Assembly: GCA_041645555.1 (NCBI GenBank)
Contig: JBAZPX010000001.1
Location: 22,505-86,504, forward strand
Reading direction: 5' to 3'
Length of the DNA: 64,000 bases
DNA from: Patescibacteria group bacterium
GTDB taxonomy: Bacteria > Patescibacteriota > Patescibacteriia > Patescibacteriales > JAQTRU01
Shown here: positions 1 to 64,000 of the stretch, in pieces
Numbering within the stretch: the stretch's first letter is position 1
How the letters are laid out: each line of letters starts with the position of its first letter
Program-made: the position numbers and the translations under genes
Notes under the pieces: model-generated
Databases searched by the model: none
The model's input: only the letters and a program-made list of their open reading frames with translations
What the model was told of the DNA's origin: nothing

Positions 1-107
1 GGCCTATGAGCAATTTCTGGCGGGAAAGATACAATAATTTTCATGGGCGAGAAACAAATACGCTGGAGTTCCGTAAAAGGGGCTCCAGCGTAACAGGCTA
101 ACGCTGT

Positions 108-192
108 CCCCCTTAGCAAGGGGGATAAAGGGGGTTTAAGGTTTCGCCCGACCTCTCCCTTAAATCCCCCAACCCCCTTTGCCGAAAGGGGG
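108..192. repeat. cluster of C5/G5 short hairpins (cccccttagcaaggggg at 108-124; ccccctttgccgaaaggggg at 173-192)
   Basis: Perfect short palindromes read directly. Similar C-run/G-run hairpins recur at 23761-23790 and 48030-48053. Confidence 0.6.
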
Positions 193-236
193 CATATATT
201 TGCCTAAAATCAATAATTAAATTACAATAATAGTAT

Positions 237-914
237 ATGAGTTTTGAAAAACGCAGCAAAATAGAGACTGAAAAAGAGCCGAATATTAAAATTATTGGTT
301 CCAGCCAGGCACCCGAAGAATTAAAAGAAAATCCCTTTTTTAATGATTATCATTGGGGGATGGCTGATTGGGAAGAGGGAAAGTTATATTTGCCAGATAA
401 TTCCGATGAAGCTATAACTTTTTCCATCGCCTTTCATGAACTAGGGCATCTAGTAGATAAGGGAAGAATCAAGCCAAGCATTAAAAATTTTGAAGGAACC
501 TATCAAGAGGAATTAAGAGCCTGGGAAGAGGGCTGGAAATATTTAGAGAAATATCTTCCTAATTATTATGATGATCCAAAATCTATTGAAGATTTAAAAA
601 TTGTCGTGGAAAAAGTTAAACAAAAAATGATGGATATCGCTCTTTTGTCTAAGCCATTCTACCAAGAGCCAGGAGCGGACCAAAATCAAGAGTCAGAGGC
701 AGATGATAATGAACGAAGAAAATCTTTTTTAAAAACAGAACAAGGCCAGCGGATTAAAGCTGAAATTGATGGCTTAAAAGGATTTGTTGAAGAGACGCTT
801 GTTAGTTCAGGTAAAGAATCCTTTTTGAAAAAAATTGATTGGGACAGATTTATTAAGATTATTAAAATGGCTTTAATTGATATAGAAAAAGATAATAAAG
901 ATAATGCATCATAA
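237..914 (+). CDS. hypothetical protein with HExxH (HELGH) metallopeptidase-like motif
   Basis: 225-aa ORF with HELGH at aa 67-71 and no other family signature recognised. Its 3' end overlaps the next ORF by 11 nt. Confidence 0.5.
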   Translation: MSFEKRSKIETEKEPNIKIIGSSQAPEELKENPFFNDYHWGMADWEEGKLYLPDNSDEAITFSIAFHELGHLVDKGRIKPSIKNFEGTYQEELRAWEEGWKYLEKYLPNYYDDPKSIEDLKIVVEKVKQKMMDIALLSKPFYQEPGADQNQESEADDNERRKSFLKTEQGQRIKAEIDGLKGFVEETLVSSGKESFLKKIDWDRFIKIIKMALIDIEKDNKDNAS

Positions 915-2016
915 AAATATGGCCAAACCAGTAGTCTTTTCCGGAGTTCAGCCTAGCGGCAATTTGCATCTTGGCAATTATCTGGGTGCGATTGCCCAGT
1001 GGGTTTTAATGCAAGAAAAAAATCAATGCATTTTTTGCGTGGTTGATTATCATGCCATTACGGTTAAGCAGGAGCCGGAAGTGCTTAAGGAAAAAATTAT
1101 TGAAGTGGCTAAAATTTATTTAGCGTCAGGCATAGACCCGAAAAAATCAATTATTTTTCAGCAGTCTGATATTAGCGCGCATACGGAGTTGACTTGGATT
1201 CTAAATTGCGTCGCCAGGATGTCTGATTTATTTAGAATGACACAGTTTAAAGATAAGACAAAAGTTGATCTTGAAAAAATCATTGAAGAAGTAGAAAAAA
1301 GAATAATAGCCCAAAGTGAAACCCTTATTGTATCGTCAGAAATTAATAAATTAATCAAAGAATTATGTATTAGTTTAGGCAACATTCGCAAATCTGGTCT
1401 CGGGCTTTTTGATTATCCAGTTCTAATGGCCTCTGATATTTTGCTTTATAATACCGATGCGGTGCCGGTCGGAGAAGACCAGGCTCAGCACGTTGAACTT
1501 TGCCGAACTTTAGGGCGTAGGTTTAATTCGCAGTTCGGGGAGACTTTTAAAATCCCGGAAGTGGTTATTAGGAAAGAAGGGGCGCGGATTATGGGATTGG
1601 ACGACCCGAGTAAAAAAATGAGTAAGAGCGCGGAAAGCGAATATAATTATATTGGCTTAACGGATAAGCCGGAGGTAGCGGCTAAGAAAATTATGAAAGC
1701 CGTGACTGATTCAGGGCATGAAATTAAATATGACGAAAAAGCCAAACCGGCTATTTCTAACTTGTTAACTATTTATTCTTTACTAACTGATGAGCCCATG
1801 AAGAAACTGGAAGCTAAATACAAAGGCAAGGGCTATGGAGATTTTAAAAAAGACTTGGCCGAGGTAGTAAAGAAGTTCTTGACAGATTTTCAGGAAAGGT
1901 ATAAAAAGATTAGTGACAAAGAAGTAGAAAAGATTCTGGAAGACGGGGCGAAGAAAGCCGAATTAATAGCGAATGAGACTTTAAAAAGAGTAAAGGAGAA
2001 GATTGGAATTATTTAA
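904..2016 (+). CDS. trpS: tryptophan--tRNA ligase (class I) with an internal ~35-45 aa insertion
   Basis: Motifs SGVQPSGNLHLGNYLGA (HIGH-type), KMSKS, FDYPVLMASDILLY and QHVELCR. An alternative start at 922 (MAKPVVFSG) is equally plausible. Confidence 0.9.
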   Translation: MHHKNMAKPVVFSGVQPSGNLHLGNYLGAIAQWVLMQEKNQCIFCVVDYHAITVKQEPEVLKEKIIEVAKIYLASGIDPKKSIIFQQSDISAHTELTWILNCVARMSDLFRMTQFKDKTKVDLEKIIEEVEKRIIAQSETLIVSSEINKLIKELCISLGNIRKSGLGLFDYPVLMASDILLYNTDAVPVGEDQAQHVELCRTLGRRFNSQFGETFKIPEVVIRKEGARIMGLDDPSKKMSKSAESEYNYIGLTDKPEVAAKKIMKAVTDSGHEIKYDEKAKPAISNLLTIYSLLTDEPMKKLEAKYKGKGYGDFKKDLAEVVKKFLTDFQERYKKISDKEVEKILEDGAKKAELIANETLKRVKEKIGII

Positions 2017-2106
2017 AAAAGCGCAAAAACACAAAAACACCTGCCCGCCACGTATGTGCAGGCATCGAAGGTGGTAGAAAGCTAAAAAGGCTAAAATTAT
2101 TTAAAT

Positions 2107-2514
2107 ATGATAGAATCATTTCCGGGACAATTAAAGCCAAGAGAAATTCCTCCGGCAGAAGAAACTAGGGGGAAAGAACCCGGTGTTGAGGCCGATGAAA
2201 AAGAAAAAGACAGGGAGTTTTCTGAATTGGTTTTGGCAGCAAGAAAAAAAGCAGATGATATCTTAGAAGAGGCTTTTAGAAAAAGACGAGAGGGTAAACT
2301 AAAGGAAGATTTAGAATTGGAAAAAGAAGCATATAGGATATTTGCCGCTTTAAATATTTTAGAAGTAGAAATTCCTGAAAATATAAGAACAGCAGTAAAG
2401 GGACAGCTAGAAAAAAGTGGAATAAAAGGGTTTATCAGCGAAAACTCCGCAAGAGATTTCCTTGAGGGTGTGGTTGGAAATACGCAGAGAAAAGAAGAAG
2501 CTGAAGCTGCTTAA
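2107..2514 (+). CDS. hypothetical highly charged (E/K-rich) protein
   Basis: 135-aa ORF followed by an intrinsic terminator; no recognisable motif. Confidence 0.45.
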   Translation: MIESFPGQLKPREIPPAEETRGKEPGVEADEKEKDREFSELVLAARKKADDILEEAFRKRREGKLKEDLELEKEAYRIFAALNILEVEIPENIRTAVKGQLEKSGIKGFISENSARDFLEGVVGNTQRKEEAEAA

Positions 2515-2537
2515 TATTTTAAAATAAAATTTTTTAA

Positions 2538-2575
2538 ACAAAAAACACGCGATTAAATTTGCGTGTTTTTTGTTA
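2538..2575. terminator. bidirectional intrinsic terminator
   Basis: Hairpin aaaaaacacgc/gcgtgtttttt (2540-2550 / 2561-2571) with an A-run on one side and a T-run on the other. It sits between the convergent plus-strand CDS and the minus-strand 16S transcript. Confidence 0.65.
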
Positions 2576-2599
2576 TTTTATTTATTTTAGTGATTTCAA

Positions 2600-2617
2600 T
2601 GCTAGCAGGCGCCAATT
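2600..2617 (-). other. 3' strand of the 16S precursor processing stem
   Basis: 18 nt perfectly complementary to 4368-4385 on the other side of the 16S gene. This is the classic RNase III-type stem flanking rRNA. Confidence 0.7.
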
Positions 2618-2670
2618 CTCCAATTGCCTTTTACAGCAAAAGGATCGACTTTTCGATTTTCACCGAATAT

Positions 2671-2734
2671 CTCCCTAGAAAGGAGGCCCGCCTCGCTGAG
2701 ACAAGCTCAGCTTGGCGAGGCGGGTGATCCATCC
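2671..2734 (-). repeat. second copy of the 16S 3' terminus (anti-SD included), split by a 38-nt GC-rich palindrome
   Basis: 2671-2686 (ctccctagaaaggagg) plus 2725-2734 (tgatccatcc) together equal the contiguous 26 nt at 2781-2806. The insert at 2687-2724 is cccgcctcgc...gcgaggcggg. Confidence 0.8.
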
Positions 2735-2787
2735 AAATGGACTTCTCATCCGCGGGCTTCAATTCTAATGAGATTTTTTTCTCCCTA

Positions 2788-4277
<1,490 letters not shown>

Positions 4278-4367
4278 TTTTTTACTTGGTTTACTATCCA
4301 AGAGAAATTTTTTTACAAAAATTTCTGATATTTGAGCTCCCGGTAAAACCGGGTAAAAATTATCCGA

Positions 4368-4385
4368 AATTGGCGCCTGCTAGCA
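4368..4385 (-). other. 5' strand of the 16S precursor processing stem
   Basis: Perfect 18-nt complement of 2600-2617. Confidence 0.7.
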
Positions 4386-4557
4386 CCAAAATTTTAATTT
4401 GAATTGTTCACCAAAATTTAATAGATTGTTAAAGGGCTTTCTTTCCCGGGAAATTATTCCCGAGTAAGCAGCAAAAAAACAGGAATATTAAGCTTTTATT
4501 AATATTACTGTTTCTTCACCTCCTCTTTATTATTCTTTTGTATTTTTTCGTATCTTT

Positions 4558-4586
4558 ATATTAAATCATTTCCAGATTAATGTCAA
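4558..4586 (-). promoter_or_regulatory. candidate sigma70-type promoter for the 16S transcript
   Basis: The minus strand reads TTGACA (4586-4581), a 17-nt spacer, then TAATAT (4563-4558), about 280 nt upstream of the mature 16S 5' end. Confidence 0.3.
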
Positions 4587-4705
4587 GGGATCTTATGAAC
4601 ATTATATCAACAGCCGGTTAAGTAGGTAAAAAATTTTAAATTTTACCGCTTTTTTAAGATAAATAATTTAATCCCAGCCGAACAAAATTATTGCCCGTTT
4701 TGAGT

Positions 4706-4715
4706 GGGGGGGGGG
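4706..4715. repeat. G10 homopolymer tract
   Basis: Ten consecutive G read directly. The tract sits exactly at the AT-rich to GC-rich composition boundary and abuts a TTGACG hexamer. Confidence 0.9.
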
Positions 4716-4716
4716 T

Positions 4717-4745
4717 TTGACGCAAGGGCTTTTCCGTGATACAGT
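4717..4745 (+). promoter_or_regulatory. candidate promoter for the beta-helix gene
   Basis: TTGACG (4717-4722), a 17-nt spacer, then TACAGT (4740-4745). This would leave a leader of over 200 nt before the ATG at 4972. Confidence 0.25.
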
Positions 4746-4971
4746 GAAAAATGCTCTTTTACAATTCCTGCACGGAGGCTTTGAAATCAACGCCGCCTTT
4801 GCAGGCTATATAGAAACATATAAAATCCCACACTATCCTTACGTTAGTTGGCTCACTCTAAAGAGGGAGGACATATTGGCTTTGAGGAAATCGGTGCATT
4901 ATGGAAGAAGTCGGATAAGCACGGTAAGGTTACGCTATTTCACTACTTCACTCACCTGGAAGGAGTATATC

Positions 4972-7140
4972 ATGAAGGGGAAACTGTTTTTCAGCGTCAT
5001 CGCGCTGATGTTAGCGATGGCAGTCGTCGGTAATGTCTATGGCGCAGCCCTGCAGGTTGGGGTTGGTCAGACATATACGATGATTCAGCCTGCTATTGAT
5101 GCTGCCAGTCCTGGCGACATCGTCAATGTGGAGGGGGGGAATTACACCGAACAAATCACGATAACCAAATCTCTGAGTCTGATTGGTGCGGGTGAAACAA
5201 CGACAACCATCCTCGCTCCGGCCGTGCGAACCGGCTCGGTGGTGCACAATGGAACCACCCACGACTACCTCCTGGCTGCCTATGCCACTGGCGGTACGAT
5301 TGATGTGCGCGTCCAGGGCTTTACGCTCGACGTAAACAGTAAGAACAAGACGCCAGGCACAGCGCAGATTGACGGAGTGTTCTTCCGCGATGTCAACGGC
5401 GCGAATGCCGGTCTTTTTTCCAGCACGATTCATAATTTCGCCGCTGCGCCGGCCTATGAAGGTTTCGGGGTGGTTGTGTATGGCGGTTCTCTTTTAACTT
5501 TGAATGACAATGATGTCAGCGATTACACGCGGGACGGCATCAGTATCAATCGTAACGGCGGCTCGGGATCAAATCCAAACGTGACGATCAGCGGGAACGC
5601 TGTCACGGGTACAGTCTCGGCGGCCTTGAATGGCATCAGTATTTCCACTGTTACCGCAGGCGCCGTGACGGGTAATACCGTCACCGGAAATTCCGGCAAC
5701 ATTCCAATGACCTGGGCGAGCGGAGGCATTGTTATTTGGACGTCTACCGGGGTACCTATCACCGGCAACCATGTCGACGGCAATTTCTACGGCATTGACC
5801 TCTACAATGGCAGCCATGATATAACAATCTCCGGAAACGAACTGACGGGCAACATCAAACGCGGCATCAGCTTGGGCGGTAATAGCCTGGGAACCAGTGT
5901 CGGTACGGATAATAGTACCGTGTCGGGCAATACGATTATCGGGCCTGTCGGCGGAACCGATGACGTGGCTATTGGCGTGGCCAATGGCTCCACGGGCAAT
6001 ATGATCGGCGGTCCAAACCCGGCAGACGGAAACACTATTACGATGGCCACGGCCGGCACCGGGAATCTCTATGCGATTCATATGGATGGAAGCATGGGCG
6101 CCGGTAGCAACACCATAAAGAACAATACTATTATCGGCGGCAAGCGCGCTGTGCAGTTTGACGGACCTCCGGGCGTCACCGGTCTCACCACCGTGGCGAA
6201 CAACGCAATTTCCAGCCAAGAATTCGGCGGCATTACGGCTTACAATACCGGCGACCTGGCCATCACCAACAACACCTTAACCAACGCGGTTCGTCCGATT
6301 GAGTTTTTTGGGCCTCGCGACGTAACGATTTCCGGCAATACTATCAACGGCTCCACTTTTGACGCCATAAATGCCGGAAGCTATACCGGAACAGTCATAG
6401 TTTCGGATAAAAACAAATTTATCAGTTTGCCGGCAGGTCCTCTCGCTCTCAATAATCAAGGCGCGGCAACGATCAACGCCGCCAACAACTACTGGGGTTC
6501 GGCTGCTAGTCCCGACGCTCTTGTGAGCGGTACCGTGGATTTCGATCCATGGTATATCGACGGGGAGATGCTTAATCTCTCCGATGCCGTGGCTGACGCA
6601 GATGATATCGCTGTTGCAACGGCGGACCCTCCTCCATTTGTGAATGTGGCCGCCAGCGTAACGGTTGATATTGTCGGCGCGGTTGGCACTGGCACAATCG
6701 TGACGTCCGCTTATTCGGCTGACCCTGTAACATCCACAACATTTTCGACCGCGCTTCCGGGAAAAGCAGCGTTGAAGTATGTTGACGTGCAGGTAACGGG
6801 CCTCACTGGCGGAACCGCCGTGATTACTGTTGATTACAGTGACGCGGAAGTGTCCGCAAAGGGCCTTGATGAAAATACGTTAATCCTGTACGTATGGTAT
6901 GGTGGCGCTTGGAATGCTCCAGTCTCTAGCCCAGGCAGAGATGTTATTAACAATAAAGTCTGGGGAACGTTCAACGTGACCGATTTAACCGGAGCGCCTG
7001 CTGCGCCGGGAGGTAGTCCTCCTCTTTCTGCTGCTATACCTACGTTGAATGAATGGGGACTCATTATCTTTGGTTCCCTAATCCTCGTAATAGCTGTAAG
7101 GTCCATAAGGAGGAAACAGCGTTTTGTAAATATTGCATAA
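4972..7140 (+). CDS. secreted right-handed parallel beta-helix repeat protein with IPTL-CTERM-like C-terminal sorting tail
   Basis: GGAAGGAG RBS at 4958-4965, then ATG 4972 and signal peptide MKGKLFFSVIALMLAMAVVGNVYGA. There are many (I/V)xGN...N beta-helix turns. The C-terminus is IPTLNEWGLIIFGSLILVIAVRSIRRKQR. The track ORF start at 4717 is rejected as a read-through of the leader. Confidence 0.8.
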   Translation: MKGKLFFSVIALMLAMAVVGNVYGAALQVGVGQTYTMIQPAIDAASPGDIVNVEGGNYTEQITITKSLSLIGAGETTTTILAPAVRTGSVVHNGTTHDYLLAAYATGGTIDVRVQGFTLDVNSKNKTPGTAQIDGVFFRDVNGANAGLFSSTIHNFAAAPAYEGFGVVVYGGSLLTLNDNDVSDYTRDGISINRNGGSGSNPNVTISGNAVTGTVSAALNGISISTVTAGAVTGNTVTGNSGNIPMTWASGGIVIWTSTGVPITGNHVDGNFYGIDLYNGSHDITISGNELTGNIKRGISLGGNSLGTSVGTDNSTVSGNTIIGPVGGTDDVAIGVANGSTGNMIGGPNPADGNTITMATAGTGNLYAIHMDGSMGAGSNTIKNNTIIGGKRAVQFDGPPGVTGLTTVANNAISSQEFGGITAYNTGDLAITNNTLTNAVRPIEFFGPRDVTISGNTINGSTFDAINAGSYTGTVIVSDKNKFISLPAGPLALNNQGAATINAANNYWGSAASPDALVSGTVDFDPWYIDGEMLNLSDAVADADDIAVATADPPPFVNVAASVTVDIVGAVGTGTIVTSAYSADPVTSTTFSTALPGKAALKYVDVQVTGLTGGTAVITVDYSDAEVSAKGLDENTLILYVWYGGAWNAPVSSPGRDVINNKVWGTFNVTDLTGAPAAPGGSPPLSAAIPTLNEWGLIIFGSLILVIAVRSIRRKQRFVNIA

Positions 7141-7162
7141 GGTTGCGGGGTGAATATAATTC

Positions 7163-7197
7163 GGGGACTGTCCACAGGACGGCCCCCTTTTTTATGT
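7163..7197 (+). terminator. intrinsic terminator of the beta-helix gene
   Basis: 11-bp stem (7163-7173 / 7177-7187, one mismatch), a 3-nt loop, then TTTTTTT. Confidence 0.7.
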
Positions 7198-7278
7198 GTC
7201 AGACATAATATAAGGGAATTTCTAAAAATTCTAGAATATCTTGCGATGAACTACACGGGAACAGTTGTTGTGCTAGTT

Positions 7279-7388
7279 GGGGTTTACCCCGTTAGAAATA
7301 ACACCCTTTTGTTTTATTTAGTGGGTTGGATTTCAGAATGATTTCGGCGGGATTTAGCACCCCGCTGGAATTTCTAACGGGGTTTACT
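7279..7388. repeat. inverted repeat pair ccccgttagaaat / atttctaacgggg with flanking direct ggggtttac
   Basis: 13-bp perfect inverted repeat (7287-7299 / 7370-7382). ggggtttac occurs at 7279-7287 and 7379-7387. Confidence 0.6.
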
Positions 7389-7602
7389 TTATTTATTATT
7401 TTTGCTACAATAGAAGCATATTTACACTCTATAGTCGGGTGATTTTTATTGTTTTAACCCCGCACCACAAAAGGGTGCGGGGCGACCCCACTTCGTCCCT
7501 AGTGTCTAAGGACTTCGAGGGGCAAGGACGAAGCGACATAGAATCTAAAGTTTTAAGACAAGCCTCTATGCTTGGAATGGAGTCGCACTTAATTCTTGAT
7601 AT

Positions 7603-8181
7603 ATGGCAAAAGAATCAGAAAAAAACAAAATAAAAAAAGAGAAAAAAGGTAAAATAGCGGTAAGAGTGAATAAAGAAGGGGGGGAAAAAAAAGAAATTGG
7701 TTCAGCCGAAAAATTACCAGAGCCTCGGGAAATAAAAATTGATAAAGAAAGAAAAAAAATAATTATTCCCGGCCAGGAGGAAAAAATTGAGCGCGATAAA
7801 AAATTAATGATGTGGGCGGGAGTGAGTTTTTTTATGGTTTTAATTTCGGCTTTTTGGATTTTAAATATAAAAAGTATTTTTAAAGAGATGAAGGTGGCGA
7901 AAGAGAACCCCCAGAAATTTGAATGGGAAAAAATTACCAATGAGTTTGACCAGACAATTGAGCAAATAAAGGAAGGGCTCGTGGAATTAAAACAAGCAGG
8001 TGTCTTGAATAATATCTCTACTACCACCAAAGATAGCGTGAACACAAATAATTTTTTGCCGATTAGCGAAAATATAGGGTCTTCTTCGCCCGCGGAGGCA
8101 GAATCGGGAGAGGAAGGAAACCTCGAAGAGTTAAGGAGTAGGTTAAAAGAGCTGGAGGGAAAAATAGAAAATAAAAATTAG
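7603..8181 (+). CDS. hypothetical K/E-rich single-pass membrane protein
   Basis: 192-aa ORF with one hydrophobic segment (LMMWAGVSFFMVLISAFWILNI); no family motif recognised. Confidence 0.5.
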   Translation: MAKESEKNKIKKEKKGKIAVRVNKEGGEKKEIGSAEKLPEPREIKIDKERKKIIIPGQEEKIERDKKLMMWAGVSFFMVLISAFWILNIKSIFKEMKVAKENPQKFEWEKITNEFDQTIEQIKEGLVELKQAGVLNNISTTTKDSVNTNNFLPISENIGSSSPAEAESGEEGNLEELRSRLKELEGKIENKN

Positions 8182-8190
8182 AGTTAATAT

Positions 8191-11058
8191 ATGGCGATTA
8201 AGCAATCCACCTCTGCTAAAGCTACGGTGGACAAGAAAAACAAGAAGGCGAGAAAGCCCCACGCCTCCTCCTCCGTCAAGACTACGGAGGACAAGAAGGC
8301 TTTGCGGGGCAAGCACGAAAACAAGTTGCCTAAGCGGATAAAAAAAATAAAATCCGAAGGGTTGGTTAAGGCGGCAAAAAAAGTTGATAAGGAAACCCTT
8401 CGGCAAGCTTCCGCCGACGCTAAAGCTTTGGCGGACAAGCAGGGTGAAAAAGGAAAAGGGTTAAAAGAAGAAATAAAGAAGCCTGTTTCTGCCATGCCGG
8501 AGAAAGAAAGTAAAAAGGATAAAGAGCAGCCAGGCAAAGAAGTGGCCGAGGTAGCGGAGAAAGAAGGAGAGAAAACCATAAAATCCCAGGTCGTGGACGG
8601 CCGCAAAAAAACTGAATATGGCATGGTCATACCCCAGTCAATTGTGGGAGAAATGAGTACCTGCTATCTGGATTATGCCATGAGTGTAATTGTAAGCCGG
8701 GCTTTGCCCGATGTCCGAGACGGTTTAAAGCCGGTCCATCGGCGAATCCTTTATGCGATGTGGAGTATTGGGTTGAAAGCCGGGGCTAAATTTAGAAAGT
8801 CAGCGACCGTCGTCGGTGAAGTTTTAGGCAAATACCATCCGCATGGCGATTCTGCGGTTTACGAATCCATGGTTCGTATGGCTCAGGATTTTTCAATGCG
8901 GTATCAATTAGTCAGGGGACAGGGAAACTTTGGTTCTATGGATGGCGATGGTGCCGCGGCCATGCGTTATACCGAAGCTAAATTATCTTCAATCGCCGAA
9001 GAGCTTATTTTTGATATTGATAGAAATACTGTTGATTTTATTCCTAATTATGACGGGTCGCAAAAAGAACCAACCGTCCTGCCCGCAAAACTTCCTAATT
9101 TATTGTTAAACGGCGTAATGGGGATAGCGGTCGGTATGGCGACAAATATTCCTCCGCATAATTTAAAAGAATTGGTTGACGCCATAACTTATTTGATTGA
9201 CAAGCCGGCCGCCACCGTAGAAGATTTGATGCAGTTTGTTAAAGGGCCGGATTTTCCGACCGGCGGGATTATTTATAATAATAAAGATATTTTACAGGCC
9301 TATGCGACCGGCAAGGCCGGAATCGTTATGCGGGGCCGGGCCGAAATTACTGAAACTAAAGGTGGCAATTTCCATATTATCATTACGGAAATTCCTTATC
9401 AGGTGAATAAAGCCACTTTAGTGGAAAAAATCGCCGATTTAGTAAAAGACAAAAAGATTGAAGGCATAAAAGATCTGCGGGACGAATCGGATAAGGACGG
9501 CGTGAGAGTTGTGGTTGAGCTTAAAAAGGACGCTTATCCGAAGAAAATTTTAAACAGCTTATATAAGCATACTCAGCTGCAGGAAACTTTTCATGTCAAC
9601 ATGCTGGCTCTGGTAGACGGCATCCAGCCGAAGGTTTTAACTTTAAAAATGATTTTGGAAGAATATATCAAGCACCGGGAAGAAGTGGTAAGGCGCCGGA
9701 CCCAGTTTGATTTAGATCGGGCTCGCGCGCGCGCCCATATTTTAGAAGGCTTGATGATCGCTTTGAATAATATTGACGCGGTCATAAAAACGATTAAAGC
9801 TTCCCGCGACAAAGAAGTAGCCAAAGTGAGTTTAATGAAGAGGTTTAAACTTTCCGAACTGCAGGCCATTGCCATCCTAGAAATGAAATTGCAGAGTCTG
9901 GCTAATTTAGAGAGATTAAAAATAGAAGAAGAATTAAAAGAAAAGAGGAAACTTATAAAAGATTTAGAAGAAATTCTTAAATCCCAGGCAAAGATAAGAG
10001 GAATTATCAAAAATGAAATTAAAGATTTAGCGGATAAGTTCGGTGATGAGCGCAAAACTCAGATTGTGGCCCATGGCGTAAAAGATTTTAGCATAGAAGA
10101 TTTAGTGCCGAACGAGGAAACTATGGTTACGATGACCCGGGACGGCTATATAAAACGCCTGACCCCGGATACTTTTAAAGTCCAGGCGAGAGGCGGCAAG
10201 GGCGTAATCGGCTTAACGACCAAAGAAGAAGATACGGTTGAATTTATGTTTACCACCTTTACCCATAGCGACATTTTATTTTTCACTACCCGCGGAAGAG
10301 TGTTTCAGCTTAAAGCTCATGAAATTCCGCAGGCCTCCCGTACGGCCAAAGGCACGCCGGTTGTAAACTTTTTGCAGCTTTTGGGCGAGGAAAAAATAAC
10401 TTCGGTCCTGCCTTTGGATAAAATTTCTAACAGCAAGTTTTTATTCTTTGCGACGGAAAGAGGGTTAGTTAAGAAAGTAAAATTGGAAGCTTTTGCTAAT
10501 GTCCGCCGGTCGGGTTTAATTGCCATTAAGATAAAAGGGGAAGATAAATTAATCTGGGCCAAGCCAACCGGCGGCAATGACCATATCCAATTAATTACGG
10601 CCGGCGGGCAATCGGTGCGTTTTCAAGAATCCGATGTCCGCGATATGGGCCGCAATGCCGCTGGGGTGCGGGGGATCCGGCTCAAGAAAGATGATATTTT
10701 GATTGGTATGGGAATTATCAAGGGCGACAAAGAGAAGATGAAAAAATATCAGGTCTTAACCATAATGGAGCAGGGTTTTGGCAAACGGACAGCCTTAGGA
10801 TTTTATAAAGTTCAGGGCCGGGGCGGATCAGGAATTAAGACCGCCAAGGTGACAAGCAAGACCGGCAAGCTGGTTAACGCTTTTATAGTTAATACCGAAT
10901 CTATGGAAGAAAAAGATTTAATTGTGATTTCGGAGAAGGGGCAGGTGATAAGGCTGCCTTTCAAATCCGTTAACCAATTAGGCCGGGATACGCAAGGCGT
11001 AAGGCTGATGCGGTTTAAAGAGCAAAGTGATAAAGTGGCTTGCGTAACTTGGGTGTAA
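8191..11058 (+). CDS. gyrA: DNA gyrase subunit A with ~150-aa lysine-rich N-terminal extension
   Basis: Motifs [42 protein letters not shown] (catalytic Tyr) and C-terminal beta-pinwheel repeats. The conserved core begins near aa 155, so a downstream start (about 8650) cannot be excluded. Confidence 0.9.
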
Positions 11059-11138
11059 TATCGGATATCAGATTTTGGACTTCGGACTTTATTTTTTAAC
11101 ATTTAACATAATTAGGATAACTAACAAGGAGGTTCAGA

Positions 11139-11681
11139 ATGAAAACAACGATGGTTATGTTGTTAGCGGCCATTTTTATGGTCTTGGGAGTTTTCCCCGC
11201 TTCTAGCGACGTAAGCATTATTGTTTGGGCCGATCTTTCAAAGATAAAAACTGTATCCGAAAATAGTGTTTATTCGGAGGAAGTTATTTTTGAAGACGGG
11301 AAAGCGGTTTGGCAAGGGTATGGCAAGTTCTATTTTGCCTTCTATAATGAGAAGGCTCTAAAAGATTTAGTCCAAGACGATTCAACCAAAGTTTTTCTCG
11401 CTCCTTACGGAGAGGGAGTTGTACCTTCTTTTGGTAATCTGTACATTGTTTTAAAGAATATTTTCGGGAGCGTCGGAACCGAGACTTACGGCCTTGAGGC
11501 CGAGACTTTTTACGTCTGGCCGGTTAAGTTTCCGGCCCCGTTAATTAGATTGAAAGATTCAGACGGAGCGGTTAGCTACAAAGGCATCGCGCCTTTCGGG
11601 GACGGCGCGATAGAAACAATGAAGGCAAGCGGCCGGCGGATAACGAAGAATTTCTTTGCGTCTTTAAAAATGCGGAAATAA
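11139..11681 (+). CDS. hypothetical secreted protein
   Basis: AAGGAGG RBS at 11126-11132, an N-terminal signal-like hydrophobic segment and a downstream terminator. Confidence 0.6.
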   Translation: MKTTMVMLLAAIFMVLGVFPASSDVSIIVWADLSKIKTVSENSVYSEEVIFEDGKAVWQGYGKFYFAFYNEKALKDLVQDDSTKVFLAPYGEGVVPSFGNLYIVLKNIFGSVGTETYGLEAETFYVWPVKFPAPLIRLKDSDGAVSYKGIAPFGDGAIETMKASGRRITKNFFASLKMRK

Positions 11682-11694
11682 AAAGAGCTTTTTT

Positions 11695-11730
11695 GAAAAG
11701 AACTGTTCGAGGGCAGTTCTTTTTTATTTT
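11695..11730 (+). terminator. intrinsic terminator
   Basis: aagaactg / cagttctt stem followed by TTTTTATTTT. Confidence 0.65.
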
Positions 11731-11862
11731 GGGAGTTGTTGATAAATATATTGAAATATGCTACATTATTGCATCAATGCTCGTTAATAATATTCTTTAT
11801 TTTATATAGAAGAGTTATTCATTAATTCCTCTTCTTATATTTTCCCTTCCAAGGAGGGTGTC

Positions 11863-12516
11863 ATGAAGGCAGCCAAATTTCCGTCCATCATCGTTGTTAT
11901 CATCGCGGTTTTTTTCACGGCGACCGTTCAGCCGGAAAGTCTGAACGCCCAAGCGGAAAGTCTGAACGTGGTGATCAAGGGCCTGAACTCGGACGAGACC
12001 TATCTGGTCACGTCGGTACTCAAATCCCACAAACTTCCCATTTCCACCCCCGTGGTGATCGAAAAGAGAGTAATAAGGGCTGATTGGAACGGCAAGCAAA
12101 AAGAATTCGATTTGATCAAGGTGACTATTCAGACGAAAGTTGGAAAATTCGTCGGTAATGTGGATAGCAGGAACTATCCGCAAATTCCGGGCGAGGAGTA
12201 TTACGGGCTTCTCCAGTTGGCCTTGACGTACGCCTGCGTGGGTCCGGAAAGGGCTCGGCTTGAGGCGAAACTGGACGCCGTTTTTTCCAAGATCAGTGAA
12301 AAGGTGGCCAGAGAAGCAAAAGATCGGGGCTATTCCGTTGTTTTTCAGAAGCGGAACTGTGGAACCGCGGAAGTTATGTTCACAGTCAACGGGATTTGGT
12401 GTAAGGTTGACTATTGGCCGGAAGGTAATAAACCCCCCGCTTACTCCATGGTCCGGAACAATACAATAGAACCTGTGGCTGGATTGGATGCCATTTTCGC
12501 ATCCATCCCGAAATAG
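11863..12516 (+). CDS. hypothetical secreted protein, compositionally GC-richer than its neighbours
   Basis: AAGGAGGG RBS directly upstream, signal-like N-terminus (MKAAKFPSIIVVIIAVFFTATVQP) and a strong terminator downstream. The longer antisense ORF 11815-12555 is rejected. Confidence 0.6.
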   Translation: MKAAKFPSIIVVIIAVFFTATVQPESLNAQAESLNVVIKGLNSDETYLVTSVLKSHKLPISTPVVIEKRVIRADWNGKQKEFDLIKVTIQTKVGKFVGNVDSRNYPQIPGEEYYGLLQLALTYACVGPERARLEAKLDAVFSKISEKVAREAKDRGYSVVFQKRNCGTAEVMFTVNGIWCKVDYWPEGNKPPAYSMVRNNTIEPVAGLDAIFASIPK

Positions 12517-12537
12517 CTTGAATAAATCAAGCGACCC

Positions 12538-12582
12538 CCCGGAGAGTCCTCTCAAAAAGGATACTCTCCGGGTGTTTTTTTA
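12538..12582 (+). terminator. intrinsic terminator
   Basis: ccggagagt / actctccgg stem followed by GTGTTTTTTT. Confidence 0.7.
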
Positions 12583-12653
12583 TCCAAAATAGAAATAAAT
12601 TTCTAACAAGGTAAACCCTTGCGAAAGCCAGGTAATATTGATAAGATAAAAAC

Positions 12654-13754
12654 ATGCCAAGCCAATTAGCGACATTCTTATTAATAATTTTGATTCTCGG
12701 GGTAATCGCTATTATCCTTCTTTTACTGCGTAAAAAAACCGAAAACGGGGACGGAGAGAAACTCGTGACGATGATGGAAAAATTGTCGCAACTAGCTGAA
12801 CAGAACAAAGAATTGCGCCAAACAATGGACAGCAAATTATCGGAAACTCACCGGGCAACGCAGGAGCAGTTCGGCCAAGCTACGAAAATTATTCAGGGTA
12901 TCACCGGCCAGTCAGCCAAGCAAATCGCCGATGTCGTGGCGGGGCTTACAAAACTCGAAGAAACCAACAAGCAAGTGGTTAATTTTTCCGCGCAACTCCA
13001 AAATTTGCAGGATATTTTAAAAAATCCCAAACAGCGGGGAATTTTAGGCGAGTATTATCTTGAAACGCTTTTAAAGAATGTTTTGCCTCCGGGAAGCTAT
13101 CAAATGCAATATAAGTTTAAAAATGGAGACATAGTCGACGCGGTAGTTTTTGTCAAAGATAAAATTATTCCCATTGATTCTAAATTTTCTTTAGAAAATT
13201 ATAATCGCCTGGTGGAAGAAAAGAATGAAACCGAAAGAGCGCGACTGGAAAAGATATTCGTTAATGATTTAAAAATGCGCATTAAGGAAACGGCAAAATA
13301 TATAAAGCCGGGAGAAAAAACCATGGATTTCGCTTTCATGTTTATTCCGCACGAATCAATTTATTATGATTTATTGGTAAATAAAGTTGGCATGCTCCAT
13401 GACGAAGATACCAATAGTTTAATCCAGCGGGCCGCTGGGGAATATAAAGTAATTATTGTGTCGCCTACGTCATTTTTGGCTTATTTGCAAACCGTCATGC
13501 AGGGGCTTCGCGCTATGAAAATCGAAGAAAGCGCCCAAGAAATCAGGAAGGGAGTGGAAAAATTGGGCCGGCATTTGTACGGCTACGATGAATATTTTAA
13601 AAAGGTTGGTTCCAGCCTTTCAACCACCGTAAGCCACTATAATAACGCCCATAAACAGTTTAATTTAATTGACAAGGATGTGGCAAAAATAACTGGCGGA
13701 GAAGAAAAAATTGAGCCGATGATTTTAGACAAGCCAAAATCCGAAGAATTATAA
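12654..13754 (+). CDS. rmuC: DNA recombination protein RmuC
   Basis: N-terminal TM segment, coiled coil, then the RmuC-type core (RGILGEYYLETLL...DAVVF...IPIDSKFSLENY...FMFIPHESIYY). Confidence 0.85.
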   Translation: MPSQLATFLLIILILGVIAIILLLLRKKTENGDGEKLVTMMEKLSQLAEQNKELRQTMDSKLSETHRATQEQFGQATKIIQGITGQSAKQIADVVAGLTKLEETNKQVVNFSAQLQNLQDILKNPKQRGILGEYYLETLLKNVLPPGSYQMQYKFKNGDIVDAVVFVKDKIIPIDSKFSLENYNRLVEEKNETERARLEKIFVNDLKMRIKETAKYIKPGEKTMDFAFMFIPHESIYYDLLVNKVGMLHDEDTNSLIQRAAGEYKVIIVSPTSFLAYLQTVMQGLRAMKIEESAQEIRKGVEKLGRHLYGYDEYFKKVGSSLSTTVSHYNNAHKQFNLIDKDVAKITGGEEKIEPMILDKPKSEEL

Positions 13755-13765
13755 ATTGCAAAAAC

Positions 13766-14719
13766 ATGGAACCCAGAGAGATTAAAACTGAAAAAAATGC
13801 GGCGGAGGCAATTGTGGAGACAATTGCTTTTTTTGACTTATTCTCTTACCCCCTAACCGCTTTTGAGATTTGGAAATATATAAATATAAAATCCGAACTG
13901 GGCGAAGTTTTGGAAGTTTTAGAAAAACCCGCCTCTGTCCCGCTCGGCGGGACTACGGCGGGCAAGGACGGATTTTATTTTTTAGCTGGCCGGGCAGAGA
14001 TTATGAGGGAAAGAATGGCGAGATATAATTATACGGATAAAAAATTTAATCGGGCAATTTTACTCTCCAGAATTTTTAAATTTATTCCCTGGATAAAAAT
14101 GGTCGCGGTTGGGAATATCATCGGAGCGCATAACTTAAAAAAAGAAAGCGATATAGATCTGTTTATTATCACGGAGAAAAACCGGATTTGGCTAACCAGA
14201 TTTTTTTGCGTGCTAATAACAAAAACATTGGGGTTGCGTCCGAAACCCGAAGAAGCCAGGGATAAAATTTGCTTAAGTTTTTTTATTAGCGAGGAAGCGA
14301 TGAATTTAGAAAAGTTGATGCTGGCCGGCGGGCGAGATACATATTTTATTTATTGGCTGGCGGGGTTAGTACCGATTTATGACAAGGACGATATTTATAA
14401 TAAGTTTATAAAAGCCAACGTCTGGCTTAAAAATTATTTGCCTAATTGGATGGCCGGAGAAGTTAATTACCGGCGGGATGCCGGAAAAAGTTTTTCCCGG
14501 TTTTACCGCGATGTGGTTGATATGTTTTTCGGCGGGCTGGAAAGAAGAATTAAAGAAATTCAATTGGAAATAATGCCGAGACAAATAAAAGACATTATGA
14601 ATATGGACAGCCGGGTGGTGGTTGATGACAGAACAATAAAACTTCATGTTAATGACAGGAGAGAGGAATACGAAAATAAATTCAGAATTAAGAATAAAGA
14701 ATTAAGAATTAATTTATGA
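13766..14719 (+). CDS. hypothetical protein, possible Pol-beta-superfamily nucleotidyltransferase fold
   Basis: VGNIIGAHNLKKESDIDLFII resembles the G[GS]x9-13DhDh NTase motif. The 3' end carries a heptamer tract (agaatta/agaataa x4 at 14684-14711). Confidence 0.4.
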   Translation: MEPREIKTEKNAAEAIVETIAFFDLFSYPLTAFEIWKYINIKSELGEVLEVLEKPASVPLGGTTAGKDGFYFLAGRAEIMRERMARYNYTDKKFNRAILLSRIFKFIPWIKMVAVGNIIGAHNLKKESDIDLFIITEKNRIWLTRFFCVLITKTLGLRPKPEEARDKICLSFFISEEAMNLEKLMLAGGRDTYFIYWLAGLVPIYDKDDIYNKFIKANVWLKNYLPNWMAGEVNYRRDAGKSFSRFYRDVVDMFFGGLERRIKEIQLEIMPRQIKDIMNMDSRVVVDDRTIKLHVNDRREEYENKFRIKNKELRINL

Positions 14720-16119
14720 AAGTTGTAAGTAAAATCATAGAATATGGTCTGTATTTGTTGGTTTTTTTGCTGCCCTGGCAGACGCGCTGGATTATTAGGG
14801 CCGGGGAGACGGAATATACGACCTATAGTTTGTATGGAACAGATATAATTTTACTTATAGTTTTGTTATTGTTTGTTGTTCTGAAATGTCAAATGTCAAA
14901 TGTCAAATGTCAAACAAAATCCCAAATCCAAAATCCCAATTTTCAAATCAAAAAATTTTGGTACTTTGTGGGGTTGGTTGACTTATTTGTTTTTATTTCC
15001 ATATTTTTCGCGAATGATAAGTGGTTGGCTCTATATAAATACGGCTGGTTTTTGCTGGGAGTAGGGTTATTTTGGCTGATGACGAGCGCGAACTATAATA
15101 AGATAAAACTGATTTGGGCTTTGTTGGCGGGAATTTTTTTGCAGGCCGGTCTTGGTATCTGGCAATTTTTATCCCAATCAAGCTTTGCCAGTAAGTGGTT
15201 GGGAATGGCGCTCCATAATCCGGCTGAACTCGGTGTTTCGGTCGTGGAAACTTTTGGGAATAATGGAATAGGAGAAAGATGGCTTAGGACTTATGGGGGA
15301 CTGGATCATCCGAATATGCTGGGAGGAATTTTGGCGATAGGTGTTTTGCTTTTGATTGGATATCTGATCAAAAAATTTTCAATTTTCAATTTTCAATTTT
15401 CAAACAATTCTAAAATTTTCAATTTTCAAACAAATGCTAAATTATTGTATTATTTTATTATTTTATTATTTTTGTTAGCGTTGTTTTTTACTTTTTCCCG
15501 CGGAGCGTGGGCTGGGCTGTTGGCTGGAATATTTTTGTTATTATTTATATTTTTAATTAAAAAAGATTTTTTGAAGCAGAGGGAATTATTAAAGATAATT
15601 TTAGTCGGGGGAATTTTGATTTTTTTCTTGTTTAGCTTTTACGGCAATTTAGTTTTGACGCGCTTATCGCAAGACACTAGGCTGGAAATAAAATCAACCG
15701 AAGAAAGAATGGCGTCTTTTTCTGAAGCCAAGATTATTATAAAAGATAATTGGCTTTTTGGAACAGGAATCGGCAATTATACTTTAGCTTTGGAAAAAAA
15801 TAATCCCGGTCAAGAAAAATGGAATTATCAGCCGGTTCATAATGTGTTTATATTAGTCTGGGCGGAAGTGGGATTCTTGGGACTTTTAGGATTCTTGGGA
15901 CTTTTAGGATTCTTGGGATGGAGTTTGATGAGGAAGAAAAAATATTTTGGGTTGTCTATTCTTATCTCTTTAGTTATAATGATGATGGTTGACCATTGGT
16001 ATTGGAGTCTGCATTTCGGGATTTTATGGTTCTGGCTCTTGGCCGGACTGATGCTGACTAATACTGACCAAGGCGGACTCGGGCGGACTGACGCGGACTC
16101 TGGGCCTATTGCAAATTAA
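14716..16119 (+). CDS. O-antigen ligase / Wzy_C-family polytopic membrane protein
   Basis: Multiple TM segments and the FTFSRGAWAGLLAG Wzy_C-type loop motif. ATGA overlap with the upstream gene. Contains several in-frame simple-repeat tracts. Confidence 0.75.
   Translation: MKVVSKIIEYGLYLLVFLLPWQTRWIIRAGETEYTTYSLYGTDIILLIVLLLFVVLKCQMSNVKCQTKSQIQNPNFQIKKFWYFVGLVDLFVFISIFFANDKWLALYKYGWFLLGVGLFWLMTSANYNKIKLIWALLAGIFLQAGLGIWQFLSQSSFASKWLGMALHNPAELGVSVVETFGNNGIGERWLRTYGGLDHPNMLGGILAIGVLLLIGYLIKKFSIFNFQFSNNSKIFNFQTNAKLLYYFIILLFLLALFFTFSRGAWAGLLAGIFLLLFIFLIKKDFLKQRELLKIILVGGILIFFLFSFYGNLVLTRLSQDTRLEIKSTEERMASFSEAKIIIKDNWLFGTGIGNYTLALEKNNPGQEKWNYQPVHNVFILVWAEVGFLGLLGFLGLLGFLGWSLMRKKKYFGLSILISLVIMMMVDHWYWSLHFGILWFWLLAGLMLTNTDQGGLGRTDADSGPIAN
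14884..14950. repeat. heptamer tract (aaatgtc x4) followed by aaatccc/aaatcca words, inside the ligase ORF
   Basis: Read directly; encodes KCQMSNVKCQTKSQIQNPNFQ. Confidence 0.9.
15374..15430. repeat. heptamer tract (aattttc x4, then x2), inside the ligase ORF
   Basis: Read directly; encodes FSIFNFQFSNNSKIFNFQ. Confidence 0.9.
15871..15918. repeat. 18-nt tandem repeat ggattcttgggactttta x2.7 (GFLGLL x3)
   Basis: Read directly. The word gggattcttggga recurs at 21343-21355, with the variant gggattcttagga at 43746-43758. Confidence 0.9.
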
Positions 16120-16144
16120 ATAGGAATATTATAATATAAAATAA

Positions 16145-16439
16145 ATCGCACCTTATAGTGAGCCAGTCGGAGAGAAAACAAGAGTGATTCCCTTATGAAG
16201 CATCGGCGAGCGTCTTTAGCATCGCCTAAAAGCCGTGATGCGATCTCGGTCTTCTAATACGAGAAAATGGGGAACAGCCCAAACCAGTTAATATTCTGGG
16301 GTCGTAGGGTCCTTGGCTTTAGAGTTAAAAGTCGGGAGTGATCCCGGCCTCTACAGGGAGACCCTGAGTAGGAGACTTCGGTCTCTGAATTTGCCACGTT
16401 AAAGTGGTAAGGCTAAACGAGACTGGCTCTCTTGTTTTT
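16145..16439 (+). ncRNA. candidate structured non-coding RNA, class not recognised
   Basis: Lies in a 640-nt gene-free gap. TTGCAA-N15-TATAAT at 16109-16135. Closing helix 16160-16168 / 16421-16429. GUGA-capped hairpin 16331-16348, UUCG-capped hairpin 16371-16386 and hairpin 16394-16407. A terminator follows directly. The tetraloops only make sense on the plus strand. Confidence 0.45.
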
Positions 16440-16470
16440 GAGGCGTTCTGCTTGCGGAACGCCTCTTTTA
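16440..16470 (+). terminator. intrinsic terminator after the ncRNA candidate
   Basis: gaggcgttc / gaacgcctc stem followed by TTTTA. Confidence 0.55.
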
Positions 16471-16516
16471 ATTGTATTCTTGGTATAAGAGGGATTAGAG
16501 CGGACTGCACCACTTT

Positions 16517-16693
16517 GTCATTGCGAGGAAGGAGCCGGGGCGACTGACGAAGCAATCTCGGGTTAGCTGAAAAAACAAGATAATTAAGAATAAGCTATTT
16601 GTTAAAATTAATGTTGATAATAAGTGTTTAATTAAATTAAATGTTACACTTTTAAACCAGAGATTGCTTCGTCGTGCGACTCCTCGCAATGAC
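16517..16693. repeat. inverted pair of 'gtcattgcgagga...cgaagcaatctc' elements flanking ~100 bp of AT-rich DNA
   Basis: Left copy 16517-16559 and right copy (reverse complement) 16660-16693. A third copy lies at 31411-31463. Confidence 0.8.
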
Positions 16694-16761
16694 AGGAGGA
16701 AAGGGATTTCTCACATAATATAAATAGTATAATAGAATCTCAATAATCTTAATAAGAATTT

Positions 16762-18024
16762 ATGTATAAACAAAAAAAATTAAAAAACGGTTTAAATTTA
16801 ATAACCGTGCCCATGACCGGGACGAAAACCATAACGATTTTGGTAATGGTTAAAACCGGGTCTAAATATGAAAATAAGAAAAATAACGGCATTTCCCATT
16901 TTTTAGAGCACATGTTTTTTAAAGGAACGAGAAAGCGGCCGACGACTTTAGCGATTGCCGGCGAACTTGATAAAGTTGGAGCGGAATTTAACGCTTTTAC
17001 TTCAAAAGAATATACGGGCTACTTCGTAAAGGTTGATAGTTCAAAGATAAAATTGGCAGTTGATATTGTGAGCGACATGCTCTTAAACTCTAAATTCGAC
17101 CCAAAAGAAATTGAGCGGGAAAGAGGGGTAATTATTGAAGAAATAAATATGCGCCACGACAACCCCATGATCCATATTGAGGACGTTTTTGAAGAGTGCC
17201 TTTACGGCGACAGTCCGGCCGGCTGGGAAGTGATCGGGGAGAAAAAAACTGTCTTGAAACTATCTCGGCAGGATTTACTTAATTATATAAAATCGCAATA
17301 TGGAACGGGTAGCGTAATTATCTGCTTAGCCGGCAATATTAAGGGCGGTAGTGAAAAGTTAATCAGCCGTTATTTTTCCCGTTTAGGAAAAACAGATTTT
17401 AAAGATAAAGTAAAAATAAAAGAAAAGCAGGCAAAGCCGCAAATTAAGATTTATTATAAAAAAACCGGGCAGGCCAATATTTCTTTGGGGGTAAGAGGAA
17501 TTCCGGTCGGCCACAAGGATGAATTTATTTTAAAAGTTTTATCTATTATTTTGGGCGGATCAATGAGTTCCCGCCTGTTTACGGAATTAAGGGAAAGAAA
17601 GGGTCTCGCTTATTACGTCCGGACCCAGGCCGAGTTTTACACGGATAGCGGCTATTTAACCACGCAGGCCGGCGTGCCGGTCGGGAAAGTTACCGAAGCC
17701 ATAAAAATAATTTTAGCTGAATATAAAAAGCTGAAAGATGCCTTAGTGGGCGGCAAAGAATTAAAAAGAACTAAAGATTTAATCCGCGGCCGCTCGGTAA
17801 TAAAGCTAGAAGCGTCTGACGATATGGCCGGCTGGTATGCGGAGCGGGCAATTTTGGAAGGTAAGGTTTTACCGCCGGATAATTTTTTTAGAAAAATAGA
17901 CGAGGTAAAGGCCAAAGATATAAAGGCCGAAGCGAAAAAGATTTTTGTAAACAAATGTTTAAATTTAGCCATCATCGGGCCGTTTAAAGATAAAAAAAGA
18001 TTTGAGAGGATTTTAAAGTTTTAG
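16762..18024 (+). CDS. M16 (pitrilysin/insulinase) family zinc peptidase
   Basis: HFLEHMFFKGT (HxxEH inverted zinc motif) and the two-domain length typical of M16B. Confidence 0.85.
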   Translation: MYKQKKLKNGLNLITVPMTGTKTITILVMVKTGSKYENKKNNGISHFLEHMFFKGTRKRPTTLAIAGELDKVGAEFNAFTSKEYTGYFVKVDSSKIKLAVDIVSDMLLNSKFDPKEIERERGVIIEEINMRHDNPMIHIEDVFEECLYGDSPAGWEVIGEKKTVLKLSRQDLLNYIKSQYGTGSVIICLAGNIKGGSEKLISRYFSRLGKTDFKDKVKIKEKQAKPQIKIYYKKTGQANISLGVRGIPVGHKDEFILKVLSIILGGSMSSRLFTELRERKGLAYYVRTQAEFYTDSGYLTTQAGVPVGKVTEAIKIILAEYKKLKDALVGGKELKRTKDLIRGRSVIKLEASDDMAGWYAERAILEGKVLPPDNFFRKIDEVKAKDIKAEAKKIFVNKCLNLAIIGPFKDKKRFERILKF

Positions 18025-18142
18025 ATTTAGCAAGATGAAATATTAGAGGAGAGGCCTCTGGCGTTTCTCTTTTTTTATTTGCTGATTTAATGATTATTAG
18101 CTATGATTATAGTATGGACCCGCCTCCGTCCCGCAATTTTGC

Positions 18143-18203
18143 GGGGCTTCGGCGAGGAAAGCCCGCCTTCGTTTTTCAACTTAATTTAGGGGCTTCGGCG
18201 AGG
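18143..18203. repeat. direct repeat of ggggcttcggcgagg (two copies 46 bp apart) within a cluster of GC-rich palindromes
   Basis: Copies at 18143-18157 and 18189-18203, with adjacent hairpin ccgcaattttgcgg. Confidence 0.75.
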
Positions 18204-18219
18204 CAAGAAACCAAACAAA

Positions 18220-21200
18220 ATGGAACAGAATTTAATGGAAAATTTAAATAAGGAGCAACTGAAAGCCGTCCTTCACAAGGATGGTCCTTTGTTAATCGTG
18301 GCCGGAGCCGGCACAGGAAAAACCACGGTTATTACCCAGAGAATCGCCTATATTATTGAGCAAGGCTGGGCGAAATCAGATGAGATTTTAGCTTTAACTT
18401 TTACGGAAAAAGCGGCCGGAGAAATGGAAGAGCGGGTTGATAGATTATTGCCTATGGGCTATCTAGATTTATGGATTTCCACTTTTCATGGTTTTGGTGA
18501 GAGGATTTTAAAAGAGCACGGCTTAGACATCGGGCTGCCTAATGATTCCAAATTGCTTAATGAATTTGAACAATATTCTTTAGTGAAAAAAAATCTGGAT
18601 AAATTTGATTTGGATTATTACCGGCCGATGGGCAATCCGACAAAATTTATCCATGCTTTGATAAAACATTTTTCCCGGGCTAAAGACGAAGACATTAGCC
18701 CGGCGCAGTATTTGGAGTATGCCCAAGAACTTAAGGAAAATTTGGATGGAATGTTAAGTGGGAATAAAAAAGTCATCACCGCCAAGGCGGGACAGGAAAG
18801 TCAAAAGTCAAAAGTCAAAAGTCTTTCAAATAAGGATGATGTTGATAAAGAAATAGCGGCACAGGAAGTGGCACGGATAAACGAAGTGGCGAATGCTTAT
18901 CATATTTATCAGCAATTACTGCTGGATAGCAATGCTTTAGATTTTGGAGATTTAATAAATTATTGCTTAAAATTATTCCGCGACCGGCCGGCGATTTTAG
19001 AAAAATACCGGAAGCAATTTAAATATATTTTACTGGATGAATTTCAGGATACTAACTGGGCGCAGTATGAACTCATAAAAATGCTGGCTAGCCCGAAAAA
19101 TAATTTGGTGGTCGTTGGCGACGATGACCAGTCAATTTATAAATTCCGCGGAGCTTCGGTTTCCAATATTTTGCAGTTTAAAAAAGATTATCCGCAGGCC
19201 GAGCAGATTTTTTTGGTAAATAATTACCGCAATAAACAAAATATTCTGGATTTATCTTATAAATTCATAAAGCAGAATGACCCGAACAGATTAGAATACC
19301 AATTACAAAAAAGTCAAAAGTCAAAAGTCACCCGCCTACCGGCGAGGCAGGAAAGTCAAAAGTTGAATAAGGAGTTAATAGCTGACAATAAGGGAGAGGG
19401 AGTGATAGAGGTTATAGAAGGAAAGAATTTGACCGAAGAAATAAAGGCAGTAATTGAAAAAATTGCGGATTTAAAAATTAAAGATAAAAATTCTACCTGG
19501 GACGATTTTGCAATTTTAGTCCGGGCGAATGAAAGCGCTAAAGAAATTTGTTCCTTTTTAGCCGCGGCCCAACTGCCTTATCAGTTTCTATCTTCCCGCG
19601 GCCTCTATACCAAGCCGGTAATAATGGACTTAATTGCTTATTTAAAATTACTGGACGATTATCACGAAAGCATAGCCGCTTACCGCGTTTTAAATCTGCC
19701 GATTTTTAATTTTACTTACCATGAGTTGGTCAATTTTAATTATTGGGCCAGTAAAAAAGCCTGGTCGCTTTATGAAATTCTGCGCAATGTTTCCGTCTTA
19801 AATTTAGGCGCGGAAGTCCAAAAAAAAGCCGAGGCGGTTTTGGCTTTAATCGCCAAGCACACGGGCTTAACGCGGGAGAAAAATGTCAGTGAAGTTATTT
19901 TAGCTTTTCTTAATGACAGCGGTTATTTAAAATATTTATTAGCGCAGGACGAGCAAAAAAGCCGGGAGACGGCCGGCTACCTTAACCAGTTTATGAAAAG
20001 AGTGGGAGAATTTGAAAAAGGCAGTGATGATAAAAGCGTTAAGGCTTTTTTAGACCAACTGCAGATGGAAATTGACGCCGGGGAAGAGGGAACCATGCCG
20101 GTTGACTGGGAGGCCGGCCCGGAAACGATTAAAGTAATGACAGTCCATGGAGCCAAGGGCTTGGAATTTAAGTATGTTTTTATTGCCGGTTTAGTGGACA
20201 AGCGTTTCCCGACGATTGAAAGAAGCGAACAAATTGAAATTCCGGACGCCCTAGTTAAAGAAATTTTGCCGGAAGGCGATATTCATTTGGAAGAAGAGAG
20301 GCGATTGTTTTATGTGGCTATGACTCGGGCGAAAAATGATCTGTATTTTTCCTGGGCGTCGGATTATGGCGGAGCCCGGCTTAAAAAACCTTCCCGTTTT
20401 TTAACAGAATGTGGGCTTATAAAAGAAAGCCCCACTACGCCAAAGCGCAATATTCCCGACGAAGATATTTTAAGAAATAAACCGATTATGGCCAGAGATA
20501 AAACTATTAACTTCTCCGTGCCGTCGTATTTTTCTTATACCCAGCTAGCGGCTTTTTCAAATTGTCCTTACCAATACCGCTTTGCCCATATTTTAAGGGT
20601 TCCGGTCAGAGGTAAGCACGTCTTTTCTTTCGGCAAAACCCTGCATATTACTTTGCAGAAATTATTCAGTTTAATTGAAGAAAAAAAGAAACGCAAACAG
20701 ACGGATTTGTTCGGCGCTTCGGCAAACTCAGCCCAGGCAGATAAAAAAGATGTTAAGATTAGTTTGGAAGAAATTTTAAAACTATATGAGCAATCCTGGA
20801 TTAATGACTGGTATGAGAATAAAGCGCGGAAAGAGGAATATAAAAAGAAAGGCAAGGAAATTTTAAGACAGTTTTATGAAAAAAATAAAAATGACTGGCC
20901 GAATGCTATTTTCCTGGAAAAGGGTTTTAACACTAAAGTTAAAGTTGGCAATGAATTGTATACGGTGCGCGGGGTAATGGACAGGATTGATGAGACAAAC
21001 GGCCACCGCCAAGGCGGGGCAGGGAAAATAAAGATTATTGACTATAAAACCGGAAACCCGAAGGATAAACTGGTTTTTGAAGAAAAGTATCAGTTATTAA
21101 TTTATCAGCTGGCGGCGCAAGAACTTTTCCGCCAGGAAATTGATTCTTTAACTTTTTATTATTTAGATAATAACACCGAAGTTAAATTTTTAGGCAGCCA

Positions 21201-21336
21201 GGATGAGCTGGAAAAAACAAAAGAAAAAATTATCAATACGATTGCCGAAATAAAAAAAGGCGAATTCCCTCCCAAGCCGTCGGCGCTTTGTAAATTTTGC
21301 GACTTTTTCGATATCTGCGAATTTAGGAAGAGTTAA
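18220..21336 (+). CDS. UvrD/PcrA-type superfamily 1 helicase fused to a C-terminal PD-(D/E)xK, Cys-cluster (Cas4/AddB-like) nuclease
   Basis: Walker A AGAGTGKT, DEFQDTN and helicase motifs through VHGAKGLEF. The C-terminus has FSNCPYQYRF, RIDE...IIDYKTG and CKFCDFFDIC. Confidence 0.85.
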   Translation: MEQNLMENLNKEQLKAVLHKDGPLLIVAGAGTGKTTVITQRIAYIIEQGWAKSDEILALTFTEKAAGEMEERVDRLLPMGYLDLWISTFHGFGERILKEHGLDIGLPNDSKLLNEFEQYSLVKKNLDKFDLDYYRPMGNPTKFIHALIKHFSRAKDEDISPAQYLEYAQELKENLDGMLSGNKKVITAKAGQESQKSKVKSLSNKDDVDKEIAAQEVARINEVANAYHIYQQLLLDSNALDFGDLINYCLKLFRDRPAILEKYRKQFKYILLDEFQDTNWAQYELIKMLASPKNNLVVVGDDDQSIYKFRGASVSNILQFKKDYPQAEQIFLVNNYRNKQNILDLSYKFIKQNDPNRLEYQLQKSQKSKVTRLPARQESQKLNKELIADNKGEGVIEVIEGKNLTEEIKAVIEKIADLKIKDKNSTWDDFAILVRANESAKEICSFLAAAQLPYQFLSSRGLYTKPVIMDLIAYLKLLDDYHESIAAYRVLNLPIFNFTYHELVNFNYWASKKAWSLYEILRNVSVLNLGAEVQKKAEAVLALIAKHTGLTREKNVSEVILAFLNDSGYLKYLLAQDEQKSRETAGYLNQFMKRVGEFEKGSDDKSVKAFLDQLQMEIDAGEEGTMPVDWEAGPETIKVMTVHGAKGLEFKYVFIAGLVDKRFPTIERSEQIEIPDALVKEILPEGDIHLEEERRLFYVAMTRAKNDLYFSWASDYGGARLKKPSRFLTECGLIKESPTTPKRNIPDEDILRNKPIMARDKTINFSVPSYFSYTQLAAFSNCPYQYRFAHILRVPVRGKHVFSFGKTLHITLQKLFSLIEEKKKRKQTDLFGASANSAQADKKDVKISLEEILKLYEQSWINDWYENKARKEEYKKKGKEILRQFYEKNKNDWPNAIFLEKGFNTKVKVGNELYTVRGVMDRIDETNGHRQGGAGKIKIIDYKTGNPKDKLVFEEKYQLLIYQLAAQELFRQEIDSLTFYYLDNNTEVKFLGSQDELEKTKEKIINTIAEIKKGEFPPKPSALCKFCDFFDICEFRKS

Positions 21337-21430
21337 CGGTGGGATTCTTGGGATGTTTTTGGAGATTTCATTTTGTTATTCCCAATAATCCCAAAGATCT
21401 TGAGAATCTTAAGAATCTCAACAAAAAACT

Positions 21431-21898
21431 ATGGATATAATTTCCCACGCTTTGTGGACAAATCTAATCTTTAAAGAACTGCCGCTTGAGCAAAGAGGTA
21501 TGGCGGTTTTATTTGGGGTGCTGCCGGATCTTATCAGTTTTTCTTCTTTAACTATCAGACATTTTGTCAGAAAGACTCTTCATTTTGAAGCTCCGCCCCT
21601 GGCAACCATACCCAGATATGTTTTTAAACTTTATGATGTTACCCATAGTTTAGTTATTTGGCTGGCGATATTTTTAGTTTTAAAAATTTTAGGTTTAGAT
21701 CTGGTGCTGGTGGTTTTCTACGCCTGGGGGTTGCATATTCTCTTGGATATTTTTACCCATACAACCGCATTTTTCCCCACTCCCATTCTTTGGCCATTTT
21801 CCCGTTTCCATTTTTCCGGCACAAACTGGTCCAATAAATGGTTTATGCTTTTTAACTACGCGGTTTTGCTGTTTATGTATTTGGTGTTTTATTTTTAA
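21431..21898 (+). CDS. small polytopic membrane protein, possibly a YdjM/DUF457-like metal-dependent hydrolase
   Basis: 155 aa with four hydrophobic segments and conserved-looking His residues (SHALW, THS, HILLDIFTH). Weak assignment. Confidence 0.4.
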   Translation: MDIISHALWTNLIFKELPLEQRGMAVLFGVLPDLISFSSLTIRHFVRKTLHFEAPPLATIPRYVFKLYDVTHSLVIWLAIFLVLKILGLDLVLVVFYAWGLHILLDIFTHTTAFFPTPILWPFSRFHFSGTNWSNKWFMLFNYAVLLFMYLVFYF

Positions 21899-21900
21899 AA

Positions 21901-21960
21901 CTACGAATTACGAATTTATACGAATTTACGAATCGAATTTTGAGATTTGTGAATTCGGGA
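21901..21960. repeat. heptamer 'tacgaat' word tract
   Basis: ctacgaattacgaatttatacgaatttacgaat; the same word family as the palindrome at 42557-42646. Confidence 0.85.
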
Positions 21961-22013
21961 GAAAGTGGTAAGATTGGAATATAAAGAGTGTTGCGGAGCG
22001 TAGGAACTAAAAT

Positions 22014-22343
22014 ATGAGCAAGAAGATTGCATTCAAGAGCGATAGATTTAAAAAAAACAGAGGTGGATATTCCCGTTGGTTGTTGTTAAGCTGCGAAAAA
22101 TGTAAAAATCCCGTTTTGCTTTACCAAAAGGATGGTCCGGGAATTCTCAAACGTCTCTATATTAATAGAATCGTTGTTCCTAAAATTCTTGCAGACAAAA
22201 ATTTAACCTGTAAAAAATGTAAAAAGGTGCTTGGCATTTGGATAGTATATCAAAAAGAAAATCGGCCAGCCTATAGATTATTTGCTGGCACAATTGAGAA
22301 AAAAATTTTTAAGGGAAATAAGTTACCGAAAATTAATTTTTAG
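22014..22343 (+). CDS. hypothetical zinc-ribbon protein
   Basis: Two CxxC pairs (CEKCKN, CKKCKK) in a 109-aa basic protein. Confidence 0.45.
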   Translation: MSKKIAFKSDRFKKNRGGYSRWLLLSCEKCKNPVLLYQKDGPGILKRLYINRIVVPKILADKNLTCKKCKKVLGIWIVYQKENRPAYRLFAGTIEKKIFKGNKLPKINF

Positions 22344-22371
22344 TTCCGCGGGCGCTTAGATAAGATTAAAT

Positions 22372-23418
22372 ATGGCAAGCAAACAACCCCAAAATTTGAA
22401 GGAAAGAATAATAAATCCGGAAGAACTGGGCAATGACAAAGCTTTGGATTTAACTTTGCGGCCAAAAAGATTAGGCGAATATGTGGGGCAGGACAAAATT
22501 AAGGAAAGCTTAAAAATTACCATGGCCGCGGCGCAAGGGAGAGGCGAGCCGATTGAGCATGTGCTCTTGCATGGCCCGGCCGGTTTGGGGAAAACCACTT
22601 TAGCGCACGTTATTTCCAATGAACTGGGAACGAATATTAAAATTACTTCTGGGCCAGCCATTGAAAAGGGCGGGGATTTAGCGGCAATTCTTACTAATTT
22701 AAGCGAAGGCGATATTTTGTTTATTGACGAGATTCATCGCTTAAATAAAACCATTGAAGAAATTTTGTATCCGGCCATGGAAGATTACGCCCTGGATATT
22801 ATAATTGGCAAGGGGCCGTCCGCCCGGACTTTGCGCATTGATCTGCCGCATTTTACCATAATTGGCGCCACCACCAAAGTAAGTTTATTATCCTCTCCAT
22901 TGCGCGACCGATTCGGACTTACTTACCGCCTGGATTTTTACGGCCTGGAAGATATTAATAAAATTATAAGCCGGAGCGCTAATATTTTAGGAGTAAAAAT
23001 AAAGCCGGAAGCCGTTGCCATTATTTCCGGGCGCTCCCGCCGCACTCCCCGCATTGCCAACCGTTTGTTAAAAAGGGTCAGGGATTATTGCCAAGTCAAA
23101 GGAAACGGGGAAGTGGAAGACGGGACCTGCGAGGAAGCTTTTAAAATACTGGACGTTGATGAATTGGGGCTGGACTGGATTGACCGGAAAATTTTAGAAA
23201 CCATTATTGATAAATTTAACGGCGGGCCGGCCGGCTTAAATGCTATTGCCGCGTCTACGGGGGAAGAAATGGCGACAATTGAAGAAATTTATGAGCCATA
23301 TTTAATGCAGTTAGGTTTTATTGACCGTTCTCCCCGCGGCCGGATTGTCACCGATACCGGCTATAAGCATTTAGGCCGAAAAAGGGACGAGAATAATCCT
23401 GTGAGTTTACGAATTTAG
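22372..23418 (+). CDS. ruvB: Holliday junction branch migration helicase RuvB
   Basis: LRPKRLGEYVGQ, GPAGLGKTTLA, FIDEIHRL and RTPRIANRLLKRVRD. Confidence 0.93.
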   Translation: MASKQPQNLKERIINPEELGNDKALDLTLRPKRLGEYVGQDKIKESLKITMAAAQGRGEPIEHVLLHGPAGLGKTTLAHVISNELGTNIKITSGPAIEKGGDLAAILTNLSEGDILFIDEIHRLNKTIEEILYPAMEDYALDIIIGKGPSARTLRIDLPHFTIIGATTKVSLLSSPLRDRFGLTYRLDFYGLEDINKIISRSANILGVKIKPEAVAIISGRSRRTPRIANRLLKRVRDYCQVKGNGEVEDGTCEEAFKILDVDELGLDWIDRKILETIIDKFNGGPAGLNAIAASTGEEMATIEEIYEPYLMQLGFIDRSPRGRIVTDTGYKHLGRKRDENNPVSLRI

Positions 23419-23467
23419 AGTTGTATTAAATTGGCGGGAAAGCGTAAAGCCGCTCATCACGTTTAAT

Positions 23468-24628
23468 ATGAGGTTAAAAGATTTTGACTACAATTTACCA
23501 AAAAATTTAATTGCCCAAAAACCTATCAAACCGCGAGACCATTCGCGGCTTTTATTACTTTCTAGAAAAACAGGCAAGATAAATCATAAACATTTTTATG
23601 ATATTTTAGATTATTTAAAGCCGGGCGATGTTTTAGTTTTAAACAATTCTAAAGTAATGCCGGCCCGGTTGCTTGGCGAAAAGAAAGAAACCGGGGGAAA
23701 AATTGAAGTTTTTTTACTAAGGAAAAAAATCCCTCCGCCTACGCCAAGGCTTCGGCGGACAAGCCCAACCCCCCTTTTGAAAGAGGGTAATATTTGGCAA
23801 TGCCTTTTGGGCGGTAAAAGGAGAAGAGAGGGGCTAGAAATTAAATTTAGCCAAGGTTTAGAGTGCCGGGTTATTAAAGATAATAAAGATGGTACGTGGG
23901 AAATAAAATTCAGTAAAGGCGGAAAAAAATTTATGAAGGTGGTGGAAAAAATCGGATTAACGCCTTTGCCGCCTTATATAAAGAGGGCCGCCGGACGTCC
24001 GGCTGACAACAAAGATTATCAGACGGTTTATGCCGATGATAAAAAAATTGGTTCCGTAGCCGCTCCGACAGCCGGTTTTCATTTTACCGATGTCTTATTA
24101 AAGAAACTTAAGAAGAAAGGCGTATTATTAGAATATGTTACTTTGCATGTCGGTTTGGGGACATTCGCGCCGGTTAAAGTTGATGATATAAAGAAGCACA
24201 AGATGCATGCGGAATGGGTGGAAGCGGATAAAAAAACCATCGCTGATATTTGTTTAGCTAAATCCGAAGGCAGAAGAATAATAGCGGTTGGGACAACGAG
24301 CGCAAGGACGCTAGAGAGCATTTTTCAAAAATTTCCGAATTCCAGAATTTCCGAATTTCCGAATAAAAATCTGAAATCTGAAATCCCTGCCTTGCCGGCA
24401 GGCAGGTTAGATCTTAAATTAAATGGCTGGACGGATATTTTTATTTATCCCGGCTATAAATTCAAAGCCGTTGATGCTTTAATTACTAATTTCCATCTGC
24501 CGAAATCCACTCTTCTAATGCTGGTTTCGGCTTTGGCCGGAAAGAAAAATATTGACAAGGCTTATAGGCAGGCGATAAAAAAGGAATACCGGTTTTATAG
24601 CTATGGGGATGCGATGTTTATTTATTAA
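23468..24628 (+). CDS. queA: S-adenosylmethionine:tRNA ribosyltransferase-isomerase QueA, carrying two repeat-derived in-frame insertions
   Basis: DFDYNLPKNLIAQKP, PRDHSRLL, APTAGFHFT, GTTSARTLES, GWTDIFIYPGYKFK and ITNFHLPKSTLLMLV. Confidence 0.9.
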   Translation: MRLKDFDYNLPKNLIAQKPIKPRDHSRLLLLSRKTGKINHKHFYDILDYLKPGDVLVLNNSKVMPARLLGEKKETGGKIEVFLLRKKIPPPTPRLRRTSPTPLLKEGNIWQCLLGGKRRREGLEIKFSQGLECRVIKDNKDGTWEIKFSKGGKKFMKVVEKIGLTPLPPYIKRAAGRPADNKDYQTVYADDKKIGSVAAPTAGFHFTDVLLKKLKKKGVLLEYVTLHVGLGTFAPVKVDDIKKHKMHAEWVEADKKTIADICLAKSEGRRIIAVGTTSARTLESIFQKFPNSRISEFPNKNLKSEIPALPAGRLDLKLNGWTDIFIYPGYKFKAVDALITNFHLPKSTLLMLVSALAGKKNIDKAYRQAIKKEYRFYSYGDAMFIY

Positions 24629-24692
24629 GAAACAATGATGGCTAAGGGGTTTGATTTTTTTTGCGTTAAATGTTATAGTTATTATAGTTATA

Positions 24693-24808
24693 GAATAAAA
24701 TAATAAAATAATATAAAAATAAAATAATATAAAAAATATAGGAAGAAATTTTTATTTAAGAGGTTTCTGATTTATTTTGTTATTTTATTATTTTGTTTTT
24801 ATATTTTT
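24693..24808. repeat. AT-rich quasi-palindromic element (copy 1)
   Basis: Shares a 20-nt word (aatataaaaataaaataata, 24710-24729) and a 21-nt word (tattttattattttgttttta, 24781-24801) with 41815-41834 and 41877-41897. Confidence 0.8.
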
Positions 24809-24817
24809 AAAATTCCC

Positions 24818-25381
24818 ATGCTAAGAGGCTTTTTTAGTTTTATTTTTGAACTAATTAAAATCATCGTTATTTCTCTAGTAATCATAATTCCAATCAGGTA
24901 TTTTTTAGTCCAGCCATTTTACGTTAAGGGCGCTTCCATGGAACCTAATTTTTATGACCGTGAGTACCTGATTATTGATGAAATAAGTTATAGATTCAGC
25001 GATCCGGAGAGAGGAGATATTATCGTTTTTCGTTACCCCAAAAATCCGCAGGAATTTTTTATAAAAAGAATTATCGGCCTGCCGGGTGAAAAAATCCAGA
25101 TAAAAGACGGCCAGATCCATATTTCCAACAATAGCAATCCGGATAGTTTTGTTTTAGATGAATCGTATTTGACAAACGGCACTAAAACCTATAGTTTAAC
25201 AGAGGATATTGTAAGTTTAGGCGAAAAAGAATATTTTGTCTTAGGCGACAACCGCAATTCCTCAAAAGATTCCCGCAGTTTCGGGTCGGTTAACCGGAGC
25301 TTTGTAACGGGCAAGGTAGTGCTTCGCGGCTGGCCCTTTAGCCGGATTAGCTTATTTAAGTTACCCGCATATCAATATTAA
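24818..25381 (+). CDS. lepB: signal peptidase I
   Basis: GASMEPN (catalytic Ser), KRIIGLPGE (Lys box) and GDNRNSSKDSR. Confidence 0.88.
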   Translation: MLRGFFSFIFELIKIIVISLVIIIPIRYFLVQPFYVKGASMEPNFYDREYLIIDEISYRFSDPERGDIIVFRYPKNPQEFFIKRIIGLPGEKIQIKDGQIHISNNSNPDSFVLDESYLTNGTKTYSLTEDIVSLGEKEYFVLGDNRNSSKDSRSFGSVNRSFVTGKVVLRGWPFSRISLFKLPAYQY

Positions 25382-25382
25382 T

Positions 25383-26750
25383 ATGCCAAGAAGAAAAAAT
25401 ATAAGATTTCAAAATCCAAAAATTAAAGAGGTTAAGGAAAAAGAAAAAAGTGCCGGTGTTTTATTTTCCCGCCTGAAAGGAATGAAAGACATTCTTTTTG
25501 ACGAATATAAATATTGGGATTTGGTGATAAAGAAGGCGACGGAACTGGCCCGGGCGTATGGTTTTCGAAGAATTGAAACTCCGGTTCTGGAAAATACGAA
25601 ATTATACGAAAGGTCAACCGGCAAGAGCAGCGATATTGTCACTAAGGAAATGTACACTTTTATTGACAAAAACGGAGAGAAAATATCTCTGCGTCCGGAA
25701 GCCACGCCCAGCCTGGTAAGAGCTTATATTGAGCACGGGATGTTTAATCTGCCCCAGCCGGTTAAGATGTTTTGGCTGGGCCCGATTTTCAGGCACGATA
25801 AACCGCAGGCCGGCCGGTATCGTCAGGCTACTCAGTTTGATTTGGAAATATTCGGCGAAGAAGCGCCGGTAGCTGATGTTTTATTGATTTTGCTGGCTTA
25901 TAATTTCTTTTGCGAGTTGCAAGTTAATGTCCAGATTCAGATTAACAGCATTGGTTGTGAAGAATGCCGCAAAGAATATTTGGTGAAACTTCTTGAATTC
26001 TATAAAGAAAGGGGAAGAAGGTCTAAATTATGCGGCGATTGCAAGAAGAGATTGGTGAGAAATCCTTTACGGCTTCTGGACTGCAAAGAGGAAAAATGTC
26101 TGGAAGCCAGAGAAGAAGCCCCGCAAATAGTAGATTATTTATGTGATAGCTGCCGAGAGCATTTTATCAAAGTTTTGGAATATTTAGATGAACTGGATAT
26201 TAATTATAATTTAAATCCATACTTGGTGAGGGGGCTTGATTATTATAACCGGACGGTATTTGAAATTTGGGCAATTGAAGGAGAGGGGGCGACGCAGGGA
26301 AAACTGGCTTTGGGCGGCGGCGGCCGATATGACGGTTTAGTGAAATATATGGGCGGCCGGCCGACACCAGCCTGCGGGTTTGCAATAGGGATAGAGAGGA
26401 CAATTACAAAAATAAGAGAGAAAAATATTCCTTTAAAAAACGAAGAAGGCGATCTGATATTTCTCGCCCAGTTAGGAGAGCAAGCCAGGCGGAAAGCTTT
26501 TGCCATATTTGAAGAATTGCGCCGGGCCGGATTTAAAGTAAGGCAGGCTTTTACTAAAGATAGTTTAAAAGTTCAACTGGAAGAAGCCAACCGGATTGGA
26601 GCAAAGTTTAGCCTTATTTTGGGGCAGAAAGAAGTGATGGACGGGACTATTTTATTCCGAGATATGGATTCCGGGATTCAGGAGATTGTCAACCAGAAGA
26701 AAATAAAAGAGGATATAGAAAAAAAATTAAATTTAAATAAAGGAAAATAA
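25383..26750 (+). CDS. hisS: histidine--tRNA ligase
   Basis: GMKDILFDE, LRPEATPS, GPIFRHDKPQAGRYRQ and GGGGRYDGL, with a Cys-rich insertion domain. Confidence 0.93.
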   Translation: MPRRKNIRFQNPKIKEVKEKEKSAGVLFSRLKGMKDILFDEYKYWDLVIKKATELARAYGFRRIETPVLENTKLYERSTGKSSDIVTKEMYTFIDKNGEKISLRPEATPSLVRAYIEHGMFNLPQPVKMFWLGPIFRHDKPQAGRYRQATQFDLEIFGEEAPVADVLLILLAYNFFCELQVNVQIQINSIGCEECRKEYLVKLLEFYKERGRRSKLCGDCKKRLVRNPLRLLDCKEEKCLEAREEAPQIVDYLCDSCREHFIKVLEYLDELDINYNLNPYLVRGLDYYNRTVFEIWAIEGEGATQGKLALGGGGRYDGLVKYMGGRPTPACGFAIGIERTITKIREKNIPLKNEEGDLIFLAQLGEQARRKAFAIFEELRRAGFKVRQAFTKDSLKVQLEEANRIGAKFSLILGQKEVMDGTILFRDMDSGIQEIVNQKKIKEDIEKKLNLNKGK

Positions 26751-26787
26751 TAATCCCGAGCACTCGGGACTAGAACGGAGGTGTAAG

Positions 26788-27027
26788 GTGGCTGAATTTA
26801 AAAGAAAAAAGGGAGAAAGCTTTGAAAGTTTCTTAAGGAGATTTAATAAGGGTTTGAAACAGAGCGGTCGTCTTTTTGTTGCCCGCAAAAAACAGCATTT
26901 GGAACCGAGAAAAAATAAAAGGCAGCAGAAAGAGTATGCTTTGTCTAGTCTGCGCTTAAGAAAGGAAAAAGATTTTTTAAGGAAGACCGGGAAATTGGTT
27001 GAAGATAATTTTAAGAGAAGAGGATAA
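26788..27027 (+). CDS. rpsU: 30S ribosomal protein S21
   Basis: GTG start preceded by GGAGGTG. GESFESFLRRFNKGLKQSGRL...ARKKQHLEPRKNKRQQK matches the S21 pattern. Confidence 0.75.
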   Translation: MAEFKRKKGESFESFLRRFNKGLKQSGRLFVARKKQHLEPRKNKRQQKEYALSSLRLRKEKDFLRKTGKLVEDNFKRRG

Positions 27028-27054
27028 CTTATTTAAGAAAAATTATTTAAGTTT

Positions 27055-27525
27055 ATGCCTAGCCTATCGGAAAAAATTAATATAGACCTAAAAAGGGCCA
27101 TGCAGGGAAAGAATGAACTAACCATTTCTGTTTTGCGTATGCTTATTAGCGCCATCCGGAATAAAGAAATATCTTTGCGTCAGGGCGAAAAGATAGAATT
27201 GGCCGAGGAGCAAATTATTGAAGTTATAAAGTCTGAAATTAAGAAACGAAAAGATTCGGTTGAAGCTTATAGAGCGGGTAGCCGGCCGGATTTAGCCGAT
27301 AAAGAGAAAAAAGAAGAAGAAATTTTAGAGGCATATTTGCCACCGCAGATTGCTGACGGGGAACTAGAGAAAATCACCAGGGAAACCATTGCTTCGCTCG
27401 GAGAAGTTAGCCAGAAAGACTTCGGGAGAATAATGGGCCAGGTGATGGCTAAAGTCAAGGGCCAGACCGACGGAAATAAGGTAAGCGAAATAGTTAAGAA
27501 AATTTTAGGGGAGGATAAAAAATAA
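27055..27525 (+). CDS. GatB/YqeY domain-containing protein
   Basis: 156 aa with the YqeY-like pattern (IDLKRAMQ..., AYRAGSRPDLADKEKKE, EAYLP). Confidence 0.75.
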   Translation: MPSLSEKINIDLKRAMQGKNELTISVLRMLISAIRNKEISLRQGEKIELAEEQIIEVIKSEIKKRKDSVEAYRAGSRPDLADKEKKEEEILEAYLPPQIADGELEKITRETIASLGEVSQKDFGRIMGQVMAKVKGQTDGNKVSEIVKKILGEDKK

Positions 27526-27542
27526 TTTTGGTTTTAGGTAAT

Positions 27543-27586
27543 AAAAAAAGAAGGCGAGAATTTCTAATCCCGCCTTCTTTTTTTAT
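27543..27586. terminator. bidirectional intrinsic terminator
   Basis: agaaggcg / cgccttct stem flanked by an A-run and a T-run, between the convergent yqeY-like gene (+) and rel (-). Confidence 0.7.
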
Positions 27587-27587
27587 T

Positions 27588-29045
27588 TTAAAACTTTGGG
27601 AAAAAATTTTTAAGATTCTCTAAAGGATTTTTGGAATAATGCTTTATTTTATTGCGGGCGCTGGCGGTTTTAACGTATTTAAGCCAGGCTCGGTTCGGCC
27701 CTTTGCGGTTTTTTTCTATAATAATCTCCACTAAATCGCCGCTTTTTAATTCCTGGTCCAGGCTGGCGATTTTATCATTAATTATGGCTCCGACCGCCTT
27801 ATTGCCCACCTCCGAATGGACGGCATAGGCGTAATCGATCGGAGTGGATTTTTCCGGGAGTTCAAAGACATCGCCCTTGGGGGAAAAAACAAAAATCCGG
27901 TTGCTAAAAATATCAAACTTTATTTTTTTTATAAAATCGTTTGTATCCTCGGCTTCCCGCTGGATGTCTAAAATTTCTTTTATCCAGTAAGGCTGCCCCT
28001 CGTCCTTCCCGCCCCCTTTTTGCTTATAATGCCAATGGGCCGCAATTCCATAGAGGGCTTCATCATTCATTTCCTTGGTTCTAATCTGGAATTCTGTCGC
28101 TTTGCCCTCTGGCCCGAAGATAGTGGTATGCAGGCTTTTATAGCCGTTCGGTTTTGGGGAGGCGATATAGTCTTTAAAACGGTTAGCTTTCGGTTTCCAG
28201 AGAGCATGGATGATCCCCAAGGATTTGTAGCAGTCATTAACGGTCGGGACGATAATCCGGAGAGCAAAAACATCATAGATTTCGTTGAATTGCCTGTCTT
28301 TATTCTGCATTTTCTGGTAAATGCTGTAGAGATGCTTAAATCGGCTCTCTATTTCATATTTAATGTCCGCTTCATCCAATTTTTTCTTTAAGATATTTTT
28401 TATTTTTTGGATATACTGGTGGCGCTCCGCCTTTTTTTCCACTTCGTATTTGTATTCTAATTTTTTATATTCTTCCGGATAAAGATATTTAAAACAAATA
28501 TCTTCCATCTGCCATTTTAGGCTCCAGATTCCCAGTAAGCCGGCAATGGGAGCGTAAATTTCTAAAGTTTCTTTAGCGATCCGCAGGCGTTTTTCCGGAG
28601 GCAGAATTTCTAAAGTTCTTAAATTATGGAGCCGGTCGGCAAATTTAATTATGATAATCCTTAAGTCGCTCGCCATGGCTAAAAACATTTTTCTTAAACT
28701 TTCCCGGTATCTCTCAATGCCGCGGTATTTTATTTTACTTAATTTAGTAATTCCTTCGACCAAATAAGCGATTTCCTCGCCAAAATTTTTTTTAATATCA
28801 TCTAAAGTATATTCAGTGTCTTCCGGAATATCATGAAGGATGCCGGCAATAACCGTATTTAAATCCACCTTGATTTGCGCCAAAACAAAAGCGGTATGCA
28901 GGCAGTGCTCAATATAAAGTTCCCCGGTTCTTCTTTTTTGGTCGCCGTGGGCTTTAGCGGCAAAATCATAGGCCAATCTTAGCATATCCGTATCCGCTTT
29001 CGGGTTGTTTTCCCTCACTTTCTTTATTATTTGCTCAATTGTCAT
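27588..29045 (-). CDS. rel: bifunctional (p)ppGpp synthetase/hydrolase (RelA/SpoT homolog), short form ending after the TGS domain
   Basis: HD domain (HDIPEDT), synthetase domain (YKSLHTTIFG) and TGS (VFSPKGDVFELPEKSTPIDYAYAVHSEVG). At 485 aa it has no ACT-type C-terminus. Confidence 0.88.
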   Translation of the reverse strand: MTIEQIIKKVRENNPKADTDMLRLAYDFAAKAHGDQKRRTGELYIEHCLHTAFVLAQIKVDLNTVIAGILHDIPEDTEYTLDDIKKNFGEEIAYLVEGITKLSKIKYRGIERYRESLRKMFLAMASDLRIIIIKFADRLHNLRTLEILPPEKRLRIAKETLEIYAPIAGLLGIWSLKWQMEDICFKYLYPEEYKKLEYKYEVEKKAERHQYIQKIKNILKKKLDEADIKYEIESRFKHLYSIYQKMQNKDRQFNEIYDVFALRIIVPTVNDCYKSLGIIHALWKPKANRFKDYIASPKPNGYKSLHTTIFGPEGKATEFQIRTKEMNDEALYGIAAHWHYKQKGGGKDEGQPYWIKEILDIQREAEDTNDFIKKIKFDIFSNRIFVFSPKGDVFELPEKSTPIDYAYAVHSEVGNKAVGAIINDKIASLDQELKSGDLVEIIIEKNRKGPNRAWLKYVKTASARNKIKHYSKNPLENLKNFFPKF

Positions 29046-29154
29046 TTTTGTTTGCCATTTGGCTTTTATTTATGTTATAATAATATTAAATAACAAAACT
29101 GTGGAATAGTCAATCTAAAGATGAAATACTAAATTTAAAACAAAGCCTAAAAAA

Positions 29155-29289
29155 TTCCTAATTCACCTAATTTCTAATTCCTAATAAAATGTCAAATGCT
29201 AAATTTTAAAAAATATTTTTATAATTTGGCATTTTGGCATTAAGAATTTTAAATTTTATTAGTAATTAGGTGAATTAGAAATTAGAAAT
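29155..29289. repeat. large imperfect palindrome built from heptamer-like words in the divergent intergenic region
   Basis: ctaattcacctaat...ctaataaaatgtcaaatgctaaatt on one arm against aatttggcattttggcatt...attaggtgaattag on the other. Confidence 0.75.
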
Positions 29290-29297
29290 TTTAAAAA

Positions 29298-31379
29298 ATG
29301 ATGACTAAATTTAATAAAAATTTAATAGTCATAATATTTTTAATTTTTGCCAGTTTTACTGTGGCTAATTTTGTTTTTGCCCAGGTAGATTTAGGGATGG
29401 AATATGGGGCGCAAATAGGACTGTCCGACCAGGACCCGCGCATTACGATTGCCAAAGTTATCCAGGCGGCTTTGGGATTTTTAGGAATCATTGCGGTTGT
29501 TTTAATTATGTATGCCGGCTGGCTGTGGATGACTTCCGAAGGCAATGAAGAAAAAATTGAAAAAGCCAAAAGTATTTTAAAAAATGCTGTTATCGGCCTA
29601 GTAATTATTTTATCCTCTTTTGCCATTGCCAGCTTTATTTTAAATAAATTAATGGGAGCGACTGGTGGCAGGGGAGGAGGCGGAGACGGCGGCGATGGGG
29701 GAGGCCCTGGCGGCGGAGCCGGCGTGCTTGGTTCTTGCACCGTAGAAAGCGTTTATCCCGAACCGGACCGGAAAGAAGTGCCGAGAAATACTTCGATTAT
29801 CGTTACTTTTAGGGAGGAAATAGCTACTTCCACTATTTGCGCAGATACTAATGGCAATGGGCTTTTTTGCGATACCGCCGGTAACGGCGATGATATTATA
29901 ACCGACGGGAGAGTTATGATTTACAAGAGCGTTGATGGAGAAACCAGGGCGGATAAGTTTATCGGGGAAGTTAAAGTTTCCACAAAAGACAATAAGACTT
30001 TTGTTTTTACGCCGCGCGCTTATTTGGGTTCTCCGTCAGAAAGCATTTGGTACACGGTTTATCTAAGCAACGTCATAAAGAAAGTAGATGGCGGTAAAAT
30101 TTTTGATACTTGCGGCCGGGATTATCTGGAGTGGCAATTCCAGGTTAGCAACAAAATTGATTTAGAGCCCCCGCAAATAAAGGCGGCAGATAAGGGCGGA
30201 ATTTCGCCTAAGCCGGCAAGCACCAAGCCGAGAAATTCCGTTATCCAGATTAATTTTAACGAGGCCATTAACCCAATAACGGTTTCCGGGAGCGCTGAAG
30301 AAGTAAAAAATTATATAAGAATAGTAAATGCGGCCGCTTCCCCGGTTGCTTTCGACGGAGCTTGTACTAAAGACGCTGATTGTATTTCTTTTAAATGCAA
30401 TTTAAGTTCAAGAAAATGCGAAGGGACGAACGACTATTTAGAAGGAAGATTTATTGTTTCCAACCAATATCAAACGGTTGAGTTTATAAGCAACAACCAA
30501 TGCGGGGTTAATGGCTGCGGAGAGAAAATTTACTGTTTGCCGGGCGGTAGCAAGATAAAAGTGGAATTAAAAGCGGCCACTTTAATTAGCTGCGTGGATT
30601 GCGCTGCCCGTACTCCTTATAATACTTGTTCTAATGAATCCGTGCCAGAAAACGGTCATTGCCGAGACAAGGATGGGAAAAATTATCCGGCTTCGGATAC
30701 TGGTTTGCTGGACGGAGTAATGGATGTCGCTTTTAACTCTTTAGACGGCAACCGGGTTAAGGGCGCTGAAGGGCCGGTTACTTATTATGAGGAAAAGGAG
30801 AGCCCGGATACTGCCCAAGGCGATAATTATCAATGGTCTTTTTCAACCAGCGATGTAATTGATTTAAGCCCGCCGGAAATTATCGACATTTCCCAAATAA
30901 ACGCTTCTGACACAGAGCAGGATCTTTACCAAGGAGCTACCGGCGCTCATCTGGCTAATCCGATTTTAATTACTTTTGATAAGTTAATGATGTCTTCCAG
31001 CTTAATGCCGGGCAGTATTACGGTAAATAACGGACAGGAGGACGGGGATGTTATACATAAACGGATTAATTTAATTTCTGCAAAATCCACCCTTGATCCT
31101 CCTAAGCCAGATCCGGTATTGCCCGGATATCAGATAGGGAAAGAAGACATCCCTGAGGTTGGTCCTACCCAGACCCAGGCAGAGATAACGCATTCTATGT
31201 TTGGAGACTCAATTAAATATCGGGTCCAAGTGGGGTCAGGAGTAAAAGACTGGCTTCAGAATTGCTTTAAGCCGAGCGTCGGGCCGGGTTGCGCCGGGGC
31301 TCCTTCTTGCTGTCCGGACGCGGGGACGGCCATGAAGCCGGCCAGTACGCTTTCTGCAGACGGAAATTGCCTCCCATAG
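29298..31379 (+). CDS. surface protein: T4SS-pilin-like (VirB2/TrbC-type) two-TM N-terminal module, Gly-rich linker and SbsA/Big_5-like Ig domains with Cys-rich inserts
   Basis: Signal peptide ...FVFAQ, then ALGFLGIIAVVLIMYAGWLWMTSEGNEEKIEKAKSILKNAVIGLVIILSSFAIASFIL. The G/D linker is GGRGGGGDGGDGGGPGGGAG. Repeated V.S..P......VPRN..I.V.F..I-type Ig starts. Confidence 0.8.
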   Translation: MMTKFNKNLIVIIFLIFASFTVANFVFAQVDLGMEYGAQIGLSDQDPRITIAKVIQAALGFLGIIAVVLIMYAGWLWMTSEGNEEKIEKAKSILKNAVIGLVIILSSFAIASFILNKLMGATGGRGGGGDGGDGGGPGGGAGVLGSCTVESVYPEPDRKEVPRNTSIIVTFREEIATSTICADTNGNGLFCDTAGNGDDIITDGRVMIYKSVDGETRADKFIGEVKVSTKDNKTFVFTPRAYLGSPSESIWYTVYLSNVIKKVDGGKIFDTCGRDYLEWQFQVSNKIDLEPPQIKAADKGGISPKPASTKPRNSVIQINFNEAINPITVSGSAEEVKNYIRIVNAAASPVAFDGACTKDADCISFKCNLSSRKCEGTNDYLEGRFIVSNQYQTVEFISNNQCGVNGCGEKIYCLPGGSKIKVELKAATLISCVDCAARTPYNTCSNESVPENGHCRDKDGKNYPASDTGLLDGVMDVAFNSLDGNRVKGAEGPVTYYEEKESPDTAQGDNYQWSFSTSDVIDLSPPEIIDISQINASDTEQDLYQGATGAHLANPILITFDKLMMSSSLMPGSITVNNGQEDGDVIHKRINLISAKSTLDPPKPDPVLPGYQIGKEDIPEVGPTQTQAEITHSMFGDSIKYRVQVGSGVKDWLQNCFKPSVGPGCAGAPSCCPDAGTAMKPASTLSADGNCLP

Positions 31380-31410
31380 AATTTGATTCTAAACAATGGC
31401 ATTGTTTTTT

Positions 31411-31463
31411 GTCATTGCGAGGACCCCGTCCCGCTTTGGTGGGACGGGAGACGAAGCAATCTC
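31411..31463. repeat. third copy of the 'gtcattgcgagga...cgaagcaatctc' element
   Basis: Same termini as 16517-16559, but the internal hairpin differs (ccccgtcccgctttggtgggacgggag). Confidence 0.8.
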
Positions 31464-31570
31464 ACGAACTGAAAATTCTAGCTTAAATATTACTACTTTG
31501 TATTAATTTTTTATTCTGAAATACAAGGACTTAGTCGCCTCCATGACGACTAAGTCCCAGAACTCCCTTT

Positions 31571-34500
31571 ATGTCTAAGTTCAGGAAAAATTTAATAGTG
31601 ATAGTGTTTTTGATTATAGCCGGTTTTGTAACGGTTAATTTTGCTTTGGCGCAAGGCCTTGACGTTGGGATGGAATACGGGGAGCAAATAGGATTAGGCA
31701 GCGCTGACCCGCGAATAATGGCGGCTAATGTTATTAGAATTGCTTTAGGATTTTTAGGAATTATTGCGGTTGGTTTGATTATTTACGCCGGCTGGCTTTA
31801 TATGACCGCGGCCGGGCAGGAGGAAAAAATTGAAAAGGCTAAGAAAATTTTAATCAACGCGATCATCGGTTTAGTTATTATTTTATCAGCTTTTGCCATT
31901 GCCAGTTTTGTTTTAAACAGGTTTCTGGAAGCCACCACTCCCGGGGTTGATCTTAGCGGCGACGGCACGGATGATGACTGGAGCACGCCCGACGCTAGCT
32001 CCAATGAATTTTTTGTCAGTTCTATTTCGCCGTCTGGGGGTAATGTTATTAGGAATGCAAAAATAAGATTTAATTTTAATAAAACAGTTGACGCTACAAC
32101 CGTGAAGGAACTCACTTTAATCGTAAATGACAGTGAAGGTTCGGTTGCTGGCGCCCGGACAGTAAACGGCAGAACAATTGAGTTCGTGCCCGATTCTCCC
32201 TGCCCTGATAATCCATGCGGGGCAAAAAATTGTTTCACAAATGGTTTAGCTGTAACGGTAGAAGTGGTAAGTGGTGCGGGCGGAATTTTAAGTGTTGATG
32301 GAAAGGAAATAAATTGCAGCCTTGGCGCTACGTGTAAAATTGGTTTTACAGTTGGCAATGTTATTGATTGTGAAGACCCCACCGTGAACCTTTCTTTTGA
32401 TAACGGGCAGGTATGCGTAGGCGCTAATAATATAAGTGCTAATTCCACAGATGATTCTGGGGTAGCCAGCATTGAATTTTTTGCCGATGGAATCTCACTT
32501 ATTGATACCTCCGTTGATGACTCCAATCCCAATCCAGTATTTAATCCTAGTAGTAATAGTCCCTTTTCCGCTTCGGTTATTTGGGGTAGCGGCACATATA
32601 CGGTCGGGAAAGAGGTGGTTTTTAAAGCCACAGCTTTTGATTTAGATGATCATAGTAAAAATGATGAAAAATCAACAAAATTACGGCCCGCGCATTGCTG
32701 TAATGGGACTTTGGATACAGATGCTGCCATTAAAGAAGATGGAGTAGATTGTGGGGGCAAAGATTGCGCTAGTTGCGAAGGTGCGGCTTGCGGCATTAAA
32801 ATGAGTAGTGGATGCAGTGCTGCTGATTCGAGCAATTGCGATAATAGCCGATGTTCTTCAAATTTTTGTAATTGCGGCACCTATCCGAATGTTTCTGATA
32901 GTGAAAGTTGCCAAACAAAAGGTTATACCGCGGCAGTTGCAAATAAATGCTGTGTTTGTGAAAATGCGCCCAGAATTGACTGGATAACTCCAATAGGAGG
33001 ATTTTGTAAAGGAAGTCCTGATACACCCTGTCAGAGTAATGACGATTGCACTAGTCCAGATACTTGCGATACGAATGCTCCTAATGGAGCTTTTGGCAAC
33101 TTCGTAACTATTGGCGGAAAATATTTTGGCAGTACCAAAGGAAAAGCAACTTTTCTTGGTGGCGTTGGAGATAGTGACAATAAAGAAGCCTCTTTATGTA
33201 ATGATAAAAGTTGGCAAGACGGTCAAATAACCGTCATCGTGCCCACAGGAGCGGTTAACGGGCCGATTAAAGTAACGGAAGCGGGAGCTAGCGGGTATGA
33301 AGATACTACGGACAATGAGCGGGGAGCTTTTATCCCTTCCTTTGTAGTAAATAATATAGCCCGGCCAGGAATTTGCAGTCTGGATACGAATCGCGGAATA
33401 ATGAATAAAGAAATTACTTACCAGGGCGTAAATTTATTGGCTGGCAAAGCTTATTTTGGCGCGATGGCAAAAAAAATATCCGCCTTAGATTCTAAGTTTG
33501 CCGTTGCTGATAGTGGGAAGGCCAAGGTGCCGAATATTAAGACTGGAAAAACTGCCACTTTTGTTTTAAATGACGGCCTAGCCAGCAATTACTTGGATTT
33601 TACAAAAGACCCAGAACCCTATGTCGGCCCGAAAATTGATTCTTTTGAACCCGTTTCCGGAGCGCCCGGGCAATATGTGACAATTCGCGGAAGCGGTTTT
33701 GGCGGAATGCAGGGAGCGAGTAAAGTTTATTTTGGCGATGTGGCGACCGGTAAAGAAGCTAGTTATCAGTTCCCGAAAATTTGCGCTGACAGTATTTGGA
33801 GTGATAAACAAGTGATAGTTAAAGTACCGGTTGATTCAGCAAACAGTTTTATAAATATGGAAATTGTCAGAGTCAGCGAGAAGAAAACTTATCCCATATC
33901 CTCTAAAGATCAATTTACAGTTAATAGCGCTCCCTTAACCCCGAGTTTATGTAAAATTGACCCGACGATGGGGCCAACCAATAGTTCAGTAAGTTTATGG
34001 GGAGAAAATTTTGGCGACAAAGCGACCGGTTTGGTTAGATTTTATTCCAATAGAGATAAGACGGGTATAACAGACTGGGCTATAGATAACTCTGCGAGCG
34101 GTACTATTAAACCATATAAAATTACAACTACAGTTCCCCAAGAAGCGCAAACCGGCCCTGTTCAAGTTGTTCAGGATACGCTTGTTGGCAATAGCTTAAA
34201 TTTTACAGTTGGCAGTTGCGCGAGTAATGACGACTGCGCGGGAAATGCGACTGATAAATTTTGTTGCCCAGCTGGCAGCAGCGAAGCCGGCAAATGCAAA
34301 GAAAATATAAAAGACGATTGTTATATTACTGTTGCCAGCTCGGTTTATGAGTGGGAGTTTTCTACGGGAGATAATACTCCTCCCGTTACCCCTTATTACA
34401 GTTGTCTGGGGAAGAGCAAGGCAACCGGCAAATGCGATTCTGGCGGGACTTGCCCCAATTCACCCGGCAAGTGCTCGTTTTATGGAGGGGGAGCTCAGCA

Positions 34501-37500
34501 AACAGTAGTAGATTGCAGCGATGCCTATTGTAGCAGTGTACGCGACGGATGGACTTATAATAGTGTTTTAAATAAATGTATTGATCCCGTTCAAGGCGAA
34601 TGTGATTTAAATGATCCTTCAGCTACAGACGCTTTGGGCAATAAAGTAGCGGCTTATTGCGCTAAATATAATAGCGGTAATTATTGGCATATTGATACTA
34701 AAAATTGCCCTGACGGTTGGACAAAAATTTCCGGAGATAAATGCGTTGACATGGATTCAACTTGCAGATTATGCAGCTCTAGTTCTGTTTGCCTGGACGA
34801 TAAGTCTGGCGACCCTAAAAAAGGGCTATGCGCCATTAACCAAGATATCTGTCCAAGCGGTTATACTTGCAACGCCACTAGTAATAAATGTGAATTAAAA
34901 GACTGCGGCGATGGATATTGCAATGACGTACGCGCTGATTGTGATTCTAGATGTACTTACAATAGTACTTTAAATAAATGTGCTACTACTGACATCTGCG
35001 ATTTAAACGATCCCCTTTTAACTAAAGATATTGAAGGCAAGAAAATAGTGGCTTATTGCGCTGAATATAGCAGTATTGGCCGCTGGCACATTGATACTAA
35101 ATTAAATTGCCCTTCTTCTGACTGGACAAAAATTGGCGATAAATGCGTTAATACAAAGTTAAACTGCGGAGTATGCGGCTCTGGTTTTGCTTGCCTGGAC
35201 GACAAGTCTGGCGACCATAAAAAAGGGCTATGCGCCATTAACCAGGATGTCTGCCCGGGCGGTTTCACTTGCAACGCTACTAGTAATAAATGCGTACCAA
35301 CTAATACGACAGGTTGTGAATGTTGCTGTCGCCTGGATAATAGCAAAGAAGATTGTTGCGCGCCTTTAACCTGCGAGGGGAATTGCGGCAGCGATGTTTC
35401 CGGCACAGATACTGATACTTATGGGCGTTGTTCTGGTTGCGCTAACGTCAGCACAGATCAGACATTACGTGATGCGGCTTGCAATTGCGCAGGACATAGC
35501 GGAAAAATTTGCGATGCCAGTGCCCCGGGCGGTGTTTGCCGAGATTGCGAGGGGCTGTCTAAAACAGAGTGTTCATCTCATTCTACTTGTTGTGTTGATG
35601 CTATGAATGGAGAAATCTGCCGAGGCGGGACAGGCAATCCCAGTATAATTGATTATGATAATTTAGCTTATTGCGAATATTATCAATGCGAGGCCAGCGG
35701 TGATGCTTGCGATCCAACCAATAATCCGGTAGCCAGTTCAACCAGAAGTGTTTACGGAACAGAAATAGAATGCGGAGAAAAATGTTCAGGAGTAAGCCGG
35801 CCGGGTGAAACATGTTTGGCAGAAAGCGCTCCCTCAACCTGCAGTTCGGTTTATGGCAGTTGCGGAACCGGTTACGGTTGTATGGCAACGACTGATGATG
35901 TTTGCGGTACCTGCTGTTGCAACCCGAAGACGCCAGAGGTTAATCCCAATGGTTTAATTTGCGTTCCGAACAAATTGCCTTGTACTAGCGACACTGGCGA
36001 CCGCGGACTTTATTGCGGCTGTCAAGAAGACAAGGATTGCGGTTCGGAAGAATCAGCCGGCTGCTCTTCTGATACCTGCTGCCGGACAAAGCCAACAGTT
36101 TTAAACACTTATCCTGCGGACACCGGCGTTTGCCGCAACACTTTGATTTCCGCTTCTTTTGATCAAAAAATGGATATCGCGAGTTTCTCCGGCAATATAG
36201 TCGTGGTAGGAGATTATGAGGATAGCGTTTGCCCAACTGGCACCCAATATTTAGCTTTAAATAAGGGAGCGGTCGTCAAAAAGAATATAGCCGCCAGTTT
36301 TTATCAGAAAATTTTATCAATTCTGGCTAAAGCCGTACGGCCTTTATTCGGCGGGAAAGTTTTAGCCGGCACAACCGACCCAAACCATAATTATTGCTCC
36401 CTTGCCGGAAAAGTGAGCGGAATTGATAAGGCGGACGGAACCTCTGACTTAATTTTTAGTCTTAATAAGCCGTTGGACCCAACCCGGAAGTATTATGTGA
36501 TAATAAAAGGAGACGAGGGTTTTGATAGCAGCAAGGGGGTGCTTTCTAATTGGGGAATCGGCCTGAACGAAGAGGATATAGAAACTTTTAGCGGTAAAAC
36601 TTTTACCAAGGCAAAAATTTGGTCATTCACGACCGGTAATGAAATCTGCCAGTTGGAAAGCGTAAAAATAGTCCCGGAGAGCTATGTATTCCAAAAAGCC
36701 GGTGCTATTGGCAGTTGGGATTTTGAGGCCAAGCCATATTCTTCAGGCGGTCAAATTATAAATTCCGTTACTGGGTATAGCTGGGGATGGAACTGGAGCT
36801 CTGATAATGAAAAGATAGTTAGTGTTGTTAATTCTAGTAATTCTATCCAGACAGCAACAGCCCAGAATATTAAAGACGGGAAAACATTTATTAAAGCGAC
36901 CGCTACCATTACCGAAGATATAGTAAATACACCCAGCACTAAGGATAAGGTTAAAACCGGCCAGGCAGAAGTGTATGTGTTTTTATGTGAAAATATTTGG
37001 CCGCCGATAATTAGTGGCACTTGGGCGCCATGGCGTGATGAAGGCACGAATTGCTTATCCAGCACCGGTGATTGCGCCAATACCAATTATGAACTTTATT
37101 ACTGCCGCGATAAAGGGGCGGCTGGTTCGGCTGATGATTTGCCGGCAATTTTGAGCGACACAATTATCAGAGGAGCTAGTTTGATGTGTGTTGGCGATAC
37201 TGGGAATTGCAGTAGTTTGGGGGCTACTTGCGGCTCTTTAGGAAAATGCCAGTATGATATTTTAAAGGAAGCTTATTTCTTTAGGGAAGAGACGCCGGGC
37301 ATGGCTTCTGATGTATTATTATCAGGAGCAGCTTTGCCGCGAGGGAAAACGGTTAAACTAACTTGGCATAAACTCGGCCGATGTGATAATGGTGAAAGTT
37401 GCGGAGTTGGTTTAACCTCGCCTTGCTCTGACGGCAGCGAATGCGTAAAAGATACCAGCGTAAGCGGTTATAAAATTTATTATGGCGCAGACAGAAATAA

Positions 37501-38206
37501 TTTTAACGCTCCCATAAATGTTAATAATGCGGACACTCTTTCAGTAGAACTCGGGCAAGGCGCTGCCGCCCCTTTTAACATTACTGATTTAAATAATGGC
37601 GATAGTTATTATTTTGCCGTGACGGCTTATTACGGCGATGTAGCCAGCAATATAGAGAGCGCGCTTTCTAACGTAATTGAAATTAAGGTAGAAGATACAA
37701 TAGGCCCGGCGGCTCCGACAATGACTCTAACCCCGGGAGATAAAAAAGTAGTAGTAAGTTGGGTCGATGGTAGCGGAGAGGCAGTTAATTTTAGGGTTTA
37801 TTATAAGGCAACTTCAGATTGTAGCGCCGCGACAAATTTTGGCGATTCGCAAGTAGCAATTAAGAGCCCGGTGACTATTTCTGGTTCTGGCTTAAATAAT
37901 GAAGCAGTTTATTGTTTTGGCTTAGTGGCTTATGATGCGGAGAACAATGAAGGCGAGAAGGCTATCGGCTCGGCCGCTCCGACTCGTTTTGAGAAAGACA
38001 AAATTTGTGATGGAGACATAATTTACGAAGAAACAACCCACCATACCACAAAAGAGTGCCTGGATATGTGTATTGCCAAAGATGCTCCCTGTTGCCAGAT
38101 AAATAATCCGCCCGTTGATGGTTACTGCTATGCCAGGAAAGGCGCGGTTGTTGTTTCGCCGGAAGAATATATTAATATTTGGGCGCGGGAGAAATCTTCT
38201 TATTAA
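31571..38206 (+). CDS. giant (2211 aa) Cys-rich surface protein: T4SS-pilin-like N-terminal module plus Ig-like, four IPT/TIG-like, Big_2-like and two FN3-like domains and long Cys-rich arrays
   Basis: N-terminal 120 aa are paralogous to 29298-31379 (ALGFLGIIAVGLIIYAGWLYMTAAGQEEKIEKAKKILINAIIGLVIILSAFAIASFVL). IPT-like segments at about aa 466-572, 598-668, 684-764 and 789-880. FN3-like at about aa 1915-2137. Uninterrupted ORF. Confidence 0.85.
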   Translation: MSKFRKNLIVIVFLIIAGFVTVNFALAQGLDVGMEYGEQIGLGSADPRIMAANVIRIALGFLGIIAVGLIIYAGWLYMTAAGQEEKIEKAKKILINAIIGLVIILSAFAIASFVLNRFLEATTPGVDLSGDGTDDDWSTPDASSNEFFVSSISPSGGNVIRNAKIRFNFNKTVDATTVKELTLIVNDSEGSVAGARTVNGRTIEFVPDSPCPDNPCGAKNCFTNGLAVTVEVVSGAGGILSVDGKEINCSLGATCKIGFTVGNVIDCEDPTVNLSFDNGQVCVGANNISANSTDDSGVASIEFFADGISLIDTSVDDSNPNPVFNPSSNSPFSASVIWGSGTYTVGKEVVFKATAFDLDDHSKNDEKSTKLRPAHCCNGTLDTDAAIKEDGVDCGGKDCASCEGAACGIKMSSGCSAADSSNCDNSRCSSNFCNCGTYPNVSDSESCQTKGYTAAVANKCCVCENAPRIDWITPIGGFCKGSPDTPCQSNDDCTSPDTCDTNAPNGAFGNFVTIGGKYFGSTKGKATFLGGVGDSDNKEASLCNDKSWQDGQITVIVPTGAVNGPIKVTEAGASGYEDTTDNERGAFIPSFVVNNIARPGICSLDTNRGIMNKEITYQGVNLLAGKAYFGAMAKKISALDSKFAVADSGKAKVPNIKTGKTATFVLNDGLASNYLDFTKDPEPYVGPKIDSFEPVSGAPGQYVTIRGSGFGGMQGASKVYFGDVATGKEASYQFPKICADSIWSDKQVIVKVPVDSANSFINMEIVRVSEKKTYPISSKDQFTVNSAPLTPSLCKIDPTMGPTNSSVSLWGENFGDKATGLVRFYSNRDKTGITDWAIDNSASGTIKPYKITTTVPQEAQTGPVQVVQDTLVGNSLNFTVGSCASNDDCAGNATDKFCCPAGSSEAGKCKENIKDDCYITVASSVYEWEFSTGDNTPPVTPYYSCLGKSKATGKCDSGGTCPNSPGKCSFYGGGAQQTVVDCSDAYCSSVRDGWTYNSVLNKCIDPVQGECDLNDPSATDALGNKVAAYCAKYNSGNYWHIDTKNCPDGWTKISGDKCVDMDSTCRLCSSSSVCLDDKSGDPKKGLCAINQDICPSGYTCNATSNKCELKDCGDGYCNDVRADCDSRCTYNSTLNKCATTDICDLNDPLLTKDIEGKKIVAYCAEYSSIGRWHIDTKLNCPSSDWTKIGDKCVNTKLNCGVCGSGFACLDDKSGDHKKGLCAINQDVCPGGFTCNATSNKCVPTNTTGCECCCRLDNSKEDCCAPLTCEGNCGSDVSGTDTDTYGRCSGCANVSTDQTLRDAACNCAGHSGKICDASAPGGVCRDCEGLSKTECSSHSTCCVDAMNGEICRGGTGNPSIIDYDNLAYCEYYQCEASGDACDPTNNPVASSTRSVYGTEIECGEKCSGVSRPGETCLAESAPSTCSSVYGSCGTGYGCMATTDDVCGTCCCNPKTPEVNPNGLICVPNKLPCTSDTGDRGLYCGCQEDKDCGSEESAGCSSDTCCRTKPTVLNTYPADTGVCRNTLISASFDQKMDIASFSGNIVVVGDYEDSVCPTGTQYLALNKGAVVKKNIAASFYQKILSILAKAVRPLFGGKVLAGTTDPNHNYCSLAGKVSGIDKADGTSDLIFSLNKPLDPTRKYYVIIKGDEGFDSSKGVLSNWGIGLNEEDIETFSGKTFTKAKIWSFTTGNEICQLESVKIVPESYVFQKAGAIGSWDFEAKPYSSGGQIINSVTGYSWGWNWSSDNEKIVSVVNSSNSIQTATAQNIKDGKTFIKATATITEDIVNTPSTKDKVKTGQAEVYVFLCENIWPPIISGTWAPWRDEGTNCLSSTGDCANTNYELYYCRDKGAAGSADDLPAILSDTIIRGASLMCVGDTGNCSSLGATCGSLGKCQYDILKEAYFFREETPGMASDVLLSGAALPRGKTVKLTWHKLGRCDNGESCGVGLTSPCSDGSECVKDTSVSGYKIYYGADRNNFNAPINVNNADTLSVELGQGAAAPFNITDLNNGDSYYFAVTAYYGDVASNIESALSNVIEIKVEDTIGPAAPTMTLTPGDKKVVVSWVDGSGEAVNFRVYYKATSDCSAATNFGDSQVAIKSPVTISGSGLNNEAVYCFGLVAYDAENNEGEKAIGSAAPTRFEKDKICDGDIIYEETTHHTTKECLDMCIAKDAPCCQINNPPVDGYCYARKGAVVVSPEEYINIWAREKSSY
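34511..35299 (+). repeat. tandem duplication of a ~130-aa Cys-rich module inside the giant gene
   Basis: aa ~981-1110 and ~1111-1243 align (YC..VR..C.YNS.LNKC...CDLNDP...AYCA.Y.....WHIDTK.NCP..WTKI.DKCV....C..C.S...CLDDKSGD.KKGLCAINQD.CP.G.TCNATSNKC). Confidence 0.85.
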
Positions 38207-38282
38207 GATTTAAGGTTAAGTTTAGTAAATTTATAATCAAAATTAACGATTAATTTGCGAGCGAAAATTTTAAGCGCCGAGT

Positions 38283-40943
38283 ATGAATTATTTAAAGAAA
38301 AAAGAATATAGAATTTTTTTTCTGGGAATATTAATCCTTGGTTTTTTCGCCTTTGGCTTCCTAAAAGACACAAGGCCTCCTTTGGTTTTTGCCCAATCGG
38401 GAAAAACAAGCAGCTCGGACGCGATTGCTATCCGGGTTATTACCAATCCCGACCATATTAGCATTTCCCGCTGGTACAGCGAACAGGGCTTTAAGGGGTC
38501 GCCAGAAAGATTAATCGTTGATGGCTATGAAGCCCTTCGCGACGGCCGGACGGTTTATGTTAATGCCGCTAATATTGACGATAAGGGCGATAGCGACCCG
38601 GCTAATGATGCGCTTTTTACCAATATTTATCTGATTTCATATAATCAGGAAGCGGAAGCCGCGACCAAGAGTATTTTAGACCAAATCATTTCTCATTGGA
38701 AGTTTAACACCAATATTGCCGATCCCGAGCAAAAGGCTAAAATTATTCGCGACGCCAAGAGATTATCAAGTTTGGCAGAAATAAAAACGGCGGCGGAAAA
38801 TTATAAAGAAGATAAGGGTTATTATCCGAAATTATCCGCCGGCACTTATTTGGCGGGTAAAACGATTTCCACCTGGCCGAGCTGGCAGCAAACTTTGGCT
38901 AAAGAATTAGGAGTGGGCCTGCCGACCGACCCGATAAATAAGTTAAGCGTTTGTCCGGGATATGATTCTGCCACTTGTTGGAAAGAGTCAACCAAATCAT
39001 TCGCCGATCCGACGCCGGATAATAGTATATTTAATTTACCGGTTAGTTGCAGTATAACAACAACGAAAGCCTGCTCGGTTGATGCGGATTGCCCCCCGGA
39101 AGAATATTGCAATAATAATAGCCATGCCTTTGTCTACACGGCCAAGGCTGACGGCTCAGAGTATAATGTCTGCGCTATTATGGAATCCGGTTTAATAACG
39201 ACTTTAGGGGCAGGGGCTTGCGCCGGCAGCGCAGTAGAAACCGTGCAACACGGGGGAACGGCTACCAATCATCCCCCGACAATTACTTGCGATAATTTAG
39301 TTGGAAATCCGAACAAACCGTTTAAGGGATATATTAATGCGAGCGATCCTGACGGAGATACGCTTAATTGGAGTATAACCCCTACCTCAACACCGGCGAA
39401 CTGGACAGGTGCTGGGTGGTCGTCGTTTCCCGAGTTGAAGACAACCGCTGATCCTAATCAGAAGGAAATTTCCGCTGCGACAGCCGGAAACAAAGGAATT
39501 TATGATTTTATAGCGACGGTTAGCGATAACAGAAGCGGAAGCGCCACAAAAACCTGTTATATCAGTACTATTGGTTCTGCCCGACCGGTTATTACTCCTA
39601 TAGCTGACAAAGAAATTGTTATTGGCAAGACTTTAGATTTTACGATTTATGCTACTGATCCGGGCGGAAATTATCCCTTTCCACCCTTTAGTTTTGATAC
39701 TTCCTTAATAAGTTGCGCTATTACTAACGGGCATGACTGCCGTATCCAGAGTCCAATTGGTACTGCTTTTTCCCTTACTGAAGACGGCGGAGATAATATG
39801 TATAAAAATTATCCCATTTCCGTAAATGCGGTTAATTCCAAAGGTGATTCCTCTCCATCTCAATCTTTTAATTTAAAAGTAATTAATCATAAGCCGGTAG
39901 TCAGTATTCCTTCTACCTGTTTAACTAAAGTAAGAATAAAAAATGCTTATAATTCTTGCCCGGTTAGCGCAACCGATCCTGACAGCCATACGATTGCCTC
40001 TTTCTCTTTTCTTCCGGGGTTGCCAGCTGGAATGACTGGTAATACTTCAACCGGTGAAATTTCCGGCACCCCAGCCGCCGGTTCCGGCGGAACCTATAAT
40101 ATTTCCGTTACGACCACTGACCAATACGGCGCCGTTAGCAAGCCAAAAATTCTTACCTTAAAAGTTAACACTTATTGCGGGGACGGCGAGTGGCAAGCGA
40201 CAAACGGGGAAGGAGTGGCTGAAAAATGCGACGGCTCTAGTAATATTGCCGCTACTTACGTTGGCAGTTCTTTTAATAAGCAATATGCTTGCGATAGTAA
40301 TTGCCGATATACCGGAGGCTGGTGCGGAGACGGAGCGGCCCAGACCGACAAAGGGGAAGCATGCGATAAGACCGATAAAATTGCCGCCACTCCCGCCGAA
40401 AGCTCTATTAGCAAGCAATATACTTGCAATAACACTTGCCAATTTATCGGCGGTTATTGCGGAGATAGCGCGAAAAACGGACCAGAGGTTTGTGATAAAA
40501 GCGGTGCTAGCCAAGATTGCTCATCCGAATTTTCAAGTCTTCCTGCGCACTGTAGCAGCATGCAGATTGAAGGAACTCAAACCTGTAATAGCAATTGTGC
40601 GAAATGGGACGATTGTGTTGCAGCGGATCCAGTCCCGGAAGGTAAAACATCTACAGATTGTAATTTCACCAGTGCAACAATGAATGGTTATGCTTGTTGT
40701 GGGCTAACAAGTTGCGAAAAAGATGGATGTGACTGTTGTGGAAGAAAATGTGGAGCTGAAACTCCGCCTGGTTATAATAATATTCAATGGTTGGATCCAT
40801 GTGCACCCCGAACAACAGGAACATCAGGCTGCACAACAAATGCTTCTGATTACAGTTGTAAGATAAATCAAAGCACGTCTGATCCCAAAAACTGGATTAT
40901 AACAACAAACCATACGACAGCTAAATATCAATGCTGGAAGTAA
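38283..40943 (+). CDS. 886-aa secreted protein with cadherin-like/He_PIG-type Ig domains and CGDG-type Cys-rich repeats
   Basis: Signal peptide. Segments NHPPTITCDN...ASDPDGDTLNWSITP, PVITPIADKEIVIGKTLDFTIYATDPGGN and SATDPDSHTIASFSFLPGLPAGMTGNTSTGEISGTP. Three repeats: YCGDGEWQ...EKCDGS, WCGDGAAQTDKGEACDKTD and YCGDSAKNGPEVCDKSG. Confidence 0.8.
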   Translation: MNYLKKKEYRIFFLGILILGFFAFGFLKDTRPPLVFAQSGKTSSSDAIAIRVITNPDHISISRWYSEQGFKGSPERLIVDGYEALRDGRTVYVNAANIDDKGDSDPANDALFTNIYLISYNQEAEAATKSILDQIISHWKFNTNIADPEQKAKIIRDAKRLSSLAEIKTAAENYKEDKGYYPKLSAGTYLAGKTISTWPSWQQTLAKELGVGLPTDPINKLSVCPGYDSATCWKESTKSFADPTPDNSIFNLPVSCSITTTKACSVDADCPPEEYCNNNSHAFVYTAKADGSEYNVCAIMESGLITTLGAGACAGSAVETVQHGGTATNHPPTITCDNLVGNPNKPFKGYINASDPDGDTLNWSITPTSTPANWTGAGWSSFPELKTTADPNQKEISAATAGNKGIYDFIATVSDNRSGSATKTCYISTIGSARPVITPIADKEIVIGKTLDFTIYATDPGGNYPFPPFSFDTSLISCAITNGHDCRIQSPIGTAFSLTEDGGDNMYKNYPISVNAVNSKGDSSPSQSFNLKVINHKPVVSIPSTCLTKVRIKNAYNSCPVSATDPDSHTIASFSFLPGLPAGMTGNTSTGEISGTPAAGSGGTYNISVTTTDQYGAVSKPKILTLKVNTYCGDGEWQATNGEGVAEKCDGSSNIAATYVGSSFNKQYACDSNCRYTGGWCGDGAAQTDKGEACDKTDKIAATPAESSISKQYTCNNTCQFIGGYCGDSAKNGPEVCDKSGASQDCSSEFSSLPAHCSSMQIEGTQTCNSNCAKWDDCVAADPVPEGKTSTDCNFTSATMNGYACCGLTSCEKDGCDCCGRKCGAETPPGYNNIQWLDPCAPRTTGTSGCTTNASDYSCKINQSTSDPKNWIITTNHTTAKYQCWK

Positions 40944-40952
40944 GTTAACTTT

Positions 40953-41807
40953 ATGTTTAACAAAAAAACAAAAATTATTATTTTGGGAGTTATCATATTA
41001 TTTTTGTTGGTCGCTTTAATTTTTTGGTTAAAAATGAAAGACAAGGGCGCAATAAACAATGATACGCAAAGCGGCCAAAAAGTTGAAAATAGCGGAAATG
41101 AAAATAAGGTGGCAGAAGAGGCGGTTATTAAAAAAAATCTAGAGGGATTAAAGAATAACCATCCGGAATTTAGTGCTTCGCAATTAGAATCTTATAGCAA
41201 TATAGCAATAGAAGGAAATAACATAGAGCCATGTTTAGGCAAAGACGATGAAGGTGACTGTATTTCAGCAGTAGCATTTTTAACAGAGAGACATGATTTT
41301 TGTAGCCATGGTTTTGAAAATATTGAAGACAAAGACAAAAAAATTAAATGTGCAAATGAAGTTTTAAATAAAACTGCCACGGCAGAGATTGATAAATGCC
41401 TTTCCCTTGAGATTGTTGATTTTAAAATAAATTGTTTATCAGGTATTTTTGGAGGATACGAAAAGCCGGAAGATTGTTCAGACCTTGGAGATGAAAAAAT
41501 AAGGGGAACGTGCGAAGATAACGCTTATTATTGGATGTCTGTTTGGCAGGGAGATAAAAAATTATGCGATAATATTAAAGAGGAATATTTAAAAAATTAT
41601 TGTGCTGGAACCGGAAATTTAACTGCTGAAGAAATAGACAGCGACAGCAATAGTGATATTGATAGCGATAATGACGGTTTAACTGATAAAGACGAAACTA
41701 TATATGGCACTGACCCGGAAAAAGCCGATACGGACGGCGATGGTTTTTCGGACGGGGATGAGGTAAAAAACGGGTATAATCCTTTAGGGGAGGGAAAGTT
41801 GAAATAA
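40953..41807 (+). CDS. single-pass membrane protein with Cys-containing domain and C-terminal thrombospondin-type-3-like Ca-binding repeats
   Basis: N-terminal TM. The C-terminus is DSDNDGLTDKDETIYGTDPEKADTDGDGFSDGDEVKNGYNPLGEGKLK. Confidence 0.7.
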   Translation: MFNKKTKIIILGVIILFLLVALIFWLKMKDKGAINNDTQSGQKVENSGNENKVAEEAVIKKNLEGLKNNHPEFSASQLESYSNIAIEGNNIEPCLGKDDEGDCISAVAFLTERHDFCSHGFENIEDKDKKIKCANEVLNKTATAEIDKCLSLEIVDFKINCLSGIFGGYEKPEDCSDLGDEKIRGTCEDNAYYWMSVWQGDKKLCDNIKEEYLKNYCAGTGNLTAEEIDSDSNSDIDSDNDGLTDKDETIYGTDPEKADTDGDGFSDGDEVKNGYNPLGEGKLK

Positions 41808-41809
41808 TT

Positions 41810-41898
41810 AAAATAATATAAAAATAAAATAATAAAATAACAAAATAACATAAAAAAGTGAATTAATTTTTTATATTATTTTATTATTTTGTTTTTAA
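41810..41898. repeat. AT-rich palindromic element (copy 2), terminator-like
   Basis: 41833-41858 pairs with 41866-41891 (24 of 26). Shares 20- and 21-nt words with 24693-24808. Confidence 0.8.
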
Positions 41899-41911
41899 GA
41901 ACTTTAAGAAT

Positions 41912-42553
41912 ATGTTTGACGATTTAAATCAAAAAACTAATAAAATTGAGGATATTTTTTCCGAAACGGAAAAAGGGGGAAAACCCAATATCCTAAAGCC
42001 GGCCGGGTCAACTCCTGTCCCGCCGCCAATCCCTGGAGCCGGGATAAGAGAAGGGGGAGAGGGGAAGAAAGAAGGGGTGAAAAAAATCCTTATTTTTGCT
42101 ATACTGATCGTAGCAGTAGTCTTAATTATTTTTGGTATTTTCTGGGTTTTAAAAAAGATTGATACGACTTTAAATACGGGGACGGGAGAGCAAGCGCAGG
42201 AAGAAAATTTAACAGGAGCGGGAGTCCCTAATATCCCGGCAGAAAACCAAGCCCCGGAGCCAGCACCGACAGAACCGCCTTCTCCGGCTGAAAGTATGTT
42301 TTTCCCGCCGAGCATAGCCGGGCCGATTGACAGCGACCAGGACGGTTTGACGGACGAAGAAGAGGTAACCCTTGGGACTGATATTAATAATACTGACACT
42401 GACAGCGACGGCTTATTTGACCGAGAAGAGGTAAGGGTTTATAAAACTAACCCCTTGGTTGCCGATACGGATGGAGACGGCTATTCGGACGGAGATGAAG
42501 TTAAGAATGGCTATAATCCGGCCGGTCCGGGCAAGCTGTACGAAATACAATAA
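41912..42553 (+). CDS. single-pass membrane protein with Pro-rich spacer and TSP3-like repeats
   Basis: TM segment ILIFAILIVAVVLIIFGIFWVL. The C-terminus is DSDQDGLTDEEE...DTDSDGLFDREE...DTDGDGYSDGDEVKNGYNPAGPGKLYEIQ. Confidence 0.7.
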   Translation: MFDDLNQKTNKIEDIFSETEKGGKPNILKPAGSTPVPPPIPGAGIREGGEGKKEGVKKILIFAILIVAVVLIIFGIFWVLKKIDTTLNTGTGEQAQEENLTGAGVPNIPAENQAPEPAPTEPPSPAESMFFPPSIAGPIDSDQDGLTDEEEVTLGTDINNTDTDSDGLFDREEVRVYKTNPLVADTDGDGYSDGDEVKNGYNPAGPGKLYEIQ

Positions 42554-42556
42554 AGT

Positions 42557-42646
42557 CTACGAATTACAAATCAGTACGAATTTACGAATACGGTATAAAA
42601 CGTTTTAATAAGAATTCGTAAATTCGTAAAAAATTCGTAATTCGTA
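42557..42646. repeat. ~35-bp-arm palindrome built from 'tacgaat' heptamer words, terminator-like
   Basis: ctacgaattacaaatcagtacgaatttacgaat pairs against attcgtaaattcgtaaaaaattcgtaattcgtag. Confidence 0.85.
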
Positions 42647-42728
42647 GGGAATTAATATCCACAACCGTACTAGCTTGAAAATTAATTAAAACTATAATAT
42701 TTCTTAAGTCGTGTAACTTATAAAAAAT

Positions 42729-43736
42729 ATGTTTGGTTTATTTAAAAAACAAAAGGAAGGCGCTCCGAAAGAAGAGAACAAAATTCCCGATAAAGGCGGC
42801 GAAGAAGAGATGGAAAAAAGGATGGGAGAGGAAGTCGCTATTCACACGATGCCGGAAAAATTCAGGCAAGACAGTTTAAAAACGAACAAAGCCAAGCAGA
42901 CTGGAATTTTTGTGATGGTCGGAGGTTTTATATTTATAATAGTTATCGGGTTTTTGCTTTATTTATTTATTTTTAAATCTCCGGGCGAAAAACAAGTTGC
43001 GCCGGCTCCCGAAGACCAAACTTATACCTCGGAGCCTCAGGATGAAGAAATCGTGGCGAGTGTTCCAGAAGAAGTTCCCCCGGTTACCATGCCGGAAGAC
43101 TTAAGCGGTTTAGAAGAAGTCGCTACCTCTACTGCCCCAATCGAAGGAGAGCTTTTAGCTACTTCTACGCCAGCCGAGGAAATTACCCTGGAAGACGGGG
43201 ATGGCGACGGTTTATCCAGTAAAGAAGAAGCTTTGGTGGGTACTAGTGATGGAAGCGTCGATAGTGACGGCGACAGCTATTCGGATTTTCAGGAAATAAT
43301 GAATCTGTATAATCCGGCCGGTAGCGGCAAGCTAGCTGATAATCCCAATGTTGGTAAATATATAAACGGAACATTCAATTATAATGTGCTTTATCCGGTA
43401 AATTGGTCAAGAACCTCTGTCGGCGGCGATGATTCAATTATGTTTAAATCAGAAGATAACCAGTTTATTCAGATAATTGTCCAGCCAAATACCGACAAGC
43501 AATCTATTCAAGATTGGTATGCGCAGCAATTTGCGGCCGAAACCGTGGGATTAGAGCAGGAAGTTAGCGGGACCGGCTGGTCTGGCATAAGAAGCGCAGA
43601 CGGTTTAATTGTTTATTTAACTGATAGCAGCCGCAACTACCTTTTTGTTTTGTCATATAATGTCGGTCCAAGAGGAATTTTGGATTATAAAAATATTTTT
43701 GCCGTGATAGTTGAAAGTTTGGCAATCGGGGGATAG
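42729..43736 (+). CDS. single-pass membrane protein with TSP3-like repeats followed by an extra ~130-aa C-terminal domain
   Basis: TM segment GIFVMVGGFIFIIVIGFLLYLFIF. DGDGDGLSSKEE...DSDGDSYSDFQEIMNLYNPAGSGKL is followed by a beta-rich domain. Confidence 0.7.
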   Translation: MFGLFKKQKEGAPKEENKIPDKGGEEEMEKRMGEEVAIHTMPEKFRQDSLKTNKAKQTGIFVMVGGFIFIIVIGFLLYLFIFKSPGEKQVAPAPEDQTYTSEPQDEEIVASVPEEVPPVTMPEDLSGLEEVATSTAPIEGELLATSTPAEEITLEDGDGDGLSSKEEALVGTSDGSVDSDGDSYSDFQEIMNLYNPAGSGKLADNPNVGKYINGTFNYNVLYPVNWSRTSVGGDDSIMFKSEDNQFIQIIVQPNTDKQSIQDWYAQQFAAETVGLEQEVSGTGWSGIRSADGLIVYLTDSSRNYLFVLSYNVGPRGILDYKNIFAVIVESLAIGG

Positions 43737-43787
43737 AAATAGAATGGGATTCTTAGGATAATTATGATTTTTGGGAAATAAAATTTT

Positions 43788-44219
43788 ATGTCCGTTGAGA
43801 TAAATAACAGGATGAAAAATAAAATTGATTTATCCTTGATAAGAAAAGTGGCAGAGAAATTTTTACGGGCGCATAAAAAAATTGATTATAGCGTTTCCAT
43901 CGCCTTTGTGGGAGACGAAAAAATTAAAGAGTTAAATAAAAAATATCGGAAGATTGACCGGGTGACGGATGTTCTTTCTTTTGCCGGCGAAGAAAAATTT
44001 TTAGGCGAGATAATAATTGATTATAGCCAGATTAAAAGGCAAGCGGAAAAGTTTGGCAATAAACCAAAGAATGAATTGATATTTATTTTAGTTCATGGAT
44101 TATTACATTTATTGGGATATGATGACAGGACGGAAGCGGGGCGGAAAAAGATGGAGAAACTGGGAAATAAGTTTATAACTTTCAACTCCGTATATGATAA
44201 AGATAAAAAGATTATATAA
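43788..44219 (+). CDS. ybeY: rRNA maturation endoribonuclease YbeY
   Basis: HGLLHLLGYDD zinc motif in a 143-aa protein. Confidence 0.85.
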   Translation: MSVEINNRMKNKIDLSLIRKVAEKFLRAHKKIDYSVSIAFVGDEKIKELNKKYRKIDRVTDVLSFAGEEKFLGEIIIDYSQIKRQAEKFGNKPKNELIFILVHGLLHLLGYDDRTEAGRKKMEKLGNKFITFNSVYDKDKKII

Positions 44220-44556
44220 AAGCTTTACTTATGCTTTCCGGGGCTTGTTTAAGACATTGCGGGAAGAACAGAATTTACAAATTCAAAGCGTAGCCGGTTT
44301 AGTAGTTATAATTTTTGGTTGGTATTTTAAAATTGAAAATTGGGAATGGCTAATCTTGATTTTTGTTATTGGCTTGGTAATTCTAATGGAATTAATAAAT
44401 AGCGCCGTTGAGAGGATAACTGATGTTTTAAAGCCAAGATTAGATAATTATGTAAAAGAGATAAAAGATATTATGGCGGCAGCGGTAATGCTCGCTTCAG
44501 CAATAGCGGTAATTGTCGGCCTGATTATCTTTTTGCCCTATTTTTTAAACTATTAA
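44194..44556 (+). CDS. dgkA: diacylglycerol/undecaprenol kinase family protein
   Basis: 120 aa with three TM segments. FTYAFRGL and ELINSAVERITD match the prokaryotic DAGK pattern. Confidence 0.8.
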   Translation: MIKIKRLYKSFTYAFRGLFKTLREEQNLQIQSVAGLVVIIFGWYFKIENWEWLILIFVIGLVILMELINSAVERITDVLKPRLDNYVKEIKDIMAAAVMLASAIAVIVGLIIFLPYFLNY

Positions 44557-44561
44557 TCTTA

Positions 44562-45374
44562 ATGAAAAACTTTTTTAAAAAAACCTTAAAATTTATTTCT
44601 TCCCGGTTAGTTTACTTGGCTATTGGTATTTTTTTAGCCATCTCAATCACTTATGTCTATGCCGCCTGGGATACTGCTAAAACCGGGGGTTCGGGTCAGG
44701 TTGGCCAGGGCAATTGGAACTCCTTAGTTAACGAAATCCATAATAAATGTGGCAGTAACTGCGATGCTACAGCCTCCGCCGCTACGGCTTCTGGCAATAA
44801 TTTAACGGAAAATAATTGGAATAATTTAATTGATCTGGCAAATAATACCTTAGTGGATTGTACTGATAATAACGGAGGAAAATGTTTTATTAACCAAACT
44901 TCCAAAAGTGCCTTAGATCTTGACTTAGTGGCTGGAAATATTAAAAACGGAGTTAATATTTTCGGTGTTGGCGGAACTTTAGTCTCTCAAGTGGCGCCGA
45001 CAGATTGCGCCGGTTCAGAGAATATTGGCAAGGGCTGCGGAGGAGGTATTTTCATCGGTAGTAATCTAGTAATTAGCCCTGGCGTAAAAGACGCTGCGGC
45101 TTTTAGTTCCAGTCTTTGTAGTGGAACTTATAATGGTTTTTCAAACTGGAGGTTACCAACTCTAGCCGAACTAAGTACGGGCGTTTTGCATACTAGCTAT
45201 AGCCATTGGCTTAATAGTAATTATGAGGTTTATTTACAATCAAGCCAGTATAACGGCCCATTTCAGGGCAATATGAAATGTAACCCAATTACCGGAGACT
45301 GTGTAACGTTGCCTTTCCAATGTGCTATGCTCCCATGCTTAGAGCGTTATAGATGCGTTAGAGAAATTAATTAG
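44562..45374 (+). CDS. secreted protein, conserved-leader family member A1, DUF1566/Lcl-C-like C-terminal domain
   Basis: Leader MKNFFKKTLKFISSRLVYLAIGIFLAISITYVYA|AWDTAKTGGSGQ. The shared central region has LVAGNIKNGVNIFGVGG. The C-terminus has SNWRLPTLAEL. Confidence 0.7.
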   Translation: MKNFFKKTLKFISSRLVYLAIGIFLAISITYVYAAWDTAKTGGSGQVGQGNWNSLVNEIHNKCGSNCDATASAATASGNNLTENNWNNLIDLANNTLVDCTDNNGGKCFINQTSKSALDLDLVAGNIKNGVNIFGVGGTLVSQVAPTDCAGSENIGKGCGGGIFIGSNLVISPGVKDAAAFSSSLCSGTYNGFSNWRLPTLAELSTGVLHTSYSHWLNSNYEVYLQSSQYNGPFQGNMKCNPITGDCVTLPFQCAMLPCLERYRCVREIN

Positions 45375-45405
45375 TTGGTTTTTGCCTTATTTTACCGATT
45401 GAATT

Positions 45406-45939
45406 ATGAAAAATATTTTCAAAAAATCCTTAAAATTTATCTCTTCCCGATTGCTTTATTTAGTTATTGGAATTTTGTTGGCAATCAGCGCGACTTATGT
45501 TTACGCCACCTGGGATAGCGCTAAAACCGGCGGCTCAGGACAATTAACAGAAGCGAATTGGAATGAGTTGGTGACGATGATTCAAAATAATCTTGGGGCC
45601 GGAGCGTCGAAAGGTTGTAAAATGTATAAATTTAGTGGTGCAAACGGAACACAAAATTTTGTAACAGTTGTGGATGTCCCTAGTGGTGCCGGAACGTTAT
45701 TAAATCTTAATATGGATGGATATTCAGACTCTTTAATACAAATAACTGTTGATGGAACAGTTTATACGGGGCAATCAGTAGCTAGTCCTTCAAATTTGGT
45801 TTTGCAGGGAAATGGTTTAGGGGCGGTAACTTCTCCGGCTACGTTAATGATCCCTTTTAAAACTTCCTTAAAGGTCGAATTTAGAATGACGGCAGTTAGT
45901 GGGGCAAGATATATTTATGGAAATTATTGTCTCCAGTAA
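45406..45939 (+). CDS. secreted protein, conserved-leader family member B1, unrelated C-terminal domain
   Basis: The first ~190 nt are highly similar to 46059-46248. The C-terminal ~110 aa are unique. Confidence 0.7.
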   Translation: MKNIFKKSLKFISSRLLYLVIGILLAISATYVYATWDSAKTGGSGQLTEANWNELVTMIQNNLGAGASKGCKMYKFSGANGTQNFVTVVDVPSGAGTLLNLNMDGYSDSLIQITVDGTVYTGQSVASPSNLVLQGNGLGAVTSPATLMIPFKTSLKVEFRMTAVSGARYIYGNYCLQ

Positions 45940-46058
45940 ATGATAAAAAAGGAGTCTTAAATTAGGTCAACTCTATTTTTTGGGTTCACTCTTATTAAAA
46001 GGAAAAGGCTGACCGCAGCATAAATTATTCTCTTTGCCTTATTTTTAAATATAATTTT

Positions 46059-46535
46059 GTGAAAAATATTTTCAAAAAATCCTTAAAATTTATCTCTTCC
46101 CGTTTGTTTTATTTGGTTATCGGAATTTTTTTGGCAATCAGCGCAACTTATGTCTATGCCACTTGGGATACGGCTAAAACCAGCGGCTCGGGGAAACTAA
46201 CAGAAGCAAATTGGAATGAATTAGTGACAATGGTTCAATCTGACTTGAGCGCTCTCAACGCCAAAGTTGATAATATGTCGTCTTCTGGCGCGCCATATAT
46301 CAATTGGAACGATTGCGAAGTAAAGACTGCCTACTGCACGCAGTTCGGGAATTCTAATGTGTGCTGTTCAAGCGGTTACACCCTTGTGACCTCAAACTGT
46401 TCCGTGAGCGGGACTGACGTAAGCAACCATACTGGTTCTTGTAACTTTTCTTCCACTAGCTGTCTTTATCTTCAGTGCGAGTTCTACTCGAAAACGACCG
46501 GTTCAATAAAATGTTGCAAATATGTTACGCCGTAG
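46059..46535 (+). CDS. secreted protein, conserved-leader family member B2, Cys-rich C-terminal domain
   Basis: GTG start and the same leader as B1. The C-terminus has about 10 Cys. Confidence 0.65.
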   Translation: MKNIFKKSLKFISSRLFYLVIGIFLAISATYVYATWDTAKTSGSGKLTEANWNELVTMVQSDLSALNAKVDNMSSSGAPYINWNDCEVKTAYCTQFGNSNVCCSSGYTLVTSNCSVSGTDVSNHTGSCNFSSTSCLYLQCEFYSKTTGSIKCCKYVTP

Positions 46536-46622
46536 ATGAAAATAATTTGTTTTTTGTCTAGGGGCTGACTATGGTCCAAATTATTAAATTATTCCTTTTG
46601 CTTTATTTTTATATTAAATATT

Positions 46623-48014
46623 ATGAAAGAATATTTTAAATTAAAAACTTGGTTGATAGTGATAGTTATGCTTATAATCGGGATTAGTTCGGCGGCTTTA
46701 ATTACCTATTTTGAGTTTAAAGATAGCGAAGAAGTCGCTCAAGCCGAAAGCGGCAATAATGTCATTGGTTATGCTTGGAGCGAGGGAGTCGGCTGGATTA
46801 GTTTTAATTGTTCCAATACTGACTCCTGCGCGACAGTTGACTACGGAGTCAATATTGATTCGGAAACGGGAAATATTTCCGGTTATGCCTGGAGTCCTAA
46901 TATCGGCTGGATTAGTTTTAACAGAAAAACTTGTAATGGCGGGGTTAATATGGGCCAAGCTTGCACGACAAATGGTGATTGCCCTGGCGGCAATCAGTGC
47001 CGAGATGACGCTCCAGGCACTACCGGAGCCCCTCCAGCCGAGCCGTTTTTGTCCGATGAAGATATTGTAGCTAGCTATGACAGTACTACAGGAAATATAA
47101 CTGGTTGGGCGAAAATTTTGGTTTTAGAGGACGATGGCTGGATAAATTTTAATAATCCCAATGAGGGAGGGTTGCCTTTAGACTTTCCGGTAGATTTGCC
47201 TGTAGATTTTGAGGGAACTAGTTTCGGCGTTTCCATAGCTTCCAGCACAAGTGAATTTAGCGGTTGGGCCTGGAATGGGGGAGTAGATGGCGCTGGTATC
47301 GGTTGGATTAGCTTTAATTGCGCTGATACGGGCGCCGGCGGCTGCAGCGGGCATGAATATAAAGTCTCTTCTTCGTTGAATGTTGCCCCCCAAGCGGCTA
47401 ATCCAACTGCTCCGAACTGGACTTATGAGCAGGCCTGCTCCCTTTACGCCAAACAGGCGTTCCTGCGCTGGGAATTTAGCGACCCTGATGCGGGTTCTTC
47501 GCAAGCCGCTTATCAAATAATCATTGATACAGACAGCAATCCGAATAATCCCCTTATTGATACCGGAAAGATAGAAGAGAGCGTCAGCCAATATTCAGCC
47601 ACTTCGACCTTGTTGGCTTATGACGAGACTTATTATTGGTGGGTAAGGGTTTGGGATAATTTAAATATTGCTTCAGAATTGACGGCTGGTCCGACGTTTA
47701 CCACCTATAAACACGAATTACCAGACGTAGCTTTTGCCTGGGTGCCGGAGAGTCCCAGTAAAGATGAGGGGGTAAAATTTACCCACAGTTCGACTAGCTA
47801 TGGCGAAACCACCATAACTGATTTATTGTGGACAGCGCCTAAGGCCTCGATTAATGATCCGGCCACTTCTACGCCAACTATTATTTTCAATTCTTCCGGA
47901 AATCAGGAAGTGACCTTAAAAGTAACTGATAGTGATGGCTATTATTGCAGTCTGGCTAAAACCTTAAAGGTAAATGTAACTCTGCCAGGATGGAAAGAAG
48001 TGAAGCCCCAATAA
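46623..48014 (+). CDS. membrane-anchored protein with four G(Y/W)AW...GWI(S/N)FN repeats, an FN3-like region and a PKD-like domain
   Basis: GYAWSEGVGWISFNCSN, GYAWSPNIGWISFN, GWAKILVLEDDGWINFN and GWAWNGGVDGAGIGWISFNC. The C-terminus has VTLKVTDSDGYYCS (PKD-type). Confidence 0.7.
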   Translation: MKEYFKLKTWLIVIVMLIIGISSAALITYFEFKDSEEVAQAESGNNVIGYAWSEGVGWISFNCSNTDSCATVDYGVNIDSETGNISGYAWSPNIGWISFNRKTCNGGVNMGQACTTNGDCPGGNQCRDDAPGTTGAPPAEPFLSDEDIVASYDSTTGNITGWAKILVLEDDGWINFNNPNEGGLPLDFPVDLPVDFEGTSFGVSIASSTSEFSGWAWNGGVDGAGIGWISFNCADTGAGGCSGHEYKVSSSLNVAPQAANPTAPNWTYEQACSLYAKQAFLRWEFSDPDAGSSQAAYQIIIDTDSNPNNPLIDTGKIEESVSQYSATSTLLAYDETYYWWVRVWDNLNIASELTAGPTFTTYKHELPDVAFAWVPESPSKDEGVKFTHSSTSYGETTITDLLWTAPKASINDPATSTPTIIFNSSGNQEVTLKVTDSDGYYCSLAKTLKVNVTLPGWKEVKPQ

Positions 48015-48159
48015 ATACCTCCCCCCCGCCCCCTCGCCTAATTAGAAGAGGGGAAATAAAGGGGTGGGGTGCATTTCACTATAGCAAAAGCCCCATTTTT
48101 GGGGTTTTTGTTTTTAGGGTAAATATGGTAAAATTAAAATAGAATTTATATAAAAATTT

Positions 48160-48723
48160 ATGCTTTTAGTTAAGAAATTTAAAAGTGAGGCTGGGTTTAC
48201 TTTGATAGAACTAATAGTGAGTATTTCTATCATCGCTTTAATTTCCGGAGTTTTTTTAGCTAATTACCATTCAACCAATAAGCAGTCTGAATTGACAATG
48301 ACGGCGCAAAAATTAGTAAGCGATATAAGATTGGCGCAGAGTTATAGTTTGGGATCGAAAGAATATGGCGGCAGCGTACCCAGCGGCGGCTGGGGAGTGC
48401 ATTTTGATAAGGCCTCTTCTCCGGGAAGCTATAAAATTTTTGCCGACAGCAATGGCAACAAGGCGTACGATAGTGGAGAGGATGATAAAGACAAGGGCGG
48501 GCAAACCGTTAATTTGCCGGCTGGCGTCAGGATAGCCGAAATAAATACGGGCGCTTTAATAGATTTAATTAATATTACTTTTCTTCCTCCCGACCCGACC
48601 ACCAATATTTGGGACGGAGCCGATAGTTATAATATCGCGCAAATAAAGCTAGAAGGAGAAACTGAGGGCTTAATGAAAATTATTGCCGTTAATTTTTTCG
48701 GACTAGTAGAGGTGATGGATTAG
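48160..48723 (+). CDS. type IV pilin-like protein (prepilin N-terminal cleavage/methylation motif), FimT/GspH-like
   Basis: KSEAG|FTLIELIVSISIIALISGVFL with Glu at +5. LVSDIRLAQSYSL resembles the GspH/FimT helix. Confidence 0.8.
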   Translation: MLLVKKFKSEAGFTLIELIVSISIIALISGVFLANYHSTNKQSELTMTAQKLVSDIRLAQSYSLGSKEYGGSVPSGGWGVHFDKASSPGSYKIFADSNGNKAYDSGEDDKDKGGQTVNLPAGVRIAEINTGALIDLINITFLPPDPTTNIWDGADSYNIAQIKLEGETEGLMKIIAVNFFGLVEVMD

Positions 48724-48752
48724 GTTATTTTAATTAGGTTCGCCTAAAAATT

Positions 48753-49256
48753 ATGACGACATTTTTTAAAGGACAATCAGGTTTTTCAATTCTTGAGATA
48801 GTTGTGGCTTTTTCTATTATTACCATCGGGTTAGTCGGGGTGTTGTCCTTAACTGCCCAAAATGTCCAGGTAGAATATACAAACAAGAACAATTTGGTTG
48901 CTTCGCAACTGGCTCAGGAAGGGCTGGAACTTATAAGAAATATCAGGGATAATAACTGGCTGGTCGGGAATAGTTGGGATAATAGTATTACCCCGGGCAC
49001 TTATATAGTGGATTATTCCGGTAATATTAGTAGTGTGGCGGGCATAGGAGAGGCGAGATTACAACAAAGAAACGATATTGGCGAGGAAGATTATTATTGG
49101 CACGAAGCAAGCGATCCAGATTCTTTGTTCAGCCGTTTAATTACCATTACCCAGACTTCCCCAGAATTATTAAATGTTTCCTGCCTAATCCAATGGGAAG
49201 ATAGAGGACAAACTTTTCAGTACGTGGCTGACACTATTTTATATGACTGGCGGTAG
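48753..49256 (+). CDS. type IV pilin-like minor pilin (PilV/GspI-like)
   Basis: GQSG|FSILEIVVAFSIITIGLVGVL with Glu at +5. Confidence 0.75.
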   Translation: MTTFFKGQSGFSILEIVVAFSIITIGLVGVLSLTAQNVQVEYTNKNNLVASQLAQEGLELIRNIRDNNWLVGNSWDNSITPGTYIVDYSGNISSVAGIGEARLQQRNDIGEEDYYWHEASDPDSLFSRLITITQTSPELLNVSCLIQWEDRGQTFQYVADTILYDWR

Positions 49257-49402
49257 AGCGCATAGCGCAAATTTTAAATAACAAATTTTAAATTTTAAAT
49301 TACGACGGATATTAAAATTAAGCAATTAAAATTTAGTCATTTAAAATTAAAGCAAAATTATATTACTGTTGTTCCGTAATAAAATATAATTATTGTCTTA
49401 GT

Positions 49403-49978
49403 ATGTTTAGAAATATAATAAAAAATAAAAAAGGCGTGACCCTACTGGAGTTGACGGTGTCAGTGGCCATATTTTCCGTGGTTATGCTTTCGGCGACAGA
49501 GATTTTCAGGCTGGTGATTGAAAGTCAGCGTAATGCCATTGCTTCCCAGAATACCCAGGAAAGCATGAGATACGCTTTTGAAACCATGGCTAAAGAAATT
49601 AGAACCGCCACTTTAAGCAATAATGACTGCGAATCCTCATTCAGCCCGCCGGCCATAGCCGTAAATAAAGTTTATAATACTGCCACCAACAGCGAGGGCG
49701 ATATCTTATATTTTAAAAATAAAGACGGCGTCTGCGTGGCCTACTATTTGGAAGATGAGGCCCTGAAAGTTATCAGGGGAGAGAATATAGCCTCCACTAC
49801 TCCCGGCAAGATTAAAGTAACCAATCTGGACTTTAAAGTCATTGACGATTTAATCGGCGCTTTTCACAGCCAGCAGCCATTAGTGACTATGCAAATGGAC
49901 ATTGAAGCCGTTGGCAAGGAAATGCATAAACAAACCATGAAGATACAGACAACCATATCATCAAGGTATTATGAATGA
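49403..49978 (+). CDS. type IV pilin-like minor pilin (PilW/GspJ-like)
   Basis: KNKKG|VTLLELTVSVAIFSVVML with Glu at +5. Confidence 0.75.
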   Translation: MFRNIIKNKKGVTLLELTVSVAIFSVVMLSATEIFRLVIESQRNAIASQNTQESMRYAFETMAKEIRTATLSNNDCESSFSPPAIAVNKVYNTATNSEGDILYFKNKDGVCVAYYLEDEALKVIRGENIASTTPGKIKVTNLDFKVIDDLIGAFHSQQPLVTMQMDIEAVGKEMHKQTMKIQTTISSRYYE

Positions 49979-50042
49979 CGAATTTTAGATTTAAGAATTA
50001 CAAACTTTAAATTATTTTTCCCGTTTAAATCTTTATAAATAG

Positions 50043-50966
50043 ATGAATAATATTTTTAAGGAAAATAATGGCACAGCGCTTCTAATGACCTTGCTCATCC
50101 TGACAAGTATTTTAGTGGTAACTTTGGGGGCGGCCAGTTTAATCATCCCCGGCATAAAGATGAGCCGGACGCAGGAACAATCAACCAAAGCTTTTTTTGC
50201 CGCCGAAGCCGGAGTGGAAAAAGCTTTATGGGAGGTAAGAAAAAATAGTTATGCTATTCCTGAGGTTGATACTGATAATGTTTTTTCCGGCAGCTTAGGC
50301 AACAATAGCGCTTATCAGGCGGATTGTGCCCTCTCTCTTCCGCAGGTAACCTTTACTTCTACCGGCAGTTACCGACAAACCAGGAGAAGTGTAGCGGTTA
50401 ATTTTGAGGTTTCGGGAGAGTATGGCGGAGGATGTATGCCTGATTGTGTGGGGAAATTATGCGGCGTTGACGATGGTTGCGGCGACATTTGCCCTTCAAG
50501 CTGCATCTCTTCCCCTGGCTGCAGTTCTGCAGTTCTGTTAAATGCCAGTATTGCCAGCGGTTCTTGCTGCGAAGGAGAGTGTTATGAATGTGATGAGGGT
50601 TATAGTTGGGATGGGGAAGCTTGTGTTCAAACCAATCCGGACGAGGGTTGCGTTGCCGATTGCCTGGGAAAATCGTGCGGAGATGATGATGGTTGCGGCA
50701 ATGCCTGTCCCGCCAGTTGCGCGTTTCTTCCCGGATGCAGAGCCGATGCGGTTGCTAACTCGAATATAGCGGCTGGTTCTTGCTGCGAAGGAGGGTGCTA
50801 TAAATGTGATGAGGGCTATAGTTGGGATGGAAATAGTTGCGTTGCCGGGGTTTTTGATGCCGCTACTTTTGATGGCTGGTGCTGGGATTGTCCGGAATAT
50901 ACTTATCCGGACCCGCAAGACCCTCTTTTCGGGGACATAAAAGAATATATTGATTCTAGATTTTAA
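50043..50966 (+). CDS. PilX/GspK-like minor pilin with a duplicated Cys-rich module
   Basis: KENNG|TALLMTLLILTSILVV with no Glu at +5, as in the PilX_N/GspK type. Two ~70-aa Cys-rich repeats at nt 50430-50645 and 50646-50852. Confidence 0.65.
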   Translation: MNNIFKENNGTALLMTLLILTSILVVTLGAASLIIPGIKMSRTQEQSTKAFFAAEAGVEKALWEVRKNSYAIPEVDTDNVFSGSLGNNSAYQADCALSLPQVTFTSTGSYRQTRRSVAVNFEVSGEYGGGCMPDCVGKLCGVDDGCGDICPSSCISSPGCSSAVLLNASIASGSCCEGECYECDEGYSWDGEACVQTNPDEGCVADCLGKSCGDDDGCGNACPASCAFLPGCRADAVANSNIAAGSCCEGGCYKCDEGYSWDGNSCVAGVFDAATFDGWCWDCPEYTYPDPQDPLFGDIKEYIDSRF

Positions 50967-50989
50967 CATTTATTATTTATTTTAAAAAT

Positions 50990-51664
50990 ATGAAAGGAAT
51001 GATTAACAAAGAAATAAAAACTAAAAATGGAATTTTAATTATTATCGCCGCTACCTTAATGATATTAAGCGGGATTTTACTTACTAACATTGATTTAATT
51101 TTCGGTGCCGGAACGGGAGATGCCGACACTTTAGACAGTATGGATTGGTCTGGTGACGATTGCAGCGGCGTGGATTGCAATATAAAGGATTATATTGACG
51201 CCAAAAGCACGCCCTGCGCTTCTCAAGGTTCACAAAGTTGTTATGCAACAGGGACATACTATGCCGGCACGACTCAAACAGTTAGTAATGTTGCGACTGC
51301 ACAGTCCGCGGGATATTATGCCGCTTTTAATCTCGCTACTGTGGATGCTGATTTAACAGCTGGTAATATTAAAAACGGAATTAATATTTTTGGAGTGGCG
51401 GGAAGTGTAGTGGCCAAGGATCCACTAGCTTCATCTCAATGTTTTCAAACTATGACGGACGATAGAACGTGCCGTAATGGTGCTACCAATGGACAAACAT
51501 CCGCCGCTTATTGCATTGCAAGGGGGTTCACTTCTGGCTATTCCATTAAGAATGATTACTATACTAATGGTTGCTTAAATATGTATTGGAATGCAAACAC
51601 CGGAACTTTTAATTGGTCATGCAATACAACATACGGATGGAATGTAAGCACTTATTGCAATTAA
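50990..51664 (+). CDS. membrane-anchored/pilin-like hypothetical protein
   Basis: KTKNG|ILIIIAATLMILSGILL. Shares LTAGNIKNGINIFGVAG with the A1/A2 family. Confidence 0.55.
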   Translation: MKGMINKEIKTKNGILIIIAATLMILSGILLTNIDLIFGAGTGDADTLDSMDWSGDDCSGVDCNIKDYIDAKSTPCASQGSQSCYATGTYYAGTTQTVSNVATAQSAGYYAAFNLATVDADLTAGNIKNGINIFGVAGSVVAKDPLASSQCFQTMTDDRTCRNGATNGQTSAAYCIARGFTSGYSIKNDYYTNGCLNMYWNANTGTFNWSCNTTYGWNVSTYCN

Positions 51665-51694
51665 CAAAATATTACGTTTTTAATTATTTCAAAT

Positions 51695-55031
<3,337 letters not shown>

Positions 55032-55060
55032 CAGTTAACTTTTAACAATTAACAACTTTG

Positions 55061-56512
55061 ATGGAGTTGAATAAATTAACAATTAAAGAGGCTAGCCAAA
55101 AATTAGCCAAAGGCGAGATAACCTCGGTGGAATTAACTAAGGCCTGTTTGGCGCGCATAAAGGAAGCCGATAAAAAAATCAAAGCTTGTTTAACGGTTTG
55201 CGAAAAAGAGGCTTTAGCTGAAGCTAAGGAAGCTGATAAGCGGCGAGCTAAGGGCGAAAGAAATGATTTGTTAGGTATCCCTTATATAGCCAAAGATAAT
55301 ATTTTAACTAAGGGCATAAAAACCACGGCAGCTTCAAAAATTTTAGAAAATTATATTGCGCCTTTTGACGCTACGATCATAAAAAAATTGAAAGAAGCCG
55401 GAGCCGTACTGCTAGCTAAGTCTAATTTAGACGAATTTGCCCATGGCGCTTCTACGGAAAATTCCGCTTTTGGCCCGACTCATAATCCCTGGGATTTGTC
55501 TAGAGTCCCGGGCGGGTCTTCCGGCGGTTCAGCCGCAGCTGTGGCCGCAGATATGTGCCTTTTCGCTTTAGGAACGGATACTGGAGGTTCAATCAGGTGC
55601 CCGGCCAGTTTTTGCGGGGTAGTTGGCCTAAAACCGACTTATGGCCGCAGCTCCCGTTTTGGCCTTATAGCCATGACTTCCTCGACCGATGTGCCCGGGC
55701 CAATAACTAAAACAATAGAAGACGCGGCTATAGTTTTAGAAGCGATTGCCGGCCATGATAAAAATGACGCCACGACTCCGGACGTGGCAGTCCCGGCTTA
55801 TGAGAAATTCTTAGGCAAAAGTCTAAAGGGCTTAAAAATCGGCCGGCCCGAAGAATATTTTGGTCAAGGCGTGGAAAGGGGTGTCAAAGAAATGGTAGAA
55901 AAAGCTATGGCCAAATTAGAGGAATTGGGAGCAGAAATTGTGCCCATAAAACTTCCTTATGCCAAATACGGCATTCCGGTTTATTATATAATCACTCCTT
56001 CGGAAATCAGTTCTAATTTAGCCCGTTTTGACGGCATCCGTTATGGCTTTTCTTCCGAACAAGTAAAAGATTTAAAAGAAGTTTATGCCAAAAGCCGGGG
56101 AAAAGGATTTGGGCCGGAAGCCAAGCGCCGGATAATGCTTGGCACCTATGTTTTGTCCGCCGGCTATTATGACGCTTATTATTTAAAAGCGCAGAAAGTG
56201 AGGACGAAAATAAAAGAAGAGCTGGACTTTGAATTGAAAAAATTAGACGCGATTATTACCCCGACCCAGCCCAGCCCGGCTTTTAAAATCGGCGAGCAAT
56301 CAGACGACCCTTTAAAAATGTATTTAGAAGATATTTTTGTCACGGGCGCCTCTTTAGCCGGTCTGCCGGCTATATCTGTCCCTTGCGGGTTTTCCGGAGG
56401 CTTGCCCGTTGGTATGCAGTTAATCGGAAAAAGATTTGATGAAGGAATGATTTTAAATATTGCCAACGCCTACGAGAAGGCAGTTGATTGGAAAAAGAAA
56501 CCGGAACTTTAA
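55061..56512 (+). CDS. gatA: Asp/Glu-tRNA(Asn/Gln) amidotransferase subunit A
   Basis: Amidase signature GGSSGGSAAAVAA...GTDTGGSIRCPASFCG. The ATG at 55061 is one codon inside the track ORF. Confidence 0.92.
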   Translation: MELNKLTIKEASQKLAKGEITSVELTKACLARIKEADKKIKACLTVCEKEALAEAKEADKRRAKGERNDLLGIPYIAKDNILTKGIKTTAASKILENYIAPFDATIIKKLKEAGAVLLAKSNLDEFAHGASTENSAFGPTHNPWDLSRVPGGSSGGSAAAVAADMCLFALGTDTGGSIRCPASFCGVVGLKPTYGRSSRFGLIAMTSSTDVPGPITKTIEDAAIVLEAIAGHDKNDATTPDVAVPAYEKFLGKSLKGLKIGRPEEYFGQGVERGVKEMVEKAMAKLEELGAEIVPIKLPYAKYGIPVYYIITPSEISSNLARFDGIRYGFSSEQVKDLKEVYAKSRGKGFGPEAKRRIMLGTYVLSAGYYDAYYLKAQKVRTKIKEELDFELKKLDAIITPTQPSPAFKIGEQSDDPLKMYLEDIFVTGASLAGLPAISVPCGFSGGLPVGMQLIGKRFDEGMILNIANAYEKAVDWKKKPEL

Positions 56513-56590
56513 GAATTCTTGTTAAATTGCTAAATAGTTTAGTTTTAAAATACGTAAATTGAACAGTTAAACGAAATTTTGTTTTTTACA

Positions 56591-56923
56591 ATAAAATATT
56601 TTGAGGGGGTTAAAAAAGGAGGAAACAATGAAACAAGGAAAAAATCTGCAAAAAAGATTTACCATTGATACTGTATGGGTATATGCAAAAGTATGGTTCA
56701 AATTTTCTTTTTGACCGATTATATTACTATTGGCCGTTTATCATTTCGGTATGCCCTTCGGGTTGCCTTTAAAATTAGGCATCTTACTCGGAGGGATGGC
56801 GCTCCTATTCATAACGTCTGGAGCGCTAATTAATTTCATATACTACATCGGGAACATAAAAATTCCAAGAATCTTATAACCCCTAGGGGAATGCAAATTC
56901 CCCTCCCCCTCAAAGTATTTTAT
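56591..56923. mobile_element. 333-bp unit bounded by 19-bp terminal inverted repeats (MITE-like), containing two mini-ORFs
   Basis: ataaaatattttgaggggg (56591-56609) against the reverse complement of 56905-56923 (ataaaatactttgaggggg), with 1 mismatch. Inside lie an AAGGAGG RBS plus a 28-codon ORF (56628-56714) and a 42-codon hydrophobic ORF (56751-56879). Confidence 0.45.
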
Positions 56924-56996
56924 GGTGTTGCCTATTTGGTAAACGTTATCTGCTGATAGAAATTAAAATCTGAAATCCGAAATCCGAAATTAATTT

Positions 56997-57081
56997 GGAG
57001 AGGTCGCCTAGTGGCCGATGGCGCGCGCTTGGAAAGCGCGTATACCGCAAGGTATCGAGGGTTCGAATCCCTCTCTCTCCG
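56997..57081 (+). tRNA. tRNA-Ser (anticodon GGA), class II with long variable arm
   Basis: Hand-folded. Acceptor GGAGAGG/TCTCTCC, 3-bp D stem with GG in the loop, anticodon loop UUGGAAA, variable arm ATACC-GCAA-GGTAT and T arm GAGGG-TTCGAAT-CCCTC. Discriminator G; CCA is not encoded. Confidence 0.9.
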
Positions 57082-57109
57082 CCGTAGAAAGGTTTTATTG
57101 GATAAATTC

Positions 57110-57649
57110 ATGAGCACGAGAAAATTATTAAGAAAATGGAAGTATCCATTAATATTTCTAGGTATAGTAATTTTATTCGTTTTAGGTTGGAGATTTCGCC
57201 CCAGTGCGATCGATTTTGGGCCTTTTGAATTAGCGCCAATACCAAATAATACTGAGACAATAGAAAGGCCATACTTAGGTATTACAGAGATAAAAATTAA
57301 GGAAATGTCACCAACAAATCTAGTCATTGAAAGTACTCTAAAAAATACTGGCACAATTCCTGCGAATAACATCAAAATTTTACCTTATTACACCATTAAT
57401 GGGAAAGAGAAAACCAATCTTTTAATAGAAAACTTGCCCACATATCTTATGCCACAACCCAGTTATGCTACATATATTTTGAGAATTGGGGGACATAATT
57501 TTAGCCAACTTGATCTGAAAAATGTTTTTATTTTGACCTTAAAAATCAGTTATGATGGACTTACAACCAGCGATTATACAACTACCGTGAGTGCAAAATA
57601 TAACTCCGTCGATAGAGCATTTGATATAACTGGTGGGGATATTGATTAA
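57110..57649 (+). CDS. hypothetical membrane-anchored protein within the tRNA-flanked segment
   Basis: ATG at 57110 (MSTRKLLRKWKYPLIFLGIVILFVLGW...). The track ORF start at 57011 overlaps the tRNA and is rejected. Confidence 0.55.
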   Translation: MSTRKLLRKWKYPLIFLGIVILFVLGWRFRPSAIDFGPFELAPIPNNTETIERPYLGITEIKIKEMSPTNLVIESTLKNTGTIPANNIKILPYYTINGKEKTNLLIENLPTYLMPQPSYATYILRIGGHNFSQLDLKNVFILTLKISYDGLTTSDYTTTVSAKYNSVDRAFDITGGDID

Positions 57650-57788
57650 TCCTCCGCCCAAGTACTTAATTCTAAGACAAAAAATGTACTAAAATACGCT
57701 TGCGGGATTTGAGTCTGCGGATACCTAACTTGAATGTCCGGCACATGATGAAATGATGCCTAGAGCCCCATTTCGGCACCGAGGAGTT

Positions 57789-57807
57789 TTCGAATCCCTC
57801 TCTCCGC
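57789..57807 (+). repeat. duplicate of the tRNA-Ser 3' end (att-like direct repeat)
   Basis: ttcgaatccctctctccgc against tRNA positions 57062-57082 (ttcgaatccctctctctccgc). It is identical apart from a 2-nt tc deletion. Confidence 0.8.
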
Positions 57808-57829
57808 TTTTAAACTATCCCTGCTTTTA

Positions 57830-57838
57830 TGTTATAAT
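57830..57838 (+). promoter_or_regulatory. extended -10 promoter element (TGtTATAAT)
   Basis: tgttataat read directly, about 40 nt upstream of the ATG at 57880. Confidence 0.4.
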
Positions 57839-57879
57839 TTAATTACAGAGCTAACTCTGCAATTAATTGTTTTTGCCTT

Positions 57880-58086
57880 ATGGCGCGCAAGAAACTAGAA
57901 GAAAGAAATATAAGAAAATTGGCTAAAGTTGGCGGGAAAAGAACCTATAGCCCTACTTTGCCGATTGAGGCAGTCAGGGAATTTGGCTGGAAGGAAGGCC
58001 AGAAGGTGGTTGTTGAAGTGGACAAAAAGAGGCAAAGGTTTATAATAAAAGACTGGCCCGTCTCATCGGCGGACAAGAGGAAATAA
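57880..58086 (+). CDS. AbrB/SpoVT-type (MazE-like) DNA-binding domain protein
   Basis: 68 aa. GGKRTYSPTLPIEAVREFGWKEGQKVVVEVDKKRQRFIIKDW fits the swapped-hairpin AbrB pattern. No toxin partner is adjacent. Confidence 0.6.
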   Translation: MARKKLEERNIRKLAKVGGKRTYSPTLPIEAVREFGWKEGQKVVVEVDKKRQRFIIKDWPVSSADKRK

Positions 58087-58090
58087 TCAT

Positions 58091-59173
58091 ATGAAATTGC
58101 TTATTTTAACGCAAAAAGTCGATATTGATGATGATATTTTGGGGTTTTTTCATGATTGGATAAAAGAATTTGCCAAGCATTGCGAGAGGGTTACAGTAGT
58201 TTGTTTGCAGCGGGGTAGGTATGAACTTCCAAAAAATGTAAGAGTATTGTCTTTGGGCAAAGACGAATTTTTACGTTTAGGCAAATATTCTGGTTTTATC
58301 CGCAAGTTAGTGGCTACCCTCAGATTTTATAACTGTATAATCCAGGAAAGAAAAAAATATGATAAGGTTTTTGTGCATATGAATCCGGAGTACATCGTTT
58401 TGGGAGGAATTTTTTGGAAATTAGGCGGAAAAAAAATTGCTTTATGGTATACGCATAAAGCGGTTGATTTAAAGCTAAAGTTAGCCGCCAAATTAGCTGA
58501 TATTATTTTTACGGCGTCAGAAGAAAGTTTTCGGCTGCCAAGCAGAAAAGTAAAAATTGTTGGTCATGGAATAAATATAGAAAGATTCCAAGTCCAATCC
58601 CGGGCGCCCGGGGTTGAAATAATAAATAATAATAAGTTTATAATTATTACGGTAGGAAGAATTTCGCCGGTCAAGGATTATGAGACAATGATTAAAGCGA
58701 TTTATATTCTGAATAACCAAGGAATTAAAAATATCGAATTAGATATTATTGGCGCAGTGGTCTTAAAAAATCAGGAGAGTTATCTTAATGCCCTAAAAGA
58801 TATGGTTGAAAAAATGCAGTTAGCCGAAAAAGTAAAATTTTTAGGTTCAATTCCGCACTATAAAATTCCGGAATACCTGGGGAAAAGCGATTTGTTTATT
58901 AATCTTAGTAAAACAGGGAGCGTTGACAAAGCCGTGCTTGAAGCTATGGCTTGCGGCTGTTTGCCCCTCTCTAGCAACGAATCTTTTAAAAAGATAATAC
59001 CAGACGAACTAATTGTGGCTAAAAATAATCCGGAGAAATTAGCGGAGAAAATAAGGGAAATAATAGGAAAGCAGAAAGAGGAAAGAGATAGAATTACCCA
59101 AAAATTAAGGCAGATTGTGATGGGAAATCATAATTTAAATAATTTAATAAAGACTATAGTAAAAGAGATTTAA
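58091..59173 (+). CDS. glycosyltransferase family 4 (GT-B, Glycos_transf_1)
   Basis: GRISPVKDYE and EAMACGCLPLSSN (E-x7-E type) motifs. Confidence 0.8.
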   Translation: MKLLILTQKVDIDDDILGFFHDWIKEFAKHCERVTVVCLQRGRYELPKNVRVLSLGKDEFLRLGKYSGFIRKLVATLRFYNCIIQERKKYDKVFVHMNPEYIVLGGIFWKLGGKKIALWYTHKAVDLKLKLAAKLADIIFTASEESFRLPSRKVKIVGHGINIERFQVQSRAPGVEIINNNKFIIITVGRISPVKDYETMIKAIYILNNQGIKNIELDIIGAVVLKNQESYLNALKDMVEKMQLAEKVKFLGSIPHYKIPEYLGKSDLFINLSKTGSVDKAVLEAMACGCLPLSSNESFKKIIPDELIVAKNNPEKLAEKIREIIGKQKEERDRITQKLRQIVMGNHNLNNLIKTIVKEI

Positions 59174-59174
59174 T

Positions 59175-59819
59175 ATGGAATTAGAAGAAGCTATAAAAGG
59201 GAGAAGGAGCGTCCGAAAGTTTTCTGATAAAGAATTAGAAAAAGGAATTTTAGAAAGAATTATTAAGGCCGGAAATTGCGCCCCCAGCCATTGTAATACC
59301 CAGGGATGGAAATTTATATTTGTGGATGATCATAAGATAAAAGAAAAAATATATGCGGCGGGCGGTTCTTATGCGATAAAAGACGCCCCCTATGGAATTT
59401 TAGTTTTATACAACACGGCTTTAAGCGATAATTTAGAATATCGGGATTGGATTCAAAGCAGTGCGGCGGCTATCCAAAACATGTTATTGACTATTTATAA
59501 TCTGGGATTGGGCGCTTGCTGGATTTGTCATCTGCCCAATAAAAGAACCTTAAGGAAAATTTTCAATATTCCAAAAAATTATTCTCCTATCGCTTATATA
59601 ATTTTCGGTTATCCGAAAGAAGGGCTTCACGAGATGCCGCGGAAGCATGAGATAAATGAAGTTTTAGCTATTAATAAATTTATTTGGCCCAAAGAAAATG
59701 TTCCGGCTAAAATTTATCTAAAGAGAGTCTCTAAAAGAATATACTTTATTCTGCCCTCCTTTATAAAAAAATTAATTATGCCTTTAACCGATAAATTTGT
59801 TAAAAAATTTCATAATTAA
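59175..59819 (+). CDS. nitroreductase family protein
   Basis: RRSVRKF, APSHCNTQGW and QNMLLTIYNLGLGACWI. Confidence 0.75.
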   Translation: MELEEAIKGRRSVRKFSDKELEKGILERIIKAGNCAPSHCNTQGWKFIFVDDHKIKEKIYAAGGSYAIKDAPYGILVLYNTALSDNLEYRDWIQSSAAAIQNMLLTIYNLGLGACWICHLPNKRTLRKIFNIPKNYSPIAYIIFGYPKEGLHEMPRKHEINEVLAINKFIWPKENVPAKIYLKRVSKRIYFILPSFIKKLIMPLTDKFVKKFHN

Positions 59820-59823
59820 ACAT

Positions 59824-60759
59824 ATGAAAATAAAAAAAATTTCAATTATTATTCCGGTTTACAATGAAGAAAAATCCGTGACCCAGCTGCATCAAGAAAT
59901 TATAGAGGTAATGGGTAGATCAAATTATTCTTATGAGATTATTTTTGTTGATGATGGGTCAAGCGACAGAACTCTTATGGAATTAAAGAAATTATCCCCC
60001 CTTACGGTTATTTCTTTTACCAGAAATTTTGGCAAATCCCAGGCTTTGCAGGCTGGTTTTAATGAAGCCAGCGGCGATTATATCATTACGCTTGACGGTG
60101 ATTTGCAAGATGACCCGAAAGAGATACCTAACTTTATTAGATTATTGGAAGACGGCTCGGATTTAGTTTGCGGTTGGAAATATAAAAGATTAGACAGTTT
60201 CAGAAGAAGACTTGTTTCTAAAATTGCCAATAGCATGACTAAATATTTTACCAGGACCTCGGTGCACGATATGAATTGTTGTTTTAAAGGATATAAGCGG
60301 GAAGTAATTAGAGAATTGCATTTATTCGGGGATATGCACAGGTATATTCCGGCTATTGTTTCTAATTTGGGTTTTATTATTAGCGAAGTAAAGGTTAATC
60401 ATCGTCCTCGGATGCACGGAAAATCAAAATATGGTTTGAAGAGATTATTAAATGGGTTATTTGATTTTATTACCTTGCTGTTCTTGCGGCGGTTTACTGA
60501 TCGGCCGATGTATTTTTTCGGTTTTTACGGCTTGATCCTTTTTCTTATCGGATTTGCCATTTTATTTTACCTTAGTTGGATAAAAATTTTTCAGGGAGTT
60601 TTAATTGGTAGCCGGCCATTATTATTTTTGGGCATACTTATGGTTTTTGTGGGTGTACAGTCATTTTCCTCGGGCTGCCTCAGTGAATTAGTGATTCGCC
60701 AAGGCAATTCTAACAAAAAAAATTATATTATAAAAAAGAAGATAAAAAATGAAAAATAA
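59824..60759 (+). CDS. GT2 polyprenyl-phosphate glycosyltransferase (ArnC/GtrB/DPM1-like) with two C-terminal TM helices
   Basis: ISIIIPVYNEE, DDGSSDRT and DGDLQDDP (DxD). ATG 59824 is preferred over the track start at 59797. Confidence 0.82.
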   Translation: MKIKKISIIIPVYNEEKSVTQLHQEIIEVMGRSNYSYEIIFVDDGSSDRTLMELKKLSPLTVISFTRNFGKSQALQAGFNEASGDYIITLDGDLQDDPKEIPNFIRLLEDGSDLVCGWKYKRLDSFRRRLVSKIANSMTKYFTRTSVHDMNCCFKGYKREVIRELHLFGDMHRYIPAIVSNLGFIISEVKVNHRPRMHGKSKYGLKRLLNGLFDFITLLFLRRFTDRPMYFFGFYGLILFLIGFAILFYLSWIKIFQGVLIGSRPLLFLGILMVFVGVQSFSSGCLSELVIRQGNSNKKNYIIKKKIKNEK

Positions 60760-60768
60760 AGGATTTGT

Positions 60769-62406
60769 ATGTCAATTATTGAAAATAATATTTTTTTAAA
60801 AACAGTCTTGGCGAATACCCCGCGTCTCTTAGGACAGTTAAACCGCAATCCTCTGTCTCTCTCTTATGGCTCTTTTGACCGGGCTTATTGGCATTATCGC
60901 ACTAATGATATAAGTAATATTCGGTATCAGGAAGCTGTTTTAACTTTGGCCTTGCTTTATACTTACGATTTTACCGGCAATATCTATTATAAGAATAAAC
61001 GCTTATTGGAGTGGATTAATGCTTCTCTAGAGTTTACTTTGTCGATCCAAAATAAAGACGGGTCCTTTAATGAGTGGTATCTTAATGAACGGTCTTATGT
61101 CGGCACTTCTTTTGCTTCCGCGGCCTTAGCCGAAGTCCTTATCATATTGGGGGAGGACAATATAAGAGAATATGGAAAAATTTTAAATCGGTTGGATAGA
61201 GCGGCAGATTGGATTACAAAACATACTGAAGAATTAGTTTTTAACCAACTGGCCGGAAGCGTTTTAGCTTTAGCCAGGATTGCTAAATTAACTGGCAACG
61301 ATAACTATTGGCTCGCCAGTCGGAAAAAATTAGCTATAATTGAAAAAAATCAGTCGCCAGAAGGATGGTGGAGCGAATATGGCGGACCGGATATTGGTTA
61401 TTTATCTTTAATGGTTGATTATTTAGTTAAATATTATCAAATAGAGAAGTTGGAGAGTGTTTTAGCTGTTTTAAAAAATGCCAGCGCTTTTTTAGTTAAC
61501 TTCCTGCATCCGAATCTAACCAGCGGCGGAGAATATATGTCCCGCAATACAGAATATATAATTCCTTCTGGTTTCGCTTATCTTTCTGAACTGGACAGAA
61601 ATGCGAAAATTATTACGGCTTTTAACTCCAGTTCCTTAGAAGCAGGCACCGGTTTAGGCCCGACCAGTCTTGACGACAGATACCTTTGCTATATTCTTTA
61701 TAATTGGCTGCAAGCGGGAATTTTTTTGGGCAGAAGTAATAATGGACCCGGCGTTGATATTAAAAATTATTTGAAAGATAGAAGATTTGATATATTTTTT
61801 AAAGATTCCAGTTTAAGAGTTAAGCAAAACGATAAATATTATTTTGTGGCTAATTTATATAAAGGCGGCACCTTTAGGTTATATGCAGCCGGGAAGGAAT
61901 GTCTTGATTCGGGAGTTGAAATTAAATATAAGAAGCAAAGATTAACTGCCAACGTGCTCGATTACAGCAACAAAATTGAAAATAAAGCAGATTCTCTAGA
62001 AGTAAGAGGTACCTTGAAGCCCGTGAAAGAACCGCTTATGAAAACACCGATAATGATTTTATTTAAATCATTCCAATTGATATTTGGCCGAGCAGACGGA
62101 CTGCAAATATTTTTGAAGGATTTCTTAAGGAACGAAATGATTACCCACAAGAAAAAAAATTCGGCCGGAATTTTATTTAAGCGTAAATTTATTATTGCCG
62201 AAAACAGCATTGCCATAGAAGATGAAGTGGGGGAGCGGATTTTAGAAAAAGATTTTTATTGCGGCCTAAAAGATTCTTATAATTTTATTCCCAGTTCTAA
62301 ATATTTTACTGTTCAAGAAATAAACAATAAAAGTGGTCTAGACGGCAAACAATATTTTTCCGCCCAAAAAGGAAGTTCCCTGCGACGTATTTGTAATTTT
62401 GACTAA
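60769..62406 (+). CDS. hypothetical protein, possible alpha/alpha-toroid fold
   Basis: QNKDGSFNEWY and QSPEGWWSEYGG resemble QxxDGxW prenyltransferase/terpene-cyclase-type repeats. The functional call is weak. Confidence 0.5.
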   Translation: MSIIENNIFLKTVLANTPRLLGQLNRNPLSLSYGSFDRAYWHYRTNDISNIRYQEAVLTLALLYTYDFTGNIYYKNKRLLEWINASLEFTLSIQNKDGSFNEWYLNERSYVGTSFASAALAEVLIILGEDNIREYGKILNRLDRAADWITKHTEELVFNQLAGSVLALARIAKLTGNDNYWLASRKKLAIIEKNQSPEGWWSEYGGPDIGYLSLMVDYLVKYYQIEKLESVLAVLKNASAFLVNFLHPNLTSGGEYMSRNTEYIIPSGFAYLSELDRNAKIITAFNSSSLEAGTGLGPTSLDDRYLCYILYNWLQAGIFLGRSNNGPGVDIKNYLKDRRFDIFFKDSSLRVKQNDKYYFVANLYKGGTFRLYAAGKECLDSGVEIKYKKQRLTANVLDYSNKIENKADSLEVRGTLKPVKEPLMKTPIMILFKSFQLIFGRADGLQIFLKDFLRNEMITHKKKNSAGILFKRKFIIAENSIAIEDEVGERILEKDFYCGLKDSYNFIPSSKYFTVQEINNKSGLDGKQYFSAQKGSSLRRICNFD

Positions 62407-62408
62407 CT

Positions 62409-64000
62409 ATGCCCAATTTTTATAATTTTTTTAAAAAAAACCTGATAATTCTGATTATATTATCATTTATACTTATAGGTTCAACAGGAATTTTTTATAA
62501 TTATTCTTTGCCTCTTGTAGTTGCGGATGAAGTTATTATTATGCCAGCTACGCTCAAGATGATTGCCGGGCAAACCTTAAGGCCGGATTTTCCCTCTTTT
62601 TATCATATGGCGATTCCCGCCTATATCTATTTGCCTTTTTTTCTTATATTTTTGGTATTTTTAAGATTATCGGGCTTATTTGGCAGTTTGGGAGAATTAG
62701 AAACTTTCGGCCTTATTAATTATGACAAATTATTGCCTCTAGCCAGATTTATCTCAGTTATCTTGGGCGCAATTTCAATCTATATACTCTATAAAATATG
62801 CCTAAAACTATTTAAAGATAAATTTGTTGCTCTCACCGCTTCTTTTTTGCTGGCTACCAGCCTGATGTTTGTCCAATTATCTCATTTTGGCCGAGTCTGG
62901 CTGCCGCAAGTGTTTACGATTCTGGTCGCTTTTTTTTGCATTATCGGACTGTATGAAAAACCATTGCTCAGGATTAAAGATTATCTCTGGGCAGCGCTGT
63001 TTATCGGGATTTCTTTCGGCACGCACTTTGTCGGTTTATTGGTTTATTTCCCCTTTTTAGTAATCCACTATTTTAGAAACAGAGGCAGAAAATTAACGGA
63101 TATTTTTTTAAAAAATAGGAATTTTTTACTATCCAATTTTCTTCTTATTATTATTGCCATTTTTATTTATTTTCTTAACCCTTATGGGTTTATAAATTAT
63201 GGCGGTCGGGCCATAAATGCGTTTTCAAACCTCGGCGATACAGTTAGCGCGGAAGGCGGGGAAAGTTTTTTGGCAAAAATTACTTATCATGGCAAAACAC
63301 TTTTGGATCATGAGCCAATATTAATAATATTATTTATTCCAAGCTTATTTTTACTTTGGCTGAAAAAGAGGAATATTTTTTTCATCCTTAGCTCATTTAT
63401 TTTTGGCTATTACCTTATCATCAGTTTTGCAATCGGAGGAGCGCCGCGTTTTATTTTGCCAGTTATCCCTTTTATAGCTATGGTAGTCGCTTATGGCCTG
63501 AATTATTTCTACAAGAGTGAAATTTTTACCCGGCAGATCAAGATTGCAATCTTAGTTCTTATCCTTTCTTCTTTATTATATGCGCCACTTTTATGGGATT
63601 ATAAACTAATTCAGCCCAGTACCAGGATTCTAGCCAAAGGTTGGATATATAAGAGTTTATCGGAAGACACAAAAATTATTAATCTTGACAGCTATTTTTC
63701 TTTAAATGAAAATCGGAAGACTATTGAGGATTTAAAGCGATATAATTCCGCGGATGTTACGAAAAAACGGAATTTTTTGCTCTCTCTTGATGAAACAGAA
63801 TATCCTCGGCCTAATTATTATATTTTTGAAGCGGCTGGATTTGAAAATATTCCAGAGGAAATTTCAGACAAAGATTTTGATTATATTGTTATGAGCTGGT
63901 GGAATAATGATGACTATAAAATTTGGCATAAGAAAATATCCAGTCTGATCGGCGACAAAAAAGTCGAGTTGATAAAAAGGTTTCCTAAAGATGCCGCCGA
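62409..64000 (+). CDS. polytopic membrane glycosyltransferase, GT39/ArnT/PMT-like (3' end beyond the window)
   Basis: Frame read by hand from ATG 62409 to the window end without a stop. It has many hydrophobic segments and follows the GT2 polyprenyl-P transferase. It is missing from the ORF track because it has no stop codon in the window. Confidence 0.6.
   Translation, partial: MPNFYNFFKKNLIILIILSFILIGSTGIFYNYSLPLVVADEVIIMPATLKMIAGQTLRPDFPSFYHMAIPAYIYLPFFLIFLVFLRLSGLFGSLGELETFGLINYDKLLPLARFISVILGAISIYILYKICLKLFKDKFVALTASFLLATSLMFVQLSHFGRVWLPQVFTILVAFFCIIGLYEKPLLRIKDYLWAALFIGISFGTHFVGLLVYFPFLVIHYFRNRGRKLTDIFLKNRNFLLSNFLLIIIAIFIYFLNPYGFINYGGRAINAFSNLGDTVSAEGGESFLAKITYHGKTLLDHEPILIILFIPSLFLLWLKKRNIFFILSSFIFGYYLIISFAIGGAPRFILPVIPFIAMVVAYGLNYFYKSEIFTRQIKIAILVLILSSLLYAPLLWDYKLIQPSTRILAKGWIYKSLSEDTKIINLDSYFSLNENRKTIEDLKRYNSADVTKKRNFLLSLDETEYPRPNYYIFEAAGFENIPEEISDKDFDYIVMSWWNNDDYKIWHKKISSLIGDKKVELIKRFPKDAA

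Follow-up and report, generated by a model that had tools for sequence, protein, structure and literature searches.

Short GC-rich palindromes and A-rich heptanucleotide arrays in a helicase-nuclease gene of a Patescibacteria group bacterium and in other genes and genomes

The gene at 18220..21336 of the sequence under study (a stretch of 64,000 nucleotides of contig JBAZPX010000001.1, here called the window; all coordinates refer to its + strand) is intact according to the ORF list, its translation and Pfam and encodes a protein of 1038 amino acids. The protein contains the domains UvrD-helicase (PF00580), UvrD_C (PF13361) and PDDEXK_1 (PF12705) and represents a helicase of the UvrD/PcrA type to which a PD-(D/E)XK nuclease (Cas4-like, four-cysteine) is fused at the C-terminus. 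It is identical to NCBI protein MFA4833248.1 ('Patescibacteria group bacterium') save for the called start. An initial annotation had marked three segments within this gene as insertions that combine a GC palindrome with a heptamer tract. All three are present and translate as had been proposed, into VITAKAGQESQKSKVKS, QKSQKSKVTRLPARQESQK and RIDETNGHRQGGAGKIKIIDYKTG, respectively; the letters of the first were also correct, but it ends at 18823 and not at 18826. Alignment with orthologues (27 aligned) bore out that the segments are insertions in the window's helicase: the linkers holding sites 1 and 2 differ in length and content in every aligned orthologue, and the site 3 segment is missing in 22 of the 27. 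In a structure model of the protein, pLDDT is below 50 at residues 172-208 and 335-394, and residues 928-935 (site 3) form a coil. The model was used only for the coil or low-confidence status of the sites, and the placement of the inserts in loops is soft because the model is poor (mean pLDDT 61, pTM 0.32).

At site 1, an (AAAGTCA) x 3.9 tandem array (18797..18823; TRF and perfect-run scan) directly follows a 21-nt GC palindrome unit, designated H1 (TCACCGCCAAGGCGGGACAGG; 18776..18796), which forms a weak hairpin of -3.8 kcal/mol. To the left of the palindrome lies another part of the array (AAAAAAGTCA, AAAAGTC; 18766..18775), and if this part is joined to 18797-18823, about five units line up in register, with a period-7 match of 0.93. 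At site 2, an (AAAAGTC) x 3.1 tandem array (19309..19330; TRF and perfect-run scan) precedes a 21-nt palindrome (CCCGCCTACCGGCGAGGCAGG; 19331..19351; fold of -5.1 kcal/mol) and continues on its right (AAAGTCAAAAGT; 19352..19363); when 19331-19351 is removed, a perfect 34-nt AAAAGTC array with a period-7 match of 1.0 is obtained. At both sites the palindrome is a 21-nt unit that lies in register within the array, and its removal leaves some five unbroken AAAAGTC units. Site 3 holds a 21-nt palindrome unit (CCACCGCCAAGGCGGGGCAGG; 21003..21023) in what is probably a loop of the nuclease domain, between two of its beta strands, and heptamers are absent from its flanks. The palindrome arms at sites 1 and 3 are CCGCC/GGCGG and pair over 5 bp around an AA spacer; the palindrome of site 2 is imperfect and differs from a widespread 21-nt form, PAL21 (CCTGCCTGCCGGCGAGGCAGG), at two positions, each of which breaks a stem pair and neither of which is compensated. 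As single-stranded DNA, the palindromes of the sites fold weakly (-3.8 to -6.6 kcal/mol, z from -1.5 to -2.0). A 17-mer (AAGTCAAAAGTCAAAAG) occurred three times and a 23-mer (CACCGCCAAGGCGGGRCAGGRAA) twice, with 0 occurrences expected for either. The AAAGTCA unit is stop-free in all frames on the coding strand; direct reading of its reverse strand reveals TGA, which arrays of at least three units put in every frame.

These palindrome and array elements are not peculiar to the helicase gene. The window, with a GC content of 34-47% and GC islands flanked by AT-rich DNA, contains eight perfect period-7 runs where a third-order Markov model predicts 0.1, an enrichment of about 80-fold, and perfect runs of periods 4-6 occur at the expectation of the same model. 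In queA, the insert at 24333..24406 has TTCCGAA-type and (AAATCTG) x 2.7 arrays upstream of CCTGCCTTGCCGGCAGGCAGG; in reverse complement, this 21-mer equals the PAL21 copy in L016. Removal of this 21-mer restores a continuous heptamer array, and three relatives have three unrelated inserts at the site. The same gene carries a longer GC hairpin of the CCGCC...GGCGGACAAG type (23731..23774), which is missing in the syntenic relative L002. A gene with a Wzy_C domain (O-antigen ligase-like, wzy-like) contains in-frame AAATGTC x 4.4 and AAATCCC x 3.3 arrays (14884..14939; TRF, perfect-run scan and Pfam), where L002 has AATTTTC x 4 instead at the orthologous site, and in-frame AATTTTC and ATTATTTT arrays (15374..15472; TRF), whose counterpart in L002 encloses a 30-nt double hairpin. 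Many coding indels between the window and L002 are such arrays or GC hairpins. A nested GC hairpin with a 3' CAAGG tail (13928..13971, in ORF 13766-14719) has outer arms CCCGCC/GGCGGG and inner arms GTCCCGC/GCGGGAC and folds at -15.7 kcal/mol (z -3.4); intergenic hairpins of this family, a nested one at 18116-18160 and a partial one at 18190-18207, are found directly upstream of the helicase gene (18116..18207), and a CCGCCGACGCTAAAGCTTTGGCGGACAAG hairpin is located at 8409..8439 in a gyrA-like ORF (8191-11058). All eight copies of the hairpin family in the window lie on the + strand. No Rfam family matched the hairpins or arrays; the sole hit within 18000-25000, to RF03531, came from helicase coding sequence and was below threshold. 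The array units AATTTTC, AAATGTC with AAAATCC, and AAAGTCA recur across loci, and orthologous sites hold different units. All genic arrays of at least three units are stop-free on the coding strand, stop-capable units in genes stay below three units, and most intergenic arrays include stops.

The junction shared by the helicase sites, G(G/A)CAGG followed by AAAGTCAAAAG, had been taken to mean that palindrome and heptamer tract travel together as one unit. The junction is indeed not accidental: it belongs to a cassette of about 54 nt that is found in equal phase and in frame in four unrelated genes, polA, ahcY (AdoHcyase), miaA and ligA, on four other metagenome contigs. The cassette is composed of AAGTCAAAAGTCA, a CCTGCCTGCCGGCGAGGCAGG-like palindrome and AAAGTCAAAAGTCAAAAGT, and is read as ..AGKSKVKS.. 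in these four genes as opposed to ..QESQK.. in the helicase of the window. A recurrent cassette exists, but its parts are separable, the 21-nt unit being nested in the array; a fixed palindrome-heptamer unit is contradicted by site 3, which is devoid of heptamers, and by the hairpin-free arrays in the Wzy_C-domain gene and in the relative L001.

Species carrying the archetype palindrome, termed PAL (CCTGCCTGCCGGCAGGCAGG), number at least 120 and belong to many phyla, and PAL was also found in 54 stretches of viral contigs, whereas two composition-matched control palindromes gave 0 matches. Carriers include draft genomes of cultured isolates, namely Winogradskyella echinorum KCTC 22026, Flagellimonas yonaguniensis, Longitalea luteola and Flavivirga sp. 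PAL copies lie within tandem arrays nine times as often as control positions, most commonly in those of period 7; the palindrome (CCTGCC...) also occurs alone, with many other array units and, at L048 and L076, inside another copy of itself. The palindromes of helicase sites 1 and 3, with their CCGCCAAGGCGG core, bear a loose likeness to PAL and may constitute a separate family. When the 54-nt cassette was compared by BLAST with genomes of cultured phages and with plasmids, only chance-level partial matches were returned. In a literature search, neither the PAL sequence nor the peptide PACRQAG was found in any of the papers searched, and a search on repeats in candidate-phyla bacteria yielded nothing relevant.

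Three propositions on the behavior of PAL were considered and rejected. According to the first, each PAL insertion would create a 7-bp target-site duplication, and repeated cycles would build the arrays. Among the direct repeats flanking PAL, an exact length of 7 nt forms a sharp peak. However, 155 of the 163 copies lack any exact flanking repeat, and a 7-nt flanking repeat with at most one mismatch accompanies only about 9% of the 163; simple transposition with target-site duplication therefore fails as a general rule, since some 90% of the copies lack a flanking direct repeat. Secondly, a preference of the 21-nt form for genes and of the 20-nt form for the DNA outside them held for the cassette copies of the metagenome scan but was contradicted by the GTDB sample, in which 2/15 copies of the 21-nt form and 21/95 of the 20-nt form reside in ORFs. 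Thirdly, PAL as an intron-like tRNA insert was clean in a single case, L182, where ARAGORN called tRNA-Met for the 92-nt sequence that has PAL in the variable loop and again for the 72-nt sequence left after its excision. L129 gave only a weak tRNA-Arg call after PAL excision, three further candidates (L043, L071 and L194) comprise just a 5' fragment of a tRNA, and L151 is truncated.

Comparison of closely related strains revealed turnover at the helicase sites, where relatives have different units or no array. L001 and L146 are 98.8% identical, and site 2 is replaced between them; in L147 and L148 (98% identity), the site 1 arrays are built from unrelated units. Fresh transposition was considered as the origin of these differing cassettes of sites 1 and 2 and was rejected, because the flanks have diverged, so that both replacements look like allelic recombination. 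At site 3, L147 and L148 differ by one 21-nt unit as an exact indel, the same 21-mer as the CCACCGCCAAGGCGGGGCAGG of the window; the extra unit of L147 is nested at the hairpin apex in an AABB arrangement. The H1 21-mer, which occupies site 1 in the window, is found at site 2 in L147 and L148, embedded in a different A-rich repeat. The window, L001, L146 and L002 share the site 3 unit by descent; the L002 copy has decayed. Mutated copies (site 2, L012 and site 3 of L002) have lost stem pairing without compensation.

The palindromes nest in register, and the elements are scattered over genes and genomes that are unrelated. Strains that are nearly identical differ by the presence or absence of elements or by replacement of a whole cassette, one cassette is read in two frames, and stem mutations go uncompensated. 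We consider it probable that the three segments are DNA-level micro-repeats, arrays plus dispersed palindromes, which landed in surface loops of an essential-type repair enzyme and were tolerated there. Two components would be involved: tandem arrays of A-rich units of 7 nt (sometimes 8 nt) that appear to arise and turn over fast in this lineage, and GC-rich palindromes of about 20-21 nt that would form a dispersed family with PAL as archetype and are nested in arrays, in the apexes of other hairpins and in their own copies. The palindromes may spread by copy-and-paste on structure-prone DNA, for which template switching, ectopic gene conversion or a putative trans-acting enzyme are candidate processes, and homologous recombination could then move whole cassette alleles among strains. 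The palindromes may also drive slippage-duplication of their flanks and their own exact loss between flanking direct repeats. Within genes, purifying selection would decide on survival: the net length would have to be divisible by three, as provided by the 21-nt unit (3 x 7), and the survivors would be array units free of stops in three frames, in coding orientation, and in loops where added residues are harmless. The resulting K/S/Q/V-rich peptide would be a by-product rather than a selected function, and the tracts would not be a designed switch.

It is unlikely that the elements arose purely locally, that is, by polymerase slippage in place for the arrays and by quasi-palindrome template switching for the hairpins, with no movement between loci. 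Heptameric repeats are over-represented in bacteria, which has been ascribed to the footprint of the polymerase (PMC4692102), and duplication of an arm followed by intrastrand correction could explain the AABB arrangement seen at site 3 of L147. Such an origin is, however, at odds with the recurrence of identical 20-21-mers and of the entire cassette in unrelated genes and genomes, with the PAL copies in viral contigs, for which neither matched control palindrome had a counterpart, and with the occurrence of the same array units at different loci but different units at orthologous sites.

We regard it as rather improbable that the inserts are an adaptive feature of the protein, selected as flexible lysine-rich linkers or disordered regions in DNA enzymes. 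They are in frame, K/S/Q-rich and located in loops that the model predicts to be disordered, and tandem repeats of Borg elements that create disordered regions are thought to be under selection (PMC9879509). The repeat units here, unlike those of Borgs, are not multiples of three (PMC9879509). In addition, the frame in which one and the same cassette is translated varies between genes, strains of 98-99% identity have unrelated peptides at the same site, and the elements are found equally in intergenic DNA and, in one viral contig, in a tRNA gene. A role for the lysine-rich linkers is possible.

The initial annotation had also raised reversible inactivation: slippage by one unit would frameshift the helicase-nuclease and transiently produce mutator or hyper-recombination subpopulations, as in a contingency locus. 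The unit is not divisible by three, the tracts are perfect repeats, and a coding heptanucleotide switch has a precedent in neuO of E. coli K1, in which an AAGACTC repeat yields the full-length protein only at copy numbers divisible by three (PMC13001214). In neuO, however, the repeat has 3-53 units (mode 20), resides at the 5' end and is out of frame in 66% of the genomes (PMC13001214), whereas the helicase tracts have 3.9 and 3.1 units, fall short of the long uninterrupted tract demanded of a contingency gene with a high slippage rate, and are located in internal linkers. All nine helicase genes examined as DNA are intact with none out of frame, a small sample in which split genes would score low in the protein search, and the aligned orthologues are full length in 27 of 27 cases. 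The source contig itself was encountered in a single sample. The switch is unsupported, since all nine genes are intact and the tracts comprise just 3-4 units. The same arrays are found in intergenic DNA as well as within queA, the Wzy_C-domain gene, polA, ligA, miaA and ahcY, so the tracts are not bound to a repair gene, and the same sites in relatives hold other units or none; a mutator switch thus appears highly improbable. An assembly or sequencing artefact is scarcely credible, for although carriers are mostly metagenome-assembled genomes, the frame is kept in intact genes, point-mutated variants exist, the elements turn up again in assemblies made independently, from separate samples and at separate centres, and PAL is present in the drafts of cultured isolates.

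For the preferred reading, DNA-level micro-repeats tolerated in loops, the closest analogues appear to be the GC clusters of yeast mitochondria, the small dispersed repeats (SDRs) of Nostoc and the palindromic elements of Rickettsia. Yeast GC clusters, such as the optional ones in var1, belong to an AT-rich genome; these short GC-rich palindromes insert in frame into a protein gene and cause strain polymorphisms, enter the loops of other clusters, merge and shuffle, act as recombination hot spots and are tied to the expansion of AT-rich sequence (PMC8811140). The elements described here likewise are GC-rich palindromes in an AT-rich genome with in-frame polymorphism and nesting at apexes. They differ in that AG/TAG terminal repeats were not seen in the copies listed, that their hosts are bacteria and phage-like contigs, that they are tightly tied to 7-nt arrays and that one exact 20-mer extends across phyla. 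In the mitochondria of Magnusiomyces, translation bypasses GC clusters located in coding regions. The Nostoc repeats SDR4-6 are reportedly hairpin units of 21-27 nt that often occur in tandem heptameric repeats, and they are said to nest in one another and to vary in presence between relatives. By this description, our 21-nt units in register in heptamer arrays, with self-nesting at site 3 of L147, at L048 and at L076, resemble the SDRs, but sequences and host phyla are others, and the elements here often lie in frame inside housekeeping genes. SDR5 inserts in HIP1, and SDRs were not found beyond Nostocaceae (PMC5861425). Rickettsia palindromic elements are selfish and lie in frame in unrelated metabolic genes at fold-compatible positions (PMC10969869); they measure about 100-150 bp, each with a conserved peptide in one frame, as opposed to 21-54 nt and two frames here.

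Other known repeats are more distant. REP elements, which RAYT transposases (Y1 HUH) mobilise, are GC-rich imperfect palindromes of 20-40 nt in many copies (PMC3733652); they are extragenic with a conserved GTAG or CGTC tag at one end, while the elements here end in CAGG or CAAGG, are tagless and are in many cases intragenic. Over-represented heptameric repeats (Mrazek 2007; Xanthomonas, Nostoc GGGAATC-type) show a period-7 excess and extensive variation among close relatives (PMC4692102). A period-7-specific excess and variation in length and sequence were also observed here, but the known repeats are mainly intergenic and G-rich, and those of the window are A-rich, often intragenic and contain nested palindromes. 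MITEs are defined by terminal inverted repeats, target-site duplications of fixed length and a size of about 50-500 bp, which does not apply to a unit of 20-21 nt and a cassette of about 54 nt.

A further-reaching proposal, which we put forward tentatively and hold to be possible rather than probable, is that PAL and its 21-nt derivatives represent a palindromic element of just 20-21 nt, ultra-small and possibly phage-borne, that moves between phyla. Its targets would be structure-prone DNA, i.e., arrays of 7-8-nt units, hairpin apexes, its own copies and tRNA loops. In candidate-phyla bacteria, it would move together with A-rich heptamer arrays as the cassette of about 54 nt and repeatedly remodel loops of housekeeping proteins. 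Such an element would rank with the smallest known mobile elements and be a bacterial counterpart of the mitochondrial GC clusters.

If this interpretation holds, an exact 20-nt palindrome occurring across many phyla and phage-like contigs would raise a testable question on how tiny palindromes spread, and the cultured Bacteroidota carrying PAL may serve as experimental hosts. Non-triplet tandem repeats within genes would not necessarily signify phase variation. Much of the length variation of conserved Patescibacteria proteins would then stem from repeats at the DNA level and not from selection on the protein, which would bear on the annotation, alignment and phylogeny of Patescibacteria genomes and on how "extra" loops in their proteins are read.

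The three repeat insertions that the initial annotation had described in the helicase-nuclease gene are all present within ORF 18220-21336, at 18781-18823 (site 1), 19309-19363 (site 2) and 21001-21028 (site 3), and the peptides proposed for them all lie within its translation; the positions were correct apart from the end of the first string, which is 18823 and not 18826. The product comprises UvrD-helicase, UvrD_C and PDDEXK_1 domains (Pfam) and is identical to NCBI MFA4833248.1 ('Patescibacteria group bacterium', 301-kb contig), and its nearest database proteins carry Patescibacteria or Falkowbacteria names. The repeats of these segments are far beyond chance, as the 17-mer AAGTCAAAAGTCAAAAG occurs three times and the 23-mer CACCGCCAAGGCGGGRCAGGRAA twice, with none expected for either. 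At each site the palindrome unit measures 21 nt. Removal of 18776-18796 from site 1 or of 19331-19351 from site 2 leaves an unbroken run of about five AAAAGTC units (period-7 match 0.93 and 1.0, respectively), and excision of 24386-24406 from queA, a third case, likewise restores a continuous array. The palindrome is therefore nested in register within the array and not fused to the array end. Site 3 is without heptamers. The helicase-site palindromes are short, and their single-strand folding is weak (-3.8 to -6.6 kcal/mol, z about -1.5 to -2). In mutated copies (site 2, locus L012 and site 3 of the relative L002) stem pairing is lost without compensation, so that no structure is maintained in coding copies.

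The insertion claim was borne out by an alignment of the helicase protein with 27 orthologues: sites 1 and 2 lie in two linkers variable in length and content in every orthologue, and site 3 is missing in 22 of the 27. Repeat-derived peptides differ among orthologues at the same places, including NFQFSISNFQ from AATTTTC units, KVKSQKSKV from AAAGTCA units, NTKTQKH from the octamer AACACAAA, and GC-hairpin-like peptides. Among proteins clustered at 90% identity or more, length variants also map to these places, which are insertion hot spots. In a generally poor AlphaFold model (pLDDT 61), the segments around sites 1 and 2 (residues 172-208 and 335-394) have low confidence, and site 3 forms a coil joining two strands of the nuclease domain.

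In the same gene, 20263-20359 (+) matches the Rfam family RF03531, a Clostridioides difficile sRNA 'included into helicase gene', below threshold (38.9 bits; gathering score 65.2). Conserved helicase coding sequence is the likeliest source of this match. About one in ten of the close helicase orthologues listed has a length of some 1400 aa owing to an intein within the helicase (domains Hint and Intein_splicing); carriers include proteins P0002, P0011, P0016 and P0019 and loci L147 and L148.

The phenomenon is genome-wide and not specific to the helicase gene. Under a third-order Markov model, the window holds eight perfect period-7 runs against 0.1 expected, and periods 4-6 are at expectation. 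In-frame arrays occur in the Wzy_C-domain gene (AAATGTC, AAATCCC, AATTTTC) and in queA, and further arrays lie in intergenic DNA. A loose GC-hairpin family, CCGCC-loop-GGCGG followed by (G/A)CA(A/G)G, has copies in a gyrA-like ORF, in ORF 13766-14719, in queA (CCGCC...GGCGGACAAG) and, twice (one copy partial), in the spacer preceding the helicase gene; the three helicase copies bring the total to eight, all on the + strand. queA also holds a second palindrome, of the type of PAL, the archetypal GC-rich palindrome of about 20 nt.

Several other features were recorded in the window. The divergent intergenic region 29153-29290, between ORFs 27588-29045 (-) and 29298-31379 (+), contains mutually inverted heptamer arrays (AATTCCT/AATTTCT versus AGAAATT/AATTAGA), and in the matching region of L002 the left array carries a 35-nt hairpin, CCCGCCTACCTAGCTGCCGTAGGCTAGCGGGCAGG. 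A 'tgtcattgcgagg ... cgaagcaatctc' element is found at 16518-16560, 16660-16695 and 31410-31462, two copies forming an inverted pair and the third having a nested hairpin (CCCGTCCCGC..GGGACGGG); this element type houses the widespread 20-nt palindrome in loci L084 and L135 and occupies helicase site 1 in L002. Other repeat-derived coding segments are a GC-rich 10-nt tandem repeat at the C-terminus of the Wzy_C-domain ORF (16072-16105, GGCGGACTCG x 3.3), absent from L002, and a 74-nt G-rich island coding glycine (29654-29727) in the ORF that begins at 29298. Between the Wzy_C-domain and M16 peptidase genes, a gap of 640 nt holds a candidate for a structured non-coding RNA, about 330 nt long (16150-16495, +), with a closing stem GAGCCAGUC/GACUGGCUC, a terminator-like hairpin and a fold of -125 kcal/mol (z -3.67); it matched no Rfam family, and the gap is mostly without counterpart at the syntenic position of L002. 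A 16S rRNA gene lies at 2789-4277 (-), and since no 23S or 5S rRNA gene was found within the 64-kb window, the rRNA genes are unlinked here. The long ORFs are almost all on the + strand, and cumulative GC skew climbs near-monotonically through the window.

Two syntenic relatives, L001 and L002, share about 80% nucleotide identity with the window, and many coding indels along 20 kb of synteny are arrays or GC hairpins. Site 1 consists of AATTTYC heptamers in L001 and of 'tgtcattgcgagg...gcaatctc' elements in L002, and site 2 of degenerate A-rich heptamers in L001 and of a AACACAAA octamer array broken by a 32-nt hairpin in L002; site 3 was inherited by the window and its relatives from a common ancestor, with decay in L002. 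In the Wzy gene, the site A array unit is AAATGTC in the window versus AATTTTC in L002, and site B is the same AATTTTC array in both, with a 30-nt double hairpin inside that of L002. queA site B holds three unrelated inserts in the three genomes. Replacement was also seen between strains: L001 and L146 share 98.8% identity across 3075 nt, with site 2 swapped for an octamer array with a nested hairpin, and L147 and L148 are 98% identical, with site 1 arrays of unrelated units. The flanks of both replacements are diverged, consistent with recombinational import of another allele. L147 and L148 differ at site 3 by exactly 21 nt: L147 has an additional unit CCACCGCCAAGGCGGGGCAGG nested in the apex of a second copy, in AABB order and not in the ABAB order of a tandem duplication. 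An identical 21-mer, TCACCGCCAAGGCGGGACAGG, stands at site 1 in the window and at site 2 in L147 and L148, there within another A-rich repeat.

When the junction GRCAGGAAAGTCAAAAGTC was sought in metagenome contigs, 23 stretches matched, many of them single-unit chance matches; four carried the same cassette, in frame and gene-oriented, consisting of (G)AAGTCAAAAGTCA, a 21-nt palindrome of CCTGCCTGCCGGCGAGGCAGG type and AAAGTCAAAAGTCAAAAGT. In its hosts, the genes for DNA polymerase I, adenosylhomocysteinase, MiaA and NAD-ligase, it translates as ..HLPAGEAGKSKVKS.., and in the window the same DNA is read in another frame as ..TRLPARQESQK.., a point against selection on the peptide. In loci L005 and L024, non-coding copies contain the perfect 20-mer CCTGCCTGCCGGCAGGCAGG. 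The proposal that palindrome and heptamers travel as one unit thus holds for this cassette, which has the same form in four unrelated genes, but strain-level data show that the parts also occur and move separately.

The palindrome itself is widespread. A one-genome-per-species scan with the pattern CCTGCCTGCCGGC(N0-1)AGGCAGG returned at least 120 stretches, and carriers among the matches listed include many Patescibacteria classes, Bacteroidota (with the cultured Winogradskyella echinorum, Flagellimonas yonaguniensis, Longitalea luteola and a Flavivirga), Omnitrophota, Planctomycetota, uncultured Proteobacteria, Thermodesulfovibrio and one Chloroflexi genome. In viral contigs PAL was found in 54 stretches, some contigs having at least six copies, and two control palindromes matched in composition and shape had no hits. 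PAL recurs in register within 7-8-nt arrays and nested either within other hairpins, among them the 'tgtcattgcgagg' element that the window also contains, or within PAL itself, and sometimes has a T run after it. Among 110 copies, 17% lay in tandem arrays, most commonly of period 7, against 1.8% of control positions; spanning ORFs enclosed only 21% of the copies, compared with 67% of controls. Few copies (8 of 163) are flanked by exact direct repeats, which are 7 nt long in six cases and 8 nt in one.

Some copies lie in or beside tRNA sequences. In L182 (IMGVR_UViG_3300033148_008720, 2224-2364), the variable loop of a tRNA-Met(cat) gene is the exact location of the 20-nt palindrome, and ARAGORN calls the tRNA at 92 nt with the insert in place and at 72 nt once it is excised; the same tRNA is truncated beside the palindrome in L151, and in L043, L071 and L194 5' tRNA fragments stop at the D loop, followed by the palindrome.

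In the window, L001 and L002, genic arrays of at least three units are all stop-free in every coding-strand frame, stop-capable units inside genes remain below three units, and stops occur in most intergenic arrays. Read on the reverse strand, AAAGTCA holds TGA, so that an array of at least three units puts TGA in every frame, which accounts for the uniform orientation of coding copies. Not every intragenic tract is a multiple of three in length (27, 22, 31 and 30 nt occur), and only the net insertion length is constrained. The further suggestion that heptamer slippage reversibly inactivates the helicase gene as a mutator switch is unlikely, because the tracts have just 3-4 units in internal linkers, the helicase genes read as DNA were intact in nine of nine cases, and the same tracts are present in many unrelated genes. 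neuO, a known coding heptanucleotide switch, differs in carrying 3-53 units at the 5' end and in being out of frame in 66% of complete genomes (PMC13001214).

Membership in REP/RAYT was rejected on end tag and location, and in MITEs on size and target duplication; a literature search found no paper containing the PAL sequence. The small dispersed repeats (SDRs) of Nostoc, described by Elhai in 2008, are said to be 21-27-nt hairpins embedded in heptamer repeats and mutually nested. SDR-like repeats were not found outside Nostocaceae among the cyanobacteria examined (PMC5861425). Exact 19-nt arrays of AAAGTCA, the heptamer unit of the window, matched unannotated stretches of Nostocales plasmids at chance-level E-values (H19, H21 and H22; Nostoc, Anabaena and Sphaerospermopsis). 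A general excess of heptameric repeats and their fast divergence between relatives are documented (PMC4692102). Rickettsia palindromic elements also insert in frame but measure about 150 bp (PMC10969869). The nearest analogue is the GC clusters of yeast mitochondria, GC palindromes of an AT-rich genome that give rise to in-frame polymorphism in var1, enter the loops of other clusters and are recombination hot spots (PMC8811140).

Follow-up and report, generated by a model that had tools for sequence, protein, structure and literature searches.

In-frame extra segments of a Patescibacteria QueA gene are likely repeat-derived DNA read through as protein

The window, by which we mean the whole 64-kb stretch of DNA analyzed here (part of a 301-kb contig of an incomplete MAG of an uncultivated Patescibacteria bacterium), contains an intact gene for QueA. 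The QueA ORF gave an end-to-end Pfam match to Queuosine_synth (PF02547, E 1.3e-133) and is 100% identical to QueA of a Patescibacteria MAG; its homologues in the PDB are 1VKY, 1YY3, and 1WDI. The gene, its two extra segments, and the DNA elements within them are as follows.

23468..24628, forward strand: QueA gene, tRNA preQ1(34) S-adenosylmethionine ribosyltransferase-isomerase, 386 aa, intact and full-length
23729..23791, forward strand: insertion 1, peptide IPPPTPRLRRTSPTPLLKEGN, residues 88-108; a gap versus the PDB chains, 78 nt versus 24 nt in minimal orthologues
23734..23763, forward strand: hairpin element TCCGCCTACGCCAAGGCTTCGGCGGACAAG of the family TCCNCC-N12-14-GGNGGACAAG, in insertion 1; folds with a 6-bp stem
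23769..23787, forward strand: degenerate C-run/G-run hairpin CCCCCCTTTTGAAAGAGGG, in insertion 1
24332..24424, forward strand: insertion 2, peptide FPNSRISEFPNKNLKSEIPALPAGRLDLKLN, residues 289-319; a gap versus the PDB chains, 111 nt versus 39 nt in minimal orthologues
24333..24364, forward strand: octamer tandem array AATTTCCG, in insertion 2; TRF period 8, 4.1 copies
24367..24385, forward strand: heptamer array AAATCTG x2.7 (TRF), in insertion 2
24386..24406, forward strand: 21-nt palindrome CCTGCCTTGCCGGCAGGCAGG, encoding PALPAGR, nested in the insertion 2 array
24407..24424, forward strand: degenerate array continuation TTAGATCTTAAATTAAAT, homologous to TTAAATCTTAAATTAAAT of the related locus L071, where the array is uninterrupted

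In alignments to the solved chains, 1VKY and 1YY3 have no counterpart for query residues 87-103/107, and query residues 288-318/319 stand where these chains have 8-10 residues. Both extra segments are missing from all three solved QueA structures as well as from minimal orthologues, against which the whole insertions are composite and measure 54 and 72 nt, that is, net ∼18 codons after residue 86 and net ∼23-24 codons after residue 288 (junction peptides …SEIPALPAGRLDLK… and …KKIPPPTPR…). The first-pass annotation had described two in-frame, repeat-built insertions in QueA, and the intact ORF bears this out, with coordinates that were right within a few bases. It had also treated them as additions to ancestral QueA sequence, which agrees with their absence from structures and minimal orthologues and with the hypervariable length of both positions among 119 Patescibacteria QueA proteins, where the sites hold 0-37 and 0-40 residues around a 344-column core. 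An assembly artefact was ruled out, as independent ENA and Logan assemblies are base-for-base identical over the QueA gene.

We modeled QueA with AlphaFold using a 119-sequence alignment (pLDDT 76.7), a 31-sequence alignment having proved too poor (pLDDT 58.8). In this model, insertion 1 is the loop between two β strands (E78-86 and E109-114) and insertion 2 lies between helix H276-288 and the next strand, E318-322. Both are stretches of lowered model confidence between regular secondary-structure elements, which suggests that they occupy surface loops. The surface-loop position proposed earlier holds at this level of secondary structure and model confidence. Judging from the open frames, both insertions would be translated, and the resulting peptides are probably disordered, presumably neutral passengers with no part in QueA catalysis. 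The first-pass annotation spoke of "essential proteins"; in model bacteria, QueA is dispensable.

Insertion 1 consists of a TCCGCC…GGCGGACAAG hairpin followed by the C-run/G-run hairpin. Other copies of the TCCNCC-N12-14-GGNGGACAAG family lie at 8206, 8266, 8410, 13952, and 58063 of the window, and perfect relatives of the C-run/G-run hairpin are found in intergenic DNA at 107-125 and 173-192. The first array of insertion 2 had been read as three copies of tttccgaat; an array is indeed present, but its unit is the 8-mer AATTTCCG. In the heptamer array that follows, frame arithmetic from the sequence indicates that a third full AAATCTG copy would bring TGA into frame. The proposal that QueA shares words with intergenic DNA stands for families, for example at 56965-56990, but not for exact identity, which extends over only 12-14 nt. 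When the QueA insertions were compared with the remainder of the window for identical long copies, only exact k-mer matches of 12-14 nt were returned, and we therefore speak of families rather than of identical copies; this short exact sharing within 64 kb weighs against the explanation that we propose below. The same is true of the stability of the QueA hairpins, which is ordinary when compared with shuffled sequences (z -0.7 to -1.9), so we make no claim of strong structure. Searches of Rfam matched only 16S rRNA and tRNA, and no RNA family was matched by any repeat.

Comparison with relatives showed how variable these sites are. At each site, about two thirds of the Patescibacteria QueA proteins are longer by 6 residues or more, with no sequence conservation inside the segments across orthologues, and minimal orthologues of the same clade are without them (L001 at site 1, P0054, and P0092). 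Presence and absence at four QueA sites differ even between genes with 87-91% core identity, and the sequences at one given site can be fully replaced between close relatives. At site 4, most relatives carry an array with a different word in each, and the arrays begin at the same codon in most of them. The C-run/G-run hairpin is found at the same QueA site in L003, L012, L013, L014, L022, L034, and L072-75, with identity among the orthologues that share it going down to ∼53%.

Several of these comparisons gave filled and empty sites that demonstrate the gain or loss of palindromes as discrete units. In L071, a homologous insertion 2 lacks exactly the 21 nt of the window palindrome at 24386..24406, and at QueA site 1, L072 differs from L073-75 by exactly an 18-nt version of the palindrome. 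In a UvrD-like gene, the window and L002 differ from L001 by exactly 21 nt. A 38-nt hairpin likewise interrupts a 16S 3′-end copy in the window. The compared filled and empty palindrome sites showed no target-site duplications.

The same repeat families occur in other genes of the window and in its intergenic DNA, as listed here.

8206..8439, forward strand: three TCCNCC…GGNGGACAAG hairpins in the open region of 138 codons that precedes the GyrA core; z -3.96
13928..13966, forward strand: nested GC hairpin KPASVPLGGTTAGKD in an ORF called NTase-like; z -3.97
14884..14939, forward strand: in-frame AAATGTC x4.4 and AAATCCC x3.3 arrays in a Wzy_C/O-antigen-ligase-like gene
15374..15429, forward strand: AATTTTC array (FSIFNFQFSNNSKIFNFQ) in the Wzy_C/O-antigen-ligase-like gene; shorter or absent in orthologues
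18766..18826, forward strand: in-frame AAAAGTC array and CACCGCCAAGGCGGGACAGG hairpin in a UvrD/PcrA-like gene; region without counterpart in PcrA
19306..19366, forward strand: AAAAGTC array interrupted by the 21-nt palindrome CCCGCCTACCGGCGAGGCAGG, UvrD/PcrA-like gene; absent in L001, L027, L019, L020, and L018
21001..21021, forward strand: stand-alone 21-nt hairpin insertion (GHRQGGA), UvrD/PcrA-like gene; shared with L002 but missing from L001 and four further orthologues
56966..56990, forward strand: intergenic heptamer array AAATCTG/AAATCCG, just upstream of tRNA-Ser at 56997; AAATCTGAAATCC recurs here at 56965-56990

Perfect arrays of period 7 (8 observed versus 0.16 expected) and period 8 (3 versus 0.01) are enriched in the window, and no other period from 5 to 12 is. 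Five of the eight heptamer arrays lie inside CDS, and those between genes form large inverted structures. GC hairpins (25 observed versus 10.1 ± 2.7) and the GCTTCGGCGGACAAG family (8 versus 0.87) are also in excess. The UvrD-like gene alone has three repeat insertions, including two 20-mers that differ by one mismatch and lie 2.2 kb apart, the second at 21001..21021. Its orthologues have other repeats or nothing at the position of 18766..18826, and the repeat family in orthologous UvrD loops differs between the window, L001, and L002. The peptide type encoded by the AATTTTC array also fills QueA site 4 of P0012 and P0025. The two further examples named in the first-pass annotation were confirmed in part. 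All three hairpins are present upstream of GyrA, but an in-frame Met at the canonical GyrA start makes this region a possible untranslated leader. Similarly, the GC hairpin is present in the NTase-like ORF, which has no Pfam match, but its status as an insertion depends on one orthologue (L018) that is 45% identical and 5 aa shorter at the hairpin.

Beyond the window, the palindrome (consensus CCTGCCTGCCGGCAGGCAGG, 18-21 nt) recurs at unrelated loci. We found it at no fewer than five Patescibacteria loci, with copies in L001, L005, L029, L072, and L075, and in at least 120 metagenome stretches, for which host taxonomy is mostly unverified and at least one host gene (GH115, L131) may be non-Patescibacteria. 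Among the analyzed metagenome matches, 57 of 77 were on contigs with GC below 0.5. In-frame copies (xLPAGRQx) on metagenome contigs fall in TatD, PheS, UvrA, UvrC, GH115, Mur ligase, PurH, Pol IV, and ATP synthase alpha, and the 20-mer is conserved even though the housekeeping genes of the genomes that carry it share only ∼60 to 80% identity. Its distribution over the three frames of ORFs (6, 2, and 2) is not significant and is only suggestive of a frame preference. A palindrome length that is a multiple of 3 in CDS was rejected as a test, since 20-nt cores occur in long ORFs and insertion boundaries are ambiguous. Palindromes are found nested in heptamer arrays in the window (24367-24424 and 19306-19366) and in L001, L029, L083, L085, L105, L132, L153, and L156. 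In keeping with this, period 7 was detected in 12.7% of palindrome flanks versus 0.36% of random positions, an effect seen for period 7 only. We found no report in the literature of in-frame micro-repeats for CPR/Patescibacteria, nor of "LPAGRQ".

Taken together, these observations make it likely that both QueA insertions derive from repeats, which entered the gene or grew within it and are read through as protein. Insertion 1 would comprise two small GC-rich hairpin elements from families of 18-33-nt dispersed palindromes, and the arrays of QueA and the window would be members of a class of AAWTNNN-type heptamer arrays that extends genome-wide. Our best reading is that the repeats are selfish or neutral micro-repeats tolerated in loops. 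Short-period arrays would arise and turn over through replication slippage, and palindromes would spread to new sites by copying, each as a discrete unit that leaves no target-site duplication, with a preference for heptamer arrays. For insertion 2, this would mean that the 8-nt and 7-nt tandem array came first and that the 21-nt palindrome was inserted later. Purifying selection would then remove every copy that shifts the frame, brings in a stop codon, or sits outside the loops that the fold tolerates, which would explain why different lineages are hit repeatedly at these two loops of QueA and likewise at the same loops of UvrD. Of the earlier suggestion that a repeat process "tolerates, or selects" in-frame landings, tolerance is supported and selection is not. 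Pfam scans of 48 ORFs in the window (64 kb of the contig) detected no transposase or RAYT-like protein that could serve as a mobilizing enzyme, which weighs against this reading.

We weighed this reading against a local, non-mobile origin in loops that are prone to mutation and structurally tolerant. In that case slippage makes the arrays in place, template switching or quasi-palindrome correction makes the hairpins, and comparable sequences found elsewhere come from a shared mutational bias rather than from copying. That the scans of the window found no transposase and the filled and empty sites showed no target-site duplications fits such an origin, as do arrays that begin at the same codon with differing words; the site-4 arrays could be one ancient drifting array instead of repeated insertions. 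For the C-run/G-run hairpin shared by distant orthologues, inheritance or local palindrome formation fits as well as mobility does. A local process, however, would not be expected to yield the same 20-mer in PheS, PurH, UvrC, and AtpA, or identical and near-identical 18-21-nt palindromes at unrelated loci in many genomes. Together with the near-identical pair of 20-mers in one gene and the filled and empty sites that differ by an entire palindrome unit, this leads us to regard a local origin as rather unlikely.

It is also improbable, in our view, that the repeats are selected DNA- or RNA-level signals whose in-gene copies are functional or by-products, such as protein-binding or DNA-uptake sequences, RNA-processing or terminator hairpins, or contingency (phase-variation) switches in the form of 7-nt arrays prone to frameshifts. 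Conservation of the 20-mer among divergent genomes would suit a signal, and so would the large intergenic inverted structures; the gain or loss of one 7-nt unit shifts the reading frame, and perfect four-copy arrays occur in a surface-polysaccharide (Wzy_C) gene. On the other hand, no array is long (2.7-4.4 copies), close relatives differ completely in what occupies a given site, the QueA hairpins are thermodynamically unremarkable, and the 20-mer frame counts are only suggestive. That the segments are ancestral, functionally required lineage-specific extensions of QueA, or else artefacts of misassembly or untranslated DNA, is largely refuted and has very little left to recommend it. The intact frame and ORF and the frequency of extra residues among Patescibacteria QueA proteins would agree with required extensions, but the segments lack sequence conservation, are absent from minimal orthologues of the same clade, are identical in three assemblies, and belong to DNA families that also occur outside QueA.

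The closest known cases to the repeat-derived segments favored here are Rickettsia palindromic elements, intragenic REPs, and the small dispersed repeats (SDR) of Nostoc. The SDR of Nostocaceae are reportedly dispersed, hairpin-forming elements of ∼21-27 nt with filled and empty orthologous sites, and they are said to be nested in tandem heptamer arrays (STRR). They are not known to have an associated transposase. By this description, the elements reported here are similar: 18-21-nt hairpin palindromes are dispersed at many loci and nested in heptamer arrays, and orthologous sites differ by the unit. They differ in their Patescibacteria host, in sequence, and in the large share of copies that lie in frame in conserved genes, and SDR have been reported only in Nostocaceae (PMC5861425).

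As far as the account in PMC10969869 goes, Rickettsia palindromic elements (RPE; Ogata et al. 2000, 2002) lie in frame in unrelated housekeeping genes of a small-genome bacterium at positions judged fold-compatible and are read through as peptide; they are ∼100-150 bp long, and the peptide that they encode is conserved and runs to tens of residues. Like RPE, the window repeats are a dispersed, multi-copy family with hairpin potential that is found in frame, with the ORF intact, in unrelated conserved genes (QueA and UvrD-like; TatD, PheS, UvrA, UvrC, PurH, AtpA, Mur ligase, and Pol IV in metagenomes). Unlike RPE, with their conserved 30-50-aa module, the units here measure only 18-33 nt (6-11 codons) and occur together with 7-8-nt tandem arrays, in an unrelated phylum and with unrelated sequences. 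REP elements with RAYT transposases (Di Nocera et al. 2013) are 20-40-nt palindromes in many copies, mainly extragenic, and those within genes are often in replication and repair genes (PMC3733652). The imperfect palindromes here are of comparable size, and their repair-type hosts (UvrD, UvrA, UvrC, and Pol IV) recall intragenic REPs. In contrast to REPs, CCTGCC…GGCAGG and TCCGCC…GGCGGACAAG have no terminal GTAG/CGTC tag, GTAG being found only at the start of the QueA site-1 insertions of L006 and L008 (GTAGAGACG). No RAYT was seen among 48 ORFs of the window, which covers 64 kb of the 301-kb contig.

Heptameric simple-sequence repeats of Xanthomonas and Nostoc are G-rich and under-represented in coding regions (PMC4692102). 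The arrays here share their over-representation specific to period 7, whereas their words are A/T-rich (AAWTNNN) and most are in CDS. As for contingency repeats, the unit here is 7 nt, which is not a multiple of 3, and is located in ORFs. In Borgs, repeat units within ORFs are reportedly multiples of 3, whereas with the 7-8-nt units here it is only the summed length of the insertion that maintains the frame. Borg tandem repeats create disordered protein regions (PMC9879509), and those in our ORFs similarly add rapidly evolving, probably disordered peptide.

A bolder proposal, which we put forward as a tentative possibility, is that the 18-21-nt palindrome and the AAWTNNN arrays form a distinct, ultra-small class of mobile DNA common to many uncultivated low-GC bacteria (Patescibacteria and perhaps others). 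It would be moved by a putative trans-acting activity that targets heptamer arrays and would write a 6-7-residue "LPAGRQ" peptide into core enzymes (ATP synthase alpha, PheS, UvrA/C/D, PurH, and QueA). Such a class would be a non-cyanobacterial counterpart of the Nostoc small dispersed repeats. If truly mobile, the palindromes would be among the smallest mobile units known, and their preference for heptamer arrays would make the mechanism first raised for Nostoc SDR testable in a second, unrelated lineage. On the reading that we favor, a small, streamlined Patescibacteria genome tolerates junk-like micro-repeats in housekeeping genes, as Rickettsia does, and this is relevant to the part that weak selection and selfish DNA play in shaping reduced genomes. 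In practice, such insertions inflate or distort protein alignments, length statistics, and structure predictions in Patescibacteria, and they give rise to spurious low-complexity "motifs" such as LPAGRQ, SADK, and FSIFNFQ.

The tRNA preQ1(34) S-adenosylmethionine ribosyltransferase-isomerase QueA of the window is encoded by an intact ORF that matches Pfam Queuosine_synth end-to-end (E 1.3e-133) and is 100% identical to the QueA annotated in a Patescibacteria MAG. Upon alignment with the solved structures 1VKY, 1YY3, and 1WDI, we found that the protein is interrupted at two places. Residues 87-103/107 are unmatched in 1VKY and 1YY3, and residues 288-318/319 stand in place of 8-10 residues of the solved structures. 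The first-pass annotation had claimed two in-frame insertions and quoted their peptides, and the intact ORF and the gaps confirm this. Since two independent assemblies, ENA and Logan, are identical base for base over the gene, an assembly artefact is excluded as the source of the segments. The DNA description given for them was also borne out, except that the array read as "tttccgaat x3" is a repeat array with an 8-mer unit.

23468-24628, plus strand: QueA ORF, 386 aa
23729-23791, plus strand: insertion 1, residues 88-108 (first quoted peptide)
23734-23763, plus strand: hairpin TCCGCCTACGCCAAGGCTTCGGCGGACAAG in insertion 1
23769-23787, plus strand: degenerate C-run/G-run hairpin in insertion 1
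24332-24424, plus strand: insertion 2, residues 289-319 (second quoted peptide)
24333-24364, plus strand: array of the 8-mer AATTTCCG, about four copies, in insertion 2
24367-24385, plus strand: AAATCTG x2.7 in insertion 2
24386-24406, plus strand: 21-nt palindrome CCTGCCTTGCCGGCAGGCAGG in insertion 2

The AAATCTG array ends exactly where a third full copy would put TGA in frame. As had been noted, an insertion word also occurs outside genes: AAATCTGAAATCC is found again upstream of tRNA-Ser.

In 31 close homologues and 34 aligned GTDB loci, the conserved QueA core is broken by length-variable blocks without sequence conservation. Across a wider set of 119 Patescibacteria homologues (57-84% identity; core of 344 columns; protein length 338-419), the block after residue 86 (site 1, carrying insertion 1) has 0-37 residues, with at least 6 in 75 of the 119, and the block after residue 290 (site 4, carrying insertion 2) has 0-40, with at least 6 in 81. 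Minimal forms exist within the same clade, as in P0004, the QueA of related locus L001 (84% identity), which is empty at site 1. Taken together, the unconserved blocks and the minimal forms largely rule out ancestral QueA sequence, and on sequence comparison both segments are best read as insertions. Among the QueA genes of loci L072-L075, whose cores are 84-91% identical, presence and absence differ at four sites, a mosaic explained by recombination between alleles.

An AlphaFold model built from the 119-sequence alignment (mean pLDDT 76.7) matches 1VKY and 1YY3 with a target-normalised TM of 0.65-0.71. In the model, insertion 1 falls between strands 78-86 and 109-114 and insertion 2 between helix 276-288 and strand 318-322. 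Coil predominates in the two segments, apart from a short helix predicted at 291-296, and block pLDDT is 48-73. This prediction supports a position of both insertions in loops between structural elements. QueA is dispensable in model bacteria, a caveat to calling it an essential protein.

The DNA anatomy of the sites was read from codon-aware alignments. At site 4, nearly all relatives carry an array with a 7-8-nt AAWTNNN-type unit directly after ...ATTTTYTCN-AAA/CAA, and the word varies by genome: ATCGCAA in L002, L072, and L075, ATTAGGA in L076, AAATCCG in L001, GAATTTC in L004, AAAATCG in L005, and AAATTTAC in L071. The L071 insertion is homologous to insertion 2 minus exactly the 21-nt palindrome (gaaatc/CCTGCC...GGCAGG/ttagatc in the window versus gaaatc/ttaaatc), and this comparison revealed no target-site duplication at the palindrome. 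Because insertion 2 equals an L071-type array plus exactly 21 nt, the palindrome is a secondary event nested in the array. In L001, (AAATCCG)3 is broken by CCTGTCTTGCCGGCGGGCAGG, near-identical to the window palindrome. At site 1, L072 differs from L073-L075 by exactly 18 nt, CCTGCCTGCGCAGGCAGG; in other lineages, perfect hairpins at site 1 reach 24 bp (L033). C-run/G-run hairpins lie at this site in L003, L012, L013, L014, and L022, and palindromes starting GTAG in L006 and L008. These alignments demonstrate that 18-21-nt palindromes are gained or lost as discrete units and that they nest in heptamer arrays. Site 4 of L073/L074 and L011 holds paired GGGGGTTCGACCCC-type palindromes resembling a tRNA T-arm, which in L011 form a perfect 24-bp stem.

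When public metagenome contigs were scanned with CCTGCCT(N0-1)GC(N0-2)GCAGGCAGG, at least 120 stretches matched. Among the matches listed, 57 of 77 analysed lie in contigs with GC <0.5, 12.7% have flanks with period 7 (0.36% at random positions of the same contigs) with no other period enriched, and several copies sit mid-array with the same word on either side. Copies in long ORFs, likewise among the matches listed, encode xLPAGRQx, PACRQAG, or CLPAGR; host ORFs are TatD (twice), PheS, UvrA, UvrC, GH115, Mur ligase, PurH, Pol IV, and ATP synthase alpha. The same palindrome is thus dispersed over loci and genomes. Counts of 6, 2, and 2 across the three frames are no more than suggestive of a bias toward the frame free of Cys. 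Full-text literature searches returned no mention of LPAGRQ. A Pol IV-like (IMS family) ORF on contig L145 contains two palindrome-derived peptides in separate places, ALPAGRQA and PACRQAG.

Other genes of the window carry similar repeats, and its intergenic DNA is rich in the repeat styles of the QueA insertions.

18220-21336: UvrD/PcrA-like gene, three repeat insertions where PcrA alignment fails
18766-18826: AAAAGTC array plus hairpin, same gene
19306-19366: AAAAGTC array interrupted by a 21-nt palindrome, same gene
21001-21021: stand-alone 21-nt hairpin, same gene, missing in L001 and four other orthologues
21899-21935, 29146-29297, 42554-42650: inverted heptamer arrays, intergenic
101-200, 48015-48075: C-run/G-run hairpins, intergenic

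At the same UvrD loops, L002 has GFEGQA-type hairpins and heptamers of different sequence, L001 has repeats of the GTCATTGCGAGG... type, and orthologues further removed are empty; the same loops are occupied repeatedly by different repeat families. The GTCATTGCGAGG...CGAAGCAATCTC family is also dispersed in intergenic DNA (16515-16560, 16660-16705, and 31415-31470) and lies in frame in the L001 UvrD orthologue, encoding MSLRGASGAKRNERRGNLRS.... A Wzy_C/O-antigen-ligase-like gene carries AAATGTC x4.4, AAATCCC x3.3, and AATTTTC arrays. The M16 peptidase, LepB, and YdjM have no indels of at least 3 residues against orthologues, and length differences in HisS, RuvB, and YqeY are small and terminal or near-terminal only. 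The RuvB C-terminus is 3 codons longer than in most orthologues, and this extension overlaps a TACGAAT word; its end, ...VSLRI*, is encoded by TTACGAATTTAG (23404-23418), which is the word TACGAAT that also builds the intergenic arrays at 21899-21935 and 42554-42650.

Two further proposed examples proved weaker. The homology of GyrA begins at residue 146, just past an in-frame Met at about residue 144; the 138-codon N-terminal "extension" may thus be an untranslated leader. The NTase-like insertion rests on one distant orthologue of an ORF with no Pfam match. An AATTAAG x4.9 array (14679-14712) supplies the codons for the C-terminus of that ORF (...RIKNKELRINL*) and overlaps the start of the following gene.

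Against 100 third-order Markov simulations, the window holds 8 perfect period-7 arrays (0.16 expected; maximum of 2 in the 100-run set), 5 of them inside ORFs, and 3 of period 8 (0.01 expected), with no enrichment at periods 5, 6, or 9-12. Since only periods 7 and 8 are enriched, the process acts on DNA and not on codons. GC-rich hairpins number 25 (10.1 +/- 2.7 expected) and GCTTCGGCGGACAAG family matches 8 (0.87 expected); 20-mers of the form CACCGCCAAGGCGGG(A/G)CAGG number two (0.01 expected). A duplicate of the last 28 nt of the 16S rRNA gene (2789-4277, minus strand) lies at 2670-2735 (cf. 2780-2807), about 90 nt past the gene, and is split by the 38-nt GC hairpin CCCGCCTCGCTGAGACAAGCTCAGCTTGGCGAGGCGGG, giving a filled/empty pair within the window.

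The main rival explanation has the repeats arise purely in place, through slippage and template switching. Site-constant arrays and the recurrent C-run/G-run hairpin agree with it, but identical 20-mers in unrelated genes do not. We favor a scheme in which arrays would grow and change by slippage, palindromes would be copied by some activity, and selection would remove copies that break frame, add stop codons, or disturb the fold. No transposase was found among the window ORFs. The repeats may instead be functional, as DNA-uptake or binding sites, RNA signals, or phase variation via 7-nt units. The first-pass observation is confirmed, and its interpretation, a spread of repeats that tolerates in-frame landings, is supported; that such landings are selected found no support.

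These very small dispersed palindromes and short-period arrays, tolerated in frame in genes, have their closest parallels in the following systems. Nostocaceae small dispersed repeats, reportedly described by Elhai in 2008, are similarly tiny (21-27 nt) and nest in heptamer repeats. They are reported only in Nostocaceae (PMC5861425). Rickettsia palindromic elements are likewise in-frame palindromes in housekeeping genes but measure about 100-150 bp (PMC10969869). REPs, too, occur inside replication and repair genes but bear GTAG or CGTC tags and are linked to RAYT transposases (PMC3733652). Heptamer over-representation in bacteria has been described as mostly intergenic (PMC4692102). Full-text literature searches found no description of in-frame micro-repeats in CPR/Patescibacteria.

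Between genes at 16155-16470 (plus strand), about 280 nt form a region with a long closing helix, an RNA fold z-score of -4.96, and no Rfam match; an intrinsic-terminator hairpin comes next at 16440-16465. The region is a candidate for a structured RNA not yet annotated. A cluster of three type IV pilin-like genes (N_methyl motif) and several very large Ig-domain/TSP3 surface proteins, among them a 2211-aa ORF (31571-38206), lie at 44562-50966 and 29298-41807 and are typical Patescibacteria surface and competence machinery.
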